A stretch of 64,000 nt of DNA, from the NCBI GenBank assembly GCA_041613315.1, contig JBFJHJ010000013.1:1-64000 (forward strand). Reading direction: 5' to 3'. The notes beneath the pieces are model-generated. The model was not told the origin of the DNA and ran no database searches. It saw only the letters and a list, made by a program, of their open reading frames with translations. Source of the DNA: Gemmatimonadales bacterium (GTDB taxonomy: Bacteria; Gemmatimonadota; Gemmatimonadetes; Gemmatimonadales; GWC2-71-9). The translations under genes were made by a program, and so were the position numbers. Of the stretch, positions 1-64,000 are shown piece by piece (the stretch's first letter is position 1; the number at the start of each line of letters is the position of its first letter).

Positions 1-1069
1 AAGCGCGGCCGTCGAGCGTGAGCGCGGCGCCGTCGCGGACGCCGTCGTCGACGAAGCGCACGACCCGCTCGCGATGGCGCCGGGAGATCACGGGCCCCAT
101 ATCGACGCCGTCCTCGAGCCCGTAGCCGATCGTGAGCGACGACGCCCGCTCGAGGACGCGGTCGCGGATCGGCCCGTACGCGTCGCCCACGCCCACCACG
201 ACGCTCCCGGCGAGGCAGCGCTGACCGGCGGCACCGAACACGGAGGAGACGACGGCATCCGCCGCGGCCTCGGGGTCGGCGTCGGGCAGCACGATCATGT
301 GGTTTTTGGCACCCCCCAACGCCTGGACGCGTTTCCCTTCGCCGGCAGCCTTGGCGTACACGTAGCGCGCCGTCTGACTTGATCCGACGAACGAGACGCC
401 GAGGACATCCGGGTGCTCGAGGATCGCGCTCACCGTCTCGGAGCCACCGTGCACCACATTCAGCACGCCGCGCGGGAGACCGGCACGGGTCGCGAGGTCC
501 ACGATCGTCTGGTGTGTCAGCGGGTCCTGCTCGCTCGGCTTGAGGACGACCGTGTTGCCGGTCGCCACGGCGTACGGCCAGAACCACAGCGGGATCATCA
601 CGGGGAAGTTGTACGGGGTGATAACGGCGAAGACACCGAGCGGCTGGCGCACCGTCTCGCAATCGATCCCGGGTGCCACGTCCTCGAGTGTCTCGCCCAT
701 CATGAGCGTGGGAATACCGCAGGCGTGCTCGACGTTCTCGATCCCCCGCCGGATCTCGCCCAGGCTCTCCGCCAGCGTCTTCCCGTGCTCTTGCGTGAGA
801 CTCAGCGCCATGTCCCCCTGGTGCTGCTCGAGGAGTCCCTTCAGGCGAAACAGCACGCGAGCGCGCTCCACCGGCGGCGTCGCGCGCCACGTCGCGAACG
901 CCGCTCGTGCGGCCTGGACGGCGGCGTCCACGTCCTCGCTCGTCGAGAGTGGCGTGCGAGCCAGGAGCTCGCCCGTCGCGGGGTCTCGCACATCGAGGGC
1001 TTCACGGCACGCCGCGCGCACCCACCGTCCGTCGATGAAGTTCGGAATCGCGTTCTGCGTGGCGTTCAT
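1..1069 (-). CDS. mmsA: CoA-acylating methylmalonate-semialdehyde dehydrogenase (partial, runs off window start)
   Basis: Not in the ORF track. Hand translation from ATG at 1069 gives MNATQNAIPNFIDGRW...ENVEHACGIPTLMMGE...TPYNFPVMIPLWFWPYAVATGNTVVLKPSEQDP...FGAAGQRCLAGS, which are ALDH/MMSDH motifs. Confidence 0.9.
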   Translation of the reverse strand, partial: MNATQNAIPNFIDGRWVRAACREALDVRDPATGELLARTPLSTSEDVDAAVQAARAAFATWRATPPVERARVLFRLKGLLEQHQGDMALSLTQEHGKTLAESLGEIRRGIENVEHACGIPTLMMGETLEDVAPGIDCETVRQPLGVFAVITPYNFPVMIPLWFWPYAVATGNTVVLKPSEQDPLTHQTIVDLATRAGLPRGVLNVVHGGSETVSAILEHPDVLGVSFVGSSQTARYVYAKAAGEGKRVQALGGAKNHMIVLPDADPEAAADAVVSSVFGAAGQRCLAGSVVVGVGDAYGPIRDRVLERASSLTIGYGLEDGVDMGPVISRRHRERVVRFVDDGVRDGAALTLDGRA

Positions 1070-1237
1070 CGGCGTCTCACCGCACGCGGTTCAAACCCAA
1101 ACATGGATGCCGAACGCCCCCCGGCGCCAGGCGCCCGAACCGGAACGCGTGGGGGGCCCACGCATCGGCGGGGCGCCGTGGGGTTTCGCGGCGGCGGCGG
1201 CGCGGTCACTTTAGTGGCCGCGTACAGGGGGGACAAC

Positions 1238-2515
1238 ATGGCGCTCAGTCGTCGCGAGTTCCTCAAGCTGGCGGGGGTGCACACAGGCCTCCTCGCTGCC
1301 GGGGCGGCCTCGCTGGAGACGGAACGGGCTGCGCCGCCGGCCGCAGCGGCGTCGGACGTCGTCGTCGTGGGTGCCGGGGCGTTCGGCGGCTGGACCGCCC
1401 TGCATCTCAGGGACCTGGGCGCGTCGGTCACGCTGGTGGATCAGCACGGCCCCGGGAACTCGCGCGCCACGTCGGGAGGTGAGACGCGCGGCGTGCGGAC
1501 CTCGTACGGCGAGCGCGAGACGTGGATCCGCTGGGCGAATGAAGCGATTGGGCGGTGGCGTCAGTGGGACGACGAGTGGGGCCGAGAGCTCAAGCTCCGG
1601 CTGTTCTTCCCGACCGGCGATCTCATCCTCAGGCCCGAGTGGGACCCGTGGCTTATGGCGAGCCAGCAACATTGGGACCGCCTCGAGGTGCCGCATGAGA
1701 TCCTCACGTACGATGAGGCGCGCTATCGCTATCCGCAGGTGAGCCTCGAGGGCATGCGGGTGTTCGTGCACGAGGTGAACGCCGGGGTCGTGCGGGCGCG
1801 CCGGGCGTGCGAGGCGGTGGCCGAGGTGTTCCGGCGCAACGGAGGCGAGACGATCATCGCGCGGGCGGCGCTCGGCCGCCGGTCGGGGGACCGATTGCTG
1901 GACGTCGACCTTACGCCGGGCCGCCGGCTCGCCGCGGAAACGTTCGTCTTCGCGTGCGGTCCCTGGCTGCCCAAGGTCTTCCCCGAGGTGATGGGGACCC
2001 GGCTACGCACACCGATGGGGCATGTGTACTACTACGCGACACCGCCGGGGGACAACCGCTTCACGTTCCCCAACATGCCGAGTTACAACGTCCCGGGGAT
2101 CACAGGATGGCCGGCGCTGCCGCCCGACTATCGGGGGTTCCGTGTCCGCACGGGCGGTCGCCCGCCGGCCGATCCGGACGAGACGACGCGCTGGATCGAC
2201 GGGGAGTTTCTCGACCGGCCGCGTGCGTTCCTCGCCGAGCGCTTCCCCATGCTGCGGGACGCGCCCCTCCTCGAGACGCGCGCCTGCCACTACGAGTTGA
2301 GCGTGGATCGGAACTTCATCGTCGATCGCCACCCGGCGTTCTCCAACGTGTGGATCGCGGGCGGCGGCTCGGCGGAAGGGTTCAAGTTCGGACCGGTGGT
2401 GGGCGAGTATGTGGCGCGGCGCGTCCTGGGGGTCGAGACGGACCCGGCGCTCACGGACGAGTTCCGACTCAAGGACGAGGAATTCGAGGAGGTCGACAAC
2501 GAGAAGCATGAGTGA
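1238..2515 (+). CDS. Tat-exported FAD-dependent oxidoreductase (monomeric sarcosine oxidase / DAO family)
   Basis: ATG 1238 after a G-rich SD-like tract; SRREFLK twin-arginine signal; VVVGAGAFGG Rossmann motif; TSGGETR; GGGSAEGFKFGPVVG C-terminal motif. Confidence 0.85.
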   Translation: MALSRREFLKLAGVHTGLLAAGAASLETERAAPPAAAASDVVVVGAGAFGGWTALHLRDLGASVTLVDQHGPGNSRATSGGETRGVRTSYGERETWIRWANEAIGRWRQWDDEWGRELKLRLFFPTGDLILRPEWDPWLMASQQHWDRLEVPHEILTYDEARYRYPQVSLEGMRVFVHEVNAGVVRARRACEAVAEVFRRNGGETIIARAALGRRSGDRLLDVDLTPGRRLAAETFVFACGPWLPKVFPEVMGTRLRTPMGHVYYYATPPGDNRFTFPNMPSYNVPGITGWPALPPDYRGFRVRTGGRPPADPDETTRWIDGEFLDRPRAFLAERFPMLRDAPLLETRACHYELSVDRNFIVDRHPAFSNVWIAGGGSAEGFKFGPVVGEYVARRVLGVETDPALTDEFRLKDEEFEEVDNEKHE

Positions 2516-2607
2516 GCGCCGGGCCCGGCACTGGCCGCGTGCCGGGGTGCACGGCCGGCGGCAGGAGTGCCGAGCCCGGCCCACTGACGCCTATCCCGGT
2601 TCGGGCC

Positions 2608-3648
2608 TCACCGTTGGCCGCTCGGCACGAACTTCTGCACCCGCATCCCAAGGTGCACCTCGCCCACGAAGACCGCCCCGTCGCGCGTCACCGTGATATC
2701 GTGAGGCCACACCATCTGACCGTCGCTCCGGCCGTACGCGCCCCACGTCGTCAGGATGGTGCCCGCGAGATCGAGCTTGTGAATCCTCGCGCGATCGCGC
2801 GGGAGCGTGTCGGGCCGCGCCGATCGGAATTGGGAGGTGAGCCAGTAGTCGCCGCCGTCCACGACATAGAGGTAGCCGTCCGGCGCGACCTCGAGGCCCC
2901 ATGGTCGGCCCAGCGCCTCGCTCTTCCATTCGTGGAGATACGTGCCGTCCGCGGTGAACACCTGGATGCGAACGTTGCTGCGGTCGGCGACGTACACGCG
3001 ACCGTCGGCGTCCAGCGTGACACCGTGCGGGAGGTCGAACTGGCCGGGTCCACGGCCCGGTTCCCCCCACTGCAACAGCAACTCGCCCGTGGGCGAAAAT
3101 TTGAGCACACGCGCGTTACCGTACCCGTCGGTGACGTACATTGACCCGTCCGGCGCCGCCGCCACGTCGGTGACGCCGTCGAAGTGCGCGGCATCGGTGC
3201 CGCGGACGCCGGCCTCGCCGAGGGTCAGCAACACGCGACCGGTGGGTGACAACTTGAACACCTGATGAAGGTTGTTGTCAGTCACCCAGATGTTGTCGTC
3301 GCGATCGACCGCGAGGCCGTGCGGGTTCCGGAAGAGATCGGCGCCGAGGGAGTCGAGCACCGTTCCGGTTCGCGCGTCGAGGCGCAAGATCGTGGGACGG
3401 CGAATCATGCCTTCCTCGCGCAGCCAGCTCTGATCGGCACGGTGGAACACCAGCACCTCATCGCGCGAGTTCGTGGCCAGTCCGGCGACCTGGCCCATCC
3501 GGAACCCGTCCGGCAGCGCCGGCCATCCGTGGACGACCTCGTACCCGCCAGCCGGACTGGATTGGGCCGGTCGGCAGCCGCTCACGCCGGCGCCGAGAGT
3601 GGCGGGCGCCGTCACGAGGAGCCAGGACGTCCTCCAGGTGATTCTCAT
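2608..3648 (-). CDS. Peptidyl-alpha-hydroxyglycine alpha-amidating lyase (PAL)-like NHL-repeat beta-propeller, probably exported
   Basis: NHL repeats (FRNPHGLAVD, FDLPHGVTLD, YVTDGYGNARVLKFS); VLVFHRA; N-terminal hydrophobic signal ending GVSGC. Confidence 0.8.
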   Translation of the reverse strand: MRITWRTSWLLVTAPATLGAGVSGCRPAQSSPAGGYEVVHGWPALPDGFRMGQVAGLATNSRDEVLVFHRADQSWLREEGMIRRPTILRLDARTGTVLDSLGADLFRNPHGLAVDRDDNIWVTDNNLHQVFKLSPTGRVLLTLGEAGVRGTDAAHFDGVTDVAAAPDGSMYVTDGYGNARVLKFSPTGELLLQWGEPGRGPGQFDLPHGVTLDADGRVYVADRSNVRIQVFTADGTYLHEWKSEALGRPWGLEVAPDGYLYVVDGGDYWLTSQFRSARPDTLPRDRARIHKLDLAGTILTTWGAYGRSDGQMVWPHDITVTRDGAVFVGEVHLGMRVQKFVPSGQR

Positions 3649-4529
3649 GGGCGTTCTCCCTGCATCGCCACGATGCGATTGCGCAGCATGCCGAGGCCCT
3701 CGATCTCGACTTCAACGACGTCGCCGGGCTTCACGGTGTTGTCCTTGCCGGACATCGTCGGGTAGGTACCGGTGTAGATGAGATCGCCGGGCTGCAGCGT
3801 GACGTAACGGCTCAGGTAGCTGACGAGCTGCGCCGGAGTGTTGAGCAGCTGACCGGTGCGGCCGACGGCCACGACGTCGCCGTTCTGGCGGATCTCCACC
3901 TGGAGGTCGCCGTAATCGATTCCCGTCACGATCGCCGGCCCGAGCGCCGCCCAGGTATCCATCCCCTTCGCGAAAAGTCGAGTGGGCTCGTTCACGCCGT
4001 TGCGCTCGCCGTACCACGTGTTCTCGCTGAAGTCGTTCCCCGCGGCGACGCCGAAGATGTAGCCGGGCGCGTCCTCCACCGAGACGTGTCGGCCCCGTTT
4101 TCCGATCACCAGCACCAGCTCCCCTTCCCAGTCGAGATTGGTCGCCTCGGGCGGGTGCTCGATGTCGGAGTCGGGCCCCGTGAGGCTCGTGGGGAGCTTC
4201 GCGAAGAATCGCGGATGCGGGACGGGCTCCTCCCGACCGGGCCGCCGCGTGTTGATCGCCACACCGAGCACCTTGGAGACGCGCCGCGGGTCGATCGGCG
4301 CCAGTAACCGGACCTCAGCGCGCCGGAAGGTGCGGCCGGTGGGTCGCGGCGACGCGAACAGATCCCCGGCCAACTCCCGGATCGTCTCGCCCTCGAGCAT
4401 CCCGTACGCGGTGTCGGCGCCCGCGGCGAACCGGACGTAGCGGGTGACTTGCTGCGCGTCGAGCGCACCGTCGCCGAGCGCGATCGACGCCACCGTCAGG
4501 GCGGCCGCAACACGCGTGAGTGTCATCAT
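3645..4529 (-). CDS. Fumarylacetoacetate hydrolase family protein with signal peptide
   Basis: DWEGELVLVIGK, GNDFS, AKGMD, TLQPGDLIYTGT motifs; start MMTLTRVAAAL...ALDAQQ after GGAGG; stop overlaps the next start. Confidence 0.85.
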   Translation of the reverse strand: MMTLTRVAAALTVASIALGDGALDAQQVTRYVRFAAGADTAYGMLEGETIRELAGDLFASPRPTGRTFRRAEVRLLAPIDPRRVSKVLGVAINTRRPGREEPVPHPRFFAKLPTSLTGPDSDIEHPPEATNLDWEGELVLVIGKRGRHVSVEDAPGYIFGVAAGNDFSENTWYGERNGVNEPTRLFAKGMDTWAALGPAIVTGIDYGDLQVEIRQNGDVVAVGRTGQLLNTPAQLVSYLSRYVTLQPGDLIYTGTYPTMSGKDNTVKPGDVVEVEIEGLGMLRNRIVAMQGERP

Positions 4530-4563
4530 CCCTCCATCTCGCCCGGCTCTCGCCACCAGACGC

Positions 4564-6612
4564 CTAGTTCGATTGCGGCAGCGCCAGCGCCACCAGCTCG
4601 GCCGGGAACCCGGGGCCCGCGATCGCGACGACGATGTATTGGCGCCCGCCGTGCATGTACGTGATCGGGGAGGCATTGGTCGAGGCAGGCAGCTCGACTG
4701 CGGCGATCTCCTCTCCGGTGCGCTTGTCCACCGCATGGAACCATGCGGCGCCGCCGCGGCCCTCACCATAGAACAGCAGCGACTTGGTGGCCAGCACGTT
4801 GGCGTGGGCGACCTTGCCGGTACGCGGCACTTCGACGCCCCGCAGCGCGGGATGGTTCGTGACGTCGGCCGGCGTGTCGCCGTTCGTGATCCGCCAGCGG
4901 TGCTCGCCGGTGTTGAGGTCAATGGCCGTAATCGTGCCGTACGGTGGCTTGAGGAGGCGCAGGCCCTGCGGTCCGCGGAGACCTCCGCCCGGGCCCATGG
5001 ACACGTAGCGCATCTCCGAGCGTTCGGGGTCGTGTTCCAGGGAGATCCCGCTGTACCCGCCGTACGACGCGACGTATAGGATCCCCGTTTCGGGATCCAC
5101 AGCGGCGCCACCCATGATGTTGGTGCCGCCGTTGGCTCCGGGTACCTGGACGGTGCCCACGGTGCCGTCAGGCGCGTCGCGCGGGGACACGGGCGTGTAC
5201 AGCGGCCCCAGACGCCACTCCTTCACGATCTCGAGCGCCTGCGCGCGCAGCTCCGGGGTGAAGTCGATCAAATCGTCGACGGTGACGCCCTGGCGCTCAT
5301 AGGCGGCCGGCTTGGTGGGGAATGGCTGTGTGGGGGCGGTCCATTCTCCCGGCGTGTCCGACGGCGGCACGGGCCGCTGCTCGATGGGCCAGATCGGCTG
5401 GCCGTTGGTCCGATCGAAGACGTAGGCCCAGCCCTGCTTCGTCGTCTGTACCACCAGCTTCCGCCGCCGCCCGTTCACCGTGGCGTCCACCAGATTGGGC
5501 GCCGTGGGGGTATCGTAGTCCCAGATGTCGTGATGAATCATCTGAAAGTGCCAGACCCGCTTGCCGGTCTTCACGTCGAGGGCCAGCACGCTCTCGGAGA
5601 ACAGGTTGTCGCCGGGCCGATGTCCCCCGTACCAGTCGTTGTGCGGGTGGCCGACCGGGATGTAGACGATCCCCAACTCCTCATCCGCCGAGAACGGCGC
5701 CCAGGCGTCGACTTTGCCCGCCACCTGCCACGAGCCGTCGAGCCACGTCTCGTGCCCGACCTCTCCCGGCCGCGGGATGAGGTTGAACATCCAGAGCTGC
5801 TTTCCGGTGCGCACGTCGAAGCCCCGGAGGTGGCCGGGAATGTTCTTGAGTCGCTTGGGATAGTAGCCTTGGAGCGCCGAGTTCCCCACGACGATCACGT
5901 CGTTCACGACGAGCGCTGGTGAGCTGTTACCGATTTGGCCTTGGGCGGGGTCGATGCCTCGCACGGTGCCGGGACCGCCACGGTCGATCGCCCGCCGGGG
6001 GCCGTTGTCGCCGTTGGTCTGCATCGGGCCCGGCTCCCCCGCCCAGGGGACCAGCTCGTAGCCCAGGCCCTGGTGCAGATCGACGACGCCGCGCTCGCCG
6101 AACCCGACGACGGGCCGCCCGGACCGAGCGTCGAGCGCGACCAGTCGGTAGCCGGGCGTCACGACGATGACCCGCGCGTCACGCCCGTCGGTCCAGTACG
6201 CGAGGCCGCGCCCCGAGAAGCGTCGGGGCGCCTTCTCCCATCGCAGTCCCTCGTCGATCCGCCACATCCACAGCGTTTCGCCTGTCGCCGGATCGATGGC
6301 GACGACGGCCCGGCGTTCGCCCGCGACCGTGTAGAGCACACCGCCGGCGTAGAGCGGGGTCGCACGGTAATAGGTCTCCGGCTCCGGGCCGAAGTTCGCC
6401 GCCGTCCAGCGCCACACGACCGCGAGATCCTCGGCGTTGTCGCGGGTGATCTGGTCGAGGGCGGCGTACCTGGTGCTGCCGGCGTCGCCGCCCCAGTAGC
6501 GCCACTCGCCGTTCGCGGCACCGCGCTGCGCAGCGGCCCCTGGCACGAGCACGGTGGCGAAGAACGCCGCGAGGACGAGGCGGCGCGCGCCGTTGGCGAA
6601 GGCGTTCTGCAT
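4564..6612 (-). CDS. PQQ-dependent quinoprotein dehydrogenase (glucose/quinate DH-like), exported
   Basis: GEWRYWGGDAGSTRY, WHFQMIHHDIWDYDTP, KPPYGTITAIDLNTGE PQQ-propeller motifs; signal peptide from ATG 6612. Confidence 0.9.
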   Translation of the reverse strand: MQNAFANGARRLVLAAFFATVLVPGAAAQRGAANGEWRYWGGDAGSTRYAALDQITRDNAEDLAVVWRWTAANFGPEPETYYRATPLYAGGVLYTVAGERRAVVAIDPATGETLWMWRIDEGLRWEKAPRRFSGRGLAYWTDGRDARVIVVTPGYRLVALDARSGRPVVGFGERGVVDLHQGLGYELVPWAGEPGPMQTNGDNGPRRAIDRGGPGTVRGIDPAQGQIGNSSPALVVNDVIVVGNSALQGYYPKRLKNIPGHLRGFDVRTGKQLWMFNLIPRPGEVGHETWLDGSWQVAGKVDAWAPFSADEELGIVYIPVGHPHNDWYGGHRPGDNLFSESVLALDVKTGKRVWHFQMIHHDIWDYDTPTAPNLVDATVNGRRRKLVVQTTKQGWAYVFDRTNGQPIWPIEQRPVPPSDTPGEWTAPTQPFPTKPAAYERQGVTVDDLIDFTPELRAQALEIVKEWRLGPLYTPVSPRDAPDGTVGTVQVPGANGGTNIMGGAAVDPETGILYVASYGGYSGISLEHDPERSEMRYVSMGPGGGLRGPQGLRLLKPPYGTITAIDLNTGEHRWRITNGDTPADVTNHPALRGVEVPRTGKVAHANVLATKSLLFYGEGRGGAAWFHAVDKRTGEEIAAVELPASTNASPITYMHGGRQYIVVAIAGPGFPAELVALALPQSN

Positions 6613-7049
6613 CACCTCTCCGGCGTGGGTTGGCGTTCGATGCGAATCGCTCGCAGCGCCGCGTCGTCGCTTGGCAACTCCGTGCGCCCCGAGGGCAGGC
6701 CGTTGCGATGGAGCACGTAGGCGAGGACGTCGGCGTAGGTGTCGCGAGTGAGGCTTCCCGGGTTGTCGAAGGGCATCCGGCTGCGGACGGTCTCGAACAG
6801 ATCGCCCATCGTGCGGCCAGCCCACGAGTAGAGAAAGCTCCAGCCGGTGAACTCACTCGCGGTGTGGCATTCGGCGCAGTGGCGCCGAAACGCGGCGCGT
6901 CCGCGCTCCGCCTGTGCGTCGGTGAAGGCACCGTCCAGCACCGAGCGCGCTCCAGTGGCCGGATCGTTGGCTTGCGCACCCAGCGGCGGCGCCAGGGCCG
7001 TCACGAACAGGAGGACGGCGAGTGGGGCCGTCCTGGCGGTGAGTTCCAT
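6612..7049 (-). CDS. Monoheme cytochrome c, exported
   Basis: CAECH motif, distal RMPFDNPGSL, signal peptide; stop overlaps the PQQ-DH start. Confidence 0.85.
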   Translation of the reverse strand: MELTARTAPLAVLLFVTALAPPLGAQANDPATGARSVLDGAFTDAQAERGRAAFRRHCAECHTASEFTGWSFLYSWAGRTMGDLFETVRSRMPFDNPGSLTRDTYADVLAYVLHRNGLPSGRTELPSDDAALRAIRIERQPTPER

Positions 7050-7219
7050 ACGCGTCCCGTCGCGGATCCCATCGAAGCTACCCGCGGCCCCCACGGCGTC
7101 AATCGGGCCGCGGCATGGAACCGCCCGCGCGTGATCAGATCCCTCCAACGGGCGGCCGGCTCTGATGACGATCGAGCGTAGCCAATCTCGAACTCCGGGG
7201 CGCGCGCCGCGGTCGAGCG

Positions 7220-8101
7220 TTATCGTGCGGCGTCGAGGGCGGCCCGCAGGCCGCGCAACACCTCTCCGAGCGGCCCGTCCGCCCAGAAGTGCAGGTAATA
7301 CAGCGTCGGCGTTTCCCCGATCAGGTGGCTGTGGAGTGCGGTGACTTCGATGCCATTGCCGACGAGGGCGTCACGCAGGGGGCCGATCTGGATGCCAGTC
7401 ACGGCGAAGTCACCGGTGGCGATGACGCGGGAGCCGCCGACGGCTTGGAGGTTGACGGGACTGCCGGCGGTGATCGTCGCCGGCAGGGGGTGGCCGCCGA
7501 GAGTGATCGGGTCCGGCGCCAGCCGGAACCCGAGCTTGGCGACCGGGCCTTCGGCGGTGCCGCGCGTGCCGAGTTCGCGGTAGACTCGAGCCGTGTCGAT
7601 CGTGACAGGCCGCGGGGCGTGGGTGCGGACCGGGCGTGGCGCGGCGGATTGGTCGAGTGCGCGCGCCACCTTGTGCGCCAGATCGAGCGCCGACCCGCGG
7701 CCCATGAAGTGGATGTACATGATGCGGGGGCTTTCGCCGACGAGGTGATTGTGCACCGCCGTGACGGCGATGCTATCGGCGGCGAGTTGCCGTTCGACGC
7801 GCCCGAGCTCCGCGGTGGTCACCACGAGGTCTCCCATGACCACCGTATCGCCGTCTATCGTCCCGAAGCCGGCCCAGCTGCCCAAGGCGACGCTTGGCTC
7901 GATCACGACGTCGCGCACGCGCACGGTGAGATCCGAACGAGGGAAGTTGTAGCGGATGGTGCCACCACTGGCCACGGCAGCGCTTCCCAGTACGTTGGCC
8001 ACGCTGTCCCACGGGGAGGCCTCCACATCTTGCGCCCACACGCGTGCGCCGCCGCCCGCCGACGCAACGGCCAGCGCGATGCCGACCACCGAGGCCCGCA
8101 T
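7220..8101 (-). CDS. DUF1259-family (tandem domain) exported protein, putative metal-binding
   Basis: Two repeats of the VTAxHxHLxGExPxxxYxHF motif; GSWAGF...VMGDLV; signal peptide. Confidence 0.8.
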   Translation of the reverse strand: MRASVVGIALAVASAGGGARVWAQDVEASPWDSVANVLGSAAVASGGTIRYNFPRSDLTVRVRDVVIEPSVALGSWAGFGTIDGDTVVMGDLVVTTAELGRVERQLAADSIAVTAVHNHLVGESPRIMYIHFMGRGSALDLAHKVARALDQSAAPRPVRTHAPRPVTIDTARVYRELGTRGTAEGPVAKLGFRLAPDPITLGGHPLPATITAGSPVNLQAVGGSRVIATGDFAVTGIQIGPLRDALVGNGIEVTALHSHLIGETPTLYYLHFWADGPLGEVLRGLRAALDAAR

Positions 8102-8246
8102 ACTCTGCTCCTGCGAGGGGTGTACATGAACATACAGCAGGCAGGCGATCGGCGTTCGCCGCAGGAGTCGCGCTCGGATCGGTGCCCGTGAGCGGCGCGC
8201 CGGCAGGGCGGATGCGCGCGGTTGGGCCCGCGGTTACTCATTCCGC

Positions 8247-10910
8247 GTGAGCACCGATCCGCATCAACCGCTCCGGGACGACGTCCGCCTCCTGGGAAGC
8301 CTGCTCGGCGACACCCTGCGGGCCCTCGAGGGGGAGGCCCTCTTCGAGACGGTGGAGGGCGTGCGCGCCCTCTCGAAGGCCGCCCGCGAGGGGAACGCGG
8401 CCGCGTTCGCCCGACTCGACACGACGCTCCGGACGTTGCCCGTCGAGCATGCCGTCCCGGTCGCCCGCGCGTTCGCCCACTTCCTGACACTCGCCAACAT
8501 CGCAGAGCAACACCATCGCGTCCGGCGACGGCACGACTACTTGCGCACCCCCGACGCGCCGCCCCAACGGGCGTCCTTCGACGACACCTTCCGGCGGCTG
8601 CTGGCGGCCGGGGTCACCCCGGACGAGCTCGCCCAAACCGTACATGGACTGCGGATCGAGCTCGTGCTGACGGCCCACCCCACGGAAGTGGTGCGCCGAA
8701 CGCTCCGCCAGCGGCAGCGTCGCATCGCCGAGCTGCTGGCCTATCGCGACCGGCGGGACCTCACCGTCCCTCAGCGGGAGCTCGCCGAGCAGGCCCTGCG
8801 ACGCGAGATCACGGCGGCGTGGATGACCGACGAGGTGCGGCGCGAGCGGCCGACGCCGCTCGACGAGGCCCGCTCGGGCCTCGTGGTGTTCGAGCAAACG
8901 CTGTGGGACGCGGTACCGCGGCATCTGCGGGCGCTCGACCGGAGTCTGCGTGCCGCGTGCGGCCGCGGGCTGCCCGCCGACGCCGCGCCCATCCGGTTCG
9001 GCTCGTGGATGGGCGGCGACCGCGACGGCAATCCGACCGTCACGCCGGAGGTGACGGAGCGCGCGTGCCTGCTCGCCCGATGGATGGCGGCGCACCTGTA
9101 CGCGGAAGAAGTTGCGGCCCTGCGCGCCGAACTCTCCATGCGGGAGGGGAACGCGGAGCTCCGCGACCGGACGGGAGGCGCGTACGAGCCGTACCGCGCG
9201 CTCCTGGGGGCGGTGCATCGCCGACTGCGCGCGACCCGTGCGTGCGTCGAGCGGTTGCTCCGCGGCGATGCCGATGAGTGCGCGGGGGACGATGCGGCGC
9301 CTCTCTGGAATGCGGACGAGTTACGCGCACCGCTGGAGTTGTGCCGACGCTCGTTGATCGATACCGGCGCGGAGGTCGTAGCCGATGGGCGACTCCTCGA
9401 CCTGCTACGCCGCCTCGCCTGCTTCGGGCTCACCCTCGTCCGGCTCGATCTGCGGCAGGAAGCGTCACGCCACACCGAAGCCCTCGACGCCGTGAGCCGC
9501 GCGCTGGGGGAGGGATCGTACGCGGCGTTCGACGAAGGTGATCGGCACGCGTTCCTGCTGCGGCATCTCACGACGGACGCGCATGCCGTGACGCGGGCGC
9601 TCGACGGCTCGTTCGACCCCGCAGTGCGTGATGTGATCGACACGTTCCGCACCGCCGCCCGGATCCGGCCGGACGCGCTCGGGGCGTACGTGATCTCGAT
9701 GGCGACCGAGCCATCGGACGTGCTGGCGGTCGAGCTGCTGCAGGCCGCGGCCGGTGTGCGTCCACCGCTCCGGGTGGTGCCCCTCTTCGAAACGGTGGGC
9801 GATCTCGCGACCGCGGGTGCGACCGTTTCGCGGCTGCTCGATCTCCCGTGGTACCGCGGGCGCATTGGCGACCAGCAGGAAGTCATGATCGGCTATTCCG
9901 ACTCCGCCAAGGACGGCGGCCGCCTCGCGGCCGCGTGGGCCCTGTACACGGCGCAGGAGGATGTCGTGGCAGCCTGCCGCCAACGCGGCGTGCGAATCAC
10001 GCTGTTCCACGGACGAGGAGGCACCGTCGGTCGGGGTGGGGGACCGACCCACCTGGCGATCCAGTCTCAGCCGCCGGGCTCGGTGGAGGGCGCCCTGCGC
10101 GTGACGGAGCAGGGGGAGATGATCGATGCCAAGTTCGGTCTCCCCGGTGTCGCGCTCCGGACCCTCGAGCTGTACACCACCGCCGTGATGGAGGCCACGC
10201 TGCGGCCGCCCACGGAGCCGCGACCGGCGTGGCGCCGCCGCATGCAGCAATTGGTCGACGCGTCCCGCGATGCCTACCGCCGCCTGGTCTACGAGACGCC
10301 GGACTTCGTGGCGTACTTCCGCGCCGCGACCCCCGAGCCGGAGCTCGGAACGCTCGCGATCGGGAGCCGGCCGGCGCGTCGCGCGCGGGGCACCGGTGTC
10401 GAGTCGCTCCGGGCGATCCCCTGGGTGTTCGCATGGACGCAGGTGCGGCTGATGCTGCCCGCGTGGCTCGGGCTCCGCGCCGCGCTTCAGGAGGCGGAAT
10501 CCGCGGGAGCGCATGAGGACGTGCTCGCCATGTATCGCGAGTGGCCGCTCTTCCACTCGACGATCGACCTGATCGAGATGGTGCTCGCCAAGGCATCGCC
10601 GGACATCGCCGCGGAGTACGAGAAGCGGCTCGTGCCGGAGCGGCTGCGCCCGCTCGGAGCGGCACTTCATGTGGAGCTGGCGGATGCGATGCAGGCGGTA
10701 CGACGGCTCACGGGCCACGCTCGCCTCCTGGAGCACAATCCAGTGTTACGACGATCCATTGACGTGCGGAACCCGTACGTTGACCCGATCAATCTCGTCC
10801 AAGCCGAGATCCTCAGCCGGCTGCGGCAGGCGCACGGCGACGCTCGCCTGCACGACGCCCTGCTGATCACGGTGAACGGGATCGCGGCAGGGATGCGGAA
10901 CACGGGATGA
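8247..10910 (+). CDS. ppc: Phosphoenolpyruvate carboxylase
   Basis: VLTAHPTEV, SWMGGDRDGNP, QEVMIGYSDSAKDGG, FHGRGGTVGRGG, SLRAIPWVFAWTQ, C-terminal IAAGMRNTG. Confidence 0.97.
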   Translation: MSTDPHQPLRDDVRLLGSLLGDTLRALEGEALFETVEGVRALSKAAREGNAAAFARLDTTLRTLPVEHAVPVARAFAHFLTLANIAEQHHRVRRRHDYLRTPDAPPQRASFDDTFRRLLAAGVTPDELAQTVHGLRIELVLTAHPTEVVRRTLRQRQRRIAELLAYRDRRDLTVPQRELAEQALRREITAAWMTDEVRRERPTPLDEARSGLVVFEQTLWDAVPRHLRALDRSLRAACGRGLPADAAPIRFGSWMGGDRDGNPTVTPEVTERACLLARWMAAHLYAEEVAALRAELSMREGNAELRDRTGGAYEPYRALLGAVHRRLRATRACVERLLRGDADECAGDDAAPLWNADELRAPLELCRRSLIDTGAEVVADGRLLDLLRRLACFGLTLVRLDLRQEASRHTEALDAVSRALGEGSYAAFDEGDRHAFLLRHLTTDAHAVTRALDGSFDPAVRDVIDTFRTAARIRPDALGAYVISMATEPSDVLAVELLQAAAGVRPPLRVVPLFETVGDLATAGATVSRLLDLPWYRGRIGDQQEVMIGYSDSAKDGGRLAAAWALYTAQEDVVAACRQRGVRITLFHGRGGTVGRGGGPTHLAIQSQPPGSVEGALRVTEQGEMIDAKFGLPGVALRTLELYTTAVMEATLRPPTEPRPAWRRRMQQLVDASRDAYRRLVYETPDFVAYFRAATPEPELGTLAIGSRPARRARGTGVESLRAIPWVFAWTQVRLMLPAWLGLRAALQEAESAGAHEDVLAMYREWPLFHSTIDLIEMVLAKASPDIAAEYEKRLVPERLRPLGAALHVELADAMQAVRRLTGHARLLEHNPVLRRSIDVRNPYVDPINLVQAEILSRLRQAHGDARLHDALLITVNGIAAGMRNTG

Positions 10911-11031
10911 GGCGCCCGCGATCTCGATCGCTCCGTGCAGCGTCCGTTCCCCAGGCATCCGTCCCCTTGACGCCCGGCGGATCGGAGTGCCCCTTACGAC
11001 GCGTTAAGGACCCTTCATTTAGGGAGGCACC

Positions 11032-11811
11032 ATGAAGCGCCTCGTTCTCAGCCTGCTCCTCGGCGCGCTCGCGTCACCCGGGATCGCCGCGGCGCAGGCG
11101 GGACCGCCCGAGAGAGGTCAACTCGTCGAAGTCAGTACGTTCAGTGTCGACCCGGCGCAGGCGCCGGCCTTCGAGGCGGCGGTCATGAAGGTGGTCAAGG
11201 CCGCCAAAGAAGCCAAAGTGAAGAGCGCCTGGCATTTCTGGACGGAGGGCTGGCAATACCATCTCGTGTATCCGGTCCCCAACATGGCGTACTTCGATGA
11301 CCCGATGGCGTTCGAGAAGCAGTTCGAGGGCACGCCGGGGCAGGCAACGCTCGAGCAGGCGTTCGGGGACATGGAAACCGTCGGGACGCGCGTGACGCTC
11401 ACCGAAGTGGCCGAAACCGTCCCGGGATGGGGGCACCGCCCGGCGGCGCCCCCGACGAATCCCTCGTTCGGGCACATCAACGAGTTCTGGATCAAACCGG
11501 GAAAAGACCGGGCGTTCGATGCGGTGGTCAAGGAATTCATGGCCTTCTTCAAGGAAGTGGGCTACGGGTACGAAGTGCTGGGGCACCGCGTGCACTTCGG
11601 CGCGACGGGCCGGGCCGTGTTCGTGACGTTTGTCGACAACCTGGAGAACTTCTACGGGAGCAAGAGCCTCCCTCGGCTCATCCAGCAGAAGAAGGCCGAC
11701 CAGAAATGGCAAGCACTGCTGGCGCGGCTGGCGGCCGTCATCGACCGCTCGGACGAGTCCACCATCATGTACCGACCCGACCTGAGCTTCATGCCGCCGA
11801 CAGGCTCATGA
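11032..11811 (+). CDS. Exported hypothetical protein with two related alpha/beta (NIPSNAP/DABB-like) halves
   Basis: GGAGG RBS; signal peptide ending AAAQA; two similar segments (FSVDPAQAPAFEAAV / FWIKPGKDRAFDAVV). Confidence 0.7.
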   Translation: MKRLVLSLLLGALASPGIAAAQAGPPERGQLVEVSTFSVDPAQAPAFEAAVMKVVKAAKEAKVKSAWHFWTEGWQYHLVYPVPNMAYFDDPMAFEKQFEGTPGQATLEQAFGDMETVGTRVTLTEVAETVPGWGHRPAAPPTNPSFGHINEFWIKPGKDRAFDAVVKEFMAFFKEVGYGYEVLGHRVHFGATGRAVFVTFVDNLENFYGSKSLPRLIQQKKADQKWQALLARLAAVIDRSDESTIMYRPDLSFMPPTGS

Positions 11812-11833
11812 GGCCCTCTGGGTCTCCCCAACA

Positions 11834-11861
11834 CGAGGGCGGTCCATCCGGACCGCCCTCG
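11834..11861. terminator. Hairpin between convergent genes, likely intrinsic terminator
   Basis: CGAGGGCGGTCC-ATCC-GGACCGCCCTCG, a 12-bp perfect stem followed by GTCATTTCT. Confidence 0.6.
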
Positions 11862-11907
11862 GTCATTTCTCCCCGCTCCCCGCCGATCTCGTCTCTTGGG
11901 GCCGCTG

Positions 11908-12762
11908 CTAGCCGGATGCTCGGGGGAGGACCTCCGAAACGGGAACGGCTGAGGAACGGCATCGTGCGGCGAACGCTAGCAGAGTCAAGTCGAGGACCTG
12001 TTGTGGCCGCGCAGCATCGGTGATCGCCACGGGAACGAGCTCGCGGCGTAGCGCCGCGAAGCGCTCGCCGCTGAGCCCGCACGCCGCGGCGACCGACCCG
12101 GCCGACGCCCCGCTCCACTGTGCCACGCTCACGACGAAGAGGAGCGTGATCCAGGCCGCGAGCTCCTCGGGCGCGGGGACCTCCGCGGCGAGACATCGCA
12201 TGCGGAGCGTCCCGGCGCTGATGCCGAGCTGCGCGGCGACGCGGTCGACGGCGGGGATCCCGGCTGCCTCCCGCGAGAGCCGCTCGAGCACCGCACGTGC
12301 CAGCTCGGTGAGGCCCGCCGGGCGGCGTGGGAGGACGGCGCCCAGCATCCGGTCGACGCTGGGCGCCGGGGCGGTGGCGAGCCATTTCAGCAGGAAGCTG
12401 CGGAGGGTGCCGGCCTCTCGGCGGTCCCGCGACTGCACCCGCACGGTCACGCCGGGGATCTCCCCGGCGACCTGGCGGAACGCGAGAGTGTCTCTGCGGG
12501 GCTCGACGTAGAGCAGGATCGGGAGCGCCGGCTGCGCCGCCCGCACGTGTCGGACGACGGCCATCGCCAGAGCCGAGAGGGGCTCGGCGTCCCACACGAT
12601 GCCGCTGAGTCGGCCGAGCACGTCGGCCTCGTAGACCAGCCGATCCGGCGGGATCTCAACACACCGATAGGGTGCAGCCGCCGCGGCCGTCGCCAACCAG
12701 CGCCGGGCCGTCGCGTCGGCGATCCAGTACCCCATCTGCCCACCGATCCGCACGTGCACCAC
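11908..12762 (-). CDS. Putative AraC-like HTH transcriptional regulator (divergent sequence)
   Basis: C-terminal AVDRVAAQLGISAGTLRMRC...AGSVAAACGLS resembles tandem HTHs; start uncertain. Confidence 0.55.
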   Translation of the reverse strand: MVHVRIGGQMGYWIADATARRWLATAAAAAPYRCVEIPPDRLVYEADVLGRLSGIVWDAEPLSALAMAVVRHVRAAQPALPILLYVEPRRDTLAFRQVAGEIPGVTVRVQSRDRREAGTLRSFLLKWLATAPAPSVDRMLGAVLPRRPAGLTELARAVLERLSREAAGIPAVDRVAAQLGISAGTLRMRCLAAEVPAPEELAAWITLLFVVSVAQWSGASAGSVAAACGLSGERFAALRRELVPVAITDAARPQQVLDLTLLAFAARCRSSAVPVSEVLPRASG

Positions 12763-12917
12763 GTCGTTGTCCTTGTCGGGGGAACCTCAACCGGAACGCG
12801 GCTGGCGGCCCTTCCTTAGCTATCGGCGCGTCGCCGTCGGTCTGAAGCGCGTCGACGAGCGGCGGACGCGCCGTGGACGAATCGCGTGAACTAGTGCGAG
12901 TCGCAAGGCGGGGGGTG

Positions 12918-12933
12918 TGTGACGCGCGTCACG
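12918..12933. promoter_or_regulatory. CRP/FNR-family-like palindromic site
   Basis: TGTGA-CGCGCG-TCACG, one mismatch to TGTGA-N6-TCACA, in the divergent intergenic region. Confidence 0.4.
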
Positions 12934-13002
12934 ATGCGCGGCAAACGGCCGTCAAGTGACGGCGTGCGAGTCGCTTACGATGTGTGATCCGGCGCGCAGC
13001 AT

Positions 13003-13019
13003 TCGGCATGGTAGTTGCC
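13003..13019 (+). promoter_or_regulatory. Sigma54 (-24/-12)-like promoter for the chemosensory cluster
   Basis: CGGCATGGTAGTTGC versus consensus TGGCACG-N4-TTGC; GG (13005-6) and GC (13017-8) are separated by exactly 10 nt; about 110 nt upstream of the Hpt gene. Confidence 0.5.
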
Positions 13020-13127
13020 CACATTGCACGCATCACGTTGCACGAACCGCAAGAATCGGCGGTACGCGTGGGCGCCGGAAGTGTGACGTGCGCGCCTGCG
13101 CATCGTCCGAGAGGAGTGAAGGATTCG

Positions 13128-13541
13128 ATGCGCACAACCGATGATCTACTCGTGGTCTTCGACGCGGAGTGCCGAGAACATCTCGCGGCCATGCGTCGCG
13201 CGCTCGACACACTCGAGCATCGACCGGCCGACTGGAATGCCGTCTCGGTGGTCGTCCGCGGCGCCCACACGATTGCCGGCAACGCGGCGATGATGGCGCT
13301 CACCGCCCCCACGAAGCTGGCGCGCGCCCTCGAGCAGGCCGCGATCCGGCTGCACGGCGGACGACAGGCGGCGGGCATGAGCGCGATGGCGCTGATGCGG
13401 GAATCGGTGGAGGCGCTGGACGCGATGCTGCGCGTGTGCGTCCAGCAGGCCGGCGACGGTGTGTCCTTGGACTCGCGGGTCGAACGGGTTCTCAACAGGC
13501 TCGAGGGGGTCGGCGTTCAGACCGCCGCGGGCTCGACGTAG
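13128..13541 (+). CDS. Stand-alone Hpt (CheA P1-like) phosphotransfer protein
   Basis: FDAECREHL...RGAHTIAGNAAMM...LARALEQ; phospho-His retained. Confidence 0.8.
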   Translation: MRTTDDLLVVFDAECREHLAAMRRALDTLEHRPADWNAVSVVVRGAHTIAGNAAMMALTAPTKLARALEQAAIRLHGGRQAAGMSAMALMRESVEALDAMLRVCVQQAGDGVSLDSRVERVLNRLEGVGVQTAAGST

Positions 13542-13549
13542 GTGACGAC

Positions 13550-13957
13550 ATGGCGAGCACCAAGAAGCGCGTGTTGGCGGTGGACGACTCGACGCTGCTT
13601 CAGCGGATGTACGAGATGTCCTTCAAGATCTACACGACGGTTCCCGTCGAGCTGGCGATTGCGTCCGATGGTCAGGACGCACTGACACGGCTCGCCGAAC
13701 ACCCCGACACCGACCTCGTCCTTCTCGACATCAACATGCCCGGCATGACCGGGCTCGAGTGCCTCGAGCGGATCCGCAAGGAACCGGCGCTCAAGCGCAT
13801 CCGCGTCATACTCGTCAGCACCGAAGACCACCGGTCGGACGTCGAGCGCGGCGTCGCGGCCGGCGCCGTCGCCTACCTCATCAAGCCGTTTACGCCCCAG
13901 CAGTTGCACGAACTCCTCGACGACATGCTGGTGTCCAAGCGGGCGAACGGGCGGTAA
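13550..13957 (+). CDS. Single-domain response regulator (CheY-like)
   Basis: VLAVDDS, LVLLDINMPGMTG, VST, YLIKPF. Confidence 0.9.
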   Translation: MASTKKRVLAVDDSTLLQRMYEMSFKIYTTVPVELAIASDGQDALTRLAEHPDTDLVLLDINMPGMTGLECLERIRKEPALKRIRVILVSTEDHRSDVERGVAAGAVAYLIKPFTPQQLHELLDDMLVSKRANGR

Positions 13958-13969
13958 GCCGGAGCGACC

Positions 13970-15556
13970 GTGTCGGCCAATCCCTTTGAGGCGCTCCTCC
14001 AGGAATTCCTCCTGGAGGCGCACGAACGGCTGCAGCGCATCGAGGACCGACTGGTGCGCCTGCGGACCGCGGCCCCGGCGGCGCGGCCGACGTTGCTGGC
14101 GGACGCCGCGCGCGAGCTGCACACCCTCAAGGGCAACTCCGGGATGATGGGCCTCGCCGAGCTCCAGGGCATCGCGCATGGGGCGGAGGAGGAGCTCAAG
14201 AGCGCGGGGCCGGACGCGATCGACGTGTCCGCCGTGCTGGGGTCGCTGGATCGCTTCCGTGTGGCGCTCCACGCGGCGGGAGGCGGCACGGCTGCGCCGA
14301 CGGCTTCCCGTGGCGCCGCCCCCGGCCGAGCCGCGGAGGACGTGGATCTCGCCCTGGGCAGCGTGCGCGTCCCCTTCGGTGCGTTGGACGAGTTGATCGA
14401 CCTCGTGTCCGAGGTCGTCCTGTTCCGCAACCGGCTCGCGACCGCAATCAGCGCCGGACCGCGACTCGACCCGAATGCCGCCGACTACGCCGAGGCCTCC
14501 CGCGCCGCGTGGATGGAGATCCGACATGCGTACGGCGGGCTCGGCAGAACCCTGGACGTGATTCAGGACCGTGTCCTCCGGCTGCGGATGGTCCCGCTGG
14601 GCAGCCTGTTCGGGTCGCTGAACCGTCTCGTGTTCGATGAGAGCGCGCGCGTGGGGAAGGACGTGCGGCTGGAGACGCGGGGCGGCGACACGCCGTTGGA
14701 CAAGGCCTTGCTGGAGCTGGCCGGCGAGGCGCTCGGACATCTGGTGCGGAACGCGGTCGTGCACGGGCTGGAGGCGCCCGCACGGCGGGCGCAGGCCGGC
14801 AAGTCGCGGATCGGCACCGTTCGCGTGCTGGCCTCCGCGGGGGCCGAGGCCGTGCAGATCGAGGTGGCCGACGACGGCGCGGGCATTGACCAGGCCGCGC
14901 TGCGCCGCATCGCCGAGGCGCGGGGTATCGAGACCGCGAAGTTCCCGAACATCCTGTCAGTGCTCTTCCTGCCCGGCTTCTCGACGCAGCGAGAGGCCGA
15001 CATGAGCGCCGGCCGCGGCGTCGGGTTGTCGGCGGTCCAGGAGGCCGTGCGGCGGCGGGGCGGCCGGATCGAGATCCTCACGGAGCCCGGACGGGGAACG
15101 ACCTTCCTGCTGCATCTCCCGTTGAGCGTCTCCATCGCCCGGGCGCTGCTCGTCAGAGCCGACGGTGAGGACTACGCCCTGCCGCTGGCCTCCGTCGTGG
15201 ACAGCCGCCGCCTCCGGTGCGGGGAGAGCCATCGGGTGAACAACGCCGGCGTAATGCGCTGGCGTGAGCGGACGATCCCCTTGCTCGATCTCGGCTGCAG
15301 TTTCGGCACCGCTCGGGCGATGCGGGAATCCGGCTACGTGATCGTAATCGAGGCACAGGGAAAGCAGCGGGGTCTCTTGGCGGACCAGATCCGCGGGATC
15401 CAGGAGGTGGTTGTGAAGGGTCTCGATCCGATCGTCGGCGATGCGCCCGGGATCGCGGGGTCCACCGTCTTGGGCGACGGGCGCGCGATCCTGATCCTCG
15501 ACCCGCGGAGCCTCGTGGAGGCGGCGCCGTTCGTCGAGGCGGAGGTGGGCGTGTGA
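13970..15556 (+). CDS. cheA: Chemotaxis histidine kinase CheA (short, no evident P2 domain)
   Basis: LHTLKGNSGMMG Hpt; HLVRNAVVHGLE; DDGAGID; LPGFST...GRGVGL; C-terminal CheW domain. Confidence 0.95.
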   Translation: MSANPFEALLQEFLLEAHERLQRIEDRLVRLRTAAPAARPTLLADAARELHTLKGNSGMMGLAELQGIAHGAEEELKSAGPDAIDVSAVLGSLDRFRVALHAAGGGTAAPTASRGAAPGRAAEDVDLALGSVRVPFGALDELIDLVSEVVLFRNRLATAISAGPRLDPNAADYAEASRAAWMEIRHAYGGLGRTLDVIQDRVLRLRMVPLGSLFGSLNRLVFDESARVGKDVRLETRGGDTPLDKALLELAGEALGHLVRNAVVHGLEAPARRAQAGKSRIGTVRVLASAGAEAVQIEVADDGAGIDQAALRRIAEARGIETAKFPNILSVLFLPGFSTQREADMSAGRGVGLSAVQEAVRRRGGRIEILTEPGRGTTFLLHLPLSVSIARALLVRADGEDYALPLASVVDSRRLRCGESHRVNNAGVMRWRERTIPLLDLGCSFGTARAMRESGYVIVIEAQGKQRGLLADQIRGIQEVVVKGLDPIVGDAPGIAGSTVLGDGRAILILDPRSLVEAAPFVEAEVGV

Positions 15557-16179
15557 GCGACGCGCCCAAGAAGCGCGCCCGCCGGGCGTCGCGGCGGGCC
15601 AAGCGCGCGACGCCGAAGCCGGCCGCCGCCGCCGAGGCGCCGGAGACGTTTGGCGGCCGCGAGCGCGTGTACGCGTTCGCGGACAGTGTCGACGCGGTCG
15701 AGGGTGCTCGCGAGGGAGACGAGCAGGAAGAGGTGCGACTCGAGACCTGGGTCGCCTTCCGGCTGGCGGGCGAGACGTTCGCGCTACCGGTCAGCGCCGT
15801 GCAGGAGATCGTCCGGGTCGCGGGGATCACCCGGGTGCCGCACGCGCCCTACACGGTCCGGGGGGTCATCAACCTGCGCGGCCGTGTGGTGCCGGTGGTG
15901 GACCTCCGGGTCCGGATCGGCTTGCCGCCCGCCGACGTCAGTCCCTCCAGCCGCATCCTCGTCACGTCCACGCGGGGCCGGCTCCTGGGCCTGCTGGTGG
16001 ACGCGGTGGACCAGGTCGTCCGGCTCGACCGCAATCAGGTCGAACCGGCGCCTCCGGACGTCATGACGGCGCAATCGGAGTACCTCCTCGGCGTCTACCA
16101 CCTGGAGCGGGCGCTGCTGATCCTGCTCGTGGTGGAGCCGCTGCTGTTGGTGCCGGATTCGCTCCAGGCCGGAGTGTGA
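15553..16179 (+). CDS. cheW: Chemotaxis coupling protein CheW
   Basis: ITRVPHAPYTVRGVINLRGRVVPVVDLR. Confidence 0.93.
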   Translation: MSDAPKKRARRASRRAKRATPKPAAAAEAPETFGGRERVYAFADSVDAVEGAREGDEQEEVRLETWVAFRLAGETFALPVSAVQEIVRVAGITRVPHAPYTVRGVINLRGRVVPVVDLRVRIGLPPADVSPSSRILVTSTRGRLLGLLVDAVDQVVRLDRNQVEPAPPDVMTAQSEYLLGVYHLERALLILLVVEPLLLVPDSLQAGV

Positions 16180-16369
16180 GGTGCGGCATGGTGCCCGACC
16201 ATGGCGGGGCTGACCTTGTGCTGGGCTTCCGGAGCGCCTCGGGCGGCGCGGCCGACCGCTCGTCACGGGGGATCGCCGTGAACCATCGGGGAGGTGGAAC
16301 CTGAGCACCGAAGAGCAACTGAGCCGTCCGCGCGACGGCGCGGCCGATTCCCGGCCCCGGTGGGCGTCC

Positions 16370-18235
16370 ATGCCCGTAGGCGAGATGATGCTCCAGGTGC
16401 TCGGGAGGGTCCGATTCGCGTACAAGATTGCTCTCCTACCGGCGCTCGCGGCGCTGGGGTACCTGGCGATCCTGGTGGTCTCGGTGTCGCTGGGCAACCG
16501 CAGTGGCCGCCTGCTCGATCGGATCGAGGTCGGATACGCCCCGTCGCTGGAGTTGAGCCGGGATCTCGAGCAGACGCTCACGGCGATGCAGCGGTCGATG
16601 CAGGACGCGGTGGTCGCCGCCGATCGGGACGGGTTGGGGACGAGCGACTCGCTGCGGGATGTCTTCTTGGGACGGCTCGACGGTCAGCAATCGAACCCGG
16701 TGGTGGAGGCGGGAGAGCTGGAGCGTCTCGCGTCGGACGTGCAGGAGTATCACGTCTTCGCGCACGGCGTGAGCCGGCGGCTCATTGCCGGCGAGACCGG
16801 CGACGCCGTGCTGGAGGCGCTCACCGAGATGCGCAACCGCTACAACACGCTCCGCAGCAGACTCGCAGCGCGCACCGCCCGCGACCGGGTAGCGATCAGC
16901 GACGGCTTCGATTCGGCGCGGAGGGCCCAGCGCTCCACCCTCCAGGCGACCGTCGGCGCGACCGTGCTCGCCCTGTTCTTGCTCACCGTGCTCTCGCTCT
17001 GGATCGTGCGTGGGGTGGCGCGCTCCGTTCGAGAGCTCTCCGTGGGATTCCGCCGCGTCAGTGGGGGTGACTTCACGCAGACGCTGCACGTCTCCAGCAC
17101 CGACGAGCTTGGGCGCCTCGCCCGCCTGATGAACGAGATGATGGAGCGCGTGGGCACGTTGATCGTGGGTATTCGGGACGCGGCCCGCACGGTGGCGACG
17201 GCATTGGACGAGGTCTCGGCGGCCGTGACGCAGATGGCGCGAGGTGCGGAGCACCAATCCTCGGCGACCGACGAGACGTCGGCCACCATGGTCGCCATCG
17301 CGAGCCAGATCGATCAGATCGCTCGCTCAGCGCAGGACCTCGCCACCAACGTGGACGAGACCGCCGCGTCCGTTCAGGAGATGGGGACCACGAGCGGGCA
17401 CGTCGCGAAGAACAGCGAGGATCTCCTCACGTCCGTCGAGGAGACGGCGGCCACCGTCGAGCAGATGACCGCCTCCATCAAGTCCATTGCCGACAAGATG
17501 CAGGTGGTCGACCAGGTATCCCGTGACGCGGCCCGCGTCGCGAACGAGGGCGGCGGCGAGCTGTCCCGGGTGATCGCCGGGATCGGTGCGTCCAGCCAAA
17601 ACATCGGCAAGATCGTGCGGATCATCGAGGAGATCGCCGATCAGACCAACCTGCTCGCCCTGAACGCCGCCATCGAGGCGGCTCGGGCCGGCGACGTCGG
17701 TCGCGGCTTCGCCGTCGTGGCGGAGGAGGTCCGGCGGCTGGCGGAACGGTCGGTGGAGTCCACGCGCGAGATCACGGCCGTCGTGGAGTCCGTACAACAT
17801 GACACGGGGCAGGCCGTCGAGCTCACCCGCTCCGTGCTGGAGCAGATCGTGCAGTCCGTGGGCAAGACGAGCGGACTGGTGAGCGACGTGCATGCGGCGA
17901 CCCAGGAGCAGACCAGGGGCGCTCAGCAGGTGCTCACGACGACGACGAACATGCGAAGCGTGACCGGCCAGCTGGCGATGGCGGCGCGCGAGCAGGCCGA
18001 GAGCGCGAGCGGCGTCATGCGCGCGGTCGAGGCCATGAACCGCCAGACGCAGCAGGTGGCGAACGCCACGAACGAGCAGAAGAAGGGCGGCGACCAGGTC
18101 GTGAAGGCGATCGAAGAGATCGCGGGGATCGCGCAGGAAAACCTCTCAGGGACCAAACAGCTGTCCATGACTACGGACATGCTGCTGAAGGAGGCCGAGC
18201 AGCTCAAGCGGGTGTCTGAGACGTTCCGCGTCTGA
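16370..18235 (+). CDS. Methyl-accepting chemotaxis protein (2 TM, periplasmic sensor, HAMP)
   Basis: [37 protein letters not shown] signalling tip; DELGRLA HAMP; start uncertain. Confidence 0.95.
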
Positions 18236-20148
18236 TGAGCGAGTTCTCGAAGGCGGGCGCCGCCGCCCACGCCTGGCCTGGCCGGCATTCCGACCCGTTC
18301 GCCGAACGCGTGGCCCTGCTGGAAGACGCGTCACGACTGCCGCCGGGCGAGCGGCAACACGCCATTGAATCACTGATCCGGGACACACGACCGGCCATTC
18401 GGGAGGGGGCGCTCCGGCTGGGCGCCTCGGTGCTGCCGGACGCCTCGCTGATCCGCATGCTCCGCGATGGCGCCGACGACCGGTTACGGAACGCCGCCGT
18501 CTCCATGGCCAAGATGCGGGGGGGGCGTGGGCTCAAGCTCGCCCTCGACTTGCTGAATGATCGAGACGCGGACGTCGTGCTCCAGGCGGTGGTGATCCTC
18601 GACCACTTCCGGGATCCAACCAGCCTCGGGTCGCTGCGCCCCCTCCTGCGTCATTCGAACGCGAACGTCGCGCAGGCGGCGATCGTGGCGATCGGCGGCC
18701 TGGGACACGACGGGGCGGCGGCCGACCTGTTGCCATTTCTGGAGGGCGACCTGTGGCTCAAGATCGCCGCGGTGCAGGCCCTCGGCCATCTGCGAGCGAA
18801 GAACGCCATCAAGCCATTGAGCCGCCTGCTCGACGATCCGATGCTGGGATCGTTTGTGGCGGAGGCGCTGACGCGGATCGGCGGCGCCTCCGCGTTTCGC
18901 GTCCTGTGCCGCGCCTGGCTTGCGACGGGATCGCCGAGTGACGATCTGCTCAAGCTGCTGGCGCACGTCGCCGAGGGACTGTCCCGCGCCCCGAAGAGCC
19001 CGGCGGGCTTTCAGGCAGCCCTCAAAGGGAAGCTGACGAGCGACGACGAGTCCGTGCAGCGCGCGGCGGCACGGTGTTGCCTCGCGCTGGGCCCCGGACC
19101 CAACGACGCCGAGGCGCTGGATGTCATGACCCACGCCGGCGCCCCCGACGTGCCGGTCTGCATGAGTCGCCGCAAGGACCTCATCGGGACGCTGCTGGCA
19201 CAACGCGGGACGCTGCGTCGATGGGGGTATCTGCTGGCGGCGAGCTACCCCGCGGCGGCCCCCCCACAGGCGGTCGGTGCGGCGCTGCGGGCATGTCACG
19301 GCGCGGAGCACGCAGACGTGATCGCCGCGGCGTTGCCGAAACTCCGGTCGCCCGGCCTGGCGGATGCGATCCTCGATCACTATCTGCAGCTCCCGGGCGA
19401 GGCGCGCGCCGCGTGGGGGCCGGTGCTCGCGGCGCACCGGACTGCGCTCCGGCAGGCGCTGGATCGGCGCACCGACCTGACCATGGGTGCGCGCGACGTA
19501 CTTGCCACCGTGCTCGCCGACTCGCCCGCCGCGATCATCGCAAAGCTGACGGATCTCCCCCCAGACGCCCGGGCCCGAGCGCTGACCCAACTGCTCGACC
19601 ACACGGCGGTCATGCGGCGCCTGCCGTGGGTCGCGTGGCTGGAGCAGGATCCAGGGACCTACGGCCCGCTCGCCGCCCAGGTGGCCGAGAAGGTGGACTT
19701 TCGGCCCCATTTGCCGGCGCTGCGCAAACTGCTCGTGCGGGAGCCGACGCCATACCTGTTGCGGATCATCGCCCGGGTCGGCGATCGGGACAGCGCCCGG
19801 TTGCTCGCCGAGCTCGCGGGACGGCGGGACCCTGGGCTGCAACCGTTCGTGTTGTCGGCATTGGGGGAGCTGGGCGGTGAGGATGCGCGGCAGGCTCTAC
19901 GCCGTGTCGTCGCGGCCGGAGACCATCACGCCCGGATCGCCCACAAAGCCCTCGCCGCCTGCGCGGTCGCCGAGGATCTCCCGATCTTCGTGTCAGCCGC
20001 CGGTCATGCCGATTGGTACGTGCGGCTGACGGCGGCACGGGCGCTGGTGCGGTTGGGGAATGACGACCATCTGCCCATCCTGGCCCAGCTGGCATCGGAT
20101 CCGATCCCGGTCGTGGCGCAGGGCGCGCGTGCCGCCCTCGAGCTCTGA
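18235..20148 (+). CDS. HEAT-repeat protein embedded in the che cluster
   Basis: Repeated LLxDxDxxVxxxAxxALG-type units (e.g. HADWYVRLTAARALVRLG); TGATG overlap with the MCP stop. Confidence 0.85.
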   Translation: MSEFSKAGAAAHAWPGRHSDPFAERVALLEDASRLPPGERQHAIESLIRDTRPAIREGALRLGASVLPDASLIRMLRDGADDRLRNAAVSMAKMRGGRGLKLALDLLNDRDADVVLQAVVILDHFRDPTSLGSLRPLLRHSNANVAQAAIVAIGGLGHDGAAADLLPFLEGDLWLKIAAVQALGHLRAKNAIKPLSRLLDDPMLGSFVAEALTRIGGASAFRVLCRAWLATGSPSDDLLKLLAHVAEGLSRAPKSPAGFQAALKGKLTSDDESVQRAAARCCLALGPGPNDAEALDVMTHAGAPDVPVCMSRRKDLIGTLLAQRGTLRRWGYLLAASYPAAAPPQAVGAALRACHGAEHADVIAAALPKLRSPGLADAILDHYLQLPGEARAAWGPVLAAHRTALRQALDRRTDLTMGARDVLATVLADSPAAIIAKLTDLPPDARARALTQLLDHTAVMRRLPWVAWLEQDPGTYGPLAAQVAEKVDFRPHLPALRKLLVREPTPYLLRIIARVGDRDSARLLAELAGRRDPGLQPFVLSALGELGGEDARQALRRVVAAGDHHARIAHKALAACAVAEDLPIFVSAAGHADWYVRLTAARALVRLGNDDHLPILAQLASDPIPVVAQGARAALEL

Positions 20149-20155
20149 GCACCCC

Positions 20156-21001
20156 GTGGCGCCGGCTACGACGCCCCGGTTGTCCGCCGAGGAGTTCCTG
20201 CTGTTCAACGAGCTGCTCGAGGCGGAGTACGGCCTCAGCTTTCCCGACCATAAGCGGGAAGTGCTGGAGTCGCGGCTTCGCCCGAGGCTCGAGGCCCTGC
20301 ACCTGTCGAACTTCATGGAGTACTACCTCACCGTGCTGGCGGACGGTGGGGCCGAGCGCCGGGAATTGGCTCGGGCCACGACGAACAACCATACGTACTT
20401 CTTTCGCGAGAGCGCCCAGTTTGAGGCGCTCTTCGAGCAAGGTCTCTCGCTTCTACGATCGGGCGCCGTCCTCCCCGGGGGGCTTCGACTCCTATGCGCC
20501 GGCTGCTCGTCGGGCGAAGAAGCCTACACGCTCAACTTCTACGCCTTCGATGGGCGCGTCGCCCCACACGATCTCCAGGTCCACGTCGATGCGTTCGACC
20601 TCGACGACGCCCGTGTCACGATGGCTCGGGGAGGCGAATACCGAGAACGGTCGCTGCGGCACATGGGCGCCGAGCGGGTGTCGCGGTATCTGACGGAAGT
20701 CGGCCCCGACCGCTATCGCGTCCACGATCAATATCGAGCGGGCATCCGTTTCTCGTGGGGGAATCTCGTCGTCCTTCCCTCCTTCCAGCGGCCGCTCCCG
20801 TATGACGCGGTGTTCTGCCGCAATGTGCTGATCTATTTCTCACCGGCCGCCCTCCAGCGGGCCGTCATGAATTTGGCCCACGTGCTGCGGCCGGGCGGCC
20901 TGCTGTTTCTTGGCCATTCGGAATCCATCATCGGCATGTTCGACTGCTTCGAGGCGGTGCGCCTCAAGGACATCGTGGCCTACCGGAAGGTGGTGCCGTG
21001 A
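20156..21001 (+). CDS. cheR: Chemotaxis methyltransferase CheR
   Basis: TTNNHTYFFRE, AGCSSGEEAYTL, YDAVFCRNVLIYF, GGLLFLGHSE; GTG start inferred. Confidence 0.93.
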   Translation: MAPATTPRLSAEEFLLFNELLEAEYGLSFPDHKREVLESRLRPRLEALHLSNFMEYYLTVLADGGAERRELARATTNNHTYFFRESAQFEALFEQGLSLLRSGAVLPGGLRLLCAGCSSGEEAYTLNFYAFDGRVAPHDLQVHVDAFDLDDARVTMARGGEYRERSLRHMGAERVSRYLTEVGPDRYRVHDQYRAGIRFSWGNLVVLPSFQRPLPYDAVFCRNVLIYFSPAALQRAVMNLAHVLRPGGLLFLGHSESIIGMFDCFEAVRLKDIVAYRKVVP

Positions 21002-22089
21002 GCCGCATCCGGGTGGCCGTGGTGGACGACTCCTCGTTCGTGCGTGCGGCCCTGACGCAGCTCTTGGGCGGCGATCAGCGGCTCACCGTCGTGGGGACGG
21101 CGGACTGCGGCGAGGCGCTGCTCGAGCAACTCGACGCGTGGCAACCCGACGTGATCACGTTGGATCTCGAGATGCCCGGGATGGGCGGCATGGCGACGCT
21201 CACCCGACTGATGGAAACACGGCCGACCCCTGTCATCATCCTCTCCACGCACTCGGGAGAGGGAGCGCCGCTGACGATCGACGCGCTGAGCCGTGGGGCC
21301 GCCGACTTCGTGGACAAGCAGGCGTATTCGCTGGTGGACTTCGCGTCCCTGCGATCGGTGCTGGTGGACAAGATCCTCCACCTGGCGCCCCGGCGGACGG
21401 AGAGCGCGCCCGCGGCGCCTCGTGCCCCATCGCCGAAGCGCGCACGGCCTGGGCGGGCCGGTGCCTACGAGCTCCTGGTCATCGGCGCGTCGACGGGCGG
21501 GCCGGCCGCGATCGAGCGGGTGCTCAAGGATCTCGGATCGGCGGTGCCGGTCGCGATCGCCGTGGTCCAGCACATGCCGGCGGGGTTTACCGGCGCATTC
21601 GCCGAGCGTCTCGACCGCGCGCTGCCGCTGGCGGTGTTCGAAGCGACGAGCGCGGACGCGGCGTTGCTGCCGGGAACGGTCGCGATCGCGACGGCCGGCT
21701 ATCACCTGCGCGTACGCCGCTCCGGCGAGCACCTGGTGACGGCGCTCGCGAACGAGCCGACGGACGTCTCGCACCGGCCGTCGGTCGACGTTCTCTACCG
21801 CTCCGCCATGGACACGGCGGGAGCGCGGACGGTCGCCGTGCTCCTCACCGGGATGGGCGCGGACGGCGCGAGCGGCATGCTGGAGTTGGAGCGCGCCGGG
21901 GCGCACACGATCGTGCAGGACGAAGCGTCCTGCGTGGTGTACGGCATGCCGCACGCCGCGGTCCGGCTCCACGCGGCGCGGGAGATCCTGCCCCTCGATG
22001 CGATCGGCGGTCGCGTGCGGTCGCTGATTCTCGGGAGCGGCCCCGCCGACGTGTCGGCGCCGGCCGATCCCCGGCGACTTGTCGGGTGA
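20998..22089 (+). CDS. cheB: Chemotaxis methylesterase CheB (REC + esterase)
   Basis: VITLDLEMP; IGASTGGP, VQHMP, RPSVDVL, LLTGMGADGA, VVYGMP. Confidence 0.96.
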   Translation: MSRIRVAVVDDSSFVRAALTQLLGGDQRLTVVGTADCGEALLEQLDAWQPDVITLDLEMPGMGGMATLTRLMETRPTPVIILSTHSGEGAPLTIDALSRGAADFVDKQAYSLVDFASLRSVLVDKILHLAPRRTESAPAAPRAPSPKRARPGRAGAYELLVIGASTGGPAAIERVLKDLGSAVPVAIAVVQHMPAGFTGAFAERLDRALPLAVFEATSADAALLPGTVAIATAGYHLRVRRSGEHLVTALANEPTDVSHRPSVDVLYRSAMDTAGARTVAVLLTGMGADGASGMLELERAGAHTIVQDEASCVVYGMPHAAVRLHAAREILPLDAIGGRVRSLILGSGPADVSAPADPRRLVG

Positions 22090-22091
22090 CC

Positions 22092-22454
22092 ATGACGCGC
22101 CGAATCTTGGTGTGCGACGATGCCATGTTCACGCGCGGCATGCTGGGCGGGATCTTCGCCGGTGCCGGCTACGACGTCGTCGGCGAGGCCGAGTCCGGTG
22201 TGGAGGCGGTGGCGCAATACAAGCGCCTGCGGCCGGACGTCGTGACGATGGACATCGTGATGCCCGGCCTGGGCGGGATCGACGCCGTGCGCGAGATCCT
22301 GGCGTTCGACCCGGACGCGCGGATTATCATGTGCAGCGCCATGAATCAATCGAAGCTGGTACAACAGGCTCTGGACGCGGGCGCCAAGGAGCTGATCGTC
22401 AAGCCGTTCGTGACCGCGGACGTGCTCGCGGCGATCGAACGCGTCCTGTCATAG
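22092..22454 (+). CDS. cheY: Chemotaxis response regulator CheY
   Basis: ILVCDDAMF, PDVVTMDIVMP, MCSAM, IVKPF; adjacent to cheC. Confidence 0.88.
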   Translation: MTRRILVCDDAMFTRGMLGGIFAGAGYDVVGEAESGVEAVAQYKRLRPDVVTMDIVMPGLGGIDAVREILAFDPDARIIMCSAMNQSKLVQQALDAGAKELIVKPFVTADVLAAIERVLS

Positions 22455-22475
22455 CACGGACCGGAGGAGACGCGC

Positions 22476-23093
22476 ATGCCCGGCGAGGCGCTGACGGAAC
22501 GGCATCAAGATGTGCTGCGCGAGGTGGCCAACATCGGCGCGGGGCACGCCGCGACCGCGCTCGCCACCCTCACCCGCCAGCGCATCCTGATCAGCGTTCC
22601 CCGCGTGATCATCGCGCCGTTCCGCGAAGCGGCGACCCTGCTCGGAACGGCCGACGCCCCGGCCGTCGCCGTGAGTATGCAGATCCTCGGCGATCTGCAA
22701 GGGAAGGCGATCTTCCTGATGGCGGAGCGCGACGCGCGGCACCTCTGCGATCACGTCCTGCTGCGACCCCAGCACACGACGGTCGAGCTCGAGGAAATGG
22801 AGCGCTCCAGCCTCAAGGAGGTCGGCAACATCCTGGCCGGCGCCTATCTGAACGCCGTCGCAGAGTTGATGCGCATGACGCTGCTGCCGTCGGTGCCCAC
22901 GCTCGCGGTCGAGCCGGCGGGCGTGGTGCTGTCGCACGCTCTCGACGCCGCCCCACCGAGGGGTGAGATCGTCCTGTCGGTGGAGACCGAGTTTCACATC
23001 GTCGGCGTCGAGCCCGTGCCGCTGGGCCACTTCTTGTTATATCCCGACCCACCGGCCCTCAGGGCGATATTCGACGCGCTCAACGTCAGCTGA
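22476..23093 (+). CDS. cheC: CheY-P phosphatase CheC
   Basis: Two ExxN motifs: DVLREVANIGAGHAATAL and SSLKEVGNILAGAY. Confidence 0.92.
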   Translation: MPGEALTERHQDVLREVANIGAGHAATALATLTRQRILISVPRVIIAPFREAATLLGTADAPAVAVSMQILGDLQGKAIFLMAERDARHLCDHVLLRPQHTTVELEEMERSSLKEVGNILAGAYLNAVAELMRMTLLPSVPTLAVEPAGVVLSHALDAAPPRGEIVLSVETEFHIVGVEPVPLGHFLLYPDPPALRAIFDALNVS

Positions 23094-23142
23094 TGTCGTC
23101 GCAGCGTTCAGCGGCCCGCGGCTCGCCCTCATGACATCGGCG

Positions 23143-24102
23143 TCAGCGCGCGGGCCTGCCCGGTAGCCAGGCCGCGGTGGCCGGATGAAGCGGGATCGGG
23201 GCGCGCTCCAACGCCCCGAGGTCGATCTGGCGCGCGATCTCGCTCACGCGGACCAGGCCCGCCCGCTCGTCCCGCAAGATGTCGAGCAACCGTCGCACGA
23301 CCCCTGCGTCGAGCCGTTCCGTGCCGACGATCCAGTTCATCACGGCAAGTGTCGGGACGTCCTGCGCAACGCCAGGGTACGTCCCCGCCGGGATCGCACT
23401 GCGGGTGTAATACGGGTAGCGCGCCACGAGCGCCGCTAGCCCCGCGGCGTCGACCGGCAAGAGCCGCACGCCGCCGGTGGTGGTGGCTTCGAGAACGGCG
23501 GACGCGGGGTAGCCGACCGAGAAGATCGCCGCATCGATCGCGCCGTCGCGCAGCGCGTCCGCCGACTCGCGAAACGAGAGATAGCGCGCGTCGATGTCGT
23601 CGTAGTCAATGCCGTAGGCCTCGAGGAGCTGCCGGGCCAGTTGCTCGGTCCCGCTGCCGGGCGAGCCGACCGAGACACGGCGGTTCCGGAGGTCGGCGAC
23701 GGAGCGAAGAGCGGCGCGTGCCGGCACGAGGATGTGTGTCAGGTTGGGATAGAGCGGAGCGACGATCCTGAGGTCGCCGAGGGGGCGGGGGAAGTCCTGT
23801 CCACCGTGGTACGCCTCGTACACGGTGATGGCCATCGCGAAGCCAAGGTCCATCTCGCCTCGGGCCACCCGATTCACATTCTCCACGGATCCGCCGGTGA
23901 CCTCCGCCGTGAACCGCCGTGTGGAGTCCGCGGCCGACAGCCGGCTCGCCAAGGCGCCGCCCAGAGGATAGTAGACCCCTCCGGTGCCCGCCGTCCCGAT
24001 GCTCAGGAATCGCCCCGTGCCGGGGGCCCTGCCGCAGGCGGACACCGAGCACGTCGCCAGGATGGCGGCCACGACCACCCTACGCCGGGCGGGTCCGCGC
24101 AT
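23143..24102 (-). CDS. TAXI-family TRAP transporter solute-binding lipoprotein
   Basis: IGTAGTGGVYYPLG, TGGSVENV, VSVGSPGSGTE, PIPLHP; lipobox VSAC. Confidence 0.92.
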   Translation of the reverse strand: MRGPARRRVVVAAILATCSVSACGRAPGTGRFLSIGTAGTGGVYYPLGGALASRLSAADSTRRFTAEVTGGSVENVNRVARGEMDLGFAMAITVYEAYHGGQDFPRPLGDLRIVAPLYPNLTHILVPARAALRSVADLRNRRVSVGSPGSGTEQLARQLLEAYGIDYDDIDARYLSFRESADALRDGAIDAAIFSVGYPASAVLEATTTGGVRLLPVDAAGLAALVARYPYYTRSAIPAGTYPGVAQDVPTLAVMNWIVGTERLDAGVVRRLLDILRDERAGLVRVSEIARQIDLGALERAPIPLHPATAAWLPGRPAR

Positions 24103-24126
24103 TGGTCGGCTCCCTCTCAGATCCGG

Positions 24127-26013
24127 TCATGGCGGCGCCGCGGGGGGCGCCGTGGCCGCGGTTCCGGATGTCTGTTTCACGAAGATGGCGGCAGTCACCA
24201 GCAACCCCAGCGCATCGGTGACGGGCTCGGGCCAGATGAGGCTCACGGCCGCCGCGGCCAGGACGGCCCGCTCCCACGTGGAGAGCGGCCGGCGGGCGTA
24301 CCCCATCGCGGCCGCAGCGAGGGCGGTGACGCCGACCCCGGCGGTGAGTGCCGCACCCACCACGCCCAGGATCGATCCCTGCAGCACGAGCGGCGGGCCG
24401 TACACGAACATGAACGGCACCACGAACCCGGCGGTCGCCAGCGTGAAGGCGGTGAGCGCGGTCCGCATCGGCGGCGCACCGGCTATCCCGGCGGCAGCAT
24501 AGGCGGCCAACGCCACGGGCGGTGTGACGTTCGATAGGCACCCAAAGTAGAAAATGAACAGATGCGCCGCGAGCACCGGCACCCCCAGCTCGGTGAGCGC
24601 CGGCGCCCCCAAGGCGGCGAGCACGATGTACGCCGCCGTCGTTGGGAGCCCCATGCCGAGGACGATCGACCCGAGCGCCGTGAGGACCAGCGCGATCGGC
24701 AGATGGCCCGCGGACAGGGTGATGATCAGCTCGGACATCCGGAGGCCGATACCGGTCAGGGACGCCACCCCGACGACGATTCCCGCGGCGGCGCACGCCG
24801 CGGCGACCTGCACCGTGCCGGCGGCCGCCGCCACCAGCGCACGGCGGGCGCGTGAGGCGTCGAGTCGGGTGGCGCGTCGGGCGAGCGCGAGTGCGACCGC
24901 GCTGACGATACCCCAGAACGCCGCTCGCATGGGCGAGCGCCCGACGGCCAAGAGGGCCACGATAATGCCCAGGGGCAGGAGGAGGTGCAACCTCGGCGCG
25001 ACCGGCTCGAGATCGCTCCGCGCCCCAGCGGCGAGCCCCATGCGGCCCGCGCGAAAATGGATCGCTGCCAACAGGGCGGCGTAATACAGCAGGGCCGGTA
25101 CCGCCGCGGCCGCGGCCACCCGCACGTAGGGAATGTTCGTCCACGTTGCGAGGATGAACGCCCCTGCGCCCATGATCGGCGGCATCAGTTGGCCGCCGGT
25201 GCTGGCCGCAGCCTCGATGGCGGCGGCGAAGTGCGGGCGGAACCCCGCCCGCTTCATGATGGGGATCGTGAACGTCCCGGTCGTCACCACGTTGGCCACG
25301 GCGCTCCCCGAGACGGAGCCCATGAGCGCGCTGGCCACCGCGGCCGTCTTCGCCGGGCCGCCACGCGTGGCGCCGGCGATCCGCTCCGACAGCGCGATGA
25401 GCAGTGCGCCGCCTCCGGCCGCGTCTAAGAGGGCGCCGAAGAGAATGAACAGGTAGACGAAATCCGCGGACACACCGAGGGGCACCCCCCAGATACCCTC
25501 GGTGCTGAGATAGAGGTGCTCGATCACCCGGCTGAGCGGATACCCGCGATGCGCAAGGATGCCCGGCAGGTACGGGCCCGCGACGGCGTACGCGAGCGCG
25601 AGCGCGGCGACCGCGACGAGCCCCCACCCCGTGGCCCGCCGCGCCAGCTCCAGCACCACCACCAGCGCCACGGCACCCATCGCCACGTCCAGGGCGGTCG
25701 CGGTACCCGCCCGGCGCACCAAGACGTCGTGCTCGAGGACGAGGTAGGCGCAGGGAACGACGGCCGCCACGATGAGCAGCGCCTGCACCGTGCGAGCAAT
25801 GGTGGTGGGGCGATCCGCCGGCTCCGCCACTCCTTCCGACCAGCGGCTGACGCCGAGGCCCCAGAAGGCCAGCCCCGCCATCAGGGCGAGATGGACGGGC
25901 CGCTGCACCAACGCCGTGAACGGGGACACGCCGGCGGCGTAGAGGTGAAACGCCGCGGCCGCCACCGCGAGGATGGGGATCACCCACGCCGCCGCGCGCC
26001 GTCCCCCGCCCAC
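24127..26013 (-). CDS. TRAP transporter fused 4TM/12TM permease (TAXI type)
   Basis: GSVSGSAVANVVTTG, ASTGGQLMPPIMGAGAF, LGMGLPTTAAY, SNVTPPVALAA; start approximated at GTG 26013. Confidence 0.9.
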   Translation of the reverse strand: MGGGRRAAAWVIPILAVAAAAFHLYAAGVSPFTALVQRPVHLALMAGLAFWGLGVSRWSEGVAEPADRPTTIARTVQALLIVAAVVPCAYLVLEHDVLVRRAGTATALDVAMGAVALVVVLELARRATGWGLVAVAALALAYAVAGPYLPGILAHRGYPLSRVIEHLYLSTEGIWGVPLGVSADFVYLFILFGALLDAAGGGALLIALSERIAGATRGGPAKTAAVASALMGSVSGSAVANVVTTGTFTIPIMKRAGFRPHFAAAIEAAASTGGQLMPPIMGAGAFILATWTNIPYVRVAAAAAVPALLYYAALLAAIHFRAGRMGLAAGARSDLEPVAPRLHLLLPLGIIVALLAVGRSPMRAAFWGIVSAVALALARRATRLDASRARRALVAAAAGTVQVAAACAAAGIVVGVASLTGIGLRMSELIITLSAGHLPIALVLTALGSIVLGMGLPTTAAYIVLAALGAPALTELGVPVLAAHLFIFYFGCLSNVTPPVALAAYAAAGIAGAPPMRTALTAFTLATAGFVVPFMFVYGPPLVLQGSILGVVGAALTAGVGVTALAAAAMGYARRPLSTWERAVLAAAAVSLIWPEPVTDALGLLVTAAIFVKQTSGTAATAPPAAPP

Positions 26014-26024
26014 CGCCGCCCTCG

Positions 26025-27341
26025 CTACAGTCCGCGAGTGATGTACGTGCGCACCGCTTCCGCCGCGCGCGCGATCTCCTCGTGGAGGTTGTAGAAATGC
26101 GGCGAGAAGCGGATGCCGGGCCGGTCCTCGCCCCGACGGACCGCGCAGATGATGCCGTCGTTCTCGTACAACGCGGCCGCGAGCGTTCGGGGATCGAGGG
26201 CGCCCGGCCGCAAGGAGACGACGGCGGCGGAACGTTCCGGATCGGGGTGGGTCCACAGCTCTATTCCGGCGATCCCTGCGAGGGCCTGCATCAGCGCCTG
26301 CGCCAACTCTCGCACGCGGGCCTCGATGCGTGACAGACCGATGCCGGTCTGGAAGCGCAGCGCCTCACCGAACCCGATAATTGCCGGCTCGTCGCGCTGG
26401 CCCAACCCTTCCATGTCTCGGGAGATCCCGACCGCGCCCGGGTAGAGGCTCACCACGCTGGGCGCCAGCCGGTCATGGACCTCGCCGCGGACGTAAAGGA
26501 CGCCGCACTCCCGCGGCCCGCACGGCCACTTGTGCGCACTGCCGGTGAAGAAGTCGGGCCCGAGCCGCCCGAGGTCCACCTCGAGGACGCCGAACGACTG
26601 CGCGCCGTCCACCAGGGAGAGCGCGCCGCGGGCGCGGGCCAGGCGGCAGAGCTCGGCAACCGGGAAGGAGTCGCCGACGCTGTTCGTCACGTGAGTGAAC
26701 GCGATCAGGCGGGTTCGGGATGTCATCGCGCGGCGAAACGCCTCGACGTAGTAGTCCGGGCCGGGATGGGGTTGAACCTGCTCGACCGCGGAGACGCTGA
26801 AGCCGAAGCGCGCGGCCTTCTGCCGCCACGCGGCATGATTGCTGGGATGGTTGTCCGAGAAGATGATCACCTCGTCGCCCGGACCGAGATCGAGGCCGCT
26901 CGAAACCAGATTGTTGGCTTCGCTCGTATTGCGAGTGATGACGATTTCCTCGGGCGTCACCCGCAGGTACTCGGCGAGGAGCCGACGCGTCGTCTCTTTG
27001 CCCTCTCGCAGCTTCACGCGGTTCTGTGGAGAGGGGTCGCGGTCCACGTCACGCGTGTGCTCGTACAGCGACGCCAGCACCGGAGCCGGTGACGGGCAGA
27101 GGTTCGCGGCGTTGAGCGGCGCCAGTTCGCGGGGTACGAGGAAGCGGGCGCGGATCTCTTCCCAGAACCGCTCGGTGGCTTGCGCCGGGGGCGCGGGCAG
27201 CGGTTCGAGCGCGCGACGGTGCGCCGCCGTAGTCGCCCGGGCGGGCGTCGGGAGCAGCGCGGCCGTCCCCCCCGCCACCAGCCACCGTGTGAAATGACGT
27301 CGGGTCATCCGGCGGCCGCGGGCTCCAACTGGGCGAGGCAT
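26025..27341 (-). CDS. Class V PLP-dependent aminotransferase (isopenicillin N epimerase/SufS-like) with Tat-like signal
   Basis: ITRNTSEANN, VDGAQSFG, FTGSAHKWPCGP (PLP Lys), RFSPHFYN; TRRHF twin-arginine segment. Confidence 0.88.
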   Translation of the reverse strand: MPRPVGARGRRMTRRHFTRWLVAGGTAALLPTPARATTAAHRRALEPLPAPPAQATERFWEEIRARFLVPRELAPLNAANLCPSPAPVLASLYEHTRDVDRDPSPQNRVKLREGKETTRRLLAEYLRVTPEEIVITRNTSEANNLVSSGLDLGPGDEVIIFSDNHPSNHAAWRQKAARFGFSVSAVEQVQPHPGPDYYVEAFRRAMTSRTRLIAFTHVTNSVGDSFPVAELCRLARARGALSLVDGAQSFGVLEVDLGRLGPDFFTGSAHKWPCGPRECGVLYVRGEVHDRLAPSVVSLYPGAVGISRDMEGLGQRDEPAIIGFGEALRFQTGIGLSRIEARVRELAQALMQALAGIAGIELWTHPDPERSAAVVSLRPGALDPRTLAAALYENDGIICAVRRGEDRPGIRFSPHFYNLHEEIARAAEAVRTYITRGL

Positions 27342-27453
27342 GGCGCGATCTCCGTGCGGGGTGTCCCTACAATACCGGCGCGCCGACGGCGGGACCAGAG
27401 CGCCGACGGCGCCTCGCTGGCGTTTCCGGCGCTCCCCGCCTAGGCTACGAGCC

Positions 27454-28215
27454 ATGTCGCCCTGGGTCACGCGCCTGCTCGTCGCCAACGTGGTGATGTT
27501 CTTCCTCACGATGGTGTTCCCGCAGCTCCGCTACGCGCTCGGGTTCGTACCGGAACTCGTGCTCCAGCGGCCGTGGACGATCGTCACCTACATGTTCCTG
27601 CATCAGGGCATCCCCCACATCTTCTTCAACATGTTGGCCCTGTATTTCTTCGGGCCGCAGCTCGAAGCGCGATTGGGCGGCTCCCAGTTCCTCGGGCTGT
27701 ATTTCACCAGCGGGCTCGTGGGGGCCGCTCTCTCGCTCGCGACGCCGTCGGTGATTATCGTGGGAGCGTCCGGCGCGGTGTTTGGCGTTCTCATTGGGTT
27801 CGCGCGATACTGGCCGCGCGCGCGGATCTACATCTGGGGCGTCCTTCCGATCGAGGCGTGGCTGCTGGTCGCCCTGATGACGGGATTCTCGCTGTGGTCG
27901 GGACTGTCGGGGACGGGGCAGGGCGTGGCGCACTTCGCCCACCTGGGAGGCTTCGCGGGCGGGTTCCTCTATCTCAAGGTGATGGAGCTCCTGTCGCCGG
28001 CCCGACGGTTCCGCGTCAAGGCCGGCGCCGCGGGCGCGCGGCCCTCCGGTGGTACCCGGCGCGACGCCGCGCGCTGGTCAGCGATTCGGCGCGGCGACCT
28101 CCACGAGGTGAACCGCGCCGAGCTCGATCGGCTGCTGGACAAGATCCGCGACACCGGGATCGGCAGCCTCACGCCGGACGAGCGCGCGTGGCTCGACCGG
28201 TTCAGCACGAGCTAG
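27454..28215 (+). CDS. Rhomboid family intramembrane serine protease
   Basis: PWTIVTYMFLH, HIFFNM, GASGAVFG, AHFAHLGG; C-terminal LDRLLDKI helical domain. Confidence 0.92.
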   Translation: MSPWVTRLLVANVVMFFLTMVFPQLRYALGFVPELVLQRPWTIVTYMFLHQGIPHIFFNMLALYFFGPQLEARLGGSQFLGLYFTSGLVGAALSLATPSVIIVGASGAVFGVLIGFARYWPRARIYIWGVLPIEAWLLVALMTGFSLWSGLSGTGQGVAHFAHLGGFAGGFLYLKVMELLSPARRFRVKAGAAGARPSGGTRRDAARWSAIRRGDLHEVNRAELDRLLDKIRDTGIGSLTPDERAWLDRFSTS

Positions 28216-28224
28216 GCGCCCGGC

Positions 28225-28440
28225 TCACTCCCGCCGCAACGAGTCGAGCAGCCGGTTGCGCGCCGCGGCGGTGTCGACCGCCTCGAGCGCCTTCTGAATG
28301 CCGCGCGCGCCCGGCAGCCGCGACGCGCCGAGAACGCTGTCGCGCTGCCGCTGGGTGAGGGTGTCGCGTGGTGACTCGCCGCTGTCCTGACCACCGCATG
28401 CAGCGAGAAGCAGGGCCACGACCAGGGCAGTCCCCCGCAT
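28225..28440 (-). CDS. Small lipoprotein, unknown function
   Basis: MRGTALVVALLLAAC lipobox; fits tightly between neighbouring genes. Confidence 0.7.
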   Translation of the reverse strand: MRGTALVVALLLAACGGQDSGESPRDTLTQRQRDSVLGASRLPGARGIQKALEAVDTAAARNRLLDSLRRE

Positions 28441-28449
28441 TGGGCTTCG

Positions 28450-29211
28450 TCAGTTCTCCTGGAGGGGCCGCCCCGCGTGCTGGACGTGAGCGAGGCGGAG
28501 CCACGACATGAGTCTGATGTAGATCCAGCCCACGTCGAACTCGAACCAGCGCCGGCGAAACCTGGCGGAGCGCGGATCGGCGTGGTGGTTGTTGTGCAGC
28601 TCTTCACCGCCTAACAGAATGCCGGCGGGGAAGAAGTTCCGGCTCGCATCCTTGACGTCGAAGTTGCGATACCCCCAGGCGTGTCCGATCCCGTTCACCA
28701 CGCCCCCCAAAATCGGCATCCACACGATCTGGGCCAGCCAGATGCCTGCGCCCCACCCTACACCGAACAAGTACACGTCGAGCGCCGCCAGCAGGATCAC
28801 GCCGGTGTAGCTGAATCGGCCGAAAATCGCTCGCTCCAGCCAGTCCTGCGGGCACCCTTTTCCGTATTTCTGCAGTAGCGCCGGGTCGCGCACGGCGCGG
28901 CGATAATGCGCCCACCCCTTGAACAGGATCGCCCGCAAGCCTGCTAGGACGGGGCTGTGTGGATCGCCCTCCCGGTCGGCATGCGCATGGTGCTTGCGAT
29001 GGCACGCCACCCATTCGCGCGTGACGATGCCCGTAGTGAGCCACAGCCAGAAGCGCATCGGGATGGACACGAGGGGATGCAGTCGCACGCCGTCGTGCGT
29101 GACTGAACGGTGAAGGTAGATGGTGGTTGCGGCGTTGGTGAGATGCCCGGCGACGGCCAGGAAGGCCAGGGGCATCCACCAGGCGAAAGCCAGAAATCCG
29201 ATCTCAGGCAC
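28450..29211 (-). CDS. Delta-9-type fatty acid desaturase
   Basis: His boxes YLHRSVTH, HRKHH, ELHNNHH; DPHSP. Confidence 0.92.
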   Translation of the reverse strand: MPEIGFLAFAWWMPLAFLAVAGHLTNAATTIYLHRSVTHDGVRLHPLVSIPMRFWLWLTTGIVTREWVACHRKHHAHADREGDPHSPVLAGLRAILFKGWAHYRRAVRDPALLQKYGKGCPQDWLERAIFGRFSYTGVILLAALDVYLFGVGWGAGIWLAQIVWMPILGGVVNGIGHAWGYRNFDVKDASRNFFPAGILLGGEELHNNHHADPRSARFRRRWFEFDVGWIYIRLMSWLRLAHVQHAGRPLQEN

Positions 29212-29284
29212 AAGTACGCTCCGGAAGCTGCGAGACAGTGGCCCTAAAGATAGCTGGTAGGGTCCCGGAACGACGTGCGGCGCG

Positions 29285-30343
29285 TCACCGGCGGATCTGG
29301 GTCCACCGCTTCAGCCGGTCGCGGACGCCCGTGGCGAGACCACGGCGTTCCAGCTCGGTCCACAGCGCCCGGACCGTCTCGCCGTCAACGAGCCCCGGGG
29401 GCGACCCCACGGCTGGCGTCGAGAGACCCTGATCGGTCCGCCAGGCGTCCACCGCGTCCACGACCTCCTGGCTGTAGCGGAAGGCCCCCGCGCCGGGCTC
29501 CAGGCTGTCGGCCTCGGTGACGAGGTATCCGAGCGCGTGAAGGATCACGCGGAGCTGCCACACGTCGCGGCCGCTGCTCTGCTCCAGTGTACGGTAGCCC
29601 AGCGTTTCGGACACCGTGTCGTAGGTGCGCCGGACCTCGGCGACCGGCGTCGGATGCTCGCAGACGTTGATGTGCACGGTGATCCCGTCCGGCCGCCGCG
29701 ACACGCCGGGACGGGGATCCGCGACGACGACGGCCGCCGACTGCAGCCGACCCTTGCGGGCATCACCGCCTGCGGCCTGGCCCGCCGCGAGCGCTTCGAT
29801 GAGCCGGTCGGCCAGGTGCCGCGCGCTGCCCGCCGTGGCTTCGAAGCTCGCCGCCACGGCCTCGAGCACCCCGGGTCCCACGAGCAGGTTGCCCTGGGTC
29901 ACGTAATTCGGGCCGGCGCGCTCCCCCGCCCATGCACTCGTGCTGTCCCCCGTGTGTTGCGCGCTGCCGCCCGTTACGCCAATCACGCCGACCTGGCGTC
30001 GCGTCGCGCGCTCGTCCGCCGCCAGCGCGCGTCGCAGTGCCTCCGATGCCGTGCGCCCGCGCGCCAGCATGTCGAGGAGCTCGGGACCGTACTCGACCCG
30101 CGTGAACGCTTGCGTCGCCACGGCGCCCACGCCCGCCCGCACCCACGGTACGCCGTTGCCCACACAGGGGACACGCGTGGTGACGGCGACCCCCGTTTCA
30201 CGCGTAACGGGGTCGACGGCCGCGATGGAGAACGTGTGGAACGTGAGCGAGTCGCCCCACGCTGACGGCTCCTGACCGGCGATGGGGGTGGCGAGGACTG
30301 CCAGCAGCGCGAAAGCCATCGCGAGACGGGCGAGAGGCATCAT
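29285..30343 (-). CDS. DUF1028 (Ntn-hydrolase-like) exported protein with C-terminal peptidoglycan-binding-like domain
   Basis: HTFSIAAVD, GVGAVATQA, QGNLL, GGDARKGRLQSAA; signal peptide. Confidence 0.85.
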   Translation of the reverse strand: MMPLARLAMAFALLAVLATPIAGQEPSAWGDSLTFHTFSIAAVDPVTRETGVAVTTRVPCVGNGVPWVRAGVGAVATQAFTRVEYGPELLDMLARGRTASEALRRALAADERATRRQVGVIGVTGGSAQHTGDSTSAWAGERAGPNYVTQGNLLVGPGVLEAVAASFEATAGSARHLADRLIEALAAGQAAGGDARKGRLQSAAVVVADPRPGVSRRPDGITVHINVCEHPTPVAEVRRTYDTVSETLGYRTLEQSSGRDVWQLRVILHALGYLVTEADSLEPGAGAFRYSQEVVDAVDAWRTDQGLSTPAVGSPPGLVDGETVRALWTELERRGLATGVRDRLKRWTQIRR

Positions 30344-30445
30344 GGGACGCTCCAGCGAAGGTGATGAGCGGATAGGTGGCGGCGTCTGCTCCACGTCGGG
30401 GACCGCGCGCGGCCGCCGCCCCCGCCCCCGCCGCCACCGCAGCAT

Positions 30446-31909
30446 CTATTGGACCGTGTTGCGCAACAGTTGGACGTAGAACCGTACCATGCGCCCGTAG
30501 TCCCGTACGGCGATCCGTTCGTCGGTGCCGTGGGCGCGCGCGAGATCGTCGGGCTTCAGCCATCCGCCGTTGAAGCGGTACACGTCGGCGCTGAGGTCCC
30601 GGAAATACCGCGCATCCGTCCCTCCGATCACGAGCCACGGCGCGACGATGACTCCGGGGAACACTTCGGTGATCGTACGCTGCAACGTGCGGAAGTCTGC
30701 GGACGTCACGTCCGACACCGGCGAGGGCTCCGTGCCGAATCCTGCCAGCGGCCGAATCTCCACCCGGTCGTCGTCGATCGTGCGTCGAGCGTGTTGTATC
30801 ACGCTGGCGATGCTGTCCCCGGGGAGGATTCGAAAGTTCACGACGGCCCGCGCGACGGGCGAGATGACGTTGTCCTTGCTGCCCGCCTCGAAGATGGTGG
30901 GGGCCGTGGTGGTCCGAAGCATCGCGTCGCCGGCGGGGTCGCCACCCATGGTGCGGGTGAGCACGGGGGCCAGCAACCACCGGTTGGCAATCACGAGCCG
31001 GCGGGCCAATGGCATCTCCGGCCCCACATAGTCGAACAGGAGCGCGGTGGCACCTCGGATCGCCCGAGGCATGCGGTTCGTCTCCAGTCGGTTCACGGCG
31101 GCGCTGAGGATCCCGATCGGCGTAGCGACCGGGGGAGCTGACGAGTGGCCGCCTGCCCCGCGCACGATCAGCTCGAGACTGACGTACCCCTTCTCGGCGA
31201 CCCCGACCAGCGCCAACGGGCGGGCCAGGCCCGGCATCACGCCCTCCACAACGAATCCGCCCTCGTCCAGCACGAACTCCAGCTCGACCTGTCGCTGGCG
31301 GAGGAGCTCGGCAATCCTGGCGGCACCGCGAAGGCCGCCGACCTCCTCGTCGTGCCCGAATGCCAAGTACACGGTGCGGCGCGGCTGCACCCCCCGCGCC
31401 AGCAGCAACTCGACGGCTTCGAAGATGGCGACTAGGCTCGCCTTGTCATCGAGGGCGCCCCGGCCCCAGACGTAGCCGTCTACGAGGTCGCCCCCAAACG
31501 GCTGGAGCGTCCAGTCGCCTTCGGTGCCGGGCTGTACGGGCACGACATCTTGATGCGCCATCAACACGATCGGCTTGAGCGATCGGTCGCGACCAATCCA
31601 GCGGTAGAGCAGGCTGTACCCGCCGACCGTCTCGTGCGGTAGGGCGGCATCCACTCGGGGGAAGGTGCGCCGCAAGTAGTCGTGGAGTCGCCGGAATTCG
31701 TCTCCATCGAAGGCCGCCGAATCCTGGTAGGAAATCGTGCGGAATGTGAGCGCGGTCGCCAGCCGCTGGGCCGCCGCGTCGGGGTCGACGGCAATGTCCG
31801 CGACAGGCTCGGCCTGGATCTGGCGAGACGGGAGGCTCGCGGCGCGGACGACGGCGACGGCCGCGACGACGATCACGACGACCACGAGCGCGAGCAGCGC
31901 TTGCTTCAT
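30446..31909 (-). CDS. M20 family metallopeptidase/amidohydrolase (carboxypeptidase S / PM20D1-like)
   Basis: MAHQDVVP, WGRGALDDK, GHDEEVGG, VLDEGG, GGHSS, HGTDERI. Confidence 0.92.
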   Translation of the reverse strand: MKQALLALVVVVIVVAAVAVVRAASLPSRQIQAEPVADIAVDPDAAAQRLATALTFRTISYQDSAAFDGDEFRRLHDYLRRTFPRVDAALPHETVGGYSLLYRWIGRDRSLKPIVLMAHQDVVPVQPGTEGDWTLQPFGGDLVDGYVWGRGALDDKASLVAIFEAVELLLARGVQPRRTVYLAFGHDEEVGGLRGAARIAELLRQRQVELEFVLDEGGFVVEGVMPGLARPLALVGVAEKGYVSLELIVRGAGGHSSAPPVATPIGILSAAVNRLETNRMPRAIRGATALLFDYVGPEMPLARRLVIANRWLLAPVLTRTMGGDPAGDAMLRTTTAPTIFEAGSKDNVISPVARAVVNFRILPGDSIASVIQHARRTIDDDRVEIRPLAGFGTEPSPVSDVTSADFRTLQRTITEVFPGVIVAPWLVIGGTDARYFRDLSADVYRFNGGWLKPDDLARAHGTDERIAVRDYGRMVRFYVQLLRNTVQ

Positions 31910-31991
31910 GGGGACTCCTGGTGCAGGCGAGTTCGTTCGAGGGTAGCGTGCAGGTGCGTCGTCGAGAACCGCGCACTGGCTGCTTGGGTCA

Positions 31992-34415
31992 CTAAGCTAT
32001 CGGACCTGGGACGTTCTCGCGAGCGACCGAGGGCCGCGTCCCGGCGCGCAGGGCCAACCCAGCGCCGGCGTACGCGGCGGCGGCGACGGCAAACAACCAC
32101 GGCGAGCCCGCCTCCAGCGCGATCAAGGCGGCGAGCGGTGCGGCTACGACCGACGCGAACCCGTTGGTCGCCCAGGCCCACGCCGTGCGTCCGGCATCTG
32201 GTCCGGCAAGCTGCCGGAGCCCGGCCGGGAAGGGGACCCCCATGAGCGTCGCGACCGGCCCGAGAACGAGGACGGCGAGGAGCACCCGCACGCTGATCGG
32301 GGCGGGCAGCGCCACATGCACGAGTGGCAGGCCGATGACGGCCAGGACCATGAGTAACGCGGGCAGCGTGAGGCCCGTGAGGGCGGCGCCGGCGGGCGGC
32401 CTCCGGTCGGACCACATGCTCCCGGCGCCTGAACAGATCAGAAACGCGGCGAGCGCCGCGGCGACGGCATACACCGGGTGGCCCAGCAGGAGGCTGAACT
32501 GCTGGATGGCGGCGATCTCGCCGGCGAGGTAGCCGAGGCCGAGCGCCCCGAAATACGCGACGAGGGGGGGCCGGGCGCCTCCGGTTCCTCGGGTGCCGGC
32601 GAGCGTCGGCAGTAGCAGGAGCGCGGCCGCGACGGCGGTCGCCTGCACCAGCGTCGCCACGAGGGCCACGTATCCCCACTCGGTGAAGGGGAGCCATTCG
32701 CCGCGCTCCGCATGCAGGAACGTCCTCAGGGACGCCGGGCGGAGGAAATGGTGCGGATAGGGTCGGGCGTCGGTCGCGGGAGCGACGTCGAAGGGGTAGG
32801 CATCGGCAAACTCCCGCGCGGCGGCCGGGCCGGCCGTCGCGGCGCGGGCCGCCTCGAACAACACCGGCGCCTCCAAGAAATGGAACCGCGTGATCGGTAC
32901 GTGGAGCCCAGGTTGCCAGTCCAGATCCATCTGCCGCGCGTCGGCCCACGTGGTGAGGCGGGCAAGATCGTCCGGTGTGAACCCGTCGGGCTTAACGAGG
33001 ACCGTGGCCGTCGCCCAACTCCGAGTCACGGTCAACCCGCGTGCCACATCCGCCGCCGCCACGCGCCGCAGCGCGTCCGCCGCGCTGAGGATCACCCGGA
33101 CGCTCTGACGGGGCGGGACCGCCATCCATCGCGTGATCGCGAGGACGCCGCCTGGGCGGAGCAGGCGCAAGTAGCGCTCGTACGCGTCCACCGTGTGCAG
33201 GAAGTCCGCATCGAGCGCGTAGACGCCGGCCGCGCTCGCGCCAAGCCCGCCGCCGCCCGGTCCGATCGTCACGAGATCGAACCGCCTGGGCGTGCGTGAG
33301 GCGACGGCGCGCGCGTCGCCGATCACCCACTCCACCGCCATCCCGTGCTCCGGCGGTGCCCCGCGTGCGGCGAGGGCCGCGAGTTGGGACGAGAGCTCAA
33401 CGGCGGTTACCGCCCGTGCGCCGCCGGCCACGGCATTCCACACCTCGGTCCAGCCGCCCGCCCCGATCACGAGGACCGTGTCCCGCTGTGCCAGGGCGAA
33501 GGGAAGCGCCGCCGGCAGCCAGTCGAGCAGCGTTGCACCGCCATGCTCCTCGTCCCACTCGGAGACCGCGCCGACGAGGTCTCCATCCACGAAAAGGCCG
33601 ACCTGGGTGGGAAACGGCCCGCGGTAGGCGAGTGAGAGTCCCGGCGCATACCGAAACGCCGGAGCTTGGACCGCGACCAGCCAGCCGAGCGGGCTGGTGC
33701 GCTCCGCGATGCGCGTGGCATCTGGATACGCTTCCGCTTGGGGAAGTGCTTTGTAAGGCGAAATGTCGAGCCGCCACGGGGGGTAAGAGACGGCGGCGAT
33801 CGCTCCGATCGCGAGCGCGGTGCCGGCAAGCGCCGTTCCGGCCCGGCGCCGTGGCGGCCGGGCGGCTGCCACCGCGCCGACGGCCGCGAACAGGGCCGGG
33901 ATGGCGATCGCCCGCGCGGGGGTGAAGATCCATAGGGCTGCCACGGCCGCCGCGGCGCCCAGTCCCGATCCCGCGAAGCTCGCGCCGTAGATGACGCCGG
34001 GGCGGGCCGCGTCGCGCGTGATCGCGAGGAGCACCGCGAGGCCCCCGGCACCGAAGGGAAAGGCGAGGACGAGGTAGAGCGCGCCGAGGCGGGCCCACTG
34101 CCCGGGGCTCCATACGAGCTGACTGGCGTCGAGCGGGACGAGGCCTGCGAGAATCGGGCTGGCCAACAGGGCAACGCTCGTGACCACCGCCGCGCGGCGG
34201 AACCACTGCTCGGCGGCGGCGGCGTTTCGTGGGGGACGCAACGCGAGGGCGGTGCCGCTCGCCCCGAAGCCCAGCATGGCAATTCCGATCGCCATGTAGG
34301 CGAAGTGATGGAACTGTTCGATGGCGAAGATCCGGACGAGGAGGATCTCATAGGCGAGCGTGCCCGCGGAGAGGAGGGCGACGGCGAGCGCGCGCCGAGT
34401 GGGCGGTGTGGTCAG
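31992..34415 (-). CDS. Polytopic membrane protein with central spermidine-synthase-like SAM-binding domain
   Basis: VLVIGAGG, VTAVELS, GDAR, LRPGGVLAI flanked by TM blocks. The frame stays open and family-like (LAYEILLVRIF...HHFAYM) upstream of the first ATG (34295) to a CTG at 34415 overlapping the pcm stop. Confidence 0.8.
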   Translation of the reverse strand: MTTPPTRRALAVALLSAGTLAYEILLVRIFAIEQFHHFAYMAIGIAMLGFGASGTALALRPPRNAAAAEQWFRRAAVVTSVALLASPILAGLVPLDASQLVWSPGQWARLGALYLVLAFPFGAGGLAVLLAITRDAARPGVIYGASFAGSGLGAAAAVAALWIFTPARAIAIPALFAAVGAVAAARPPRRRAGTALAGTALAIGAIAAVSYPPWRLDISPYKALPQAEAYPDATRIAERTSPLGWLVAVQAPAFRYAPGLSLAYRGPFPTQVGLFVDGDLVGAVSEWDEEHGGATLLDWLPAALPFALAQRDTVLVIGAGGWTEVWNAVAGGARAVTAVELSSQLAALAARGAPPEHGMAVEWVIGDARAVASRTPRRFDLVTIGPGGGGLGASAAGVYALDADFLHTVDAYERYLRLLRPGGVLAITRWMAVPPRQSVRVILSAADALRRVAAADVARGLTVTRSWATATVLVKPDGFTPDDLARLTTWADARQMDLDWQPGLHVPITRFHFLEAPVLFEAARAATAGPAAAREFADAYPFDVAPATDARPYPHHFLRPASLRTFLHAERGEWLPFTEWGYVALVATLVQATAVAAALLLLPTLAGTRGTGGARPPLVAYFGALGLGYLAGEIAAIQQFSLLLGHPVYAVAAALAAFLICSGAGSMWSDRRPPAGAALTGLTLPALLMVLAVIGLPLVHVALPAPISVRVLLAVLVLGPVATLMGVPFPAGLRQLAGPDAGRTAWAWATNGFASVVAAPLAALIALEAGSPWLFAVAAAAYAGAGLALRAGTRPSVARENVPGPIA

Positions 34416-35134
34416 CGCAGGCCTTGCAGCATGGGGACGAAGCGGACCGGCAGCAGCGTGCGCGTCCGCACCGTTCCGTGCATGTCCTTCTCAACGAGGA
34501 TGAGATGTTGCACGCCGTACACGCTTCCCACCGGGATCACCATGCGCCCGCCCGGCCGCAATTGGTCCACCAGGGTTGGAGGGATGTAGCCGGCTGCGGC
34601 CGTCACGATCACGGCGTCAAACGGCGCCTCATCGGGCCAGCCGTGATGGCCGTCGGCATGCCGTACGGAGACGCGATCGTAGCCGAGGCGCGCGAGCCGC
34701 TCCCCGGCGCTGGCCGCGAGCGCCGCGAAGATCTCCATCGTGTATACGTCGCAGCCCGCCGCCGCGAGCACCGCGGCCTGATATCCTGAGCCGGTTCCGA
34801 CTTCGAGGACCTTCATGGCCGGCGTGACCCGGAGCGCCTCGGTCATGTACGCCACGACATAGGGTTGGGAGATGGTCTGGCCGTAGCCGATGGGCAGCGG
34901 ATGATCGCCGTAGGCGCGGTCCCGCAGGTTCGCCGGGACGAACTCGTGGCGCGGGACCGACCGCACGGCGGCGAGGGTCGTCGAATCGGCGACCCCCTGT
35001 CGGGCAATGTGCTCGGCCATTGCGAGCCGCTCCCGCCGATACCGATCGTCGCGGCGGTCGGCCTGCGCCTCGAGGCTCGGAGCGGCGCCAACGAGCGCGG
35101 CGAGCACGAGCGCCGTGCGGAGCCGAATGCTCAT
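34412..35134 (-). CDS. pcm: Protein-L-isoaspartate(D-aspartate) O-methyltransferase with signal-peptide-like N-terminus
   Basis: VPRHEFVP, LPIGYGQTISQPY, VLEVGTGSGYQAA, APFDAVIVTAA, VRFVPM. Confidence 0.94.
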   Translation of the reverse strand: MSIRLRTALVLAALVGAAPSLEAQADRRDDRYRRERLAMAEHIARQGVADSTTLAAVRSVPRHEFVPANLRDRAYGDHPLPIGYGQTISQPYVVAYMTEALRVTPAMKVLEVGTGSGYQAAVLAAAGCDVYTMEIFAALAASAGERLARLGYDRVSVRHADGHHGWPDEAPFDAVIVTAAAGYIPPTLVDQLRPGGRMVIPVGSVYGVQHLILVEKDMHGTVRTRTLLPVRFVPMLQGLR

Positions 35135-35790
35135 GCCGACGCGCGAGCGACCGCGAGCGACCGCAGCACGTCCTTGCTGAGCCGGTGCCCGCCGGAGAAC
35201 CTGAGCACGTGGAACGGGATGCCGTCTGCCTCGAGACGCTGCGTCTCCCGGTCTATCACGCCGGCGGTGGCGAACTCATCGCGCTCACCGATCACGAGGT
35301 GCAGGTCGGCAGCGGCGAGACGCCGCCCGTCGGCGCGGAGATCGAGATCCGGTGGGACACCCCCGCCCCACAGGATCAGCTGATCGACGCTGGTCGCGCC
35401 CGTGGCGGCCCAGCGACAGGCCGTGGCCGCGCCCTGGGAGAAGCCGAGCACGCGGCATCGCGCAGCGCCGCGGTCCACGCGCTGAAAAACCCAGTCGGCC
35501 ACAGCGTCCAGATAACGCACGTAATCGGCGATTTCGGCGCCCCGGTCCTCGCGCGTCATCCACGATGCGCCGACGGCCCGCGACGCGTGGTCGGTGTAGT
35601 AGCGGGAGAGCGCCTCAGGCGCGACCACGAGCCGACCAGGATCCTCCAGGATCCGGAACGGTTCCAGGAAGCTCGCCGCAAGCTGTCCGTAGCCGTGGAG
35701 GGCGAACCACACGTCACGCACGGCCGGGCCCGGGGCGCCGAGGGTGTGATAGCGGGCGGTGCGCGAGACGACGAGATGGTGCTCGTGCAT
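35131..35790 (-). CDS. Alpha/beta hydrolase (phospholipase/carboxylesterase)
   Basis: LHGYGQ, GFSQG nucleophile elbow, GERDEF, GGH. Confidence 0.88.
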   Translation of the reverse strand: MHEHHLVVSRTARYHTLGAPGPAVRDVWFALHGYGQLAASFLEPFRILEDPGRLVVAPEALSRYYTDHASRAVGASWMTREDRGAEIADYVRYLDAVADWVFQRVDRGAARCRVLGFSQGAATACRWAATGATSVDQLILWGGGVPPDLDLRADGRRLAAADLHLVIGERDEFATAGVIDRETQRLEADGIPFHVLRFSGGHRLSKDVLRSLAVARASA

Positions 35791-35942
35791 GGATCGCAAG
35801 TTAGAGGACCGGCGGGACGCGCAGAAGAGGCTGGGCGTGGGGGAACGGTCGTGCGCTTGGGGAGGCAGGGGCGGGGATGCCCTCGCCGAGCAGCTCTCGA
35901 ATCCCGCCGTTCGAGGAGGAACGGGAGCGTCGCCGTTGGGCG

Positions 35943-36419
35943 CTAGCCGGTGTCCTGGTCGTGCAGTGTCGTGAACTTCTCGATACGGAGCTTGCGCGCG
36001 CCCATCGGCAACCGGACTTCGACCATGTCCTTCACCTGCCTGTCGAGCAGCGCGCGGCCGAGCGGGGACGACACCGATACCTGCCCCGCGTCCACGTCCA
36101 TGACATCCGGGATGACCAGCTCGTAGTCCTCCTTCTGCTTGGTGGCGAGGTCCTTGACCGTCACGCGCGACCCCAGTCCCACCCGGTCCTTAGGGATCTT
36201 GGAGAGGTCGATCTGCGACAGTTGGGACAGGCGGGCCCGCAGTTGGTTGAGGCGTAGCTGGACGAACCCCTGTCGCTCGATGGCGGCCTGGTAGTCGCCA
36301 TTCTCACGGAGGTCACCCATCTCCCGGGCCCGCCTGAGGGTTTCGGGCAGGGTCACGTGGAGTTCGTGGTTCAGCGCCTCGACTTCGGCGACGAGCTTCG
36401 CGCGGACGGCTTCGATCAT
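35943..36419 (-). CDS. greA: Transcription elongation factor GreA/GreB family
   Basis: AREMGDLRENGDYQAA, VSVSSPLGRALL. Confidence 0.9.
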   Translation of the reverse strand: MIEAVRAKLVAEVEALNHELHVTLPETLRRAREMGDLRENGDYQAAIERQGFVQLRLNQLRARLSQLSQIDLSKIPKDRVGLGSRVTVKDLATKQKEDYELVIPDVMDVDAGQVSVSSPLGRALLDRQVKDMVEVRLPMGARKLRIEKFTTLHDQDTG

Positions 36420-36444
36420 GTCCCAATCTTAACGGAAAGTCGGG

Positions 36445-36607
36445 AAGGCGGTAAGCGCGGGAGGGCGGTGGGGCTGGAAGGCGGTAGGAGGGTAAGTGGA
36501 GACGCTGGCGGTTGATCCGCGCCGGCCGCTTGCGCCACTCCCCCACCACCCCCACCTCGTACCGCCCGACCGTCTTACCGCCAGTCTGCTTGCCCGTCCT
36601 ACCCTCC
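36445..36607. repeat. Imperfect inverted array of short GGCGGTA(A/G) / (C/T)TACCGCC units upstream of greA
   Basis: GGCGGTAAG (36447-55) pairs with CTTACCGCC (36574-82); GGCGGTA (36480-86) pairs with TACCGCC (36560-66); purine-rich left half, pyrimidine-rich right half. Confidence 0.5.
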
Positions 36608-38293
36608 TGGCCGCACGATCCGGCCCGGCAGCGCATCCGTGCGGTCCCCGTCCCACAGCGCGAAGCTCCCGTTCACCATGACATGGGGAATGCCCTCGGG
36701 ATACTGCTGCGGGTGGTCGAACGTGGCGAGGTCGCGCACCGCAGCCGGGTCAAATACCACCAGATCCGCGAAGGCGCCCGGCCGCACGACGCCGCGCCGC
36801 TCCAGCCGGAGTCGTGCCGCCGGCATCCCGCTCATCTTGTGGATCGCCGTCTCGAGCGGCAGGAGCTTGTGGTCGCGGCAGTAGTGACCGAGCACTCGGG
36901 GGAACGTGCCGAAGTTACGGGGATGGGGTGCTCCCGCGGCAAGGGGGCCCTCCGTCGCGAGGGCCGACCCGTCCGAGCAGACCATGCCGAGCGGGTGGGC
37001 CAGGAACTTGGCCGTATTTGCCTCGCTCATCCCGAACCCCACCATTCCGGCGCGGTTCCGGTCCGCCTTGGTGAGTTGCACGAGCAGGTCGTACGGATCC
37101 TGCCCGCGCTCGGCGGCGAGCGCGCCGAGGCGCCGCCCCCGCGCCCAGGCGAGCGAGTCGGCGCCGGTCGACGAGATGAGCACGGCATCCCACGAGCCGA
37201 GCCGGGCGATCTTGTCGAGGACGGCGGCCTTGAGCTTCGGCGCCGTCATGGGGTCCACGAGCCGCAGCAGGAACGCGTCGGTCCCGCCGTCTTGCGCCCA
37301 CACTGGGAACAGGAATCCGAGGCCGGTCGCGTAGGCGACATACGGGTACCGGTCGTAGCTCACGTCGATCCCCCCGGCGCGTGCGGCCTCGAGCGTCTCC
37401 AGGACCGGGTCCGCCTTCCACCAGTTGCGCTTCCCCTCGGCCTTGAGGTGCGAGATGTGGACCGGAACACCGGCGGCGCGGCCCACGTTGAGCGCTTCCT
37501 CGATCGCCGCGAACAGGTGGTCGTCTTCGCTACGCATGTGCGTGGCGTAGGGCAACCCCGTGCCGCGCAGGACGGACGCCAGGGCCACGAGCTCCGCGAG
37601 GTCCGCGAACGCCCCCGGATGGTATTCGAGCCCGCTTGAGAATCCGCACGCGCCGGCCGCGATCGCGCGCCGCACATGGTCCTGCATCGCAGCGATCTCG
37701 GTGTCTGTGGCGGGTCGGGCCGCCTCGCCCACCACGAACCCGCGGATCGTTCCGTGCCCCACCATGCTGGCGAAGTTGACCGCCGTCCGGCTGCGCTCGA
37801 GACGGCGAAAGAATCCGGGCAGATCGTCGAAGTCGATCGCGACGCCATAGCGCTCGCGGTACGTGTCGCGTACCTCCGCGGCACGCGCGGCCCGCCAGGG
37901 GCCGATGGAGCCGCCGTCCTGCCCCGCCACCTCGGTCGTCACACCCTGGCGGATCTTGCTGGGCGCGCTGGGATCGATCAGCAGCTCGAAGTCGGTGTGG
38001 GAATGGATGTCGATGAACCCCGGAGCGAGAGCCAGCCCGGCCAGGTTCACCTCTCGGGCGCGGGCCCGCGGCAGGCGGGGCCCGACGGCGGCGATCCGGT
38101 CACCCGCGACGGCGACATCGGTCTGCATGGGTGGGGTGCCGGTGCCGTCGTACACCAGCGGATTCCGCAGGATCACGTCCTCGGCGCGATCGGCCGTCCG
38201 CGGCGCGCGGACACCCTGCAGCAGCGGCGCCGCGGCGAACGCGCCCGCCACGGCGCCGGTCGTCTCGAGAAACCCGCGGCGGCTGACCGTCAC
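36599..38293 (-). CDS. N-acyl-D-amino-acid deacylase (D-aminoacylase), Tat-exported
   Basis: SRRGFL signal; APGFIDIHSH, QGVTTEV, HMRSE, HISHLK, HPRNFGTFPRVLG; GTGA overlap with the upstream paralogue. Confidence 0.9.
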   Translation of the reverse strand: MTVSRRGFLETTGAVAGAFAAAPLLQGVRAPRTADRAEDVILRNPLVYDGTGTPPMQTDVAVAGDRIAAVGPRLPRARAREVNLAGLALAPGFIDIHSHTDFELLIDPSAPSKIRQGVTTEVAGQDGGSIGPWRAARAAEVRDTYRERYGVAIDFDDLPGFFRRLERSRTAVNFASMVGHGTIRGFVVGEAARPATDTEIAAMQDHVRRAIAAGACGFSSGLEYHPGAFADLAELVALASVLRGTGLPYATHMRSEDDHLFAAIEEALNVGRAAGVPVHISHLKAEGKRNWWKADPVLETLEAARAGGIDVSYDRYPYVAYATGLGFLFPVWAQDGGTDAFLLRLVDPMTAPKLKAAVLDKIARLGSWDAVLISSTGADSLAWARGRRLGALAAERGQDPYDLLVQLTKADRNRAGMVGFGMSEANTAKFLAHPLGMVCSDGSALATEGPLAAGAPHPRNFGTFPRVLGHYCRDHKLLPLETAIHKMSGMPAARLRLERRGVVRPGAFADLVVFDPAAVRDLATFDHPQQYPEGIPHVMVNGSFALWDGDRTDALPGRIVRPGG

Positions 38294-39978
38294 GGAGCGC
38301 CGGCGGCGGTCTTCCACCCCGTCCATCCGGGCCCCCGCACGACACGTCCCGGTGTGGCCCCCGTGTGCTCGCCGTCGCGCAGCACCTGCACGCCGTTCAC
38401 GAACACGTCCCGCACACCCGTCGCCAGCTGGTGCGGTTGGTCGAACGTGGCATGGTCCTGAATGCCCGCGGGGTCGAAGACCACGACGTCGGCGTAGAAC
38501 CCGGGCGCGAGCGTCCCGCGCTTGCGGATCTTGAGGTTCGCCGCCGGGAACGACGTGAGTCGGCGCACCGCGTCCTCGAGCGTGGTCACCTTCTCGTCGC
38601 GCACGTACCGGCCCAGGAGCCGCGCGAAGTTGCCGTAGGCCCGGGGATGGGTGCTGGACTTGAGGAAGACGCCCTCCGGTGTCATCGAGCCGGCGTCGGA
38701 CCCGAAGGCCACCCACGGAAGCGCGATCTCCCGTTTCACGTTCTCCTCGCTCATCAGGAAGTACACCGACCCGACCCGGCTGTCATCCAGGATCACCAGG
38801 TCAATCGCGGTCTCCTCCGGCGAGGTCCCACGCATTCTCGCGACGTCGGCCAGCGTCTTCCCCGTGAGCGGCTTGAGCGAGTCGGTCTTGAACCCGACCA
38901 GGAGCACCTGGTCCGGGCCCGCGGCGAGATAGAGGTTCTCCCAGCGATCCGTCGGCGTGGACATCTCGCGGATGACGCGCCGGCGGATCGCCGGATCTTT
39001 GAGTCGCGCGACCCATTGATCGTGGCCCCCCTCCTGGACCCACGGAGGCATCGCGGCGTCCAGGCCCGTCGAGCCGGCGGTGTAGGTGTACATATCGGCG
39101 GTGATGTGCAGGCCGCTCGCCCGGGCGTCTTCGACCTTCTTGATGAGCGCGTCCAGCTTGCCCCAATTGGACCGCCCGGCCGCCTTCAGGTGGTAGATCT
39201 CCGCTCGAATCCCCGCGTCCTTGGCGATGCGCAGCAGCTCGTCTACCGCCTCGAGCAACCGATTGCCCTCGCTCCGCATGTGGGAGATGTACATCCCGTC
39301 GTATTCGGCCGCGACGCGCGACAGGGCGATCAGCTCGGGTGTCTGGGCGTAGAACGCTGGCGCGTAGATGAGGGACGACCCCACGCCGAGGGCCCCGTCT
39401 TCCATGGCCCGCCGCACCAGCGCCTGCATGCGGCCGAGCTCCTCGGCGGTGGGCGGCCGGTTGTCATGGCCCAGCTCGTGGATGCGAACCGTCGTCGCTC
39501 CCACAAAGGACGCGACGTTTGGGCTGATGCCGCGCTGGACGAGGTGGTCCAGGTAGGCGGCGAGGGTGGTCCAGGGGATGTCGAACTTGATGTCGCCCTG
39601 CTGGGCGATCACTTCCTGCCGCATCTTGTCGTTCAGCGGCCCCATGGACCAGCCCTCGCCGAACACCTCGAGCGTCACGCCCTGCTTGGTGTCCCCCAGC
39701 GAGCGGCCATCTTCGATCAACGACTCGGTCGCCCAGCTCAGCATGTTGATGAACCCCGGGGTCACGGCCATGCCGGCGGCGTCGATCTCCGTGCGGGCGC
39801 GGCCCTCCACCGTTCCCCCCACGGCGACGATCGTGTCGCCCTTGATCGCGACGTCGCCCACGATCGGTGCGGCGCCGCTTCCGTCGTAGATCGTGCCGCC
39901 GCGGATGACCACGTCGTAGGGGGGGGCGCAGGCGGCGACGAAGGCGAGCAGGGTAAGGGAGGCGAGAGCATGGCGCAT
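38290..39978 (-). CDS. N-acyl-D-amino-acid deacylase family lipoprotein
   Basis: FVAAC lipobox; TPGFINMLSW, QGVTLEVFGEG, SHMRSEG, YHLKAAG, HPRAYGNFARLLG. Confidence 0.9.
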   Translation of the reverse strand: MRHALASLTLLAFVAACAPPYDVVIRGGTIYDGSGAAPIVGDVAIKGDTIVAVGGTVEGRARTEIDAAGMAVTPGFINMLSWATESLIEDGRSLGDTKQGVTLEVFGEGWSMGPLNDKMRQEVIAQQGDIKFDIPWTTLAAYLDHLVQRGISPNVASFVGATTVRIHELGHDNRPPTAEELGRMQALVRRAMEDGALGVGSSLIYAPAFYAQTPELIALSRVAAEYDGMYISHMRSEGNRLLEAVDELLRIAKDAGIRAEIYHLKAAGRSNWGKLDALIKKVEDARASGLHITADMYTYTAGSTGLDAAMPPWVQEGGHDQWVARLKDPAIRRRVIREMSTPTDRWENLYLAAGPDQVLLVGFKTDSLKPLTGKTLADVARMRGTSPEETAIDLVILDDSRVGSVYFLMSEENVKREIALPWVAFGSDAGSMTPEGVFLKSSTHPRAYGNFARLLGRYVRDEKVTTLEDAVRRLTSFPAANLKIRKRGTLAPGFYADVVVFDPAGIQDHATFDQPHQLATGVRDVFVNGVQVLRDGEHTGATPGRVVRGPGWTGWKTAAGAP

Positions 39979-40079
39979 GGTGGCGATCCTCGATTCAGGC
40001 GCGTGACGCAACGCGAGGGCGGTGAGCGGACGGTTCGACTCGAGGGAAGATAGAGCGGAGGCAGGATGGCCGCGAGGCG

Positions 40080-40856
40080 TCAGTAATGTCCCAAGAGGCC
40101 ACGGTTCCGTGCGACACGCTCGAACAGCTTGAAGACCGCGAACCCCCCGCCGAAATAGACCGTCGCGTTCCCGACCAGCAACGCCACATCGGCTGCGGGG
40201 AGCCCGAGGAGGGACGTGCCGTCGATCATCGCGCGCCCGAGCAGGTCCGTTCCCCACGCGAGCGGGAGATATTTGACGGCGGGAAAGGTATCCACGGGCG
40301 CCGCGATGAGCGCAAAGAACAGGAATTGCAGAATTCCCAGTGCAGCCTGGATCTGCTTGAACACGATCGCCAGTCCGCCCATCAAGAAGCCGAGGCCCTG
40401 GGCGCTGGCGACCGTGAGCACGAGCAGGGGGATCACGGTCGGCAAGTCGAACGAGAGCCAGCGCCCGGTCGTTGCCATCATGGCGACGAGCAGGACGACC
40501 ATGATGCCCACGCGGAACGCGAGGGCCGCGAAGATCCGGGCGAGGAGCACGCGCCCGAACCCCAGCGGCGACATGGACAGTTGCTCCAACGTGCCCTGTT
40601 GCGCTTCCTGCACCAAGACCCAGGACAGCTCGGCGTACGCGTAAATCGTCAGATAGAAGACCGTGAACCCCACGATAATGCCGGCGAGCGTATCGCCGAA
40701 CTGCGCCGAGCCGCCCACGAACGTGCGGGCTCCCCAGAACACCATCAGGAAGACGAGGTAGAAGGACACGAGCATCGACAGCGTGTTGAACGCGTAGCGC
40801 CGGAGCTCGATGGCGTAGCGCTTGAACATCGCCTTCAGCATGACGAGTGTGCGCAT
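40080..40856 (-). CDS. ABC-2 type exporter permease
   Basis: About 6 TM segments; EAQQGTLEQLSMSP; adjacent to the ATPase. Confidence 0.88.
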   Translation of the reverse strand: MRTLVMLKAMFKRYAIELRRYAFNTLSMLVSFYLVFLMVFWGARTFVGGSAQFGDTLAGIIVGFTVFYLTIYAYAELSWVLVQEAQQGTLEQLSMSPLGFGRVLLARIFAALAFRVGIMVVLLVAMMATTGRWLSFDLPTVIPLLVLTVASAQGLGFLMGGLAIVFKQIQAALGILQFLFFALIAAPVDTFPAVKYLPLAWGTDLLGRAMIDGTSLLGLPAADVALLVGNATVYFGGGFAVFKLFERVARNRGLLGHY

Positions 40857-41813
40857 CTACCGCTGCCGTCGCACGATCGTGAGGAAGATTTCTTCGAGAT
40901 CGGGATCCTGCCGGTCGATGCTCTCCACGACGCACCCGCCGGCGCGGAGGATGTCCATCAGGTCGTACAGCCCTTCCGTCCGAAGGAGCTCCACCTCGAA
41001 CTCCGTCGTGTGGTCCGTGTGCCGCACGTGGAGCAACTCGAAGCGGGCTTCCAGCGTACGCCGGACGGGGTCCGGGAGCCGCTCCTCGAGGCGGAACCGG
41101 TAGGCCCGGGCCCGGAACAACGAAAGCAGGTTGGCGACCCGGTCGTCGGTCACCACGCGCCCCTCGTTGATGATGATGACGCGGTCGCACACGTCCTGCA
41201 CGACGTTCATGTCATGAGTGGAGAGCAGCACGGTCCGCTCGCCCCGGCGCGCCATGTCCTTGAGTGCCTGCCGCAGCTCGTGCGAGGTCTCGACGTCGAG
41301 CCCGAGCGTGGGCTCGTCGAGCAGGAGGATCTCGGTCTGCTTCACCAGCGAGCAGGCGACCGCGAGCTTCTGCTGCATGCCGCGCGAGAGCATCCGGGCG
41401 GAGACCCGGGCTTTGGCGCCGAGGTCGAAGAGGTCGATCAGCTCATCGATGTAGGGCCGGACGCGGCGCGTGGGGATCCCCTGGAGCCCCGAGAAGAACT
41501 CGAGGTTTTCTCGCGGACTGAGCCGCCAGTAGATGTTGCGGTTTCCCTCGAGCACGGCGGCGATCTTTTCCAATGCCCGGCGCGGATGGGTGAGCGCGTC
41601 GAATCCCGCGATCGTGACGCGCCCCCCGGTCGGCCGCACCAACGTGCACAGACACTTGATCGCCGTGGATTTCCCCGCGCCGTTCGGCCCCAGCAGGCCG
41701 ACGACCTCGCCGCGCTGAATCGCGAAGCTCACGTGGTCGAGCGCGACGACGGTGCCACGGCGCGAGCCGTAGGTCTTGCTCAGCTCCTGGACGGCGACGA
41801 TCGGTTCGGACAC
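40857..41813 (-). CDS. ABC exporter ATP-binding protein
   Basis: GPNGAGKST, LSRGMQQK, LLLDEPTLGLD, STH. Confidence 0.95.
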   Translation of the reverse strand: MSEPIVAVQELSKTYGSRRGTVVALDHVSFAIQRGEVVGLLGPNGAGKSTAIKCLCTLVRPTGGRVTIAGFDALTHPRRALEKIAAVLEGNRNIYWRLSPRENLEFFSGLQGIPTRRVRPYIDELIDLFDLGAKARVSARMLSRGMQQKLAVACSLVKQTEILLLDEPTLGLDVETSHELRQALKDMARRGERTVLLSTHDMNVVQDVCDRVIIINEGRVVTDDRVANLLSLFRARAYRFRLEERLPDPVRRTLEARFELLHVRHTDHTTEFEVELLRTEGLYDLMDILRAGGCVVESIDRQDPDLEEIFLTIVRRQR

Positions 41814-41834
41814 GCTGGATGCCGCGAGCGGGTC

Positions 41835-43028
41835 TCAGAAGCGTGCGTCGAGGAGCGCCACCCGGATACCCGGCCTGACGGTGGTGCGCCCGTCGGGCCG
41901 GACGGTGCGGATCGCCGTGGGAATGGGCGTTGGGAAGCCGACGCCAGGGTCGCGCCCGAGTCGAAGCAGGGCGCCGCTGAAGTCGGTGTCGCCGCCCCGG
42001 CGATCGCGGTCGCCGCTCTCCCGGTCGCCCGTGGCGGCGTATCCCGCGATGAGCCCCACGACGCTGAGCACCAGCGGAGGCGTGATGATCACCTGGTCGT
42101 CGCTGGGATCGATCAACAGATCGACCCCCAGGCCGGCGACCAGTCCCGCGACCCCGGCGATGCTCGCGAGCCGGACGCGGCCGCCGCTCAGATCTTTCCC
42201 TCGACCAGCGAGGATCGCGGACAGCAGCCCGACGTTGCCGCCCACGAGCGTCCAGAGGAGTCGATCCTCATCATCGTCGAGGTCCGCGAGCACCGATCCG
42301 GCGAAGCCGTACCAGACGCCCCACCAGGCGGCGTGGTTGGCGAGGGTGGCGCGACCCGGGTGCGGATCCGAGAGTCCAGCGATCGCGAAGCCGGCGCTGA
42401 GCCCGGCCAGGCCGCCCACCACGGCGGCCGCGAACGGCGCTTCGTCGGGCGTCGAGGTGTATTGGGAGCATGTGCCGTTGCAGAACTCGAAGGTCTCGTC
42501 CCCGATGCCCAGCACCTCCCGCCATCCGATTGCCTGAAACGTGCCCCACTGGCTGGCGAAGATGATGGCGGTCGCCTGCCCCGAGGCCACCGACGTCGAC
42601 CGGGCATACGCGCGGGTACCGATAAACCCAAGTGGGGCACCGACGAGGAGCCCCGCGCCGTAGGGCTCCGTCCCGTTTGCCCCCAACGCCGCGGGCACCG
42701 CGAGGCCAAGCCACGCCCCGAACAACGTGTTCCAGACCGTGAGGGGCACCGACCCGCTCCCCGCCGCCCGGAGGCGGCGTATGCCGGCGAGTCGCTGCTC
42801 GGCGTCCCGGGCGGCGGGTGTGCCCGGATAGCGCCGGATGATGAAGCGCAGCAGCTCATCGGCCAGCTCGCGGTGGCCTTCGAGCTCGGCCTGCCGCGCC
42901 GCGTCGGCCAGGATCGCGGCGGTGTCCGCCGGCGTCTGCCCGGCGAGCGGCGCGGGAAGGAAGGCGAGCGCGGCAGCGAGCCCCAGACCCGCCATCCAGC
43001 GACGGACCATCGTCATAGTGATCCCCAT
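41835..43028 (-). CDS. Hypothetical exported/membrane protein with Gly-rich hydrophobic helices
   Basis: Signal peptide ending LAGQ; many Gly/Ala-rich hydrophobic segments; C-terminal IRVALLDARF; start may lie a few codons downstream. Confidence 0.7.
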   Translation of the reverse strand: MGITMTMVRRWMAGLGLAAALAFLPAPLAGQTPADTAAILADAARQAELEGHRELADELLRFIIRRYPGTPAARDAEQRLAGIRRLRAAGSGSVPLTVWNTLFGAWLGLAVPAALGANGTEPYGAGLLVGAPLGFIGTRAYARSTSVASGQATAIIFASQWGTFQAIGWREVLGIGDETFEFCNGTCSQYTSTPDEAPFAAAVVGGLAGLSAGFAIAGLSDPHPGRATLANHAAWWGVWYGFAGSVLADLDDDEDRLLWTLVGGNVGLLSAILAGRGKDLSGGRVRLASIAGVAGLVAGLGVDLLIDPSDDQVIITPPLVLSVVGLIAGYAATGDRESGDRDRRGGDTDFSGALLRLGRDPGVGFPTPIPTAIRTVRPDGRTTVRPGIRVALLDARF

Positions 43029-43074
43029 GTGGGTGGCGGATAGGATACACCGCGCCCGGTTCGGGGCTCCCTAT

Positions 43075-43545
43075 TCAGAACCCGCCGCCGGCCCCGCCGC
43101 CTTTCTTTGCGGCCAGCATTGCGTCCACCGACAGATGGGTCGGGCCGCGGAGCATCAGCGCGGCGAGCCCCGCGATGTACAGCAAGTTCACTTCCCAGCC
43201 GGGTAGCCCGAACTGGAGCCCCTGTTCCGTCATGCCGGTGATGTTCAAGAAGTTGAAGCCGGCCGACCAATGGACCGTGAACATCGCCACGACCATCTCC
43301 ACGATGAGCACGGCCGCGACGACCGTCGTGTAGGCGCCCAGGATGAGGGCGAGCCCGCCCAACACTTCCGCCACGGTCACGAGCCAGGCCGTAATGCCGG
43401 GCGCGGGCACGCCGATCATCTGCAGCATCCCCACGAACCCGTCATGGCCGCCGCCCGTGAACTTGGGGAGGCCGTGATAGAGAAAGCCGATTCCCAGGAC
43501 GAGCCTGAGGGGCATGGGTGCCCACTTGCTCCACGACGCATTCAT
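43075..43545 (-). CDS. DoxX family membrane protein
   Basis: LRLVLGIGFLYHGLPK, AEVLGGLALILG, VHW, GWEVNL, GPTHLSVD. Confidence 0.9.
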   Translation of the reverse strand: MNASWSKWAPMPLRLVLGIGFLYHGLPKFTGGGHDGFVGMLQMIGVPAPGITAWLVTVAEVLGGLALILGAYTTVVAAVLIVEMVVAMFTVHWSAGFNFLNITGMTEQGLQFGLPGWEVNLLYIAGLAALMLRGPTHLSVDAMLAAKKGGGAGGGF

Positions 43546-43600
43546 GCTGTGTGCCTCCGATGTGAAAGTGTGCGTTGCACCGCGCATATGTATGCGGCGC

Positions 43601-45319
43601 TCACTCCGTGAACTGGGCCGGTCGGCGGCGGTGGAAGTCGGTCGCGTCTTGGTATGCCTTGGCCCCCGCCAACAACTCCGCCTCGCCGTACAGCTTCCCG
43701 ATGAACGAGATGCTCACCGGTGTGCCGTCGTCCCGGAACCCGTGGGGCAACGTCACCGCCGGATGGCCGGTCAGGTTCGTCGTGAGCAGCACGCTGCCGC
43801 CGTAGGACGGCGTGACGAACAGGTCCACCCCGTCCATCACCGCGTCCATCGCTCCCATGAGCATGGTCCGGACCCGGTTGGCCTGGAGGTACTCGACCGC
43901 GGGGATGAGCCGGGACTGGCGGAACACATTGGGCCAGGCATTCCGGATCTGCCGGACGAGGAGATCGTCCCGGTCCGAGCGCGTGAGCTCGTCGAACGCT
44001 GCCGCCGCCTCGACGTTCAGAATGATGCGGAGGGCGTCCACGGGGTACTGGTCCGGCAGCTCCACCGGTACCAACTCCACCCCCAGGGACCGGAGCACCC
44101 CCAACGCGCGCATGTCGAAGCTCTTCCAGTCGTGGTCCGCCTCGAAGGCGCTCCGGTAGTAGCCGATTCGGAGGCTGGTGACGGGAGGGTGGGGATCCCA
44201 ATCGAACGGCAGTGTCCGCGCGGTGGGGTCATGACCGTCGGCGCCATGGATCGCGTCGAACACGAGGGCGCAGTCCTCCACGTAGCGGCCGAGCGGCCCC
44301 AACTTGTCCATGCTCCACGAAAGCGCCATCGCTCCGTACCGGCTTACGCGCCCGAAGGTGGGGCGCAAGCCGGTCGCGCCGCAACGGGTCGCGGGAGAGA
44401 CGATGGAGCCCAGGGTCTCGCTGCCGATGCTGAATCCCACGAGCCCCGCCACGGTGGCTGAGGCGGAACCCGCGGACGAGCCGCTCGACCCTTGCTCCAG
44501 GTTCCACGGGTTCCGGGTCCGGCCGCCGAACCACACGTCGCCCCATGCGAGGGCGCCAAGGGTGAGCTTGGCGATCAGCACCGCGCCGGCGGCTTCGAGC
44601 CGACGCACGACGGTCGCGTCGTAGGGGATGGTCTGGTCCTCGTACGGCTTCGCGCCCCACGTGGTGCGGTACGCGTCCTCGGCGAGCAGGTCTTTGGCGC
44701 CCCAGGGAATTCCGTGGAGCGGCCCACGATAGAGGCCGCGCGCGATCTCCTGATCGGCGCGCCGCGCTTGCGTGAGTGCCAGCTCCTCGGTGAGCGTGAT
44801 GACGCACTCGAGCTTGGGGCCGTAGCGCGTGAGTCGCTCCAGGTACATGCGGGTCAGCTCGAGGGAGGAGACCTGGCGGCTCCGGACCAGCTCCGCGAGG
44901 TCGGTGAGTGACCAGAACGCCACCTGCTCGAGCGCGGACGGGCGCGTCACCGCCGGGCGGCGGGTGCGCCGAGCCGCGCGCCGGGCTTGGGGGGCGGCCC
45001 GGCCGGGCAGGGCGGGATCGAAGAGCAGCGCCGGGTAGGTCTCGTTGGGGATCGCGACGGTTCGGAGCTTCCGGTAGGCCTCGAGGTTCTCGTTCAGGCC
45101 TTCGAGCATCAGCTCGCGTTCGGCGTCGGTGAATCGGAGGCCGGCGACGGCTTCCGCGTCCGCCAACATCTCTTTGGTGATCGTGCCGGCCTGCTGCGCC
45201 AGACCCCACAGCACCCCCGGGAGGGCCGTGCCCCCGAGGCCGGCTGCCGCGAAATACGCCACGAAGCGGCGACGGTCGATCGGGAAGCGGACGCGCGCGG
45301 CCAGCCTGGGGTCGGTCAT
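43601..45319 (-). CDS. Amidase signature family protein with Tat-like signal
   Basis: GPLHGIPWGAKDLL, GSSGSSAGSA, GSETLGSIVSPA; DRRRF N-terminus. Confidence 0.9.
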   Translation of the reverse strand: MTDPRLAARVRFPIDRRRFVAYFAAAGLGGTALPGVLWGLAQQAGTITKEMLADAEAVAGLRFTDAERELMLEGLNENLEAYRKLRTVAIPNETYPALLFDPALPGRAAPQARRAARRTRRPAVTRPSALEQVAFWSLTDLAELVRSRQVSSLELTRMYLERLTRYGPKLECVITLTEELALTQARRADQEIARGLYRGPLHGIPWGAKDLLAEDAYRTTWGAKPYEDQTIPYDATVVRRLEAAGAVLIAKLTLGALAWGDVWFGGRTRNPWNLEQGSSGSSAGSASATVAGLVGFSIGSETLGSIVSPATRCGATGLRPTFGRVSRYGAMALSWSMDKLGPLGRYVEDCALVFDAIHGADGHDPTARTLPFDWDPHPPVTSLRIGYYRSAFEADHDWKSFDMRALGVLRSLGVELVPVELPDQYPVDALRIILNVEAAAAFDELTRSDRDDLLVRQIRNAWPNVFRQSRLIPAVEYLQANRVRTMLMGAMDAVMDGVDLFVTPSYGGSVLLTTNLTGHPAVTLPHGFRDDGTPVSISFIGKLYGEAELLAGAKAYQDATDFHRRRPAQFTE

Positions 45320-45472
45320 AGGGGTTCCGCGGATCGGGGGAATCGGAATGCGACTCGGCCCTATCCTGCGGTCCGGCCCCGGCGAAGGCAAGCGTGGTTC
45401 GGGAGGGTTCGGCGCAGCGCAGGCCCGGCGCCGTGCAGCGCCGCGCCCGCGGCCGGGCAAACGGATCGACCG

Positions 45473-45883
45473 CTATGCGGTCACCCGCTCGAGCACACGC
45501 CCCATTCGCGAGCGGACCTCCTGTGCCAGCGGCTCGATGTCGGTGTTGCCGGTGAGCTCGAGCTGCCGGACGGGATCGAGTGCCGCCACGACACTGGTGC
45601 TCGGGTCATCACCCTGATACACGATCACGTTGCACGGGAGGAGGAGCCCGATGTCGCGCTCGTGCGAGAGGGCCTGGTGCGCGAGCGGCGGGTTGCAGGC
45701 GCCCAGGATGATGTAGGGTCGGAACTCCACGTCGAGTTTCTTCTTCAGTGTCGCCTTCACGTCGATCTCGGTCAGCACGCCGAAGCCCTGCGCTGCGAGT
45801 TCCTCACGCGTCCGCTCGACCGCCTGCTCGTAGCGGAGCGGGACCGTGACGCTGAGCCCGTACGTGGATGCGTTTGTCGTCAT
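45473..45883 (-). CDS. DUF302 family protein
   Basis: GFGVLTEIDV, YIILGACNP, IGLLLPCNVIVY. Confidence 0.9.
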   Translation of the reverse strand: MTTNASTYGLSVTVPLRYEQAVERTREELAAQGFGVLTEIDVKATLKKKLDVEFRPYIILGACNPPLAHQALSHERDIGLLLPCNVIVYQGDDPSTSVVAALDPVRQLELTGNTDIEPLAQEVRSRMGRVLERVTA

Positions 45884-46081
45884 GGATGCCTCCCACTTGC
45901 CGGTGTTCACGGCAGCATGGCTCGCCGCCGGTGAAGCCCCACGGAATCTTCTATGAAAGGTATATGGGGATCGACGGCGATGTGGCGTCCAAGTTGACCG
46001 GCTCCGGCGACGGGGCTACCATACGCGCCGGGTTTCGGTCGCGAGGCCGTCGCCCACCGATGACGACGACCCGGCGCCTTC

Positions 46082-47131
46082 ATGATCGTATCCGCAACTC
46101 CCAAGCGTTCGCGTTCGCTCCTGCTCGCCTCCGTGGCGATGCTGGCCGTGCTCGCCGTCGGCGCGGCGTGCGGCAGTGAGTATCCGCAGTCCACGTTGCA
46201 CCCCGCGGGGGAACTGGCCGAGTCGATTGACCGTTTGTACCGCACGATCTTCTGGTGGGCCGTCGCCGTGTTCGTCGTGGTCGAGTTCGGCCTGCTGTTC
46301 GTGATCCTGCGCTATCGAGAGCGTCCCGACGCTCCCGCACCGGCGCACGTGCACGGCAGTACGGTGCTCGAGATCGCGTGGACGCTGGCCCCCGCCGTGG
46401 TGCTGGTCTTCATCGCCGTGCCCACGATACAGACGATCTTTGCGACGGAGGGCCGGCCGCCGCCGGACGCGCTGCGGGTGGAGGTGGTTGGGCACCAATG
46501 GTGGTGGGAGTATCGCTATCCCGATCTCGGTGTGGTGACCGCCAACGAGCTGCACGTGCCCGTGGAGCGCCCGGTGGCCCTCGCGATGACCTCGGCGGAC
46601 GTGATCCACAGTTTCTGGGCGCCGCGACTGGGCGGCAAGCGGGACGTCGTGCCGGGGCGGACGAACCGGCTGGTGCTCGCGGCTGACTCGGCCGGGGTGT
46701 ACCTCGGCCAGTGCGCGGAGTTCTGCGGCGAGTCCCATGCCAACATGCGTCTCCGGGTCGTCGCGCAGGATTCCGTGGCCTTCGCCGCGTGGGTCGCCGG
46801 CCAGCAAGCGGCCCCCCCGCCGATCGCGGCGGACGATAGCGTGGTGCGCCGTGGCGCCGAAGCGTTTCGTGCGATCCGGCAGCCGGCGAGCAACTCCTGC
46901 ATTGCGTGCCATACGATTGAAGGTGTCTCCGGAGGGCTCCTGGGGCCCAACCTCACGCATCTCGCGAGCCGGGCGACGATTGCGGCCGGGATCCTGCCCA
47001 ACACGCCCGACGGGCTCACCAGCTGGCTGCTCGACCCCCCCCGGGAGAAGCCCGGGAGTCTGATGCCCCGGATCGCCCTCACCGACGGGGAGATCGCGGC
47101 ACTCATCGCGTATCTCCAGAGCCTGCGATAG
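46082..47131 (+). CDS. ctaC: Cytochrome c oxidase subunit II with fused cytochrome c (caa3 type), lipoprotein
   Basis: GHQWWW, DVIHSFW, CAEFCGESHANM CuA site; C-terminal CIACH...SLMP; GAAC lipobox. Confidence 0.95.
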   Translation: MIVSATPKRSRSLLLASVAMLAVLAVGAACGSEYPQSTLHPAGELAESIDRLYRTIFWWAVAVFVVVEFGLLFVILRYRERPDAPAPAHVHGSTVLEIAWTLAPAVVLVFIAVPTIQTIFATEGRPPPDALRVEVVGHQWWWEYRYPDLGVVTANELHVPVERPVALAMTSADVIHSFWAPRLGGKRDVVPGRTNRLVLAADSAGVYLGQCAEFCGESHANMRLRVVAQDSVAFAAWVAGQQAAPPPIAADDSVVRRGAEAFRAIRQPASNSCIACHTIEGVSGGLLGPNLTHLASRATIAAGILPNTPDGLTSWLLDPPREKPGSLMPRIALTDGEIAALIAYLQSLR

Positions 47132-47142
47132 GAACGGGTGTG

Positions 47143-48954
47143 ATGGCGACCACCGCGGCCGCGCTGGCCCCGACCACCCGCGAGACCTTCGGCGCCACGA
47201 TCTGGAGCTGGGTCACCACGACCGATCACAAGCGGATCGGGATCCTGTATGGGGTCACCGCGTTCATCTTCTTCTTGATCGGCGGGCTGGAAGCGCTCCT
47301 GATTCGCGCGCAGTTGGCGCGGTCGGAGAACACGCTGCTGAGCGCGGAGACGTTCAACCAGCTGTTCACGATGCACGGCACGACCATGGTCTTCCTGGCG
47401 ATCATGCCGCTGTCGGCCGCGTTCTTCAACTACATCGTCCCGCTGCAGATCGGTGCCCGCGATGTCGCCTTCCCGCGGCTGAACGCCTTCAGCTACTGGG
47501 TGTTCCTGCTGGGCGGCCTCTTCCTCAACACGAGTTTCCTGGTGAATGCCGCCCCGAACGGCGGCTGGTTCGGCTATGCGAACCTGACGTTGAAGCCGTA
47601 CTCACCGGGGCTGAATATCGATTTCTGGGTGCTGGGCCTGCAGGTGCTCGGCGTGGCGTCGATCGCCGCCGGCATCAACTTCATCGTTACGATCATCAAT
47701 CTTCGGGCGCCGGGCATGCGGCTCATGCGTATGCCCGTCTTCACCTGGATGACGCTCGTGACCCAGTTCCTCGTGGTCACGGCCTTCCCCGTCTTCACGG
47801 TCGGCCTCACGTTCCTGCTGTTCGACCGGTTCTTCGGGACGACGTTCTACGCCGTGGCGGCCGGCGGCAGCGTTCTCCTCTGGCAGCACTTGTTCTGGCT
47901 GTTCGGGCATCCCGAGGTCTACATCCTGATCCTGCCCGCGATGGGCATCGTCTCGGAGGTGGTGCCCACCTTCTCGCGGAAACCGCTGTTCGGGTACGCC
48001 ATCGTGGTCTACTCCGGGTTGCTGATCGGCGTCCTGGGATGGGGCGTGTGGGCGCACCACATGTTCTCCGTCGGGCTCGGGCCGATCGCGGACTCGGTAT
48101 TCGGCGCCACGACGATGCTGATCGCGATCCCCACCGGCGTGAAGATCTTCAACTGGATCGCCACGATGTGGCAGGGGAAGATCCGGCTCGCGACGCCCAT
48201 GCTGTTTGCGCTGGGCTTCATCGCGATGTTCACGATCGGGGGGCTGTCGGGCGTGATGCACTCGTCGCCGCCGGCGGATCTCCAGCAGACCGACACCTAC
48301 TTCGTCGTCGCGCACATCCACTACGTGCTGTTCGGCGGCGCAATGTTCGGAATCTTCGCCGGGATCTACTACTGGTGGCCCAAGGCGACCGGGCGGCTGC
48401 TCGGGGAAGGGCTGGGCAAGCTGCATTTCTGGCTGATGCTGATCGGGATGAACCTCGCGTTCTTTCCGATGCACTTCATCGGCCTGTTGGGCATGCCGCG
48501 GCGGATCTACACCTATGGGCCGGAGCTCGGTCTCGACACCCTGAACCTCGTGTCCACCGCGGGCGCGTTCCTGATCGGCTTCTCCCTGTTGGTGTTCCTC
48601 TGGAACGCCTGGCGGTCGGGGCGCCGGGGGCTGGTAGCCGGCAACGACCCATGGGGCGCGCCGACGTTGGAATGGACGATCAGCTCGCCACCTCCGCCGT
48701 ACAACTTCGCGGTGCTCCCCGACGTCCACAGCCGCCTGCCCCGGTGGTCCACGCGCGAGATGCGCGAGCAGCCGGCGGAGCCGCCGCACCCCATCCATCT
48801 GCCGGGCGGATCCTACTGGCCCGTCGTGACGGCGCTGGGGATCATTGGCATCGCGACCGGAGCGCTGCTTCACGCCCTGTGGGTCGTCCTGGTCGGGGTC
48901 GCCGTCGTGGTGGTCGGGATCTACGCCTGGGCCTTCGAGCCGTTCGAGATCTGA
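47143..48954 (+). CDS. ctaD: Cytochrome c oxidase subunit I (A1 type) with two extra C-terminal TM helices
   Basis: TDHKRIG, TMHGT, WLFGHPEVY, WAHHMF, VAHIHYV, GMPRR. Confidence 0.97.
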   Translation: MATTAAALAPTTRETFGATIWSWVTTTDHKRIGILYGVTAFIFFLIGGLEALLIRAQLARSENTLLSAETFNQLFTMHGTTMVFLAIMPLSAAFFNYIVPLQIGARDVAFPRLNAFSYWVFLLGGLFLNTSFLVNAAPNGGWFGYANLTLKPYSPGLNIDFWVLGLQVLGVASIAAGINFIVTIINLRAPGMRLMRMPVFTWMTLVTQFLVVTAFPVFTVGLTFLLFDRFFGTTFYAVAAGGSVLLWQHLFWLFGHPEVYILILPAMGIVSEVVPTFSRKPLFGYAIVVYSGLLIGVLGWGVWAHHMFSVGLGPIADSVFGATTMLIAIPTGVKIFNWIATMWQGKIRLATPMLFALGFIAMFTIGGLSGVMHSSPPADLQQTDTYFVVAHIHYVLFGGAMFGIFAGIYYWWPKATGRLLGEGLGKLHFWLMLIGMNLAFFPMHFIGLLGMPRRIYTYGPELGLDTLNLVSTAGAFLIGFSLLVFLWNAWRSGRRGLVAGNDPWGAPTLEWTISSPPPPYNFAVLPDVHSRLPRWSTREMREQPAEPPHPIHLPGGSYWPVVTALGIIGIATGALLHALWVVLVGVAVVVVGIYAWAFEPFEI

Positions 48955-48955
48955 C

Positions 48956-49537
48956 GTGACGCACGCCGCCGCGCACCACACGAGCACCGGACTGGACAGC
49001 CGCAAGATGGCCTTCTGGACCTTTATCGGGTCCGAATGCCTCCTGTTCGGGTCGCTGATCTCGACCTACCTCGTCTACAAGGGGCAGAGCGTCACCGGCC
49101 CGACGACGCACGAGATCTTGAACATCCCGCTGACGTCGGTCAGCACGTTCGACCTGCTGATGTCCAGCCTGGCCATGGTGCTGGCACTCGCCGCCGTGGC
49201 CCGAGGGGACCGGCTCTGGGCGCGTGTCTGGCTCGCGACCACGGCGCTGCTCGGCGCCGTGTTCCTCGGCATCCAGGCGTACGAGTTCACCACGTTCGTC
49301 CATGAGGGGCTGACGCTCCGGACGAACCTGTTCGGGTCCACCTTCTTCGTGCTCACCGGCTTTCACGGCGGCCACGTGTTGATCGGCGTGGTGTGGCTGC
49401 TCACCTTGCTGTTGCGATCGTTCCAGGGAAAACTCGGACCCGAGCACGCGCTGAACGTCGAGATCGCCGGACTCTACTGACACTTCGTGGACGTTGTGTG
49501 GATCGTGATCTTTACCGTGGTCTACTTGATCCAATAA
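48956..49537 (+). CDS. ctaE: Cytochrome c oxidase subunit III with in-frame TGA at 49478-49480 (recoded, pseudogene or sequence error)
   Basis: FWTFIGSECLLFG, FFVLTGFHGGHV, then GLY*HFVDVVWIVIFTVVYLIQ ending in TAA at 49535-37, which overlaps the ATG of the next gene. Confidence 0.88.
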
Positions 49538-49857
49538 TGGACGGGGCGATGGACCAGCAGCGAGAACATCACGAGTCGGCGCATCCCAGCACGGCGACCT
49601 ACGTCGTCATCGCGGCGATCCTCACGGTCATCACGCTGGTGGAGGTGGGCGTGTTCTACGTACCGGCGTTCAAGCCGGTACTGGCGCCGATTCTCCTCGT
49701 GCTGTCGGCGGGCAAGTTCGCGCTCGTGGTCATGTTCTACATGCATCTGAAGTCGGACCACCGGTTATTCACGCTGCTCTTCTCCCTGCCGCTCCTTATC
49801 GCTCTCGGGGTGGCCCTGGCGCTGCTGTTCCTGTTCGGCGTGTTCGTGTCGGGGTGA
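49537..49857 (+). CDS. ctaF: Cytochrome c oxidase subunit IV (caa3-type)
   Basis: YVVIAAILTVITLVEV, KFALVVMFYMHLK; 3 TM. Confidence 0.9.
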   Translation: MDGAMDQQREHHESAHPSTATYVVIAAILTVITLVEVGVFYVPAFKPVLAPILLVLSAGKFALVVMFYMHLKSDHRLFTLLFSLPLLIALGVALALLFLFGVFVSG

Positions 49858-49885
49858 CGGGCGGCCGGAGGGCTCGCTGAGAGCG

Positions 49886-49922
49886 CGGGGCGGCGGCGGA
49901 CCCTGAGTCCGCCGCCGCCCCG
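49886..49922. terminator. Strong hairpin between convergent genes
   Basis: CGGGGCGGCGGCGGAC-CCTGA-GTCCGCCGCCGCCCCG, a 16-bp perfect stem; no U-tract. Confidence 0.55.
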
Positions 49923-49943
49923 TGGGTCACGGGGACTCGCGGG

Positions 49944-50525
49944 TCAGCTAGCGGGTGGCTCCCGCAGGTCAGGGGTCGGCTCGCGGTACGCATCCACATG
50001 CTCGCCCGCGGCCTCGTCGAGCGGCTCGCCCAGCGGGTGGGCCAACAGCTCCTCGCGGATCTTGGGGTGCATCCGCCACAGGTAATAGCCCATGCCAAAC
50101 GCCGCAATCGCGTTGCCGATCGCGACGTTCCACCAGGTGAGCGCGCCGAGGAGGGGCTGCGCCACGACGGCCAGCAGGATGTAAAAGCCCACCTCGAAGA
50201 TCGCGAAGAAGACGACGACGATGTACAACGTGGACGGGAACAGCTCGATCTCGTACGCGAGGGCGGCCGCAATCACGCCCACCGCGACGAAGGCGACCAC
50301 ATGGACCATCGTGTAGCCGATGACGGTGGCGAAAACCTGTTCACCCGTCGGGAAGATCGCGCCCACCTGGGCCGGATCCCGCAGACCCCAGAAGAGCGCG
50401 GCGCCGAGCATCTTCGGGGTGAAGAATGGCTGCCCGTTGACGGTGTCGACAACGAGAAACCACAGGGCCACGGCGGCCGCACCGATGAGTCCGGCCACGA
50501 AGCCCTCCCGAAGGATCCGTTGCAT
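49944..50525 (-). CDS. Hypothetical integral membrane protein (about 4 TM)
   Basis: Hydrophobic ORF MQRILREGFVAGLIG...YTMVHVVAF...; divergent from the 50630 cluster. Confidence 0.75.
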   Translation of the reverse strand: MQRILREGFVAGLIGAAAVALWFLVVDTVNGQPFFTPKMLGAALFWGLRDPAQVGAIFPTGEQVFATVIGYTMVHVVAFVAVGVIAAALAYEIELFPSTLYIVVVFFAIFEVGFYILLAVVAQPLLGALTWWNVAIGNAIAAFGMGYYLWRMHPKIREELLAHPLGEPLDEAAGEHVDAYREPTPDLREPPAS

Positions 50526-50629
50526 CAGTCCCCCTTGCACGGGCGGTCGGCACCCAATATAGGGACTCGTGCCCGCCTGGCGAGTCCCGATTGCGGCGCA
50601 TCGGCATTCTCACTCAAATTACGGGACGC

Positions 50630-51013
50630 ATGACCCGCGACCTCAAGTTCCGTCAGGCGGCATTGGTGTACCTGCACGTCGGCATCCTCTACGAGGGCGC
50701 CGTCGTGGCCATGTGGCAGCGGGGTCTGCTCTTTCCGCACGGCCCGCCATGGATGCGGGCGATCCCGCCCTGGGGGTGGATGCTCATCGGAGCAGCCATC
50801 GTCGCGGTGGTCGTGTGGGGGCTGTGGACGTGGCAGAACGTCTGGTTCGCCCGCGCCGTGTGGTTCATCGGCAGCCTTCGCGTCCCCACGTTGCTGGCGG
50901 GGGCGTTCTTTCCGCGGCCGGAGCACGTGCTGAGCCCCGCGTTCTACGGAACCGCGCTCGCCGTCGTGCTCATCAACCTCTGGATGCTCGCCCGCGCGGC
51001 ATGGGACGTATGA
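50630..51013 (+). CDS. Hypothetical integral membrane protein (about 4 TM)
   Basis: MTRDLKFRQAALVYLHVGILYE...LWMLARAAWDV; ATGA overlap with the next gene. Confidence 0.75.
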   Translation: MTRDLKFRQAALVYLHVGILYEGAVVAMWQRGLLFPHGPPWMRAIPPWGWMLIGAAIVAVVVWGLWTWQNVWFARAVWFIGSLRVPTLLAGAFFPRPEHVLSPAFYGTALAVVLINLWMLARAAWDV

Positions 51014-51909
51014 CGCCGGATTTCCGCACCTATCATGACGTGACAGGGGACGATCGCTCCGGCCTGCTCGAGCAAGTGGGGCGCCAGCGGGAGCGCGTAC
51101 GCGCCCGCCTCGCCGACGTGAGCCGCGTGGTGGCCGTCATGAGCGGTAAGGGCGGCGTTGGCAAGAGTCACGTCACCGCTGGCCTCGCCTACGCCGTGGC
51201 GACACGGGGGGAGGGCGCCGTCGGCGTTCTGGATGCGGACCTCCAGGCCCCGACGGCGGCCCGCCTGCTTGATGCCCGCGGTCCGGTACGCGTGGGAGAC
51301 GACGGCGCCGAGCCGGTGATGGGTGCGGGTGGCGTGCGGGTGTTCTCGATGGACCTCCTGCTGGCGGAGGGACAGCCGTTGCGCTGGCGCGAGCCGGAGT
51401 CGGAGCGATTCGTGTGGCGTGGCACGCTCGAGACGGGCGCGCTCCGTGAGTTTCTGAGCGACGTCCGGTGGGGTGCCCTGGAAGTGCTGCTCATCGATCT
51501 GCCGCCCGGAGCCGCGCACCTCGCCGACCTCAAGTCGCTGGTGCCGGCCCTGACCGGCGCCGTCGCCGTCACGATCCCGAGTGAGGAATCCCGGCGGGCG
51601 GTGGAGCGCGCCATTCGCGCGGCCGGGGACGCGGGCATCCGGCTCCTGGGCGTGGTGGAGAACCTGAGCGGGTACGCCTGTGCCGGGTGCGACTCGACCC
51701 AGCCGCTGTTCCCAGGTGACGCCGGTGCGTCGCTCGCGCGCGCTTTCGGAGCGCCGTTGCTTGGCCGGATCCCCTTTACTCCCGCGCCGCCGCCGGCAGA
51801 CGAAAGCGGTCGGGTGTGGCCGCCGCCGCCCGCGCGTTCCGCCGCCGTGGCGGTTCCTCCCGTTGTGCCGTCCTCGCTGGTGGACGCGTTTCTCGAGGCC
51901 CTGTCATGA
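51010..51909 (+). CDS. Mrp/NBP35/ApbC family P-loop ATPase (Fe-S carrier-like)
   Basis: VMSGKGGVGKS, LDADL, LIDLPPG, GVVENLSGYACAGC. Confidence 0.9.
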   Translation: MTPDFRTYHDVTGDDRSGLLEQVGRQRERVRARLADVSRVVAVMSGKGGVGKSHVTAGLAYAVATRGEGAVGVLDADLQAPTAARLLDARGPVRVGDDGAEPVMGAGGVRVFSMDLLLAEGQPLRWREPESERFVWRGTLETGALREFLSDVRWGALEVLLIDLPPGAAHLADLKSLVPALTGAVAVTIPSEESRRAVERAIRAAGDAGIRLLGVVENLSGYACAGCDSTQPLFPGDAGASLARAFGAPLLGRIPFTPAPPPADESGRVWPPPPARSAAVAVPPVVPSSLVDAFLEALS

Positions 51910-52346
51910 AATTCCTTTGCGTCGACTGCGACGAGCGGATGCACTTCGAGGAGCGCGACGTTCCGGGCGACGGGACGTTCGCCGCGGCGTTCACCTGTCC
52001 CCGGTGCGGGCGGCGCATCGCGCTCCTCGCCAACCCCATGGAGACGCAGCTCGTCGAATCGCTCGGCGTGCAGATCGGCGGCCGGCGGCTCGACGAGCAG
52101 CCCCTCGAGCTCGTCCGGCAGCGGGTGGTGGGCCGCGAAGACGCTTTCGAGGATGCCGAACGGCCGCCCCGCGGCCGGCCCGCATGGAGCCCCGAGGCAC
52201 GCGAGCGCCTCGGCCGCGTGCCGAATTTCGTGCGGGGCATGGTGCAGAAGATCTACGCCGAATACGCCGCTGAGCGCGGGATCGCCGAGATCACACCTGG
52301 CGTGATGGATCAGGCGCGTCAGGAGCTGGGACTGGAGGGGATGTAA
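51906..52346 (+). CDS. Zn-ribbon-like (CxxC...CxxC) protein with C-terminal PCP_red-like domain
   Basis: CVDC, CPRC; WSPEARERLGRVPNFVRGMV...ITPGVMDQAR. Confidence 0.8.
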   Translation: MKFLCVDCDERMHFEERDVPGDGTFAAAFTCPRCGRRIALLANPMETQLVESLGVQIGGRRLDEQPLELVRQRVVGREDAFEDAERPPRGRPAWSPEARERLGRVPNFVRGMVQKIYAEYAAERGIAEITPGVMDQARQELGLEGM

Positions 52347-52589
52347 GTGCCGGACGTTGAGCAGCGGGCCGTCGGCGGCCTGAGCGTGCGGATCGACCGC
52401 ACGCTCTGCGTGGGCTTCGGGGACTGCATCACGGAAGCGCCGGAGGCCTTCGCGCTGGACGGCGAGGGGATCGCCGTGTTCCTCGCTCCCGAGGCTGTCG
52501 ATCGCGAGCGGTTGCTCCGCGCGTGCGACGCGTGTCCCGTGGACGCGCTCACGGTGGTGGACGACGGAGGCCGGCAACTCGTCCCTTGA
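52347..52589 (+). CDS. Small monocluster ferredoxin (probably 3Fe-4S)
   Basis: IDRTLCVGFGDC...APEAF...ACDACPVDAL. Confidence 0.88.
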   Translation: MPDVEQRAVGGLSVRIDRTLCVGFGDCITEAPEAFALDGEGIAVFLAPEAVDRERLLRACDACPVDALTVVDDGGRQLVP

Positions 52590-52614
52590 CACACCCGCCA
52601 GGGGGTCCCATACT
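52586..52614 (+). promoter_or_regulatory. Sigma70-like internal promoter
   Basis: TTGACA (52586-91), 17-nt spacer, CATACT (52609-14), ahead of a ~150-nt leader and GGAGG RBS. Confidence 0.6.
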
Positions 52615-52763
52615 CGCCCCGAGCGTAGGGGAAAAAGGCGCCGCTGACGGATTCTCGGTGGGGAAGCAGCCGGCAACCGGCGTGGCACCCGCCGTCGTCG
52701 TGATACAGAGATCGCCAGATCTGTTGCCTTCCGAACACGACCATCCGGGCCGGAGGCCGTGCT

Positions 52764-54764
52764 GTGTATAGGGAAATCTTCGTTCCCGTCGATAACTCCC
52801 AGCATTCCAATTGGGCCGTCGACCGCGCGATCGAGATCGCGGCCACCACCGGGGGTTACATCACCGGGAATCACGTGTATGCCGCCCGTCTGCACGACAT
52901 ACGGTTCCGCCAGTTGGAGACCGGGCTCCCCGCCCGATTCCAGACGCCCGAGGAGATCAAGCGCCAGCGCAAGGTGCACGACAAGCTGATCGAGAAAGGC
53001 CTCCAGTTGATTTCGGACTCGTTCCTCGACCAGGTCGAGCTGCGCGCGGCGCGGGCGGGCGCGCCGCTGCGCCGGCAGCTGCTCGAAGGCATCAACTATG
53101 AGGAGATCGTCCGTGAGGTGAACCGGGGCGAGGGCACTCTGCCGAGCCTCATCGGCTTCGATCCGAACATCGCGGCGAGCTATGACGGCGGCGCCACGGT
53201 GCGGAGCGACGTGCGGTTGGGGGCCGATGGGCGCATCGTCGGCGAGGACGAAGATCAGGCGGACAAGGTCGCCGGTACGTCGGGGCGGCGCTACGACCTG
53301 ATCGTCATCGGCGCACACGGTATCGGCCGTCAGCCCTACTCCCAGCTGGGCGGCGTCGTCGGTCGGGTGGCCCGCGGCGTCGAGAAGGACATGCTCCTGG
53401 TGCGCGACGACCGCCCGCTGGCGGGCGGCACCCTTATGGTGTGCGTGGACGGGTCCTCATACAGCTACAAGGCGATGCGCGAGGCACTGGAGCTCGCCCG
53501 CCGCTTCGGCTCGTCGCTGTACGTGTGCAGCGCCTTCGACGTGGAGTACCACCACGCGGTGTTCCACAACATCAAGGACGTCCTGTCGGTCAAGGCCTCG
53601 AAGGTGTTCAAGTTCGAGGAGCAGGAAGAGCTGCACAACAACATCATCGACAAGGGTCTGCTCAAGCTCTCCCAGGCAAACCTCAAGCGGGCCGAAGTGA
53701 TGGCGCAGGAGTTCCCCGACGTCCCGCTCACGACGCAAATCCTCATCGGCAAACCGTTCCAGGTGATCCTCCAGTGGGTCGAGGAGGTCCGTCCATCGCT
53801 TCTCGTGATCGCACGGCACGGCGCGCACCGCATCGAAGGGACCGAAATGGGGTCGCAGGCCGAGAATCTGATCCGCCTTGCGCCCTGCAACATGCTGGTC
53901 GTCGGCACGCAGGCCGTCCGTCCTGAAGAGATTCCGTGGATCGAGGAGGACGGCGAGGCCGGACTTCCCTGGGCGCCCGAGGCGGAGGTCCGCATTCTCC
54001 GGGTGCCGCCGTTCGCCCAGGGGATCGCGCGCCGGGCGGTGGAGGAATACACGGCGGAGCACGGTGGCGACGTGGTGACCAACCCATGGCTGGACCAGGC
54101 GATCCAGAAGCTTCTCCCGACCCACATGCAGCTCATCATGGGCATCGGCGATGCCGAAGAAGTCGCCCGGGCCGAGGTGAAGGCCGAAGAGCAGATGGCG
54201 AAGACGGTGGTGCGCGGGAGCGACCGTGACCAGGAGGCGGGGGGCGCAACCCTCGAGGTCCGCTGTCCCGTGACCGGCCACGTCACCACGCGGCCGCGAA
54301 CGGCGGCCGACCAGCCGGTATGGACCCGGGAGGCGTTCGAGCGTCTGACGGTGGTGCCGCTCATCGCCCGGCCCCTCGCCCGCATGACCGTCGAGCGATT
54401 CGCGCGGCAGCACGATGTCTGGCGGATCACCACGAGCGTGATGGATGAGAACAAGCAGGCCATGATCGAGGCGGACGAGTTCGACGCCGAGACCATGATG
54501 GGCATGTTCCGCGAGCTGCGGGCCAAGCAGATCCGGGCGGAGGCCGAGGGTCGCGACGCTTTATCGCCGGAGATGCGTCAATTCATCGAGGAGGCGAAGC
54601 GCGCCGGGGTCACACGCTGCCCGATCCGTGACCTCGAGGATCGCAGTATCGACGAGCAGATGGCCGCCTGTCCGGTGGACTTCAAGCTGGCGACCCCCGC
54701 CGACGCGAAGGCGGCCGTCGAGCGCGTGCTCTCTCAGGAGACGGAGGAGGAGCCGGAGCCGTGA
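52764..54764 (+). CDS. Multi-domain universal stress protein (2x USP + 2x PCP_red-like + Cys-Pro motifs)
   Basis: IFVPVDNS...DLIVIGAHG; MVCVDGS...LLVIARHG...MGSQAENLIRLAPCNMLVV; two W-x2-EA-x2-R-x3-VP domains; RCPV, RCPI, ACPVD. Confidence 0.85.
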   Translation: MYREIFVPVDNSQHSNWAVDRAIEIAATTGGYITGNHVYAARLHDIRFRQLETGLPARFQTPEEIKRQRKVHDKLIEKGLQLISDSFLDQVELRAARAGAPLRRQLLEGINYEEIVREVNRGEGTLPSLIGFDPNIAASYDGGATVRSDVRLGADGRIVGEDEDQADKVAGTSGRRYDLIVIGAHGIGRQPYSQLGGVVGRVARGVEKDMLLVRDDRPLAGGTLMVCVDGSSYSYKAMREALELARRFGSSLYVCSAFDVEYHHAVFHNIKDVLSVKASKVFKFEEQEELHNNIIDKGLLKLSQANLKRAEVMAQEFPDVPLTTQILIGKPFQVILQWVEEVRPSLLVIARHGAHRIEGTEMGSQAENLIRLAPCNMLVVGTQAVRPEEIPWIEEDGEAGLPWAPEAEVRILRVPPFAQGIARRAVEEYTAEHGGDVVTNPWLDQAIQKLLPTHMQLIMGIGDAEEVARAEVKAEEQMAKTVVRGSDRDQEAGGATLEVRCPVTGHVTTRPRTAADQPVWTREAFERLTVVPLIARPLARMTVERFARQHDVWRITTSVMDENKQAMIEADEFDAETMMGMFRELRAKQIRAEAEGRDALSPEMRQFIEEAKRAGVTRCPIRDLEDRSIDEQMAACPVDFKLATPADAKAAVERVLSQETEEEPEP

Positions 54765-56095
54765 GGCGTTCGGCCGTGGCGCTGCTGGGGGAGTCGCCGG
54801 CGCGCGCGACTCCCGGCGCTGAGCCCGTGCCACACGTGGTCGCGTGGAACCTCACGCGCCGGTGCAACCTGGAGTGTGCCCACTGTTATATCGCGGCGGG
54901 GCCACAGGAGTCGGCAACGGACGAGCTGACCACCCGGGAATGCCTCCGCATCGCAGACGAGATTCTCGCCCTCAACCCCGCGCCGATGTTCATCCTCTCG
55001 GGCGGCGAGCCGCTGTTGCGCGAGGACCTGACCACCATCGCGGCGCATGCCAGCAGACGGGGGGCGACCGTCGTCGTGGGCACCAACGGTACGCTGCTGA
55101 CGGATGACCGCATCGCCGCGCTGTGCGATGCCGGGGTAAGCGGCGTCGCGGTCAGCGTGGAGTCGCTGGACCCGTCGTACCACGATCGCTTCCGCCGCGG
55201 GCACGGCTCGCTCGCCGCGACGCGCGCGGCGGTGAAGCGCCTCGGCGTGCGCGGCGTGGACGTGGTGATCCAGACGACGATTACCAAGCACAACCGCGAC
55301 GAGCTCCGACCGCTGGTGGCATGGGCGGCGGATCAGGGCGCCGTCGCCTTCAATGCGTATTTCCTCGTGGCCACGGGACGCGGCGCCCGCATGAGCGGCC
55401 TCACCCCGGAAGGCTACGAAGCCGTGCTCGAGGAGTTGGTGGACCTGCACCAGACCTACCTCGGCCGATTGATGGTCCGGGCGAAATGCGCACCACAGTT
55501 CATGCGGCTGGTCCACCGCCGCATCCCCGACTCCCCGATCCTCAACTATGCGACGCGGTGCCCCTGCGGCGTGCAGTACTGCCGGGTGACGCCGGACGGA
55601 CAGGTGACGGCCTGCCCGTACCTGCCGCTGCCAGCGGGCGACTTGCGGACCCAGTCGTTTGCCGAGGTGTGGCGCGCCTCGCCGCTGTTCCGCGACCTGC
55701 GGCAGGGCACGCTGGGGGGGAAGTGCGGCACCTGTGAGTATCGCCGGCTCTGCGGCGGCTGCCGGGCGCGTGCTTTCGCCACGGACGGCGATCCCCTCGG
55801 AGCGGATCCGTCGTGCGCGTACGAGCCGTCCGGCGACGTCCCGGTGATCGAGCCGGCGCGCGCCGTCACCTACGGGATGCCGGCCGTCCCAACCCTCCGC
55901 TGGACACCGGAAGCGGAAGCGCGCCTGCAACGCATCCCGTCGTTTGTGCGCGGGGTGGTGGTCCGGCGGCTCGAGGACTACGCCCGTCGCGAGGGGAAGT
56001 CGGAGGTGACCGTCGACCTGATGGACGAGGTGCGGAAGACCATGCCGGTGGATTTCTCGAAACGCCTGCCGTTCTTCGCGCGCCATGACCGCTGA
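54761..56095 (+). CDS. Radical SAM/SPASM enzyme, AhbC/AhbD/NirJ-like, with C-terminal PCP_red-like domain
   Basis: VAWNLTRRCNLECAHCY, SGGEPLLR, CPCG...ACPY...GKCGTCEYRRLCGGCRARA...DPSC; C-terminal WTPEAEARLQRIPSFVRG. Confidence 0.88.
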   Translation: MRRSAVALLGESPARATPGAEPVPHVVAWNLTRRCNLECAHCYIAAGPQESATDELTTRECLRIADEILALNPAPMFILSGGEPLLREDLTTIAAHASRRGATVVVGTNGTLLTDDRIAALCDAGVSGVAVSVESLDPSYHDRFRRGHGSLAATRAAVKRLGVRGVDVVIQTTITKHNRDELRPLVAWAADQGAVAFNAYFLVATGRGARMSGLTPEGYEAVLEELVDLHQTYLGRLMVRAKCAPQFMRLVHRRIPDSPILNYATRCPCGVQYCRVTPDGQVTACPYLPLPAGDLRTQSFAEVWRASPLFRDLRQGTLGGKCGTCEYRRLCGGCRARAFATDGDPLGADPSCAYEPSGDVPVIEPARAVTYGMPAVPTLRWTPEAEARLQRIPSFVRGVVVRRLEDYARREGKSEVTVDLMDEVRKTMPVDFSKRLPFFARHDR

Positions 56096-57776
56096 CCTGA
56101 CATTCCTGCTCCAGGCGGCGGCCGACACCGCGGGCGCCTACGGACACTTCCCCGGCGTCGGCGCGCGCGGCGCCGTGTGGATCGCCGCGGAAGTGCATCT
56201 CATGTTCGCGGCGTTCGTGCTTGGCGTGCCGATGTTCGCGGTGATCACCGAGCTCATCGGCATCGTCACCAAGGACCCGAAGTACGACACGCTGTCCAAG
56301 GAGTTCACCCGGCTCCTGGTCTTCGCCTACAGCGCCACGGCGTTGTGGGGCGCGGTGCTCGTCTTCTTTCTGACGACGCTGTACCCGCGGTTCTGGAACC
56401 ACATGACGGAGATCTTTCACCTGTCCATGTGGATCTACGTCGGAGTGTTCTTCGTCGAGTCCTTCACGCTCTACCTCTATTACTACGGGTGGGACCGCTG
56501 GAAGGCGGGACGGGCGAAGCTCGGCCATTGGGGGCTGGGCGTGCTGCTGAACGTGTGGGGCACCATCGTGATGTTCATCGCGAACGGGTGGCTCACGTAC
56601 ATGATGTCGCCGCCCTCCGGAGCCACGCCCCAGGGCCTCCCGCCCGAGGTGAGCCTCTGGAATGCGATCGCCAACGCGACGTGGATGCCGATCAACATCC
56701 ATCGGCTGATCGGGAATGCGGTCTTCGGCGGGACGATCGTGGCGGCCTACGCGGGCTACCGCTTCCTCTCGGCGAAGACCGACGAGGAGCGGGCCCATTA
56801 CGACTGGATGGGCTACGTCGGCAACTTCATCGCGATTTCGACGTTCATCGTGCTGCCCTTCGCGGGCTACTACCTGGGCCGGGAGATCTACGAGTACAAC
56901 CAACAGATGGGCATCACCATGATGGGCGGCTTCATGAGCTGGCTGTGGATCGTGCAGGCCGTGCTCATCGGCGTGCTGTTTCTGGCCGCGAATTACTACC
57001 TGTGGATCGGCATGGGGCGCATTCCGGGAGCGGAACGATTCATGCCGTATACGAAGTGGATGCTGCTCGTCCTCGTAGTCGGCTGGCTGGTGTGGGCGAC
57101 GCCGCACACCATGATCGCCAGTCGTGAAGAGCTGGCCGCCATGGGCGGATCGCACCACCCCTTCCTCGACGTCCTGGGGGTGATGAGCGCGAAGAACACG
57201 GCCGTCAACCTCATGATCCTCACGACGTTCTTGTCGTTCCTCCTGTACCGCCGCGCCAACAAGCGGCCCGTGGTGCCGTGGGCCAGGAGCGGCACGATCG
57301 TCCAGAGCGCCATGTTCGGCATCGCCGTGGCGGTCGTCGTGGGGTACGGCATCGCGGGGTACTTCGTCCCCGACATCGTGCGGATCGGGTACAGTGTCTA
57401 TCAGGTCCTGACCGTGCTGGCGTGTATCATCGGCGTCACGGTGGTCGATCTGGCGCTGGTGCGCGGCGCGGAATCCCGGGGGGCGATCCGCTGGGGACGA
57501 ATGCCGGAGCGCTCGCAATACGCCCTCTTCGTCTTGGCCGTGACCTTCACGTGGCTCATGGGGTTGATGGGGTTCGCCCGCAGCGGGATCCGCCAACACT
57601 GGCACGTCTGGGAAGTCTTGCGCGACACCAGTCCGTTCGCCGCCACGCCCCCGCTCGGCGCGGCCGCTAACATGATCAGCGTCTGCGTCGTGATCTTTCT
57701 CGCGCTGGTGGCATTCATCTTCTGGCTGGGTGGCCTGGCCGAGAAAGCCGTGGCCAAGCCGGCAGCGAGGGCCTGA
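56085..57776 (+). CDS. Cytochrome bd-like (CydA-superfamily) polytopic membrane protein; no cydB partner
   Basis: EVHLMFAAFVLGVPMF, FFVES, ANGWLTYMMSP, NIHRLIGN and GIRQHWHVWEVL parallel the CydA H19, FFLES, ANSWMQxP, H186 and GRQPW regions. Confidence 0.8.
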   Translation: MTADLTFLLQAAADTAGAYGHFPGVGARGAVWIAAEVHLMFAAFVLGVPMFAVITELIGIVTKDPKYDTLSKEFTRLLVFAYSATALWGAVLVFFLTTLYPRFWNHMTEIFHLSMWIYVGVFFVESFTLYLYYYGWDRWKAGRAKLGHWGLGVLLNVWGTIVMFIANGWLTYMMSPPSGATPQGLPPEVSLWNAIANATWMPINIHRLIGNAVFGGTIVAAYAGYRFLSAKTDEERAHYDWMGYVGNFIAISTFIVLPFAGYYLGREIYEYNQQMGITMMGGFMSWLWIVQAVLIGVLFLAANYYLWIGMGRIPGAERFMPYTKWMLLVLVVGWLVWATPHTMIASREELAAMGGSHHPFLDVLGVMSAKNTAVNLMILTTFLSFLLYRRANKRPVVPWARSGTIVQSAMFGIAVAVVVGYGIAGYFVPDIVRIGYSVYQVLTVLACIIGVTVVDLALVRGAESRGAIRWGRMPERSQYALFVLAVTFTWLMGLMGFARSGIRQHWHVWEVLRDTSPFAATPPLGAAANMISVCVVIFLALVAFIFWLGGLAEKAVAKPAARA

Positions 57777-57780
57777 CGCC

Positions 57781-58572
57781 ATGTGGCTCACGAACCTGAA
57801 AGTGGGGGCCGTCGGGCTGCTGGTGATCCTGTTCTATACGGCCGTGGCCCACGTGATCCCGCAGCTGCAGTCGGAAGTGCCGCAAGCCGTGGCGCTCGGC
57901 GACGATGTGAGCCCTGCCGTGCTGGCCGCCACCGGCGAACAGGTCTACAACGGTGCGGGGGGGTGCACCGCCTGTCACGGGCTGGGTACCCGCGCGCCCA
58001 ACCTGCTCACCGACTACGCGGGGCAGGGACCCATCGGGGCGCGCTGCCAGCAGCGGCTCGATGCCGACTGTAAGCGCTACCTGCACGCGTCGCTGACGCA
58101 CCCCGGTGACTCGGTCGTGCTGCCGTTCGCGAACATCATGCCCGACGTCGCCCGCCAGTTGGGCGACCCGCGCGCGGTGTGGGCCCTCGTGGCGTTCCTG
58201 CAAGCGCAGGGCGGTGAGATCACCGTGACGGCCGATGATGTCCAATCTGCCGCCGCCCGTGAAGCACCGGCGAGCGGGGGCGGCGAGGCGGTCGCCCGGT
58301 CGGCGACGATGGACCCGCGGCAGCTCCTCCAGGAGCACGCCTGTACGGGCTGTCACGCGATCGACGGGGCCGGACCTCCGATCGGGCCGTCCTTCGACGG
58401 CATCGGGTCCCGGATCTCCGCGAACCAGATCCGCCGCGGCATCCTCGATCCCGATGCAGAGGTCACCCGCGGGTTCGAACCGTTCGCAGGGATGATGCCC
58501 AAGACCTTCGGGCAGCAACTGTCGGCAGCCCAGCTGGAAGCGATCGTGCAATTCCTGGCGAACCGCAAGTGA
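57781..58572 (+). CDS. Membrane-anchored diheme cytochrome c
   Basis: CTACH...NIMP and CTGCH...GMMP in two similar domains; N-terminal TM. Confidence 0.9.
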   Translation: MWLTNLKVGAVGLLVILFYTAVAHVIPQLQSEVPQAVALGDDVSPAVLAATGEQVYNGAGGCTACHGLGTRAPNLLTDYAGQGPIGARCQQRLDADCKRYLHASLTHPGDSVVLPFANIMPDVARQLGDPRAVWALVAFLQAQGGEITVTADDVQSAAAREAPASGGGEAVARSATMDPRQLLQEHACTGCHAIDGAGPPIGPSFDGIGSRISANQIRRGILDPDAEVTRGFEPFAGMMPKTFGQQLSAAQLEAIVQFLANRK

Positions 58573-59381
58573 GCATCATGCATCAGGTCAAAGAAGCGCT
58601 CCGACATCCGTTCTGGCAGGCGGTACTGCTGCTGGTCGGGGCGTACGTGCTGTTCAAGTTCGGCGTCGCGTATCTGCCACCCGTGTTTGGCGTACCCAGC
58701 GCGCCGGTGCCCCGGAGCGTCCTGCTCCAGTACATGCTCACGGCGCTCGTCGGCATCCTGATCTACGTGAGCGACAACGAAGAACGCTGGCGCCGGTTCA
58801 AGGCGCCGATCGCCGCCACTCTCGTCGACGCCGACAAGCGCTGGCTCCGGGGGGCGCTGCTCGTGCTCGGGCCGGCGCTGGTCGGGTTCGTCGCGTACGA
58901 ACAGGTACGTCCCAAGGTGTCGGCGCCCGTCCAGCTCCGCTCGATACACCCGGCGCCGCCGGGGCAGATCACGTTCCGCGGTCAGACCATCGCGCTCGAC
59001 ACGCTGCAGAACCCGCTTCGGGCACGGGGCTCGCTCGAGGAGCACGTGGCGGCCGGCCGGCGCATCTACTATCAGAACTGTCTTCCCTGCCACGGTGACC
59101 TGCTGGACGGCCGGGGGCACTTCGGGCACGGCTTCAACCCCACGCCCCTCGCCTTCGACAAGGGGACCATCGCACAGCTGCGCGAGAGCTTCGTCTTCTG
59201 GCGGGTGGCGAAAGGGGGACCCGGCCTGCCGCGCGAAGGCGGGCCGTGGAACTCGGCCATGCCGGTGTGGGAGGACTTCCTCACAGCCGACGAGATCTGG
59301 GCCGTCGTGACCTTCATGTATGAGCAAGCGGGCGTGCAGCCACGCCAGCTCGGCGCGGGCGAGGGAGGGGGCCATGATTAG
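58569..59381 (+). CDS. 3-TM membrane-bound monoheme cytochrome c
   Basis: Three hydrophobic segments, then CLPCH and SAMPVW. Confidence 0.88.
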   Translation: MSIMHQVKEALRHPFWQAVLLLVGAYVLFKFGVAYLPPVFGVPSAPVPRSVLLQYMLTALVGILIYVSDNEERWRRFKAPIAATLVDADKRWLRGALLVLGPALVGFVAYEQVRPKVSAPVQLRSIHPAPPGQITFRGQTIALDTLQNPLRARGSLEEHVAAGRRIYYQNCLPCHGDLLDGRGHFGHGFNPTPLAFDKGTIAQLRESFVFWRVAKGGPGLPREGGPWNSAMPVWEDFLTADEIWAVVTFMYEQAGVQPRQLGAGEGGGHD

Positions 59382-60993
59382 CCGGACCGGCGGCAGGGCG
59401 GTAGGGCGGTATGTCGCTCCGGTGACCAGAGCGGCCATCGCCCTGCTGACTCTTCTCGCTGCCGGACCGCCGCACCGCCTGACCGCCCAGGGGGAGGCGG
59501 GGGAGCCGGGCAAGGCGACCTACGACAAGTGGTGCGCCGAATGCCACGGCACGACCGGCGCCGGCGACGGAAGCGCCGCCCCGTTCATGCTGCCGAGGCC
59601 GCGCGACTTCACCCGTGCCCTGTACCAGATCCGCACGACGGCGAGCGGCGAGTTGCCGACGGACCGGGACATCCAGCGGGCGGTGGACGAGGGGATGCCG
59701 GGGACGGCGATGCCTGGGTGGAAAACGGAGCTCTCGGATCGGGAGCGGCGTGACGTCATCACGTACATCAAGGCCTTCTCGCGGTTCTTCGACGGCGCAG
59801 CACCCCAGCCCCTCGATTTCGGGAAGGCTCCGGGCCGATCGGCCGATGGGCTCGCCGAGGGCCGCCGCGTGTACGAGCAGCTCGAGTGCTTCAAGTGTCA
59901 CGGGGACCAGGGCCGGGGGGACGGGCCGTCGGCGCCGACGCTGACGGATGACTGGGACCACCCCATCCGCGCGGCGAACCTGCACAAGCCGTGGACCTTC
60001 AACGGTGGCGGCACCGTGGAGCAGATTTACCGGCGCATCCGCACGGGCTTGGACGGCACGCCGATGCCGTCGTACTCCGACGCGCTTGCCGCGGGGCTGG
60101 TCACGGAGGAGCAGCTGTGGCGCGTCGCCCAGTATGTGCGGAGCTTGGGTCCCGAGGAATCTCCACCGCGCGTGCGCGACGTGTTCCGGGCGGTGCGGCT
60201 CGAGGGCGAGCTGCCGACGGGGCCGGACGACGGTGCGTGGGCGGGGGTGGAAGGGTTCTACGTGCCGCTCGTCGGTCAAATCATCCGGAAGCCGCGGTGG
60301 TTCGCGCCCCGGGTGGACGCCGTCTGGGTCCAGGCCGTGCATGACGGACGGCGGCTGGCGCTGCGGCTCGCGTGGGACGACCCCTCGAAGAGCCCGGACC
60401 CGCTGTGGCAGGAGTCGACGGACCGGATGGCGGCCGCGGTGACCGATGTGGACGGCCCCGTGCCGACGGGACAGAGCGGCGATCGGTTCCATGTGCAGTT
60501 CCCGCTGCGGCTCACCGACGGGATGGAGCGGCCCTACTTCCTGGGTGGCGACGCGCGGCGGCCCGTGTACGATTGGCGCTGGTCGAGCGCACCCGATCGC
60601 CTGGAGGAGGGGACGGCGACGGGCCTCGACCGGTTCAATGCCGCCCCGGGCGGGCCGCAGGTGACGCACGCGGCCGTCTACGATCAGGGGCAATGGCGCC
60701 TGCAGCTCACGCGGGTGCTGGTGCCGGCGGACTCGGCAGCTGCACTCACGTTCGTCGAAGGGCGGGCGATCCCGGTGGCGTTTTTCGCCGCGGACGGCAG
60801 TGACGGCGAGGTGGGCTTGCGCGGGTCGGTGAGCGCCTGGTACGCCGTCTATCTCGACGTGCCGACGCCCGTGTCGGCGTTCGTGACGCCGCTCGTGGCC
60901 GTGTTGCTTACGGCAGGCTTCGGTATCATGGTATTATGGAGAGCACAGCGGCGCGGCCGTGCGGCCGCGCGTCCTCACGCGGAGGGATCATGA
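59374..60993 (+). CDS. Diheme cytochrome c fused to an EB_dh/DOMON-like domain with C-terminal TM anchor
   Basis: CAECH...PRPRDFT...TAMPGW; CFKCH...TPMPSY; VQAVHDGRRLALRLAWDDP, DRFHVQFP, PVYDWRW; C-terminal hydrophobic helix. Confidence 0.85.
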   Translation: MISRTGGRAVGRYVAPVTRAAIALLTLLAAGPPHRLTAQGEAGEPGKATYDKWCAECHGTTGAGDGSAAPFMLPRPRDFTRALYQIRTTASGELPTDRDIQRAVDEGMPGTAMPGWKTELSDRERRDVITYIKAFSRFFDGAAPQPLDFGKAPGRSADGLAEGRRVYEQLECFKCHGDQGRGDGPSAPTLTDDWDHPIRAANLHKPWTFNGGGTVEQIYRRIRTGLDGTPMPSYSDALAAGLVTEEQLWRVAQYVRSLGPEESPPRVRDVFRAVRLEGELPTGPDDGAWAGVEGFYVPLVGQIIRKPRWFAPRVDAVWVQAVHDGRRLALRLAWDDPSKSPDPLWQESTDRMAAAVTDVDGPVPTGQSGDRFHVQFPLRLTDGMERPYFLGGDARRPVYDWRWSSAPDRLEEGTATGLDRFNAAPGGPQVTHAAVYDQGQWRLQLTRVLVPADSAAALTFVEGRAIPVAFFAADGSDGEVGLRGSVSAWYAVYLDVPTPVSAFVTPLVAVLLTAGFGIMVLWRAQRRGRAAARPHAEGS

Positions 60994-61763
60994 GACGAGT
61001 CGTAGTGGCATCGGTCTGCATCGCATTCGGCGCGTTCGCTTGCGGTGGTGGAGAGAGTGGTGGCGGTGGGGGCGCGGGTACCGGCGGTGCAGCAGGTGGG
61101 CCGAGCGGCCCGATGGGCCAGGCCAGCGTCGCGGGGGTCGTGAACTTCCAGGGTACGGCGCCCGCCAATCCGACCATCGATATGGCCAAGGAACCGACGT
61201 GCCGCGACAAGTACTCGAGCGCGCCGAGGGATCCGCAGGTGCTCGTCACCGATGGCAAGCTGGCGAACGTTTTCGTCTACGTGAAGAGCGGACTGCCGGC
61301 AGGAGCGAAGTATGCGGCGCCGGCGACCCCGGTGGAGCTGGACCAGGAGGGTTGCCTCTATCGTCCGCGGGTCTTCGGCGTAATGGTGAGCCAGACGGTC
61401 GCGATCAAGAACAGCGACGCGCTGATGCACAACATCAAAGCCGTGCCTCACGAGAACCGCGGGTTCAACATCAGCCAGCCCACGGCGGGGATGACGACGA
61501 CGCGGACGTTCAACACGCGCGAGATCATGGTCCCCTTCGAGTGCAACGTGCACGGCTGGATGCGCGCGTACGCGGGCGTCCTGGATCATCCGTTCTTCGC
61601 GACCTCGGCGCAGAACGGCACGTTCACGATCCCCCGGATGCCGGCGGGTACATACGAGCTGGAGGCGTGGCACGAGAAGTTCGGCACCCGGAGCGCGACG
61701 GTGACGGTGCCCGATACCGGAACGGTGCGCGTCGAGTTCCGGTTCAGCGCGTCGACGTCCTGA
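60990..61763 (+). CDS. Lipoprotein with cupredoxin-like core and carboxypeptidase-regulatory-like beta domain
   Basis: AFAC lipobox; LDQEGCLYRP, MHNIK, CNVHGWM; GTYELEAWHE. Confidence 0.8.
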   Translation: MRRVVVASVCIAFGAFACGGGESGGGGGAGTGGAAGGPSGPMGQASVAGVVNFQGTAPANPTIDMAKEPTCRDKYSSAPRDPQVLVTDGKLANVFVYVKSGLPAGAKYAAPATPVELDQEGCLYRPRVFGVMVSQTVAIKNSDALMHNIKAVPHENRGFNISQPTAGMTTTRTFNTREIMVPFECNVHGWMRAYAGVLDHPFFATSAQNGTFTIPRMPAGTYELEAWHEKFGTRSATVTVPDTGTVRVEFRFSASTS

Positions 61764-61776
61764 CGGGAGACGGTGC

Positions 61777-62451
61777 ATGAACTGGCTTCTGCCGGGCGGC
61801 GTCTCGACGTTCGCCGGCGACATCGACCGCCTCTACTACGTGATCCTCGGCATCACGGGCGCGGCGTTCGTGATCGTCGAGGTCGCGCTGATCTGGTTCT
61901 TGATCAAGTACCGCGCCCGGCCGGGCCGGAAAGCGTATTACACGCACGGTAGCGTCAAGGCCGAGGTGATCTGGACGACGGTGCCGGCGGTGGTGGTGGT
62001 GATGATCGGCATTCTGAGCGGCGGAGTGTGGAACCAGATCCGGGGCCGCGACAGCGTGCCGCCGGGGGCGTTACCGCTGGCCGTGCACGCGAAGCAGTTC
62101 GAGTGGCTCGTCACCTATCCTGGTCCGGACGGCCAGCTCGGGACCGACGACGACTTCGAGCGGCGCAACGACCTGCGGCTCCCGGTGGACACGCCGATGG
62201 TGATCGCTCTGACCTCGGAGGACGTGATCCATTCGTTCTTCATCCCGGAGTTCCGAGTGAAGCAGGACGTCGTGCCCGGCATGACGATCCGTGCCTGGTT
62301 CGAGGCCACCGCGACGGGTGAGTACTCGCTGGCCTGTGCCGAGCTCTGCGGGAACGGCCATACGACGATGGGCGGCACGGTGACCGTGCTGTCGCTGGAC
62401 GAGTACACCCAGTGGCTCGCGGACCCGAGCCGAACCGTGGCTTCGCGGTAG
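61777..62451 (+). CDS. ctaC: Second cytochrome c oxidase subunit II (no fused cytochrome c)
   Basis: KQFEW, DVIHSFF, CAELCGNGHTTM CuA site; 2 TM. Confidence 0.95.
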   Translation: MNWLLPGGVSTFAGDIDRLYYVILGITGAAFVIVEVALIWFLIKYRARPGRKAYYTHGSVKAEVIWTTVPAVVVVMIGILSGGVWNQIRGRDSVPPGALPLAVHAKQFEWLVTYPGPDGQLGTDDDFERRNDLRLPVDTPMVIALTSEDVIHSFFIPEFRVKQDVVPGMTIRAWFEATATGEYSLACAELCGNGHTTMGGTVTVLSLDEYTQWLADPSRTVASR

Positions 62452-62463
62452 AGGAGCGCGCAC

Positions 62464-64000
62464 ATGGCGACGATGGCAGCGACGATCGATCACGCCCACG
62501 CCCACGTGGACGATCGGTCGTTCCTCCGCAAGTACATCTTTTCGACCGACCACAAGATCATCGGGATTCAGTTCCTCATGTTGAGCTTGCTGTTCCTGCT
62601 GATCGGCGGCCTGCTCGCGATGATGATGCGGTGGGAGCTGGGCTTCCCGACGCAGCCGATGCCCGGCGGCACCCTGTTGCCGGAGACGATGGCGCCGGGC
62701 GGGATTCTCCTGCCGGAGTTCTACAACTCCCTCGTCACCATGCACGGCACGTTCATGGTGTTCTTCGCGATCATGCCGCTCTTGGTGGGCGTCTTCGCGA
62801 ACTACTTGATCCCGCTCAAGCTCGGCGCGCCGGACATGGCGTTCCCCCGGTTGAACATGGCGTCGTTCTGGATCGCCGTGCCGGCCGGGGTCCTCATGCT
62901 CGCGGGCTTCTTCGTCGAGGGCGGCGCCGCCGGTGCCGGGTGGACGTCATACGCGCCGCTCAGCGCCAACGCCGAGTACTCCGGCGTGAGCTTGGGGCAA
63001 GAGCTCTGGTGTCTCAGTCTCGTCGTGTTGGGGCTCTCGTCAATCCTGGGCGCCACGAACTACATCACGACGGTGATCAACATGCGGGCGCCCGGGATGA
63101 CCTGGTTCCGCATGCCGCTCTCGATCTGGTCGCTGTTCATCACCGCGATCCTGACGCTCCTCGCGATCCCGATTCTGTCGGGAGCGGCGATTATGCTGCT
63201 CTTCGATCAGACGATCGGGACGACCTTCTTCCTGCCGGCGGAGGGCGGGCAGCCGCTGCTGTGGCAGCACCTGTTCTGGTTCTTCGGGCACCCGGAGGTC
63301 TACATCCTCATCCTGCCGGCGATGGGCATGGTGTCGGACATCATCGCCAATGGCGCGCGCAAGCCGATCTTCGGCTATCACTCGATGGTCTACGCGATCA
63401 TCGGGATCGGCTTCCTGGGCTGGATCGTGTGGGGGCACCACATGTTCCAGAGCGGGATGAACCCGACGCTCGGTACGACCTTCATGATCTCGACCATGCT
63501 GATCGCCGTCCCGTCGGCCATCAAGACGTTCAACTGGCTGGGGACCCTGTGGCGCGGCAACATCCGGCTCCACGTGCCGATGCTGCACGCGTGCGCCTTC
63601 GTGGCGATGTTCGTCATCGGCGGATTGAGCGGTGTGTACATGGCGTCGACGCCGGTCGACATCTACATCCACGACACGTACTTCATCGTGGCGCACCTGC
63701 ATTACGTGCTGTTCGGCGGCAGCCTCTTCGCCCTATTCGGGGCCATCACGTTCTGGTACCCCAAGATGTTCGGCCGGATGATGAACCCGCTCTTGGGGAA
63801 GGCGCACTTCTGGCTGACGTTCCTGTTCTACAACCTCACTTTCTTCCCGATGCACGAACTGGGGCTGCAGGGCCACATGCGTCGGATCTACGACCCGACA
63901 CAGTATGCCTTCCTCCAGCACCTGCAGCCGCTCAACGAGTTCATCACGCTGAGCGCATTCCTGCTGTTCGCGGTACAGCTCATCTTCGCCGTGAACTTCA
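62464..64000 (+). CDS. ctaD: Second cytochrome c oxidase subunit I (A1 type; partial, runs off window end)
   Basis: Not in the ORF track. Hand translation: STDHKIIG, TMHGT, WFFGHPEVY, WGHHMF, VAHLHYV, GHMRRIY. Confidence 0.96.
   Translation, partial: MATMAATIDHAHAHVDDRSFLRKYIFSTDHKIIGIQFLMLSLLFLLIGGLLAMMMRWELGFPTQPMPGGTLLPETMAPGGILLPEFYNSLVTMHGTFMVFFAIMPLLVGVFANYLIPLKLGAPDMAFPRLNMASFWIAVPAGVLMLAGFFVEGGAAGAGWTSYAPLSANAEYSGVSLGQELWCLSLVVLGLSSILGATNYITTVINMRAPGMTWFRMPLSIWSLFITAILTLLAIPILSGAAIMLLFDQTIGTTFFLPAEGGQPLLWQHLFWFFGHPEVYILILPAMGMVSDIIANGARKPIFGYHSMVYAIIGIGFLGWIVWGHHMFQSGMNPTLGTTFMISTMLIAVPSAIKTFNWLGTLWRGNIRLHVPMLHACAFVAMFVIGGLSGVYMASTPVDIYIHDTYFIVAHLHYVLFGGSLFALFGAITFWYPKMFGRMMNPLLGKAHFWLTFLFYNLTFFPMHELGLQGHMRRIYDPTQYAFLQHLQPLNEFITLSAFLLFAVQLIFAVNF

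Follow-up and report, generated by a model that had tools for sequence, protein, structure and literature searches.

Organization of the operon

The window analyzed here comprises positions 1-64000 (64,000 nucleotides) of the 73,198-base contig JBFJHJ010000013.1 (C13; ~69% G+C), derived from a Gemmatimonadales genome with a completeness of 82.9%. Genes were assigned by Pfam and NCBIfam profile matches together with direct translation. In this way we recovered all 13 co-oriented genes of the preliminary description, including its cytochromes with two, one and two CxxCH motifs:

50591..51013, plus strand: small membrane protein (140 aa, 3-4 hydrophobic spans) that matches no family; opens the upstream kit
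~51079..51909, plus strand: Mrp/NUBPL-type P-loop Fe-S cluster carrier (PF10609, 177.8 bits)
51906..52346, plus strand: zinc-ribbon protein (CxxC...CxxC) that ends in a PCP_red domain (PF08369, 52.8 bits)
52347..52589, plus strand: single-cluster ferredoxin of 80 aa (PF13459, 41.7 bits)
52764..54764, plus strand: cytoplasmic protein containing two stretches each of USP and PCP_red (PF00582, 109.1 bits; PF08369, 67.5 bits)
54761..56095, plus strand: AhbD/NirJ-group radical SAM/SPASM enzyme with a fused PCP_red domain (PF04055, PF13186, PF08369)
56085..57776, plus strand: CydA-like (bd-like, OR-N type) membrane protein (PF01654, 65.9 bits)
57730..58572, plus strand: dihaem cytochrome c anchored to the membrane by its N-terminus (two CxxCH, PF00034; likely start ATG 57778)
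58569..59381, plus strand: monohaem cytochrome c whose N-terminus contains two membrane helices (one CxxCH)
59320..60993, plus strand: dihaem cytochrome c, anchored at its C-terminus and containing an EB_dh/DMSO-reductase-gamma-like domain (PF13442, PF00034, PF09459)
60936..61763, plus strand: predicted lipoprotein in which a type-1 cupredoxin domain precedes a CarboxypepD_reg-like beta-sandwich (profile, alignment, AlphaFold model)
61777..62451, plus strand: CoxII with the CuA site CAELCGNGHTTM and without a cytochrome c domain (TIGR02866, 160.7 bits, above cut-off)
62464..64000, continuing to C13:64224, plus strand: CoxI of an A1-type haem-copper oxidase (PF00115, 509 bits; GHPEV)

Adjacent genes mostly overlap by 4-11 bases, and the sole sizeable intergenic gap, 175 bases in length, separates the ferredoxin gene from the USP gene. 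The start codon of the Mrp gene is uncertain, with an open frame from 50569. Beyond the window, the operon continues from the end of CoxI with CoxIII, CoxIV and CtaB up to position 66109. The same gene order was found in 18 of 18 related genomes fetched, a set that partly overlaps the loci counted below for the linkage to the cox genes, and this recurrence argues against a chance arrangement.

The CydA-like protein

The CydA-like protein has 13 predicted helices and no CxxCH motif. The ten best Foldseek matches of its AF2 model (pLDDT 84.9) are all subunit I of bd oxidases. With canonical CydA (E. coli bd-I; PDB 6rx4, 6rko, 5doq) it shares the fold at target-normalised TM-scores of 0.54-0.59, whereas identity in the structural alignments is 13-16%. 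As indicated by hhalign, His38, Glu125 and His206 correspond to canonical His19, Glu107 and His186, and the counterpart of Ser108 and the RQxW motif are likewise kept. In contrast, Tyr118 occupies the position of Glu99, the position of Glu445 is taken by Leu, four extra helices are present (residues 273-425), and no counterpart of the Q-loop was found in the hhalign alignments. The haem sites are kept, in that His38, His206, Met280, Met492, Met495, His507 and the RQxW motif are invariant in alignments of the family; His148 at the cytoplasmic end of helix 4 is invariant too. Moreover, Arg266 and Glu267, located in the periplasmic turn after helix 6 where the Q-loop of canonical CydA begins, are invariant in 23 of 23 sequences. 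A cydB gene was not found in this 82.9%-complete genome, and the protein splits from canonical CydA with an SH-aLRT support of 100. Its initial designation as a CydA-like protein without CydB was upheld; it is a bd-superfamily member that also lacks a Q-loop and stands well apart from canonical CydA.

By its features and the published description, the protein is a member of the OR-N "bd-like" branch, which is published but has never been purified. In the available text of the preprint by Murali, Gennis & Hemp (bioRxiv 10.1101/2021.01.16.426971), OR-N proteins share the first four helices including His19, contain neither a quinol site nor a haem c motif, as here, and comprise 14 helices as compared to 13 in our model; the OR-N2 type is described with a single CydA-like gene per operon, which is also the case here. 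The preliminary remark that the biochemistry of these proteins is unresolved agrees with the wording in the consulted parts of the preprint, PMC10839748 and PMC12342949. Named relatives were found in Nitrospira sp./Manganitrophaceae, a Nitrospinae bin, Chloroflexota and Fibrobacterota.

Cytochromes, cupredoxin and oxidase

Natural fusions connect the CydA-like protein to the first dihaem cytochrome c (P0121, P0125, P0135, L090) and the monohaem cytochrome c to the third cytochrome (L106, L107), suggesting that these proteins may form one complex. All 23 aligned sequences of the monohaem cytochrome share Cys171, Cys174 and His175. The third cytochrome resembles the published 'alternative NxrC' and matches TIGR03477 with 71.9 bits, which is below the cut-off. 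Both of its CxxCH motifs and the distal Met131 and Met249 are invariant; the EB_dh part contains no conserved Met, Lys or His in the alignment, and a haem b in this domain is therefore only putative. The assignment of the lipoprotein as a cupredoxin proved correct: all 16 aligned sequences share His165, Cys203, His206 and Met209, the family profile matches a blue-copper protein (E=9e-4), and the AlphaFold model (pLDDT 84.6) matches amicyanin, pseudoazurin and plastocyanin.

The oxidase of the operon is an ordinary aa3-type oxygen reductase. The CuA motif of its CoxII is complete, and since this subunit lacks a cytochrome c domain, it needs an outside donor. The second oxidase in the window comprises a CoxII-cytochrome c fusion. 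Both CoxI proteins of the window carry the GHPEV motif, which we take to be the A1 signature.

Linkage was counted for Gemmatimonadota-titled loci with at least 7.5 kb of downstream sequence. The three cytochromes are present in 45/45 of these loci, and the cupredoxin, CoxII and CoxI in 44/45. Among Methylomirabilota, Rokubacteria and untitled loci, the three cytochromes were found in 11/11, the cupredoxin in 10/11 and the cox genes in 9/11. Conservation of the linkage to the cox and maturation genes, which had been set beforehand as a test of the proposal, was borne out across genomes.

The upstream radical-SAM/PCP_red kit

The Mrp protein, the zinc-ribbon protein and the ferredoxin are each syntenic in 43/43 loci with enough upstream flank, and in 9 of the 18 related genomes tblastn located a homologue of the small membrane protein within the kit. 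The Mrp protein scores 167.9 bits against the MrpORP model, under its cut-off of 450 bits. The best NCBIfam matches of the radical SAM enzyme are the haem b synthase AhbD and NirJ/NirJ2 from haem d1 synthesis, which cover the whole radical SAM/SPASM core (residues 26-356); however, with 284 bits for NirJ2 and 275 bits for AhbD the enzyme stays under both cut-offs of 500 bits, and it bears an extra C-terminal PCP_red domain, which matches the C-terminus of BchB in the PDB. All four PCP_red domains of the genome are located in this cluster. Look-alike clusters with a radical SAM-PCP_red fusion are commonest in Gemmatimonadota, Nitrospinota and Acidobacteriota.

Among 401 Gemmatimonadota genomes, 115 encode an orthologue of the CydA-like protein, 114 an orthologue of the USP-PCP_red protein and 113 both, leaving two genomes with the former only, in each case at a contig end, and one with the latter only. 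The corresponding numbers for 121 Methylomirabilota genomes are 71, 70 and 62. The kit lies upstream of the module in Gemmatimonadota (43/43); in Methylomirabilota it was found downstream of coxIV in four genomes and upstream in a fifth.

Relation to the nitrite oxidoreductase module and to complex III

The core of this operon has a precedent that the preliminary description did not credit. Beside nitrite oxidoreductase (NXR), Nitrospira, Nitrospina and Kuenenia have been reported to encode a bd-like protein together with two cytochromes c (one monohaem, one dihaem), a cupredoxin and a protein resembling the alternative NxrC (Lücker et al. 2013, PMC3578206; Mundinger et al. 2019, PMC6606698), so that both the core module and the idea of an alternative-complex-III (ACIII)-like function, proposed as a possibility for the nitrite oxidisers (PMC3578206), are prior descriptions from nitrite oxidisers and anammox bacteria. 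'TO_1' of Ca. Manganitrophus belongs to the same NXR-type bd-like group (PMC9040806). As far as the available text of these reports goes, the likeness extends to a bd-like protein of ~14 helices with kept haem b ligands and helices in place of the Q-loop. It also covers two membrane cytochromes c, one with a single haem and the other with two, an anchored alternative-NxrC-like protein that bears two haem c motifs, cupredoxin-like proteins and, in addition, a zinc-finger protein. The same four-gene core is present on a Nitrospirota-like metagenome contig (L120), where the CydA-like protein is 48% identical to the one studied here. In contrast to the NXR clusters, the module here lacks nxr genes and is connected to the complete operon of an A1 haem-copper oxidase as well as to the radical-SAM/PCP_red kit, links that the available parts of PMC3578206, PMC6606698 and PMC9040806 do not mention for the NXR-associated module.

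The suggestion that the module substitutes for complex III did not hold in the sense of a replacement. The genome contains a full, separate ACIII operon on contig C30, and the ACIII marker ActD was detected in 386 of 401 sampled Gemmatimonadota genomes, among them the present one, whether the cluster is present or absent. No genome relying on the module alone was found, with a cytochrome b in G185 and NrfD matches in G221. ACIII-caa3 and the actinobacterial bcc-aa3 are assemblies of a quinol:cytochrome c oxidoreductase with an oxidase. In these, as here, membrane-anchored multi-haem c subunits are encoded beside an A-type oxidase, to which they presumably pass electrons, a likeness of possible working and not of membership: by profile matches, the module lacks a Rieske protein, cytochrome b and any NrfD-type or molybdopterin-like subunit.

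Proposed electron input to the oxidase

How could the module work? We tentatively favor, with a probability of roughly 40%, a dedicated electron-input branch from quinol to the CuA site of the A1 oxidase, in which the bd-like protein carries a haem tailored by the upstream kit. Quinol would be the most probable donor to the bd-like protein, and it is the simplest one because no periplasmic dehydrogenase gene was found in the cluster here or in any related locus examined. The electrons would then travel via the haems of the three cytochromes c and the blue-copper lipoprotein to CuA, possibly within a physical association with the oxidase. The six upstream genes, three of them with PCP_red, may make or insert the tailored haem, the putative product of the radical SAM enzyme. 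In favor of this reading are the linkage of the module to the oxidase in two phyla, the CoxII without a cytochrome c domain, the natural fusions, the kept haem sites, the invariant Arg266 and Glu267 at the place of the Q-loop, the co-occurrence with the kit and the ACIII-like function suggested earlier for the nitrite oxidisers. Several observations count against this input branch. According to the available text of the Murali preprint and PMC3578206, these proteins lack the residues with which canonical CydA binds quinol; respiration can be explained without an additional quinol route, since ACIII is also present, and no genome was found to depend on the module alone; the EB_dh part of the third cytochrome shows no conserved Met, Lys or His; and a pure electron relay would have no obvious need of the residues kept at the positions of His19, Glu107 and Ser108, part of the half of canonical CydA that reduces oxygen and contains the proton channel.

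These same residues of the O2-reducing four-helix half, together with the invariant His148, would be expected if the bd-like protein were itself a cytochrome-c-oxidising oxygen reductase, giving two terminal oxidases, such as a low-oxygen and a high-oxygen enzyme, with the cytochromes c and the cupredoxin as common donors. This corresponds to the current published view, in which OR-N proteins are putative O2 reductases that receive their electrons from cytochrome c (available parts of the Murali preprint and PMC10839748). Two paralogous modules (L026, L027) have neither cox genes nor the kit nearby, and in NC10 CSP1-5 the kit and the module occur without cox genes within 10 kb; both findings speak against an input branch, and the former also favors a second oxidase. 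Nevertheless, we consider an oxygen-reducing bd-like protein somewhat unlikely: Glu99 is replaced by an invariant Tyr and Glu445 by Leu, anammox bacteria, which are anaerobic, have conserved this module as well (PMC6606698 and PMC3578206, as far as available), and it would be left unexplained why the module is so strictly linked to a second, complete oxidase in two phyla. The missing quinol-binding features would also suit a membrane anchor and wire that conducts electrons from a periplasmic dehydrogenase to the oxidase and bypasses the quinone pool, in parallel to the role proposed for the module with NXR in nitrite oxidisers and in line with the EB_dh/DMSO-reductase-gamma-like domain of the third cytochrome, as in the 'alternative NxrC' proteins (PMC6606698, available text). 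Such a wire appears improbable, since the cluster includes a dehydrogenase gene at no locus examined and the molybdoenzymes of this 82.9%-complete genome were found only on contigs C10, C28, C30 (ActB) and C6, none of them near the cluster.

As to the kit, the 275 bits against AhbD, the JGI label 'AdoMet-dependent heme synthase' of some orthologues and the demand of the operon for many haems are consistent with an oxygen-independent haem b synthase, i.e. an AhbD-type coprohaem decarboxylase with helpers, providing ordinary haem for the whole operon. We regard this as unlikely, because the AhbD score is far under the cut-off and NirJ2 scores slightly higher, a ChdC fragment at the end of contig C42 indicates that another coprohaem decarboxylase is probably present, and the kit is absent from 287 of 401 genomes of the phylum, some of them with canonical CydAB and ACIII. 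In NC10 CSP1-5, moreover, the kit adjoins the module without cox genes.

Taken together, what appears to be new is the linkage of the module to an A1 haem-copper oxidase in Gemmatimonadota and Methylomirabilota loci and its near-perfect co-occurrence with a kit of Mrp, ferredoxin, USP–PCP_red and AhbD-NirJ-like radical-SAM proteins. On the favored reading, the module would supply the A1 oxidase with electrons from quinol through a bd-like protein that may contain a tailored haem.

Gene Content and Extent of the Cluster

The genome assembly comprises 2.63 Mb in 52 contigs with approximately 69% G+C and is 82.9% complete; contig JBFJHJ010000013.1 has a length of 73,198 bases, the first 64,000 of which are covered by the window. 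The names carried by near-identical proteins assign the genome to Gemmatimonadota. Searches with Pfam and NCBIfam together with direct translation bore out the 13 genes named in the preliminary description, in the claimed order and all on the forward strand, and direct translation likewise confirmed the presence of 2, 1 and 2 CxxCH motifs in the three cytochromes c. The genes are arranged as follows:

from 50591, + strand: small membrane protein, Mrp/NUBPL Fe-S carrier, zinc-ribbon protein, ferredoxin, USP fusion protein and radical SAM/SPASM enzyme (the kit)
56085-57776, + strand: CydA-like (bd-like) protein
57730-58572, + strand: first cytochrome c
58569-59381, + strand: second cytochrome c
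59320-60993, + strand: third cytochrome c
60936-61763, + strand: lipoprotein-like protein, a predicted cupredoxin, which with the CydA-like protein and the cytochromes makes up the module
61777-64224, + strand: CoxII, CoxI

The genes abut or overlap, with the exception of a 175-base gap upstream of the USP gene, and beyond the window the operon goes on with the remainder of CoxI, followed by CoxIII, CoxIV, and CtaB. A sigma-70-like site is located within this gap at 52586-52614 (TTGACA, 17 nt spacer, CATACT; 10 of 12 matches), in a scan that overall did not rise above chance (3 promoter-like sites vs. 1.2 expected, 8 terminator-like sites vs. 5.5 expected). Upstream of the cluster, between the two oxidase clusters of the window, the reverse strand harbors a frame of 221 codons (49944-50609; third-position G+C 0.85), for which no Pfam family was found and which overlaps a frame on the forward strand that looks non-coding (49998-50633). 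A search for expression of the region 54761-60993 yielded five sequencing runs, all of them marine metagenome DNA and none RNA.

The CydA-like Protein Belongs to the bd Superfamily but Not to Canonical CydA

The CydA-like protein matches PF01654 with 65.9 bits, and its alignment to the solved bd oxidases is confined to its N-terminal part. An AlphaFold model (AF2, 23 relatives; pLDDT 84.9, pTM 0.84) comprises 13 transmembrane helices, and the ten best Foldseek matches obtained with this model are all subunit I of bd oxidases, at 13-16% identity. In common with canonical CydAB, the protein retains the haem ligands His19 and His186 (E. coli CydA numbering), which correspond to His38 and His206 and are invariant in 23/23 sequences, and profile alignment with hhalign equates Glu125 and Ser126 with Glu107 and Ser108, respectively. 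In contrast to the canonical enzyme, however, the position of Glu99 is taken by an invariant Tyr118, and the Q-loop with the quinol-binding residues Lys252 and Glu257 is missing, the model placing four helices at residues 273-425 instead. The reliable part of the alignment to E. coli CydA stops at residue 232/212; in the less certain region beyond, the C-terminal W...G...RQxW signature of CydA is retained, and Glu445 aligns, with low confidence, to Leu494, flanked by the invariant Met492 and Met495. The canonical partner subunit was likewise not found: PF02322 gave 0 matches in the 82.9% complete genome, and no gene of the cluster corresponds to CydB by Pfam or NCBIfam.

A quick maximum-likelihood analysis split all bd-like proteins, with an SH-aLRT of 100, from E. 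coli CydA and from four canonical CydA proteins of Gemmatimonadota, each with CydB encoded directly after it. Thus, the grouping with canonical CydA, which the preliminary description had named as speaking against its reading, did not occur, and the protein was placed within a Gemmatimonadota clade adjoining a Methylomirabilota clade. Canonical CydAB pairs exist in other Gemmatimonadota, for example at locus L138 in genome G068, which carries the present cluster too.

In the preprint by Murali, Gennis and Hemp, the OR-N branch is described as relatives of bd oxidases without the quinol site, whose types N1 and N2 have 14 helices and whose type N2 often stands alone in its operon. In line with this description, the CydA-like protein shares the four N-terminal helices with His19, lacks the quinol site, and contains no haem c motif (0 CxxCH). 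The model shows 13 helices vs. the 14 of the N1 and N2 types; the membrane anchor of the following gene, in some relatives fused to the CydA-like protein, supplies a 14th helix.

Cytochromes, Natural Fusions and a Predicted Blue Copper Protein

Natural fusions of the CydA-like protein with the following cytochrome c occur in the relatives P0121, P0125, and P0135 and in NC10 CSP1-5, where the product with the dihaem cytochrome has 826 aa (locus L090, 9950-12427). Moreover, the second and the third cytochrome are fused to a protein of 756 aa in two Rokubacteria (loci L106, 12568-14835, and L107, 12574-14841). On the basis of synteny and these fusions, we infer that the proteins of the module may form one complex.

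Besides its haem motifs, the third cytochrome comprises an EB_dh/DMSO-reductase-gamma-like domain, and it is anchored at its C-terminus. Within the EB_dh-like domain (residues 295-510) conserved Asp, Glu, and Tyr are present, and no Met, Lys, or His is shared by 11 or more of the 16 sequences. Because these ligands are not conserved, binding of a haem b by this domain appears doubtful, unless other ligands are used.

The family profile of the protein encoded at 60936-61763 reaches the blue-copper protein 5fc9 of the PDB at E=9e-4, and Foldseek relates its model (pLDDT 84.6) to amicyanin, pseudoazurin, and plastocyanin, with a CarboxypepD_reg-like beta-sandwich located C-terminal to the cupredoxin domain. 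The residues His165, Cys203, His206, and Met209 (C-x2-H-x2-M) are invariant in 16/16 sequences. The modeled fold and the set of His, Cys, His, and Met are those of a type-1 (blue) cupredoxin, so that copper binding is predicted.

The Linked Oxidase and Its Neighbors

The oxidase at the end of the cluster comprises CoxI with the motif GHPEV in helix VI, which we take to be the signature of A1-type haem-copper oxidases, CoxII, CoxIII, and CoxIV. Its CoxII contains CuA and no cytochrome c domain.

A second A1-type oxidase is encoded just upstream of the cluster at 46064-49857, with a caa3-type fusion of CoxII to a cytochrome c, a CoxI that carries GHPEV, CoxIII, and a probable CoxIV. This adjacency is not conserved, as 0/18 related genomes have this oxidase upstream; in one of them (L025) pieces of it are found downstream on the opposite strand. 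A third CoxI gene of the genome is located on contig C5.

The Kit and the Haem Question

In protochlorophyllide reductase subunit B (BchB), the tetrapyrrole-binding subunit, PCP_red forms the C-terminal domain and contacts the tetrapyrrole. All four copies of this domain in the genome reside in the kit, namely in the zinc-ribbon protein, twice in the USP protein, and in the radical SAM enzyme. The latter scored 275.2 bits with TIGR04545 and 284.3 bits with TIGR04055, below the equivalog cut-offs of 500. With its three PCP_red-bearing proteins, the kit looks like a radical SAM system sufficient in itself, in which an AhbD/NirJ-like enzyme would be loaded by the Fe-S carrier and reduced by the ferredoxin, and which would provide a tailored haem.

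The genes of the kit stay together in two orders. In the window the membrane protein is followed by Mrp, the zinc-ribbon PCP_red protein, ferredoxin, and USP, and in the families f7 and f9 (loci L019-L025) ferredoxin comes before Mrp, the zinc-ribbon PCP_red protein, the membrane protein, and USP. The USP protein of families f6 and f7 contains an insertion between residues 435 and 437. A selenocysteine in the USP protein was considered and rejected, the flagged inner TGA being the true C-terminal stop codon. Similar fusions of radical SAM with PCP_red occur most often in Gemmatimonadota, Nitrospinota, and Acidobacteriota, a distribution hinting that the kit may accompany OR-N proteins more widely, which we regard as a lead only.

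Conservation of the Linkage

The preliminary description had made its reading dependent on a linkage of the module to the maturation and cox genes that is kept in other genomes, and such a linkage was found. The order from Mrp to CoxIV is kept in 18/18 related genomes fetched. We further inspected the best 80 of 622 matches in a species-genome collection, some of which stem from the same genomes as the 18. Among the Gemmatimonadota-titled loci of these best 80 with enough flanking sequence, the three cytochromes are present in 45/45, the cupredoxin, CoxII, and CoxI in 44/45, and the five larger kit genes, all together, in 43/43. These counts are descriptive and not statistics, since related genomes are not independent.

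A strong orthologue of the CydA-like protein is encoded in 115 of 401 sampled Gemmatimonadota genomes, a count that takes in the present genome and one unpublished genome (G157), and the orthologues are 71-86% identical across the families of the class. The CydA-like and the USP gene occur together in 113 of the 401 genomes; the USP gene is found alone in one and the CydA-like gene alone in two, in both cases at a contig end.

A further 14 of the best 80 loci belong to Methylomirabilota, Rokubacteria, or NC10 or are untitled, with 59-65% identity. In the 11 of them that are readable by their flanks, the cytochromes are present in 11, the cupredoxin in 10, and the cox genes in 9, and the kit lies upstream in one. 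In four further genomes the USP, radical SAM, and Mrp genes are located directly 3' of coxIII-coxIV; thus, 5/5 genomes retain the linkage, though in another arrangement. Among 121 sampled Methylomirabilota, whose completeness was not given, the CydA-like gene occurs in 71 and the USP gene in 70, with both present in 62.

In the Methylomirabilota sample, genome G426 (C28, 92798-98175) encodes a USP-PCP_red protein 76% identical to that of the window, the others there being 36-42% identical, and the gene immediately precedes the CydA-like gene of that genome, the arrangement seen in Gemmatimonadota; gene transfer or a binning error may account for this. Two genomes that hold the main cluster carry in addition a paralogous module (L026, G127:C1:2105000-2124900, and L027, G381:C7) with two cupredoxin genes, three cytochromes, and a CydA-like gene whose product is 50-54% identical to that of the window; no cox or kit genes were detected by tblastn in the approximately 20 kb fetched around them. 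Likewise, tblastn revealed no kit or cox genes within approximately 10 kb at five metagenome loci of Nitrospirota-like relatives of protein P0141, one of which, contig L120, has the same four-gene core.

The Module Is an Accessory Branch Beside Alternative Complex III

Contig C30 carries a complete operon for alternative complex III (ACIII) on the minus strand at approximately 17100-24650 (7118-14652 of the fetched locus L006), in which Pfam identifies multihaem ActA, ActB, ActC (NrfD), ActE (cytochrome c), and ActF (NrfD); a separate search of the genome with PF11821 gave the match for ActD. ActD is present in 386/401 sampled Gemmatimonadota, including 30/30, 69/70, and 4/4 genomes of the families f6, f7, and f9, respectively, where the cluster is common. 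The module itself contains no Rieske protein, cytochrome b, or ActB/ActC-type subunit by Pfam. As ACIII is present alongside in this genome, and ActD in nearly all sampled ones, the module is an accessory branch and not a replacement of complex III. The two cluster-bearing genomes without an ActD match, G185 and G221, were rejected as candidates for relying on the module alone, as they have matches to cytochrome b and NrfD, respectively.

The observation reported in the preliminary description stood, as did the bd-like identity and the conserved linkage within its interpretation, whereas the substitution for complex III did not hold.

Discussion

The bd-like family and the core module are already known, since the OR-N branch has been defined and the core set described beside nitrite oxidoreductase (NXR). 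PMC3578206 describes in Nitrospina, Nitrospira, and Kuenenia a set whose bd-like protein has 14 helices, with helices in the position of the Q-loop, and is accompanied by one monohaem and one dihaem cytochrome c, two cupredoxins, a zinc-finger protein, and an alternative NxrC. In N. moscoviensis, transcription of the module genes ranks with the highest (PMC6606698), and a similar gene set is named TO_1 in PMC9040806. The bd-like protein, the mono- and dihaem cytochromes c, the alternative NxrC, and the cupredoxin of the described set are all present here; in contrast to that set, the present cluster has no adjacent nxrABC. No molybdoenzyme is encoded in the cluster, and matches to PF00384 in the genome are located on contigs C10, C28, C30, and C6 only. 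That on C10 (60592-61860, E=1.8e-74), a molybdopterin oxidoreductase with one in-frame TGA in a frame of 1002 codons, is possibly a selenocysteine-containing enzyme, for example formate dehydrogenase.

What appears to be new is the joining of the module to a complete A1 oxidase, with CuA and no cytochrome c domain in CoxII, in two non-nitrifying phyla, and the near-perfect co-occurrence of a cytoplasmic kit with the module. A literature search covering few subscription journals yielded no publication that connects bd-like proteins with Gemmatimonadota, radical SAM enzymes, or PCP_red, and titles and abstract beginnings of the PF08369/PCP_red literature contained nothing relevant.

Gene content and conservation tentatively suggest that the module is an electron-input branch to the linked oxidase, a reading to which we assign a probability of roughly 0.4. 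Electrons, for which menaquinol is the simplest donor, would enter the bd-like protein at a re-built site close to the His206 haem; two residues at the position where the Q-loop would begin, Arg266 and Glu267, are invariant. The five c haems, followed by the cupredoxin, would then relay the electrons to CuA of the oxidase. The main rival follows the literature in assigning O2 reduction to the bd-like protein itself: OR-N proteins are regarded as putative cytochrome-c-oxidizing O2 reductases of unconfirmed function in PMC10839748 and PMC12342949. Although the retained counterparts of His19 and Glu107 favor such an activity, the linkage to a second oxidase counts against it, as does the reported occurrence of the module in anammox bacteria, and we consider it less likely. 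A more far-reaching reading, slightly less probable still, would place the bd-like protein, the three cytochromes, and the cupredoxin alongside bc1 and ACIII as a third kind of oxidoreductase, acting from quinol to cytochrome c or cupredoxin; in aerobes it would always form a supercomplex with an aa3 oxidase of its own, in nitrite oxidizers it would run in reverse behind NXR, and it would require a new haem derivative made by the radical SAM enzyme and delivered by the PCP_red-domain proteins.

Since 2010, bd-like (OR-N) proteins have been under discussion as possible terminal oxidase or quinone link of the major nitrifiers and anammox bacteria. The passages of the literature that were consulted contain no measurement of their activity. 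As the module is present here without NXR, and occurs in 115/401 sampled Gemmatimonadota and 71/121 sampled Methylomirabilota, its function cannot be nitrite-specific, and an NXR-free module firmly linked to an ordinary aa3 oxidase, in soil and marine phyla of heterotroph type, offers a cleaner test system. Moreover, the strictly co-occurring radical SAM/PCP_red kit provides a handle on which haem the bd-like protein carries, and on its maker. The value of the cluster lies in a tractable, NXR-free setting for the long-standing question of the bd-like proteins; if the module is indeed a quinol-oxidizing entry to the oxidase, it would represent a new class of complex III analogue.
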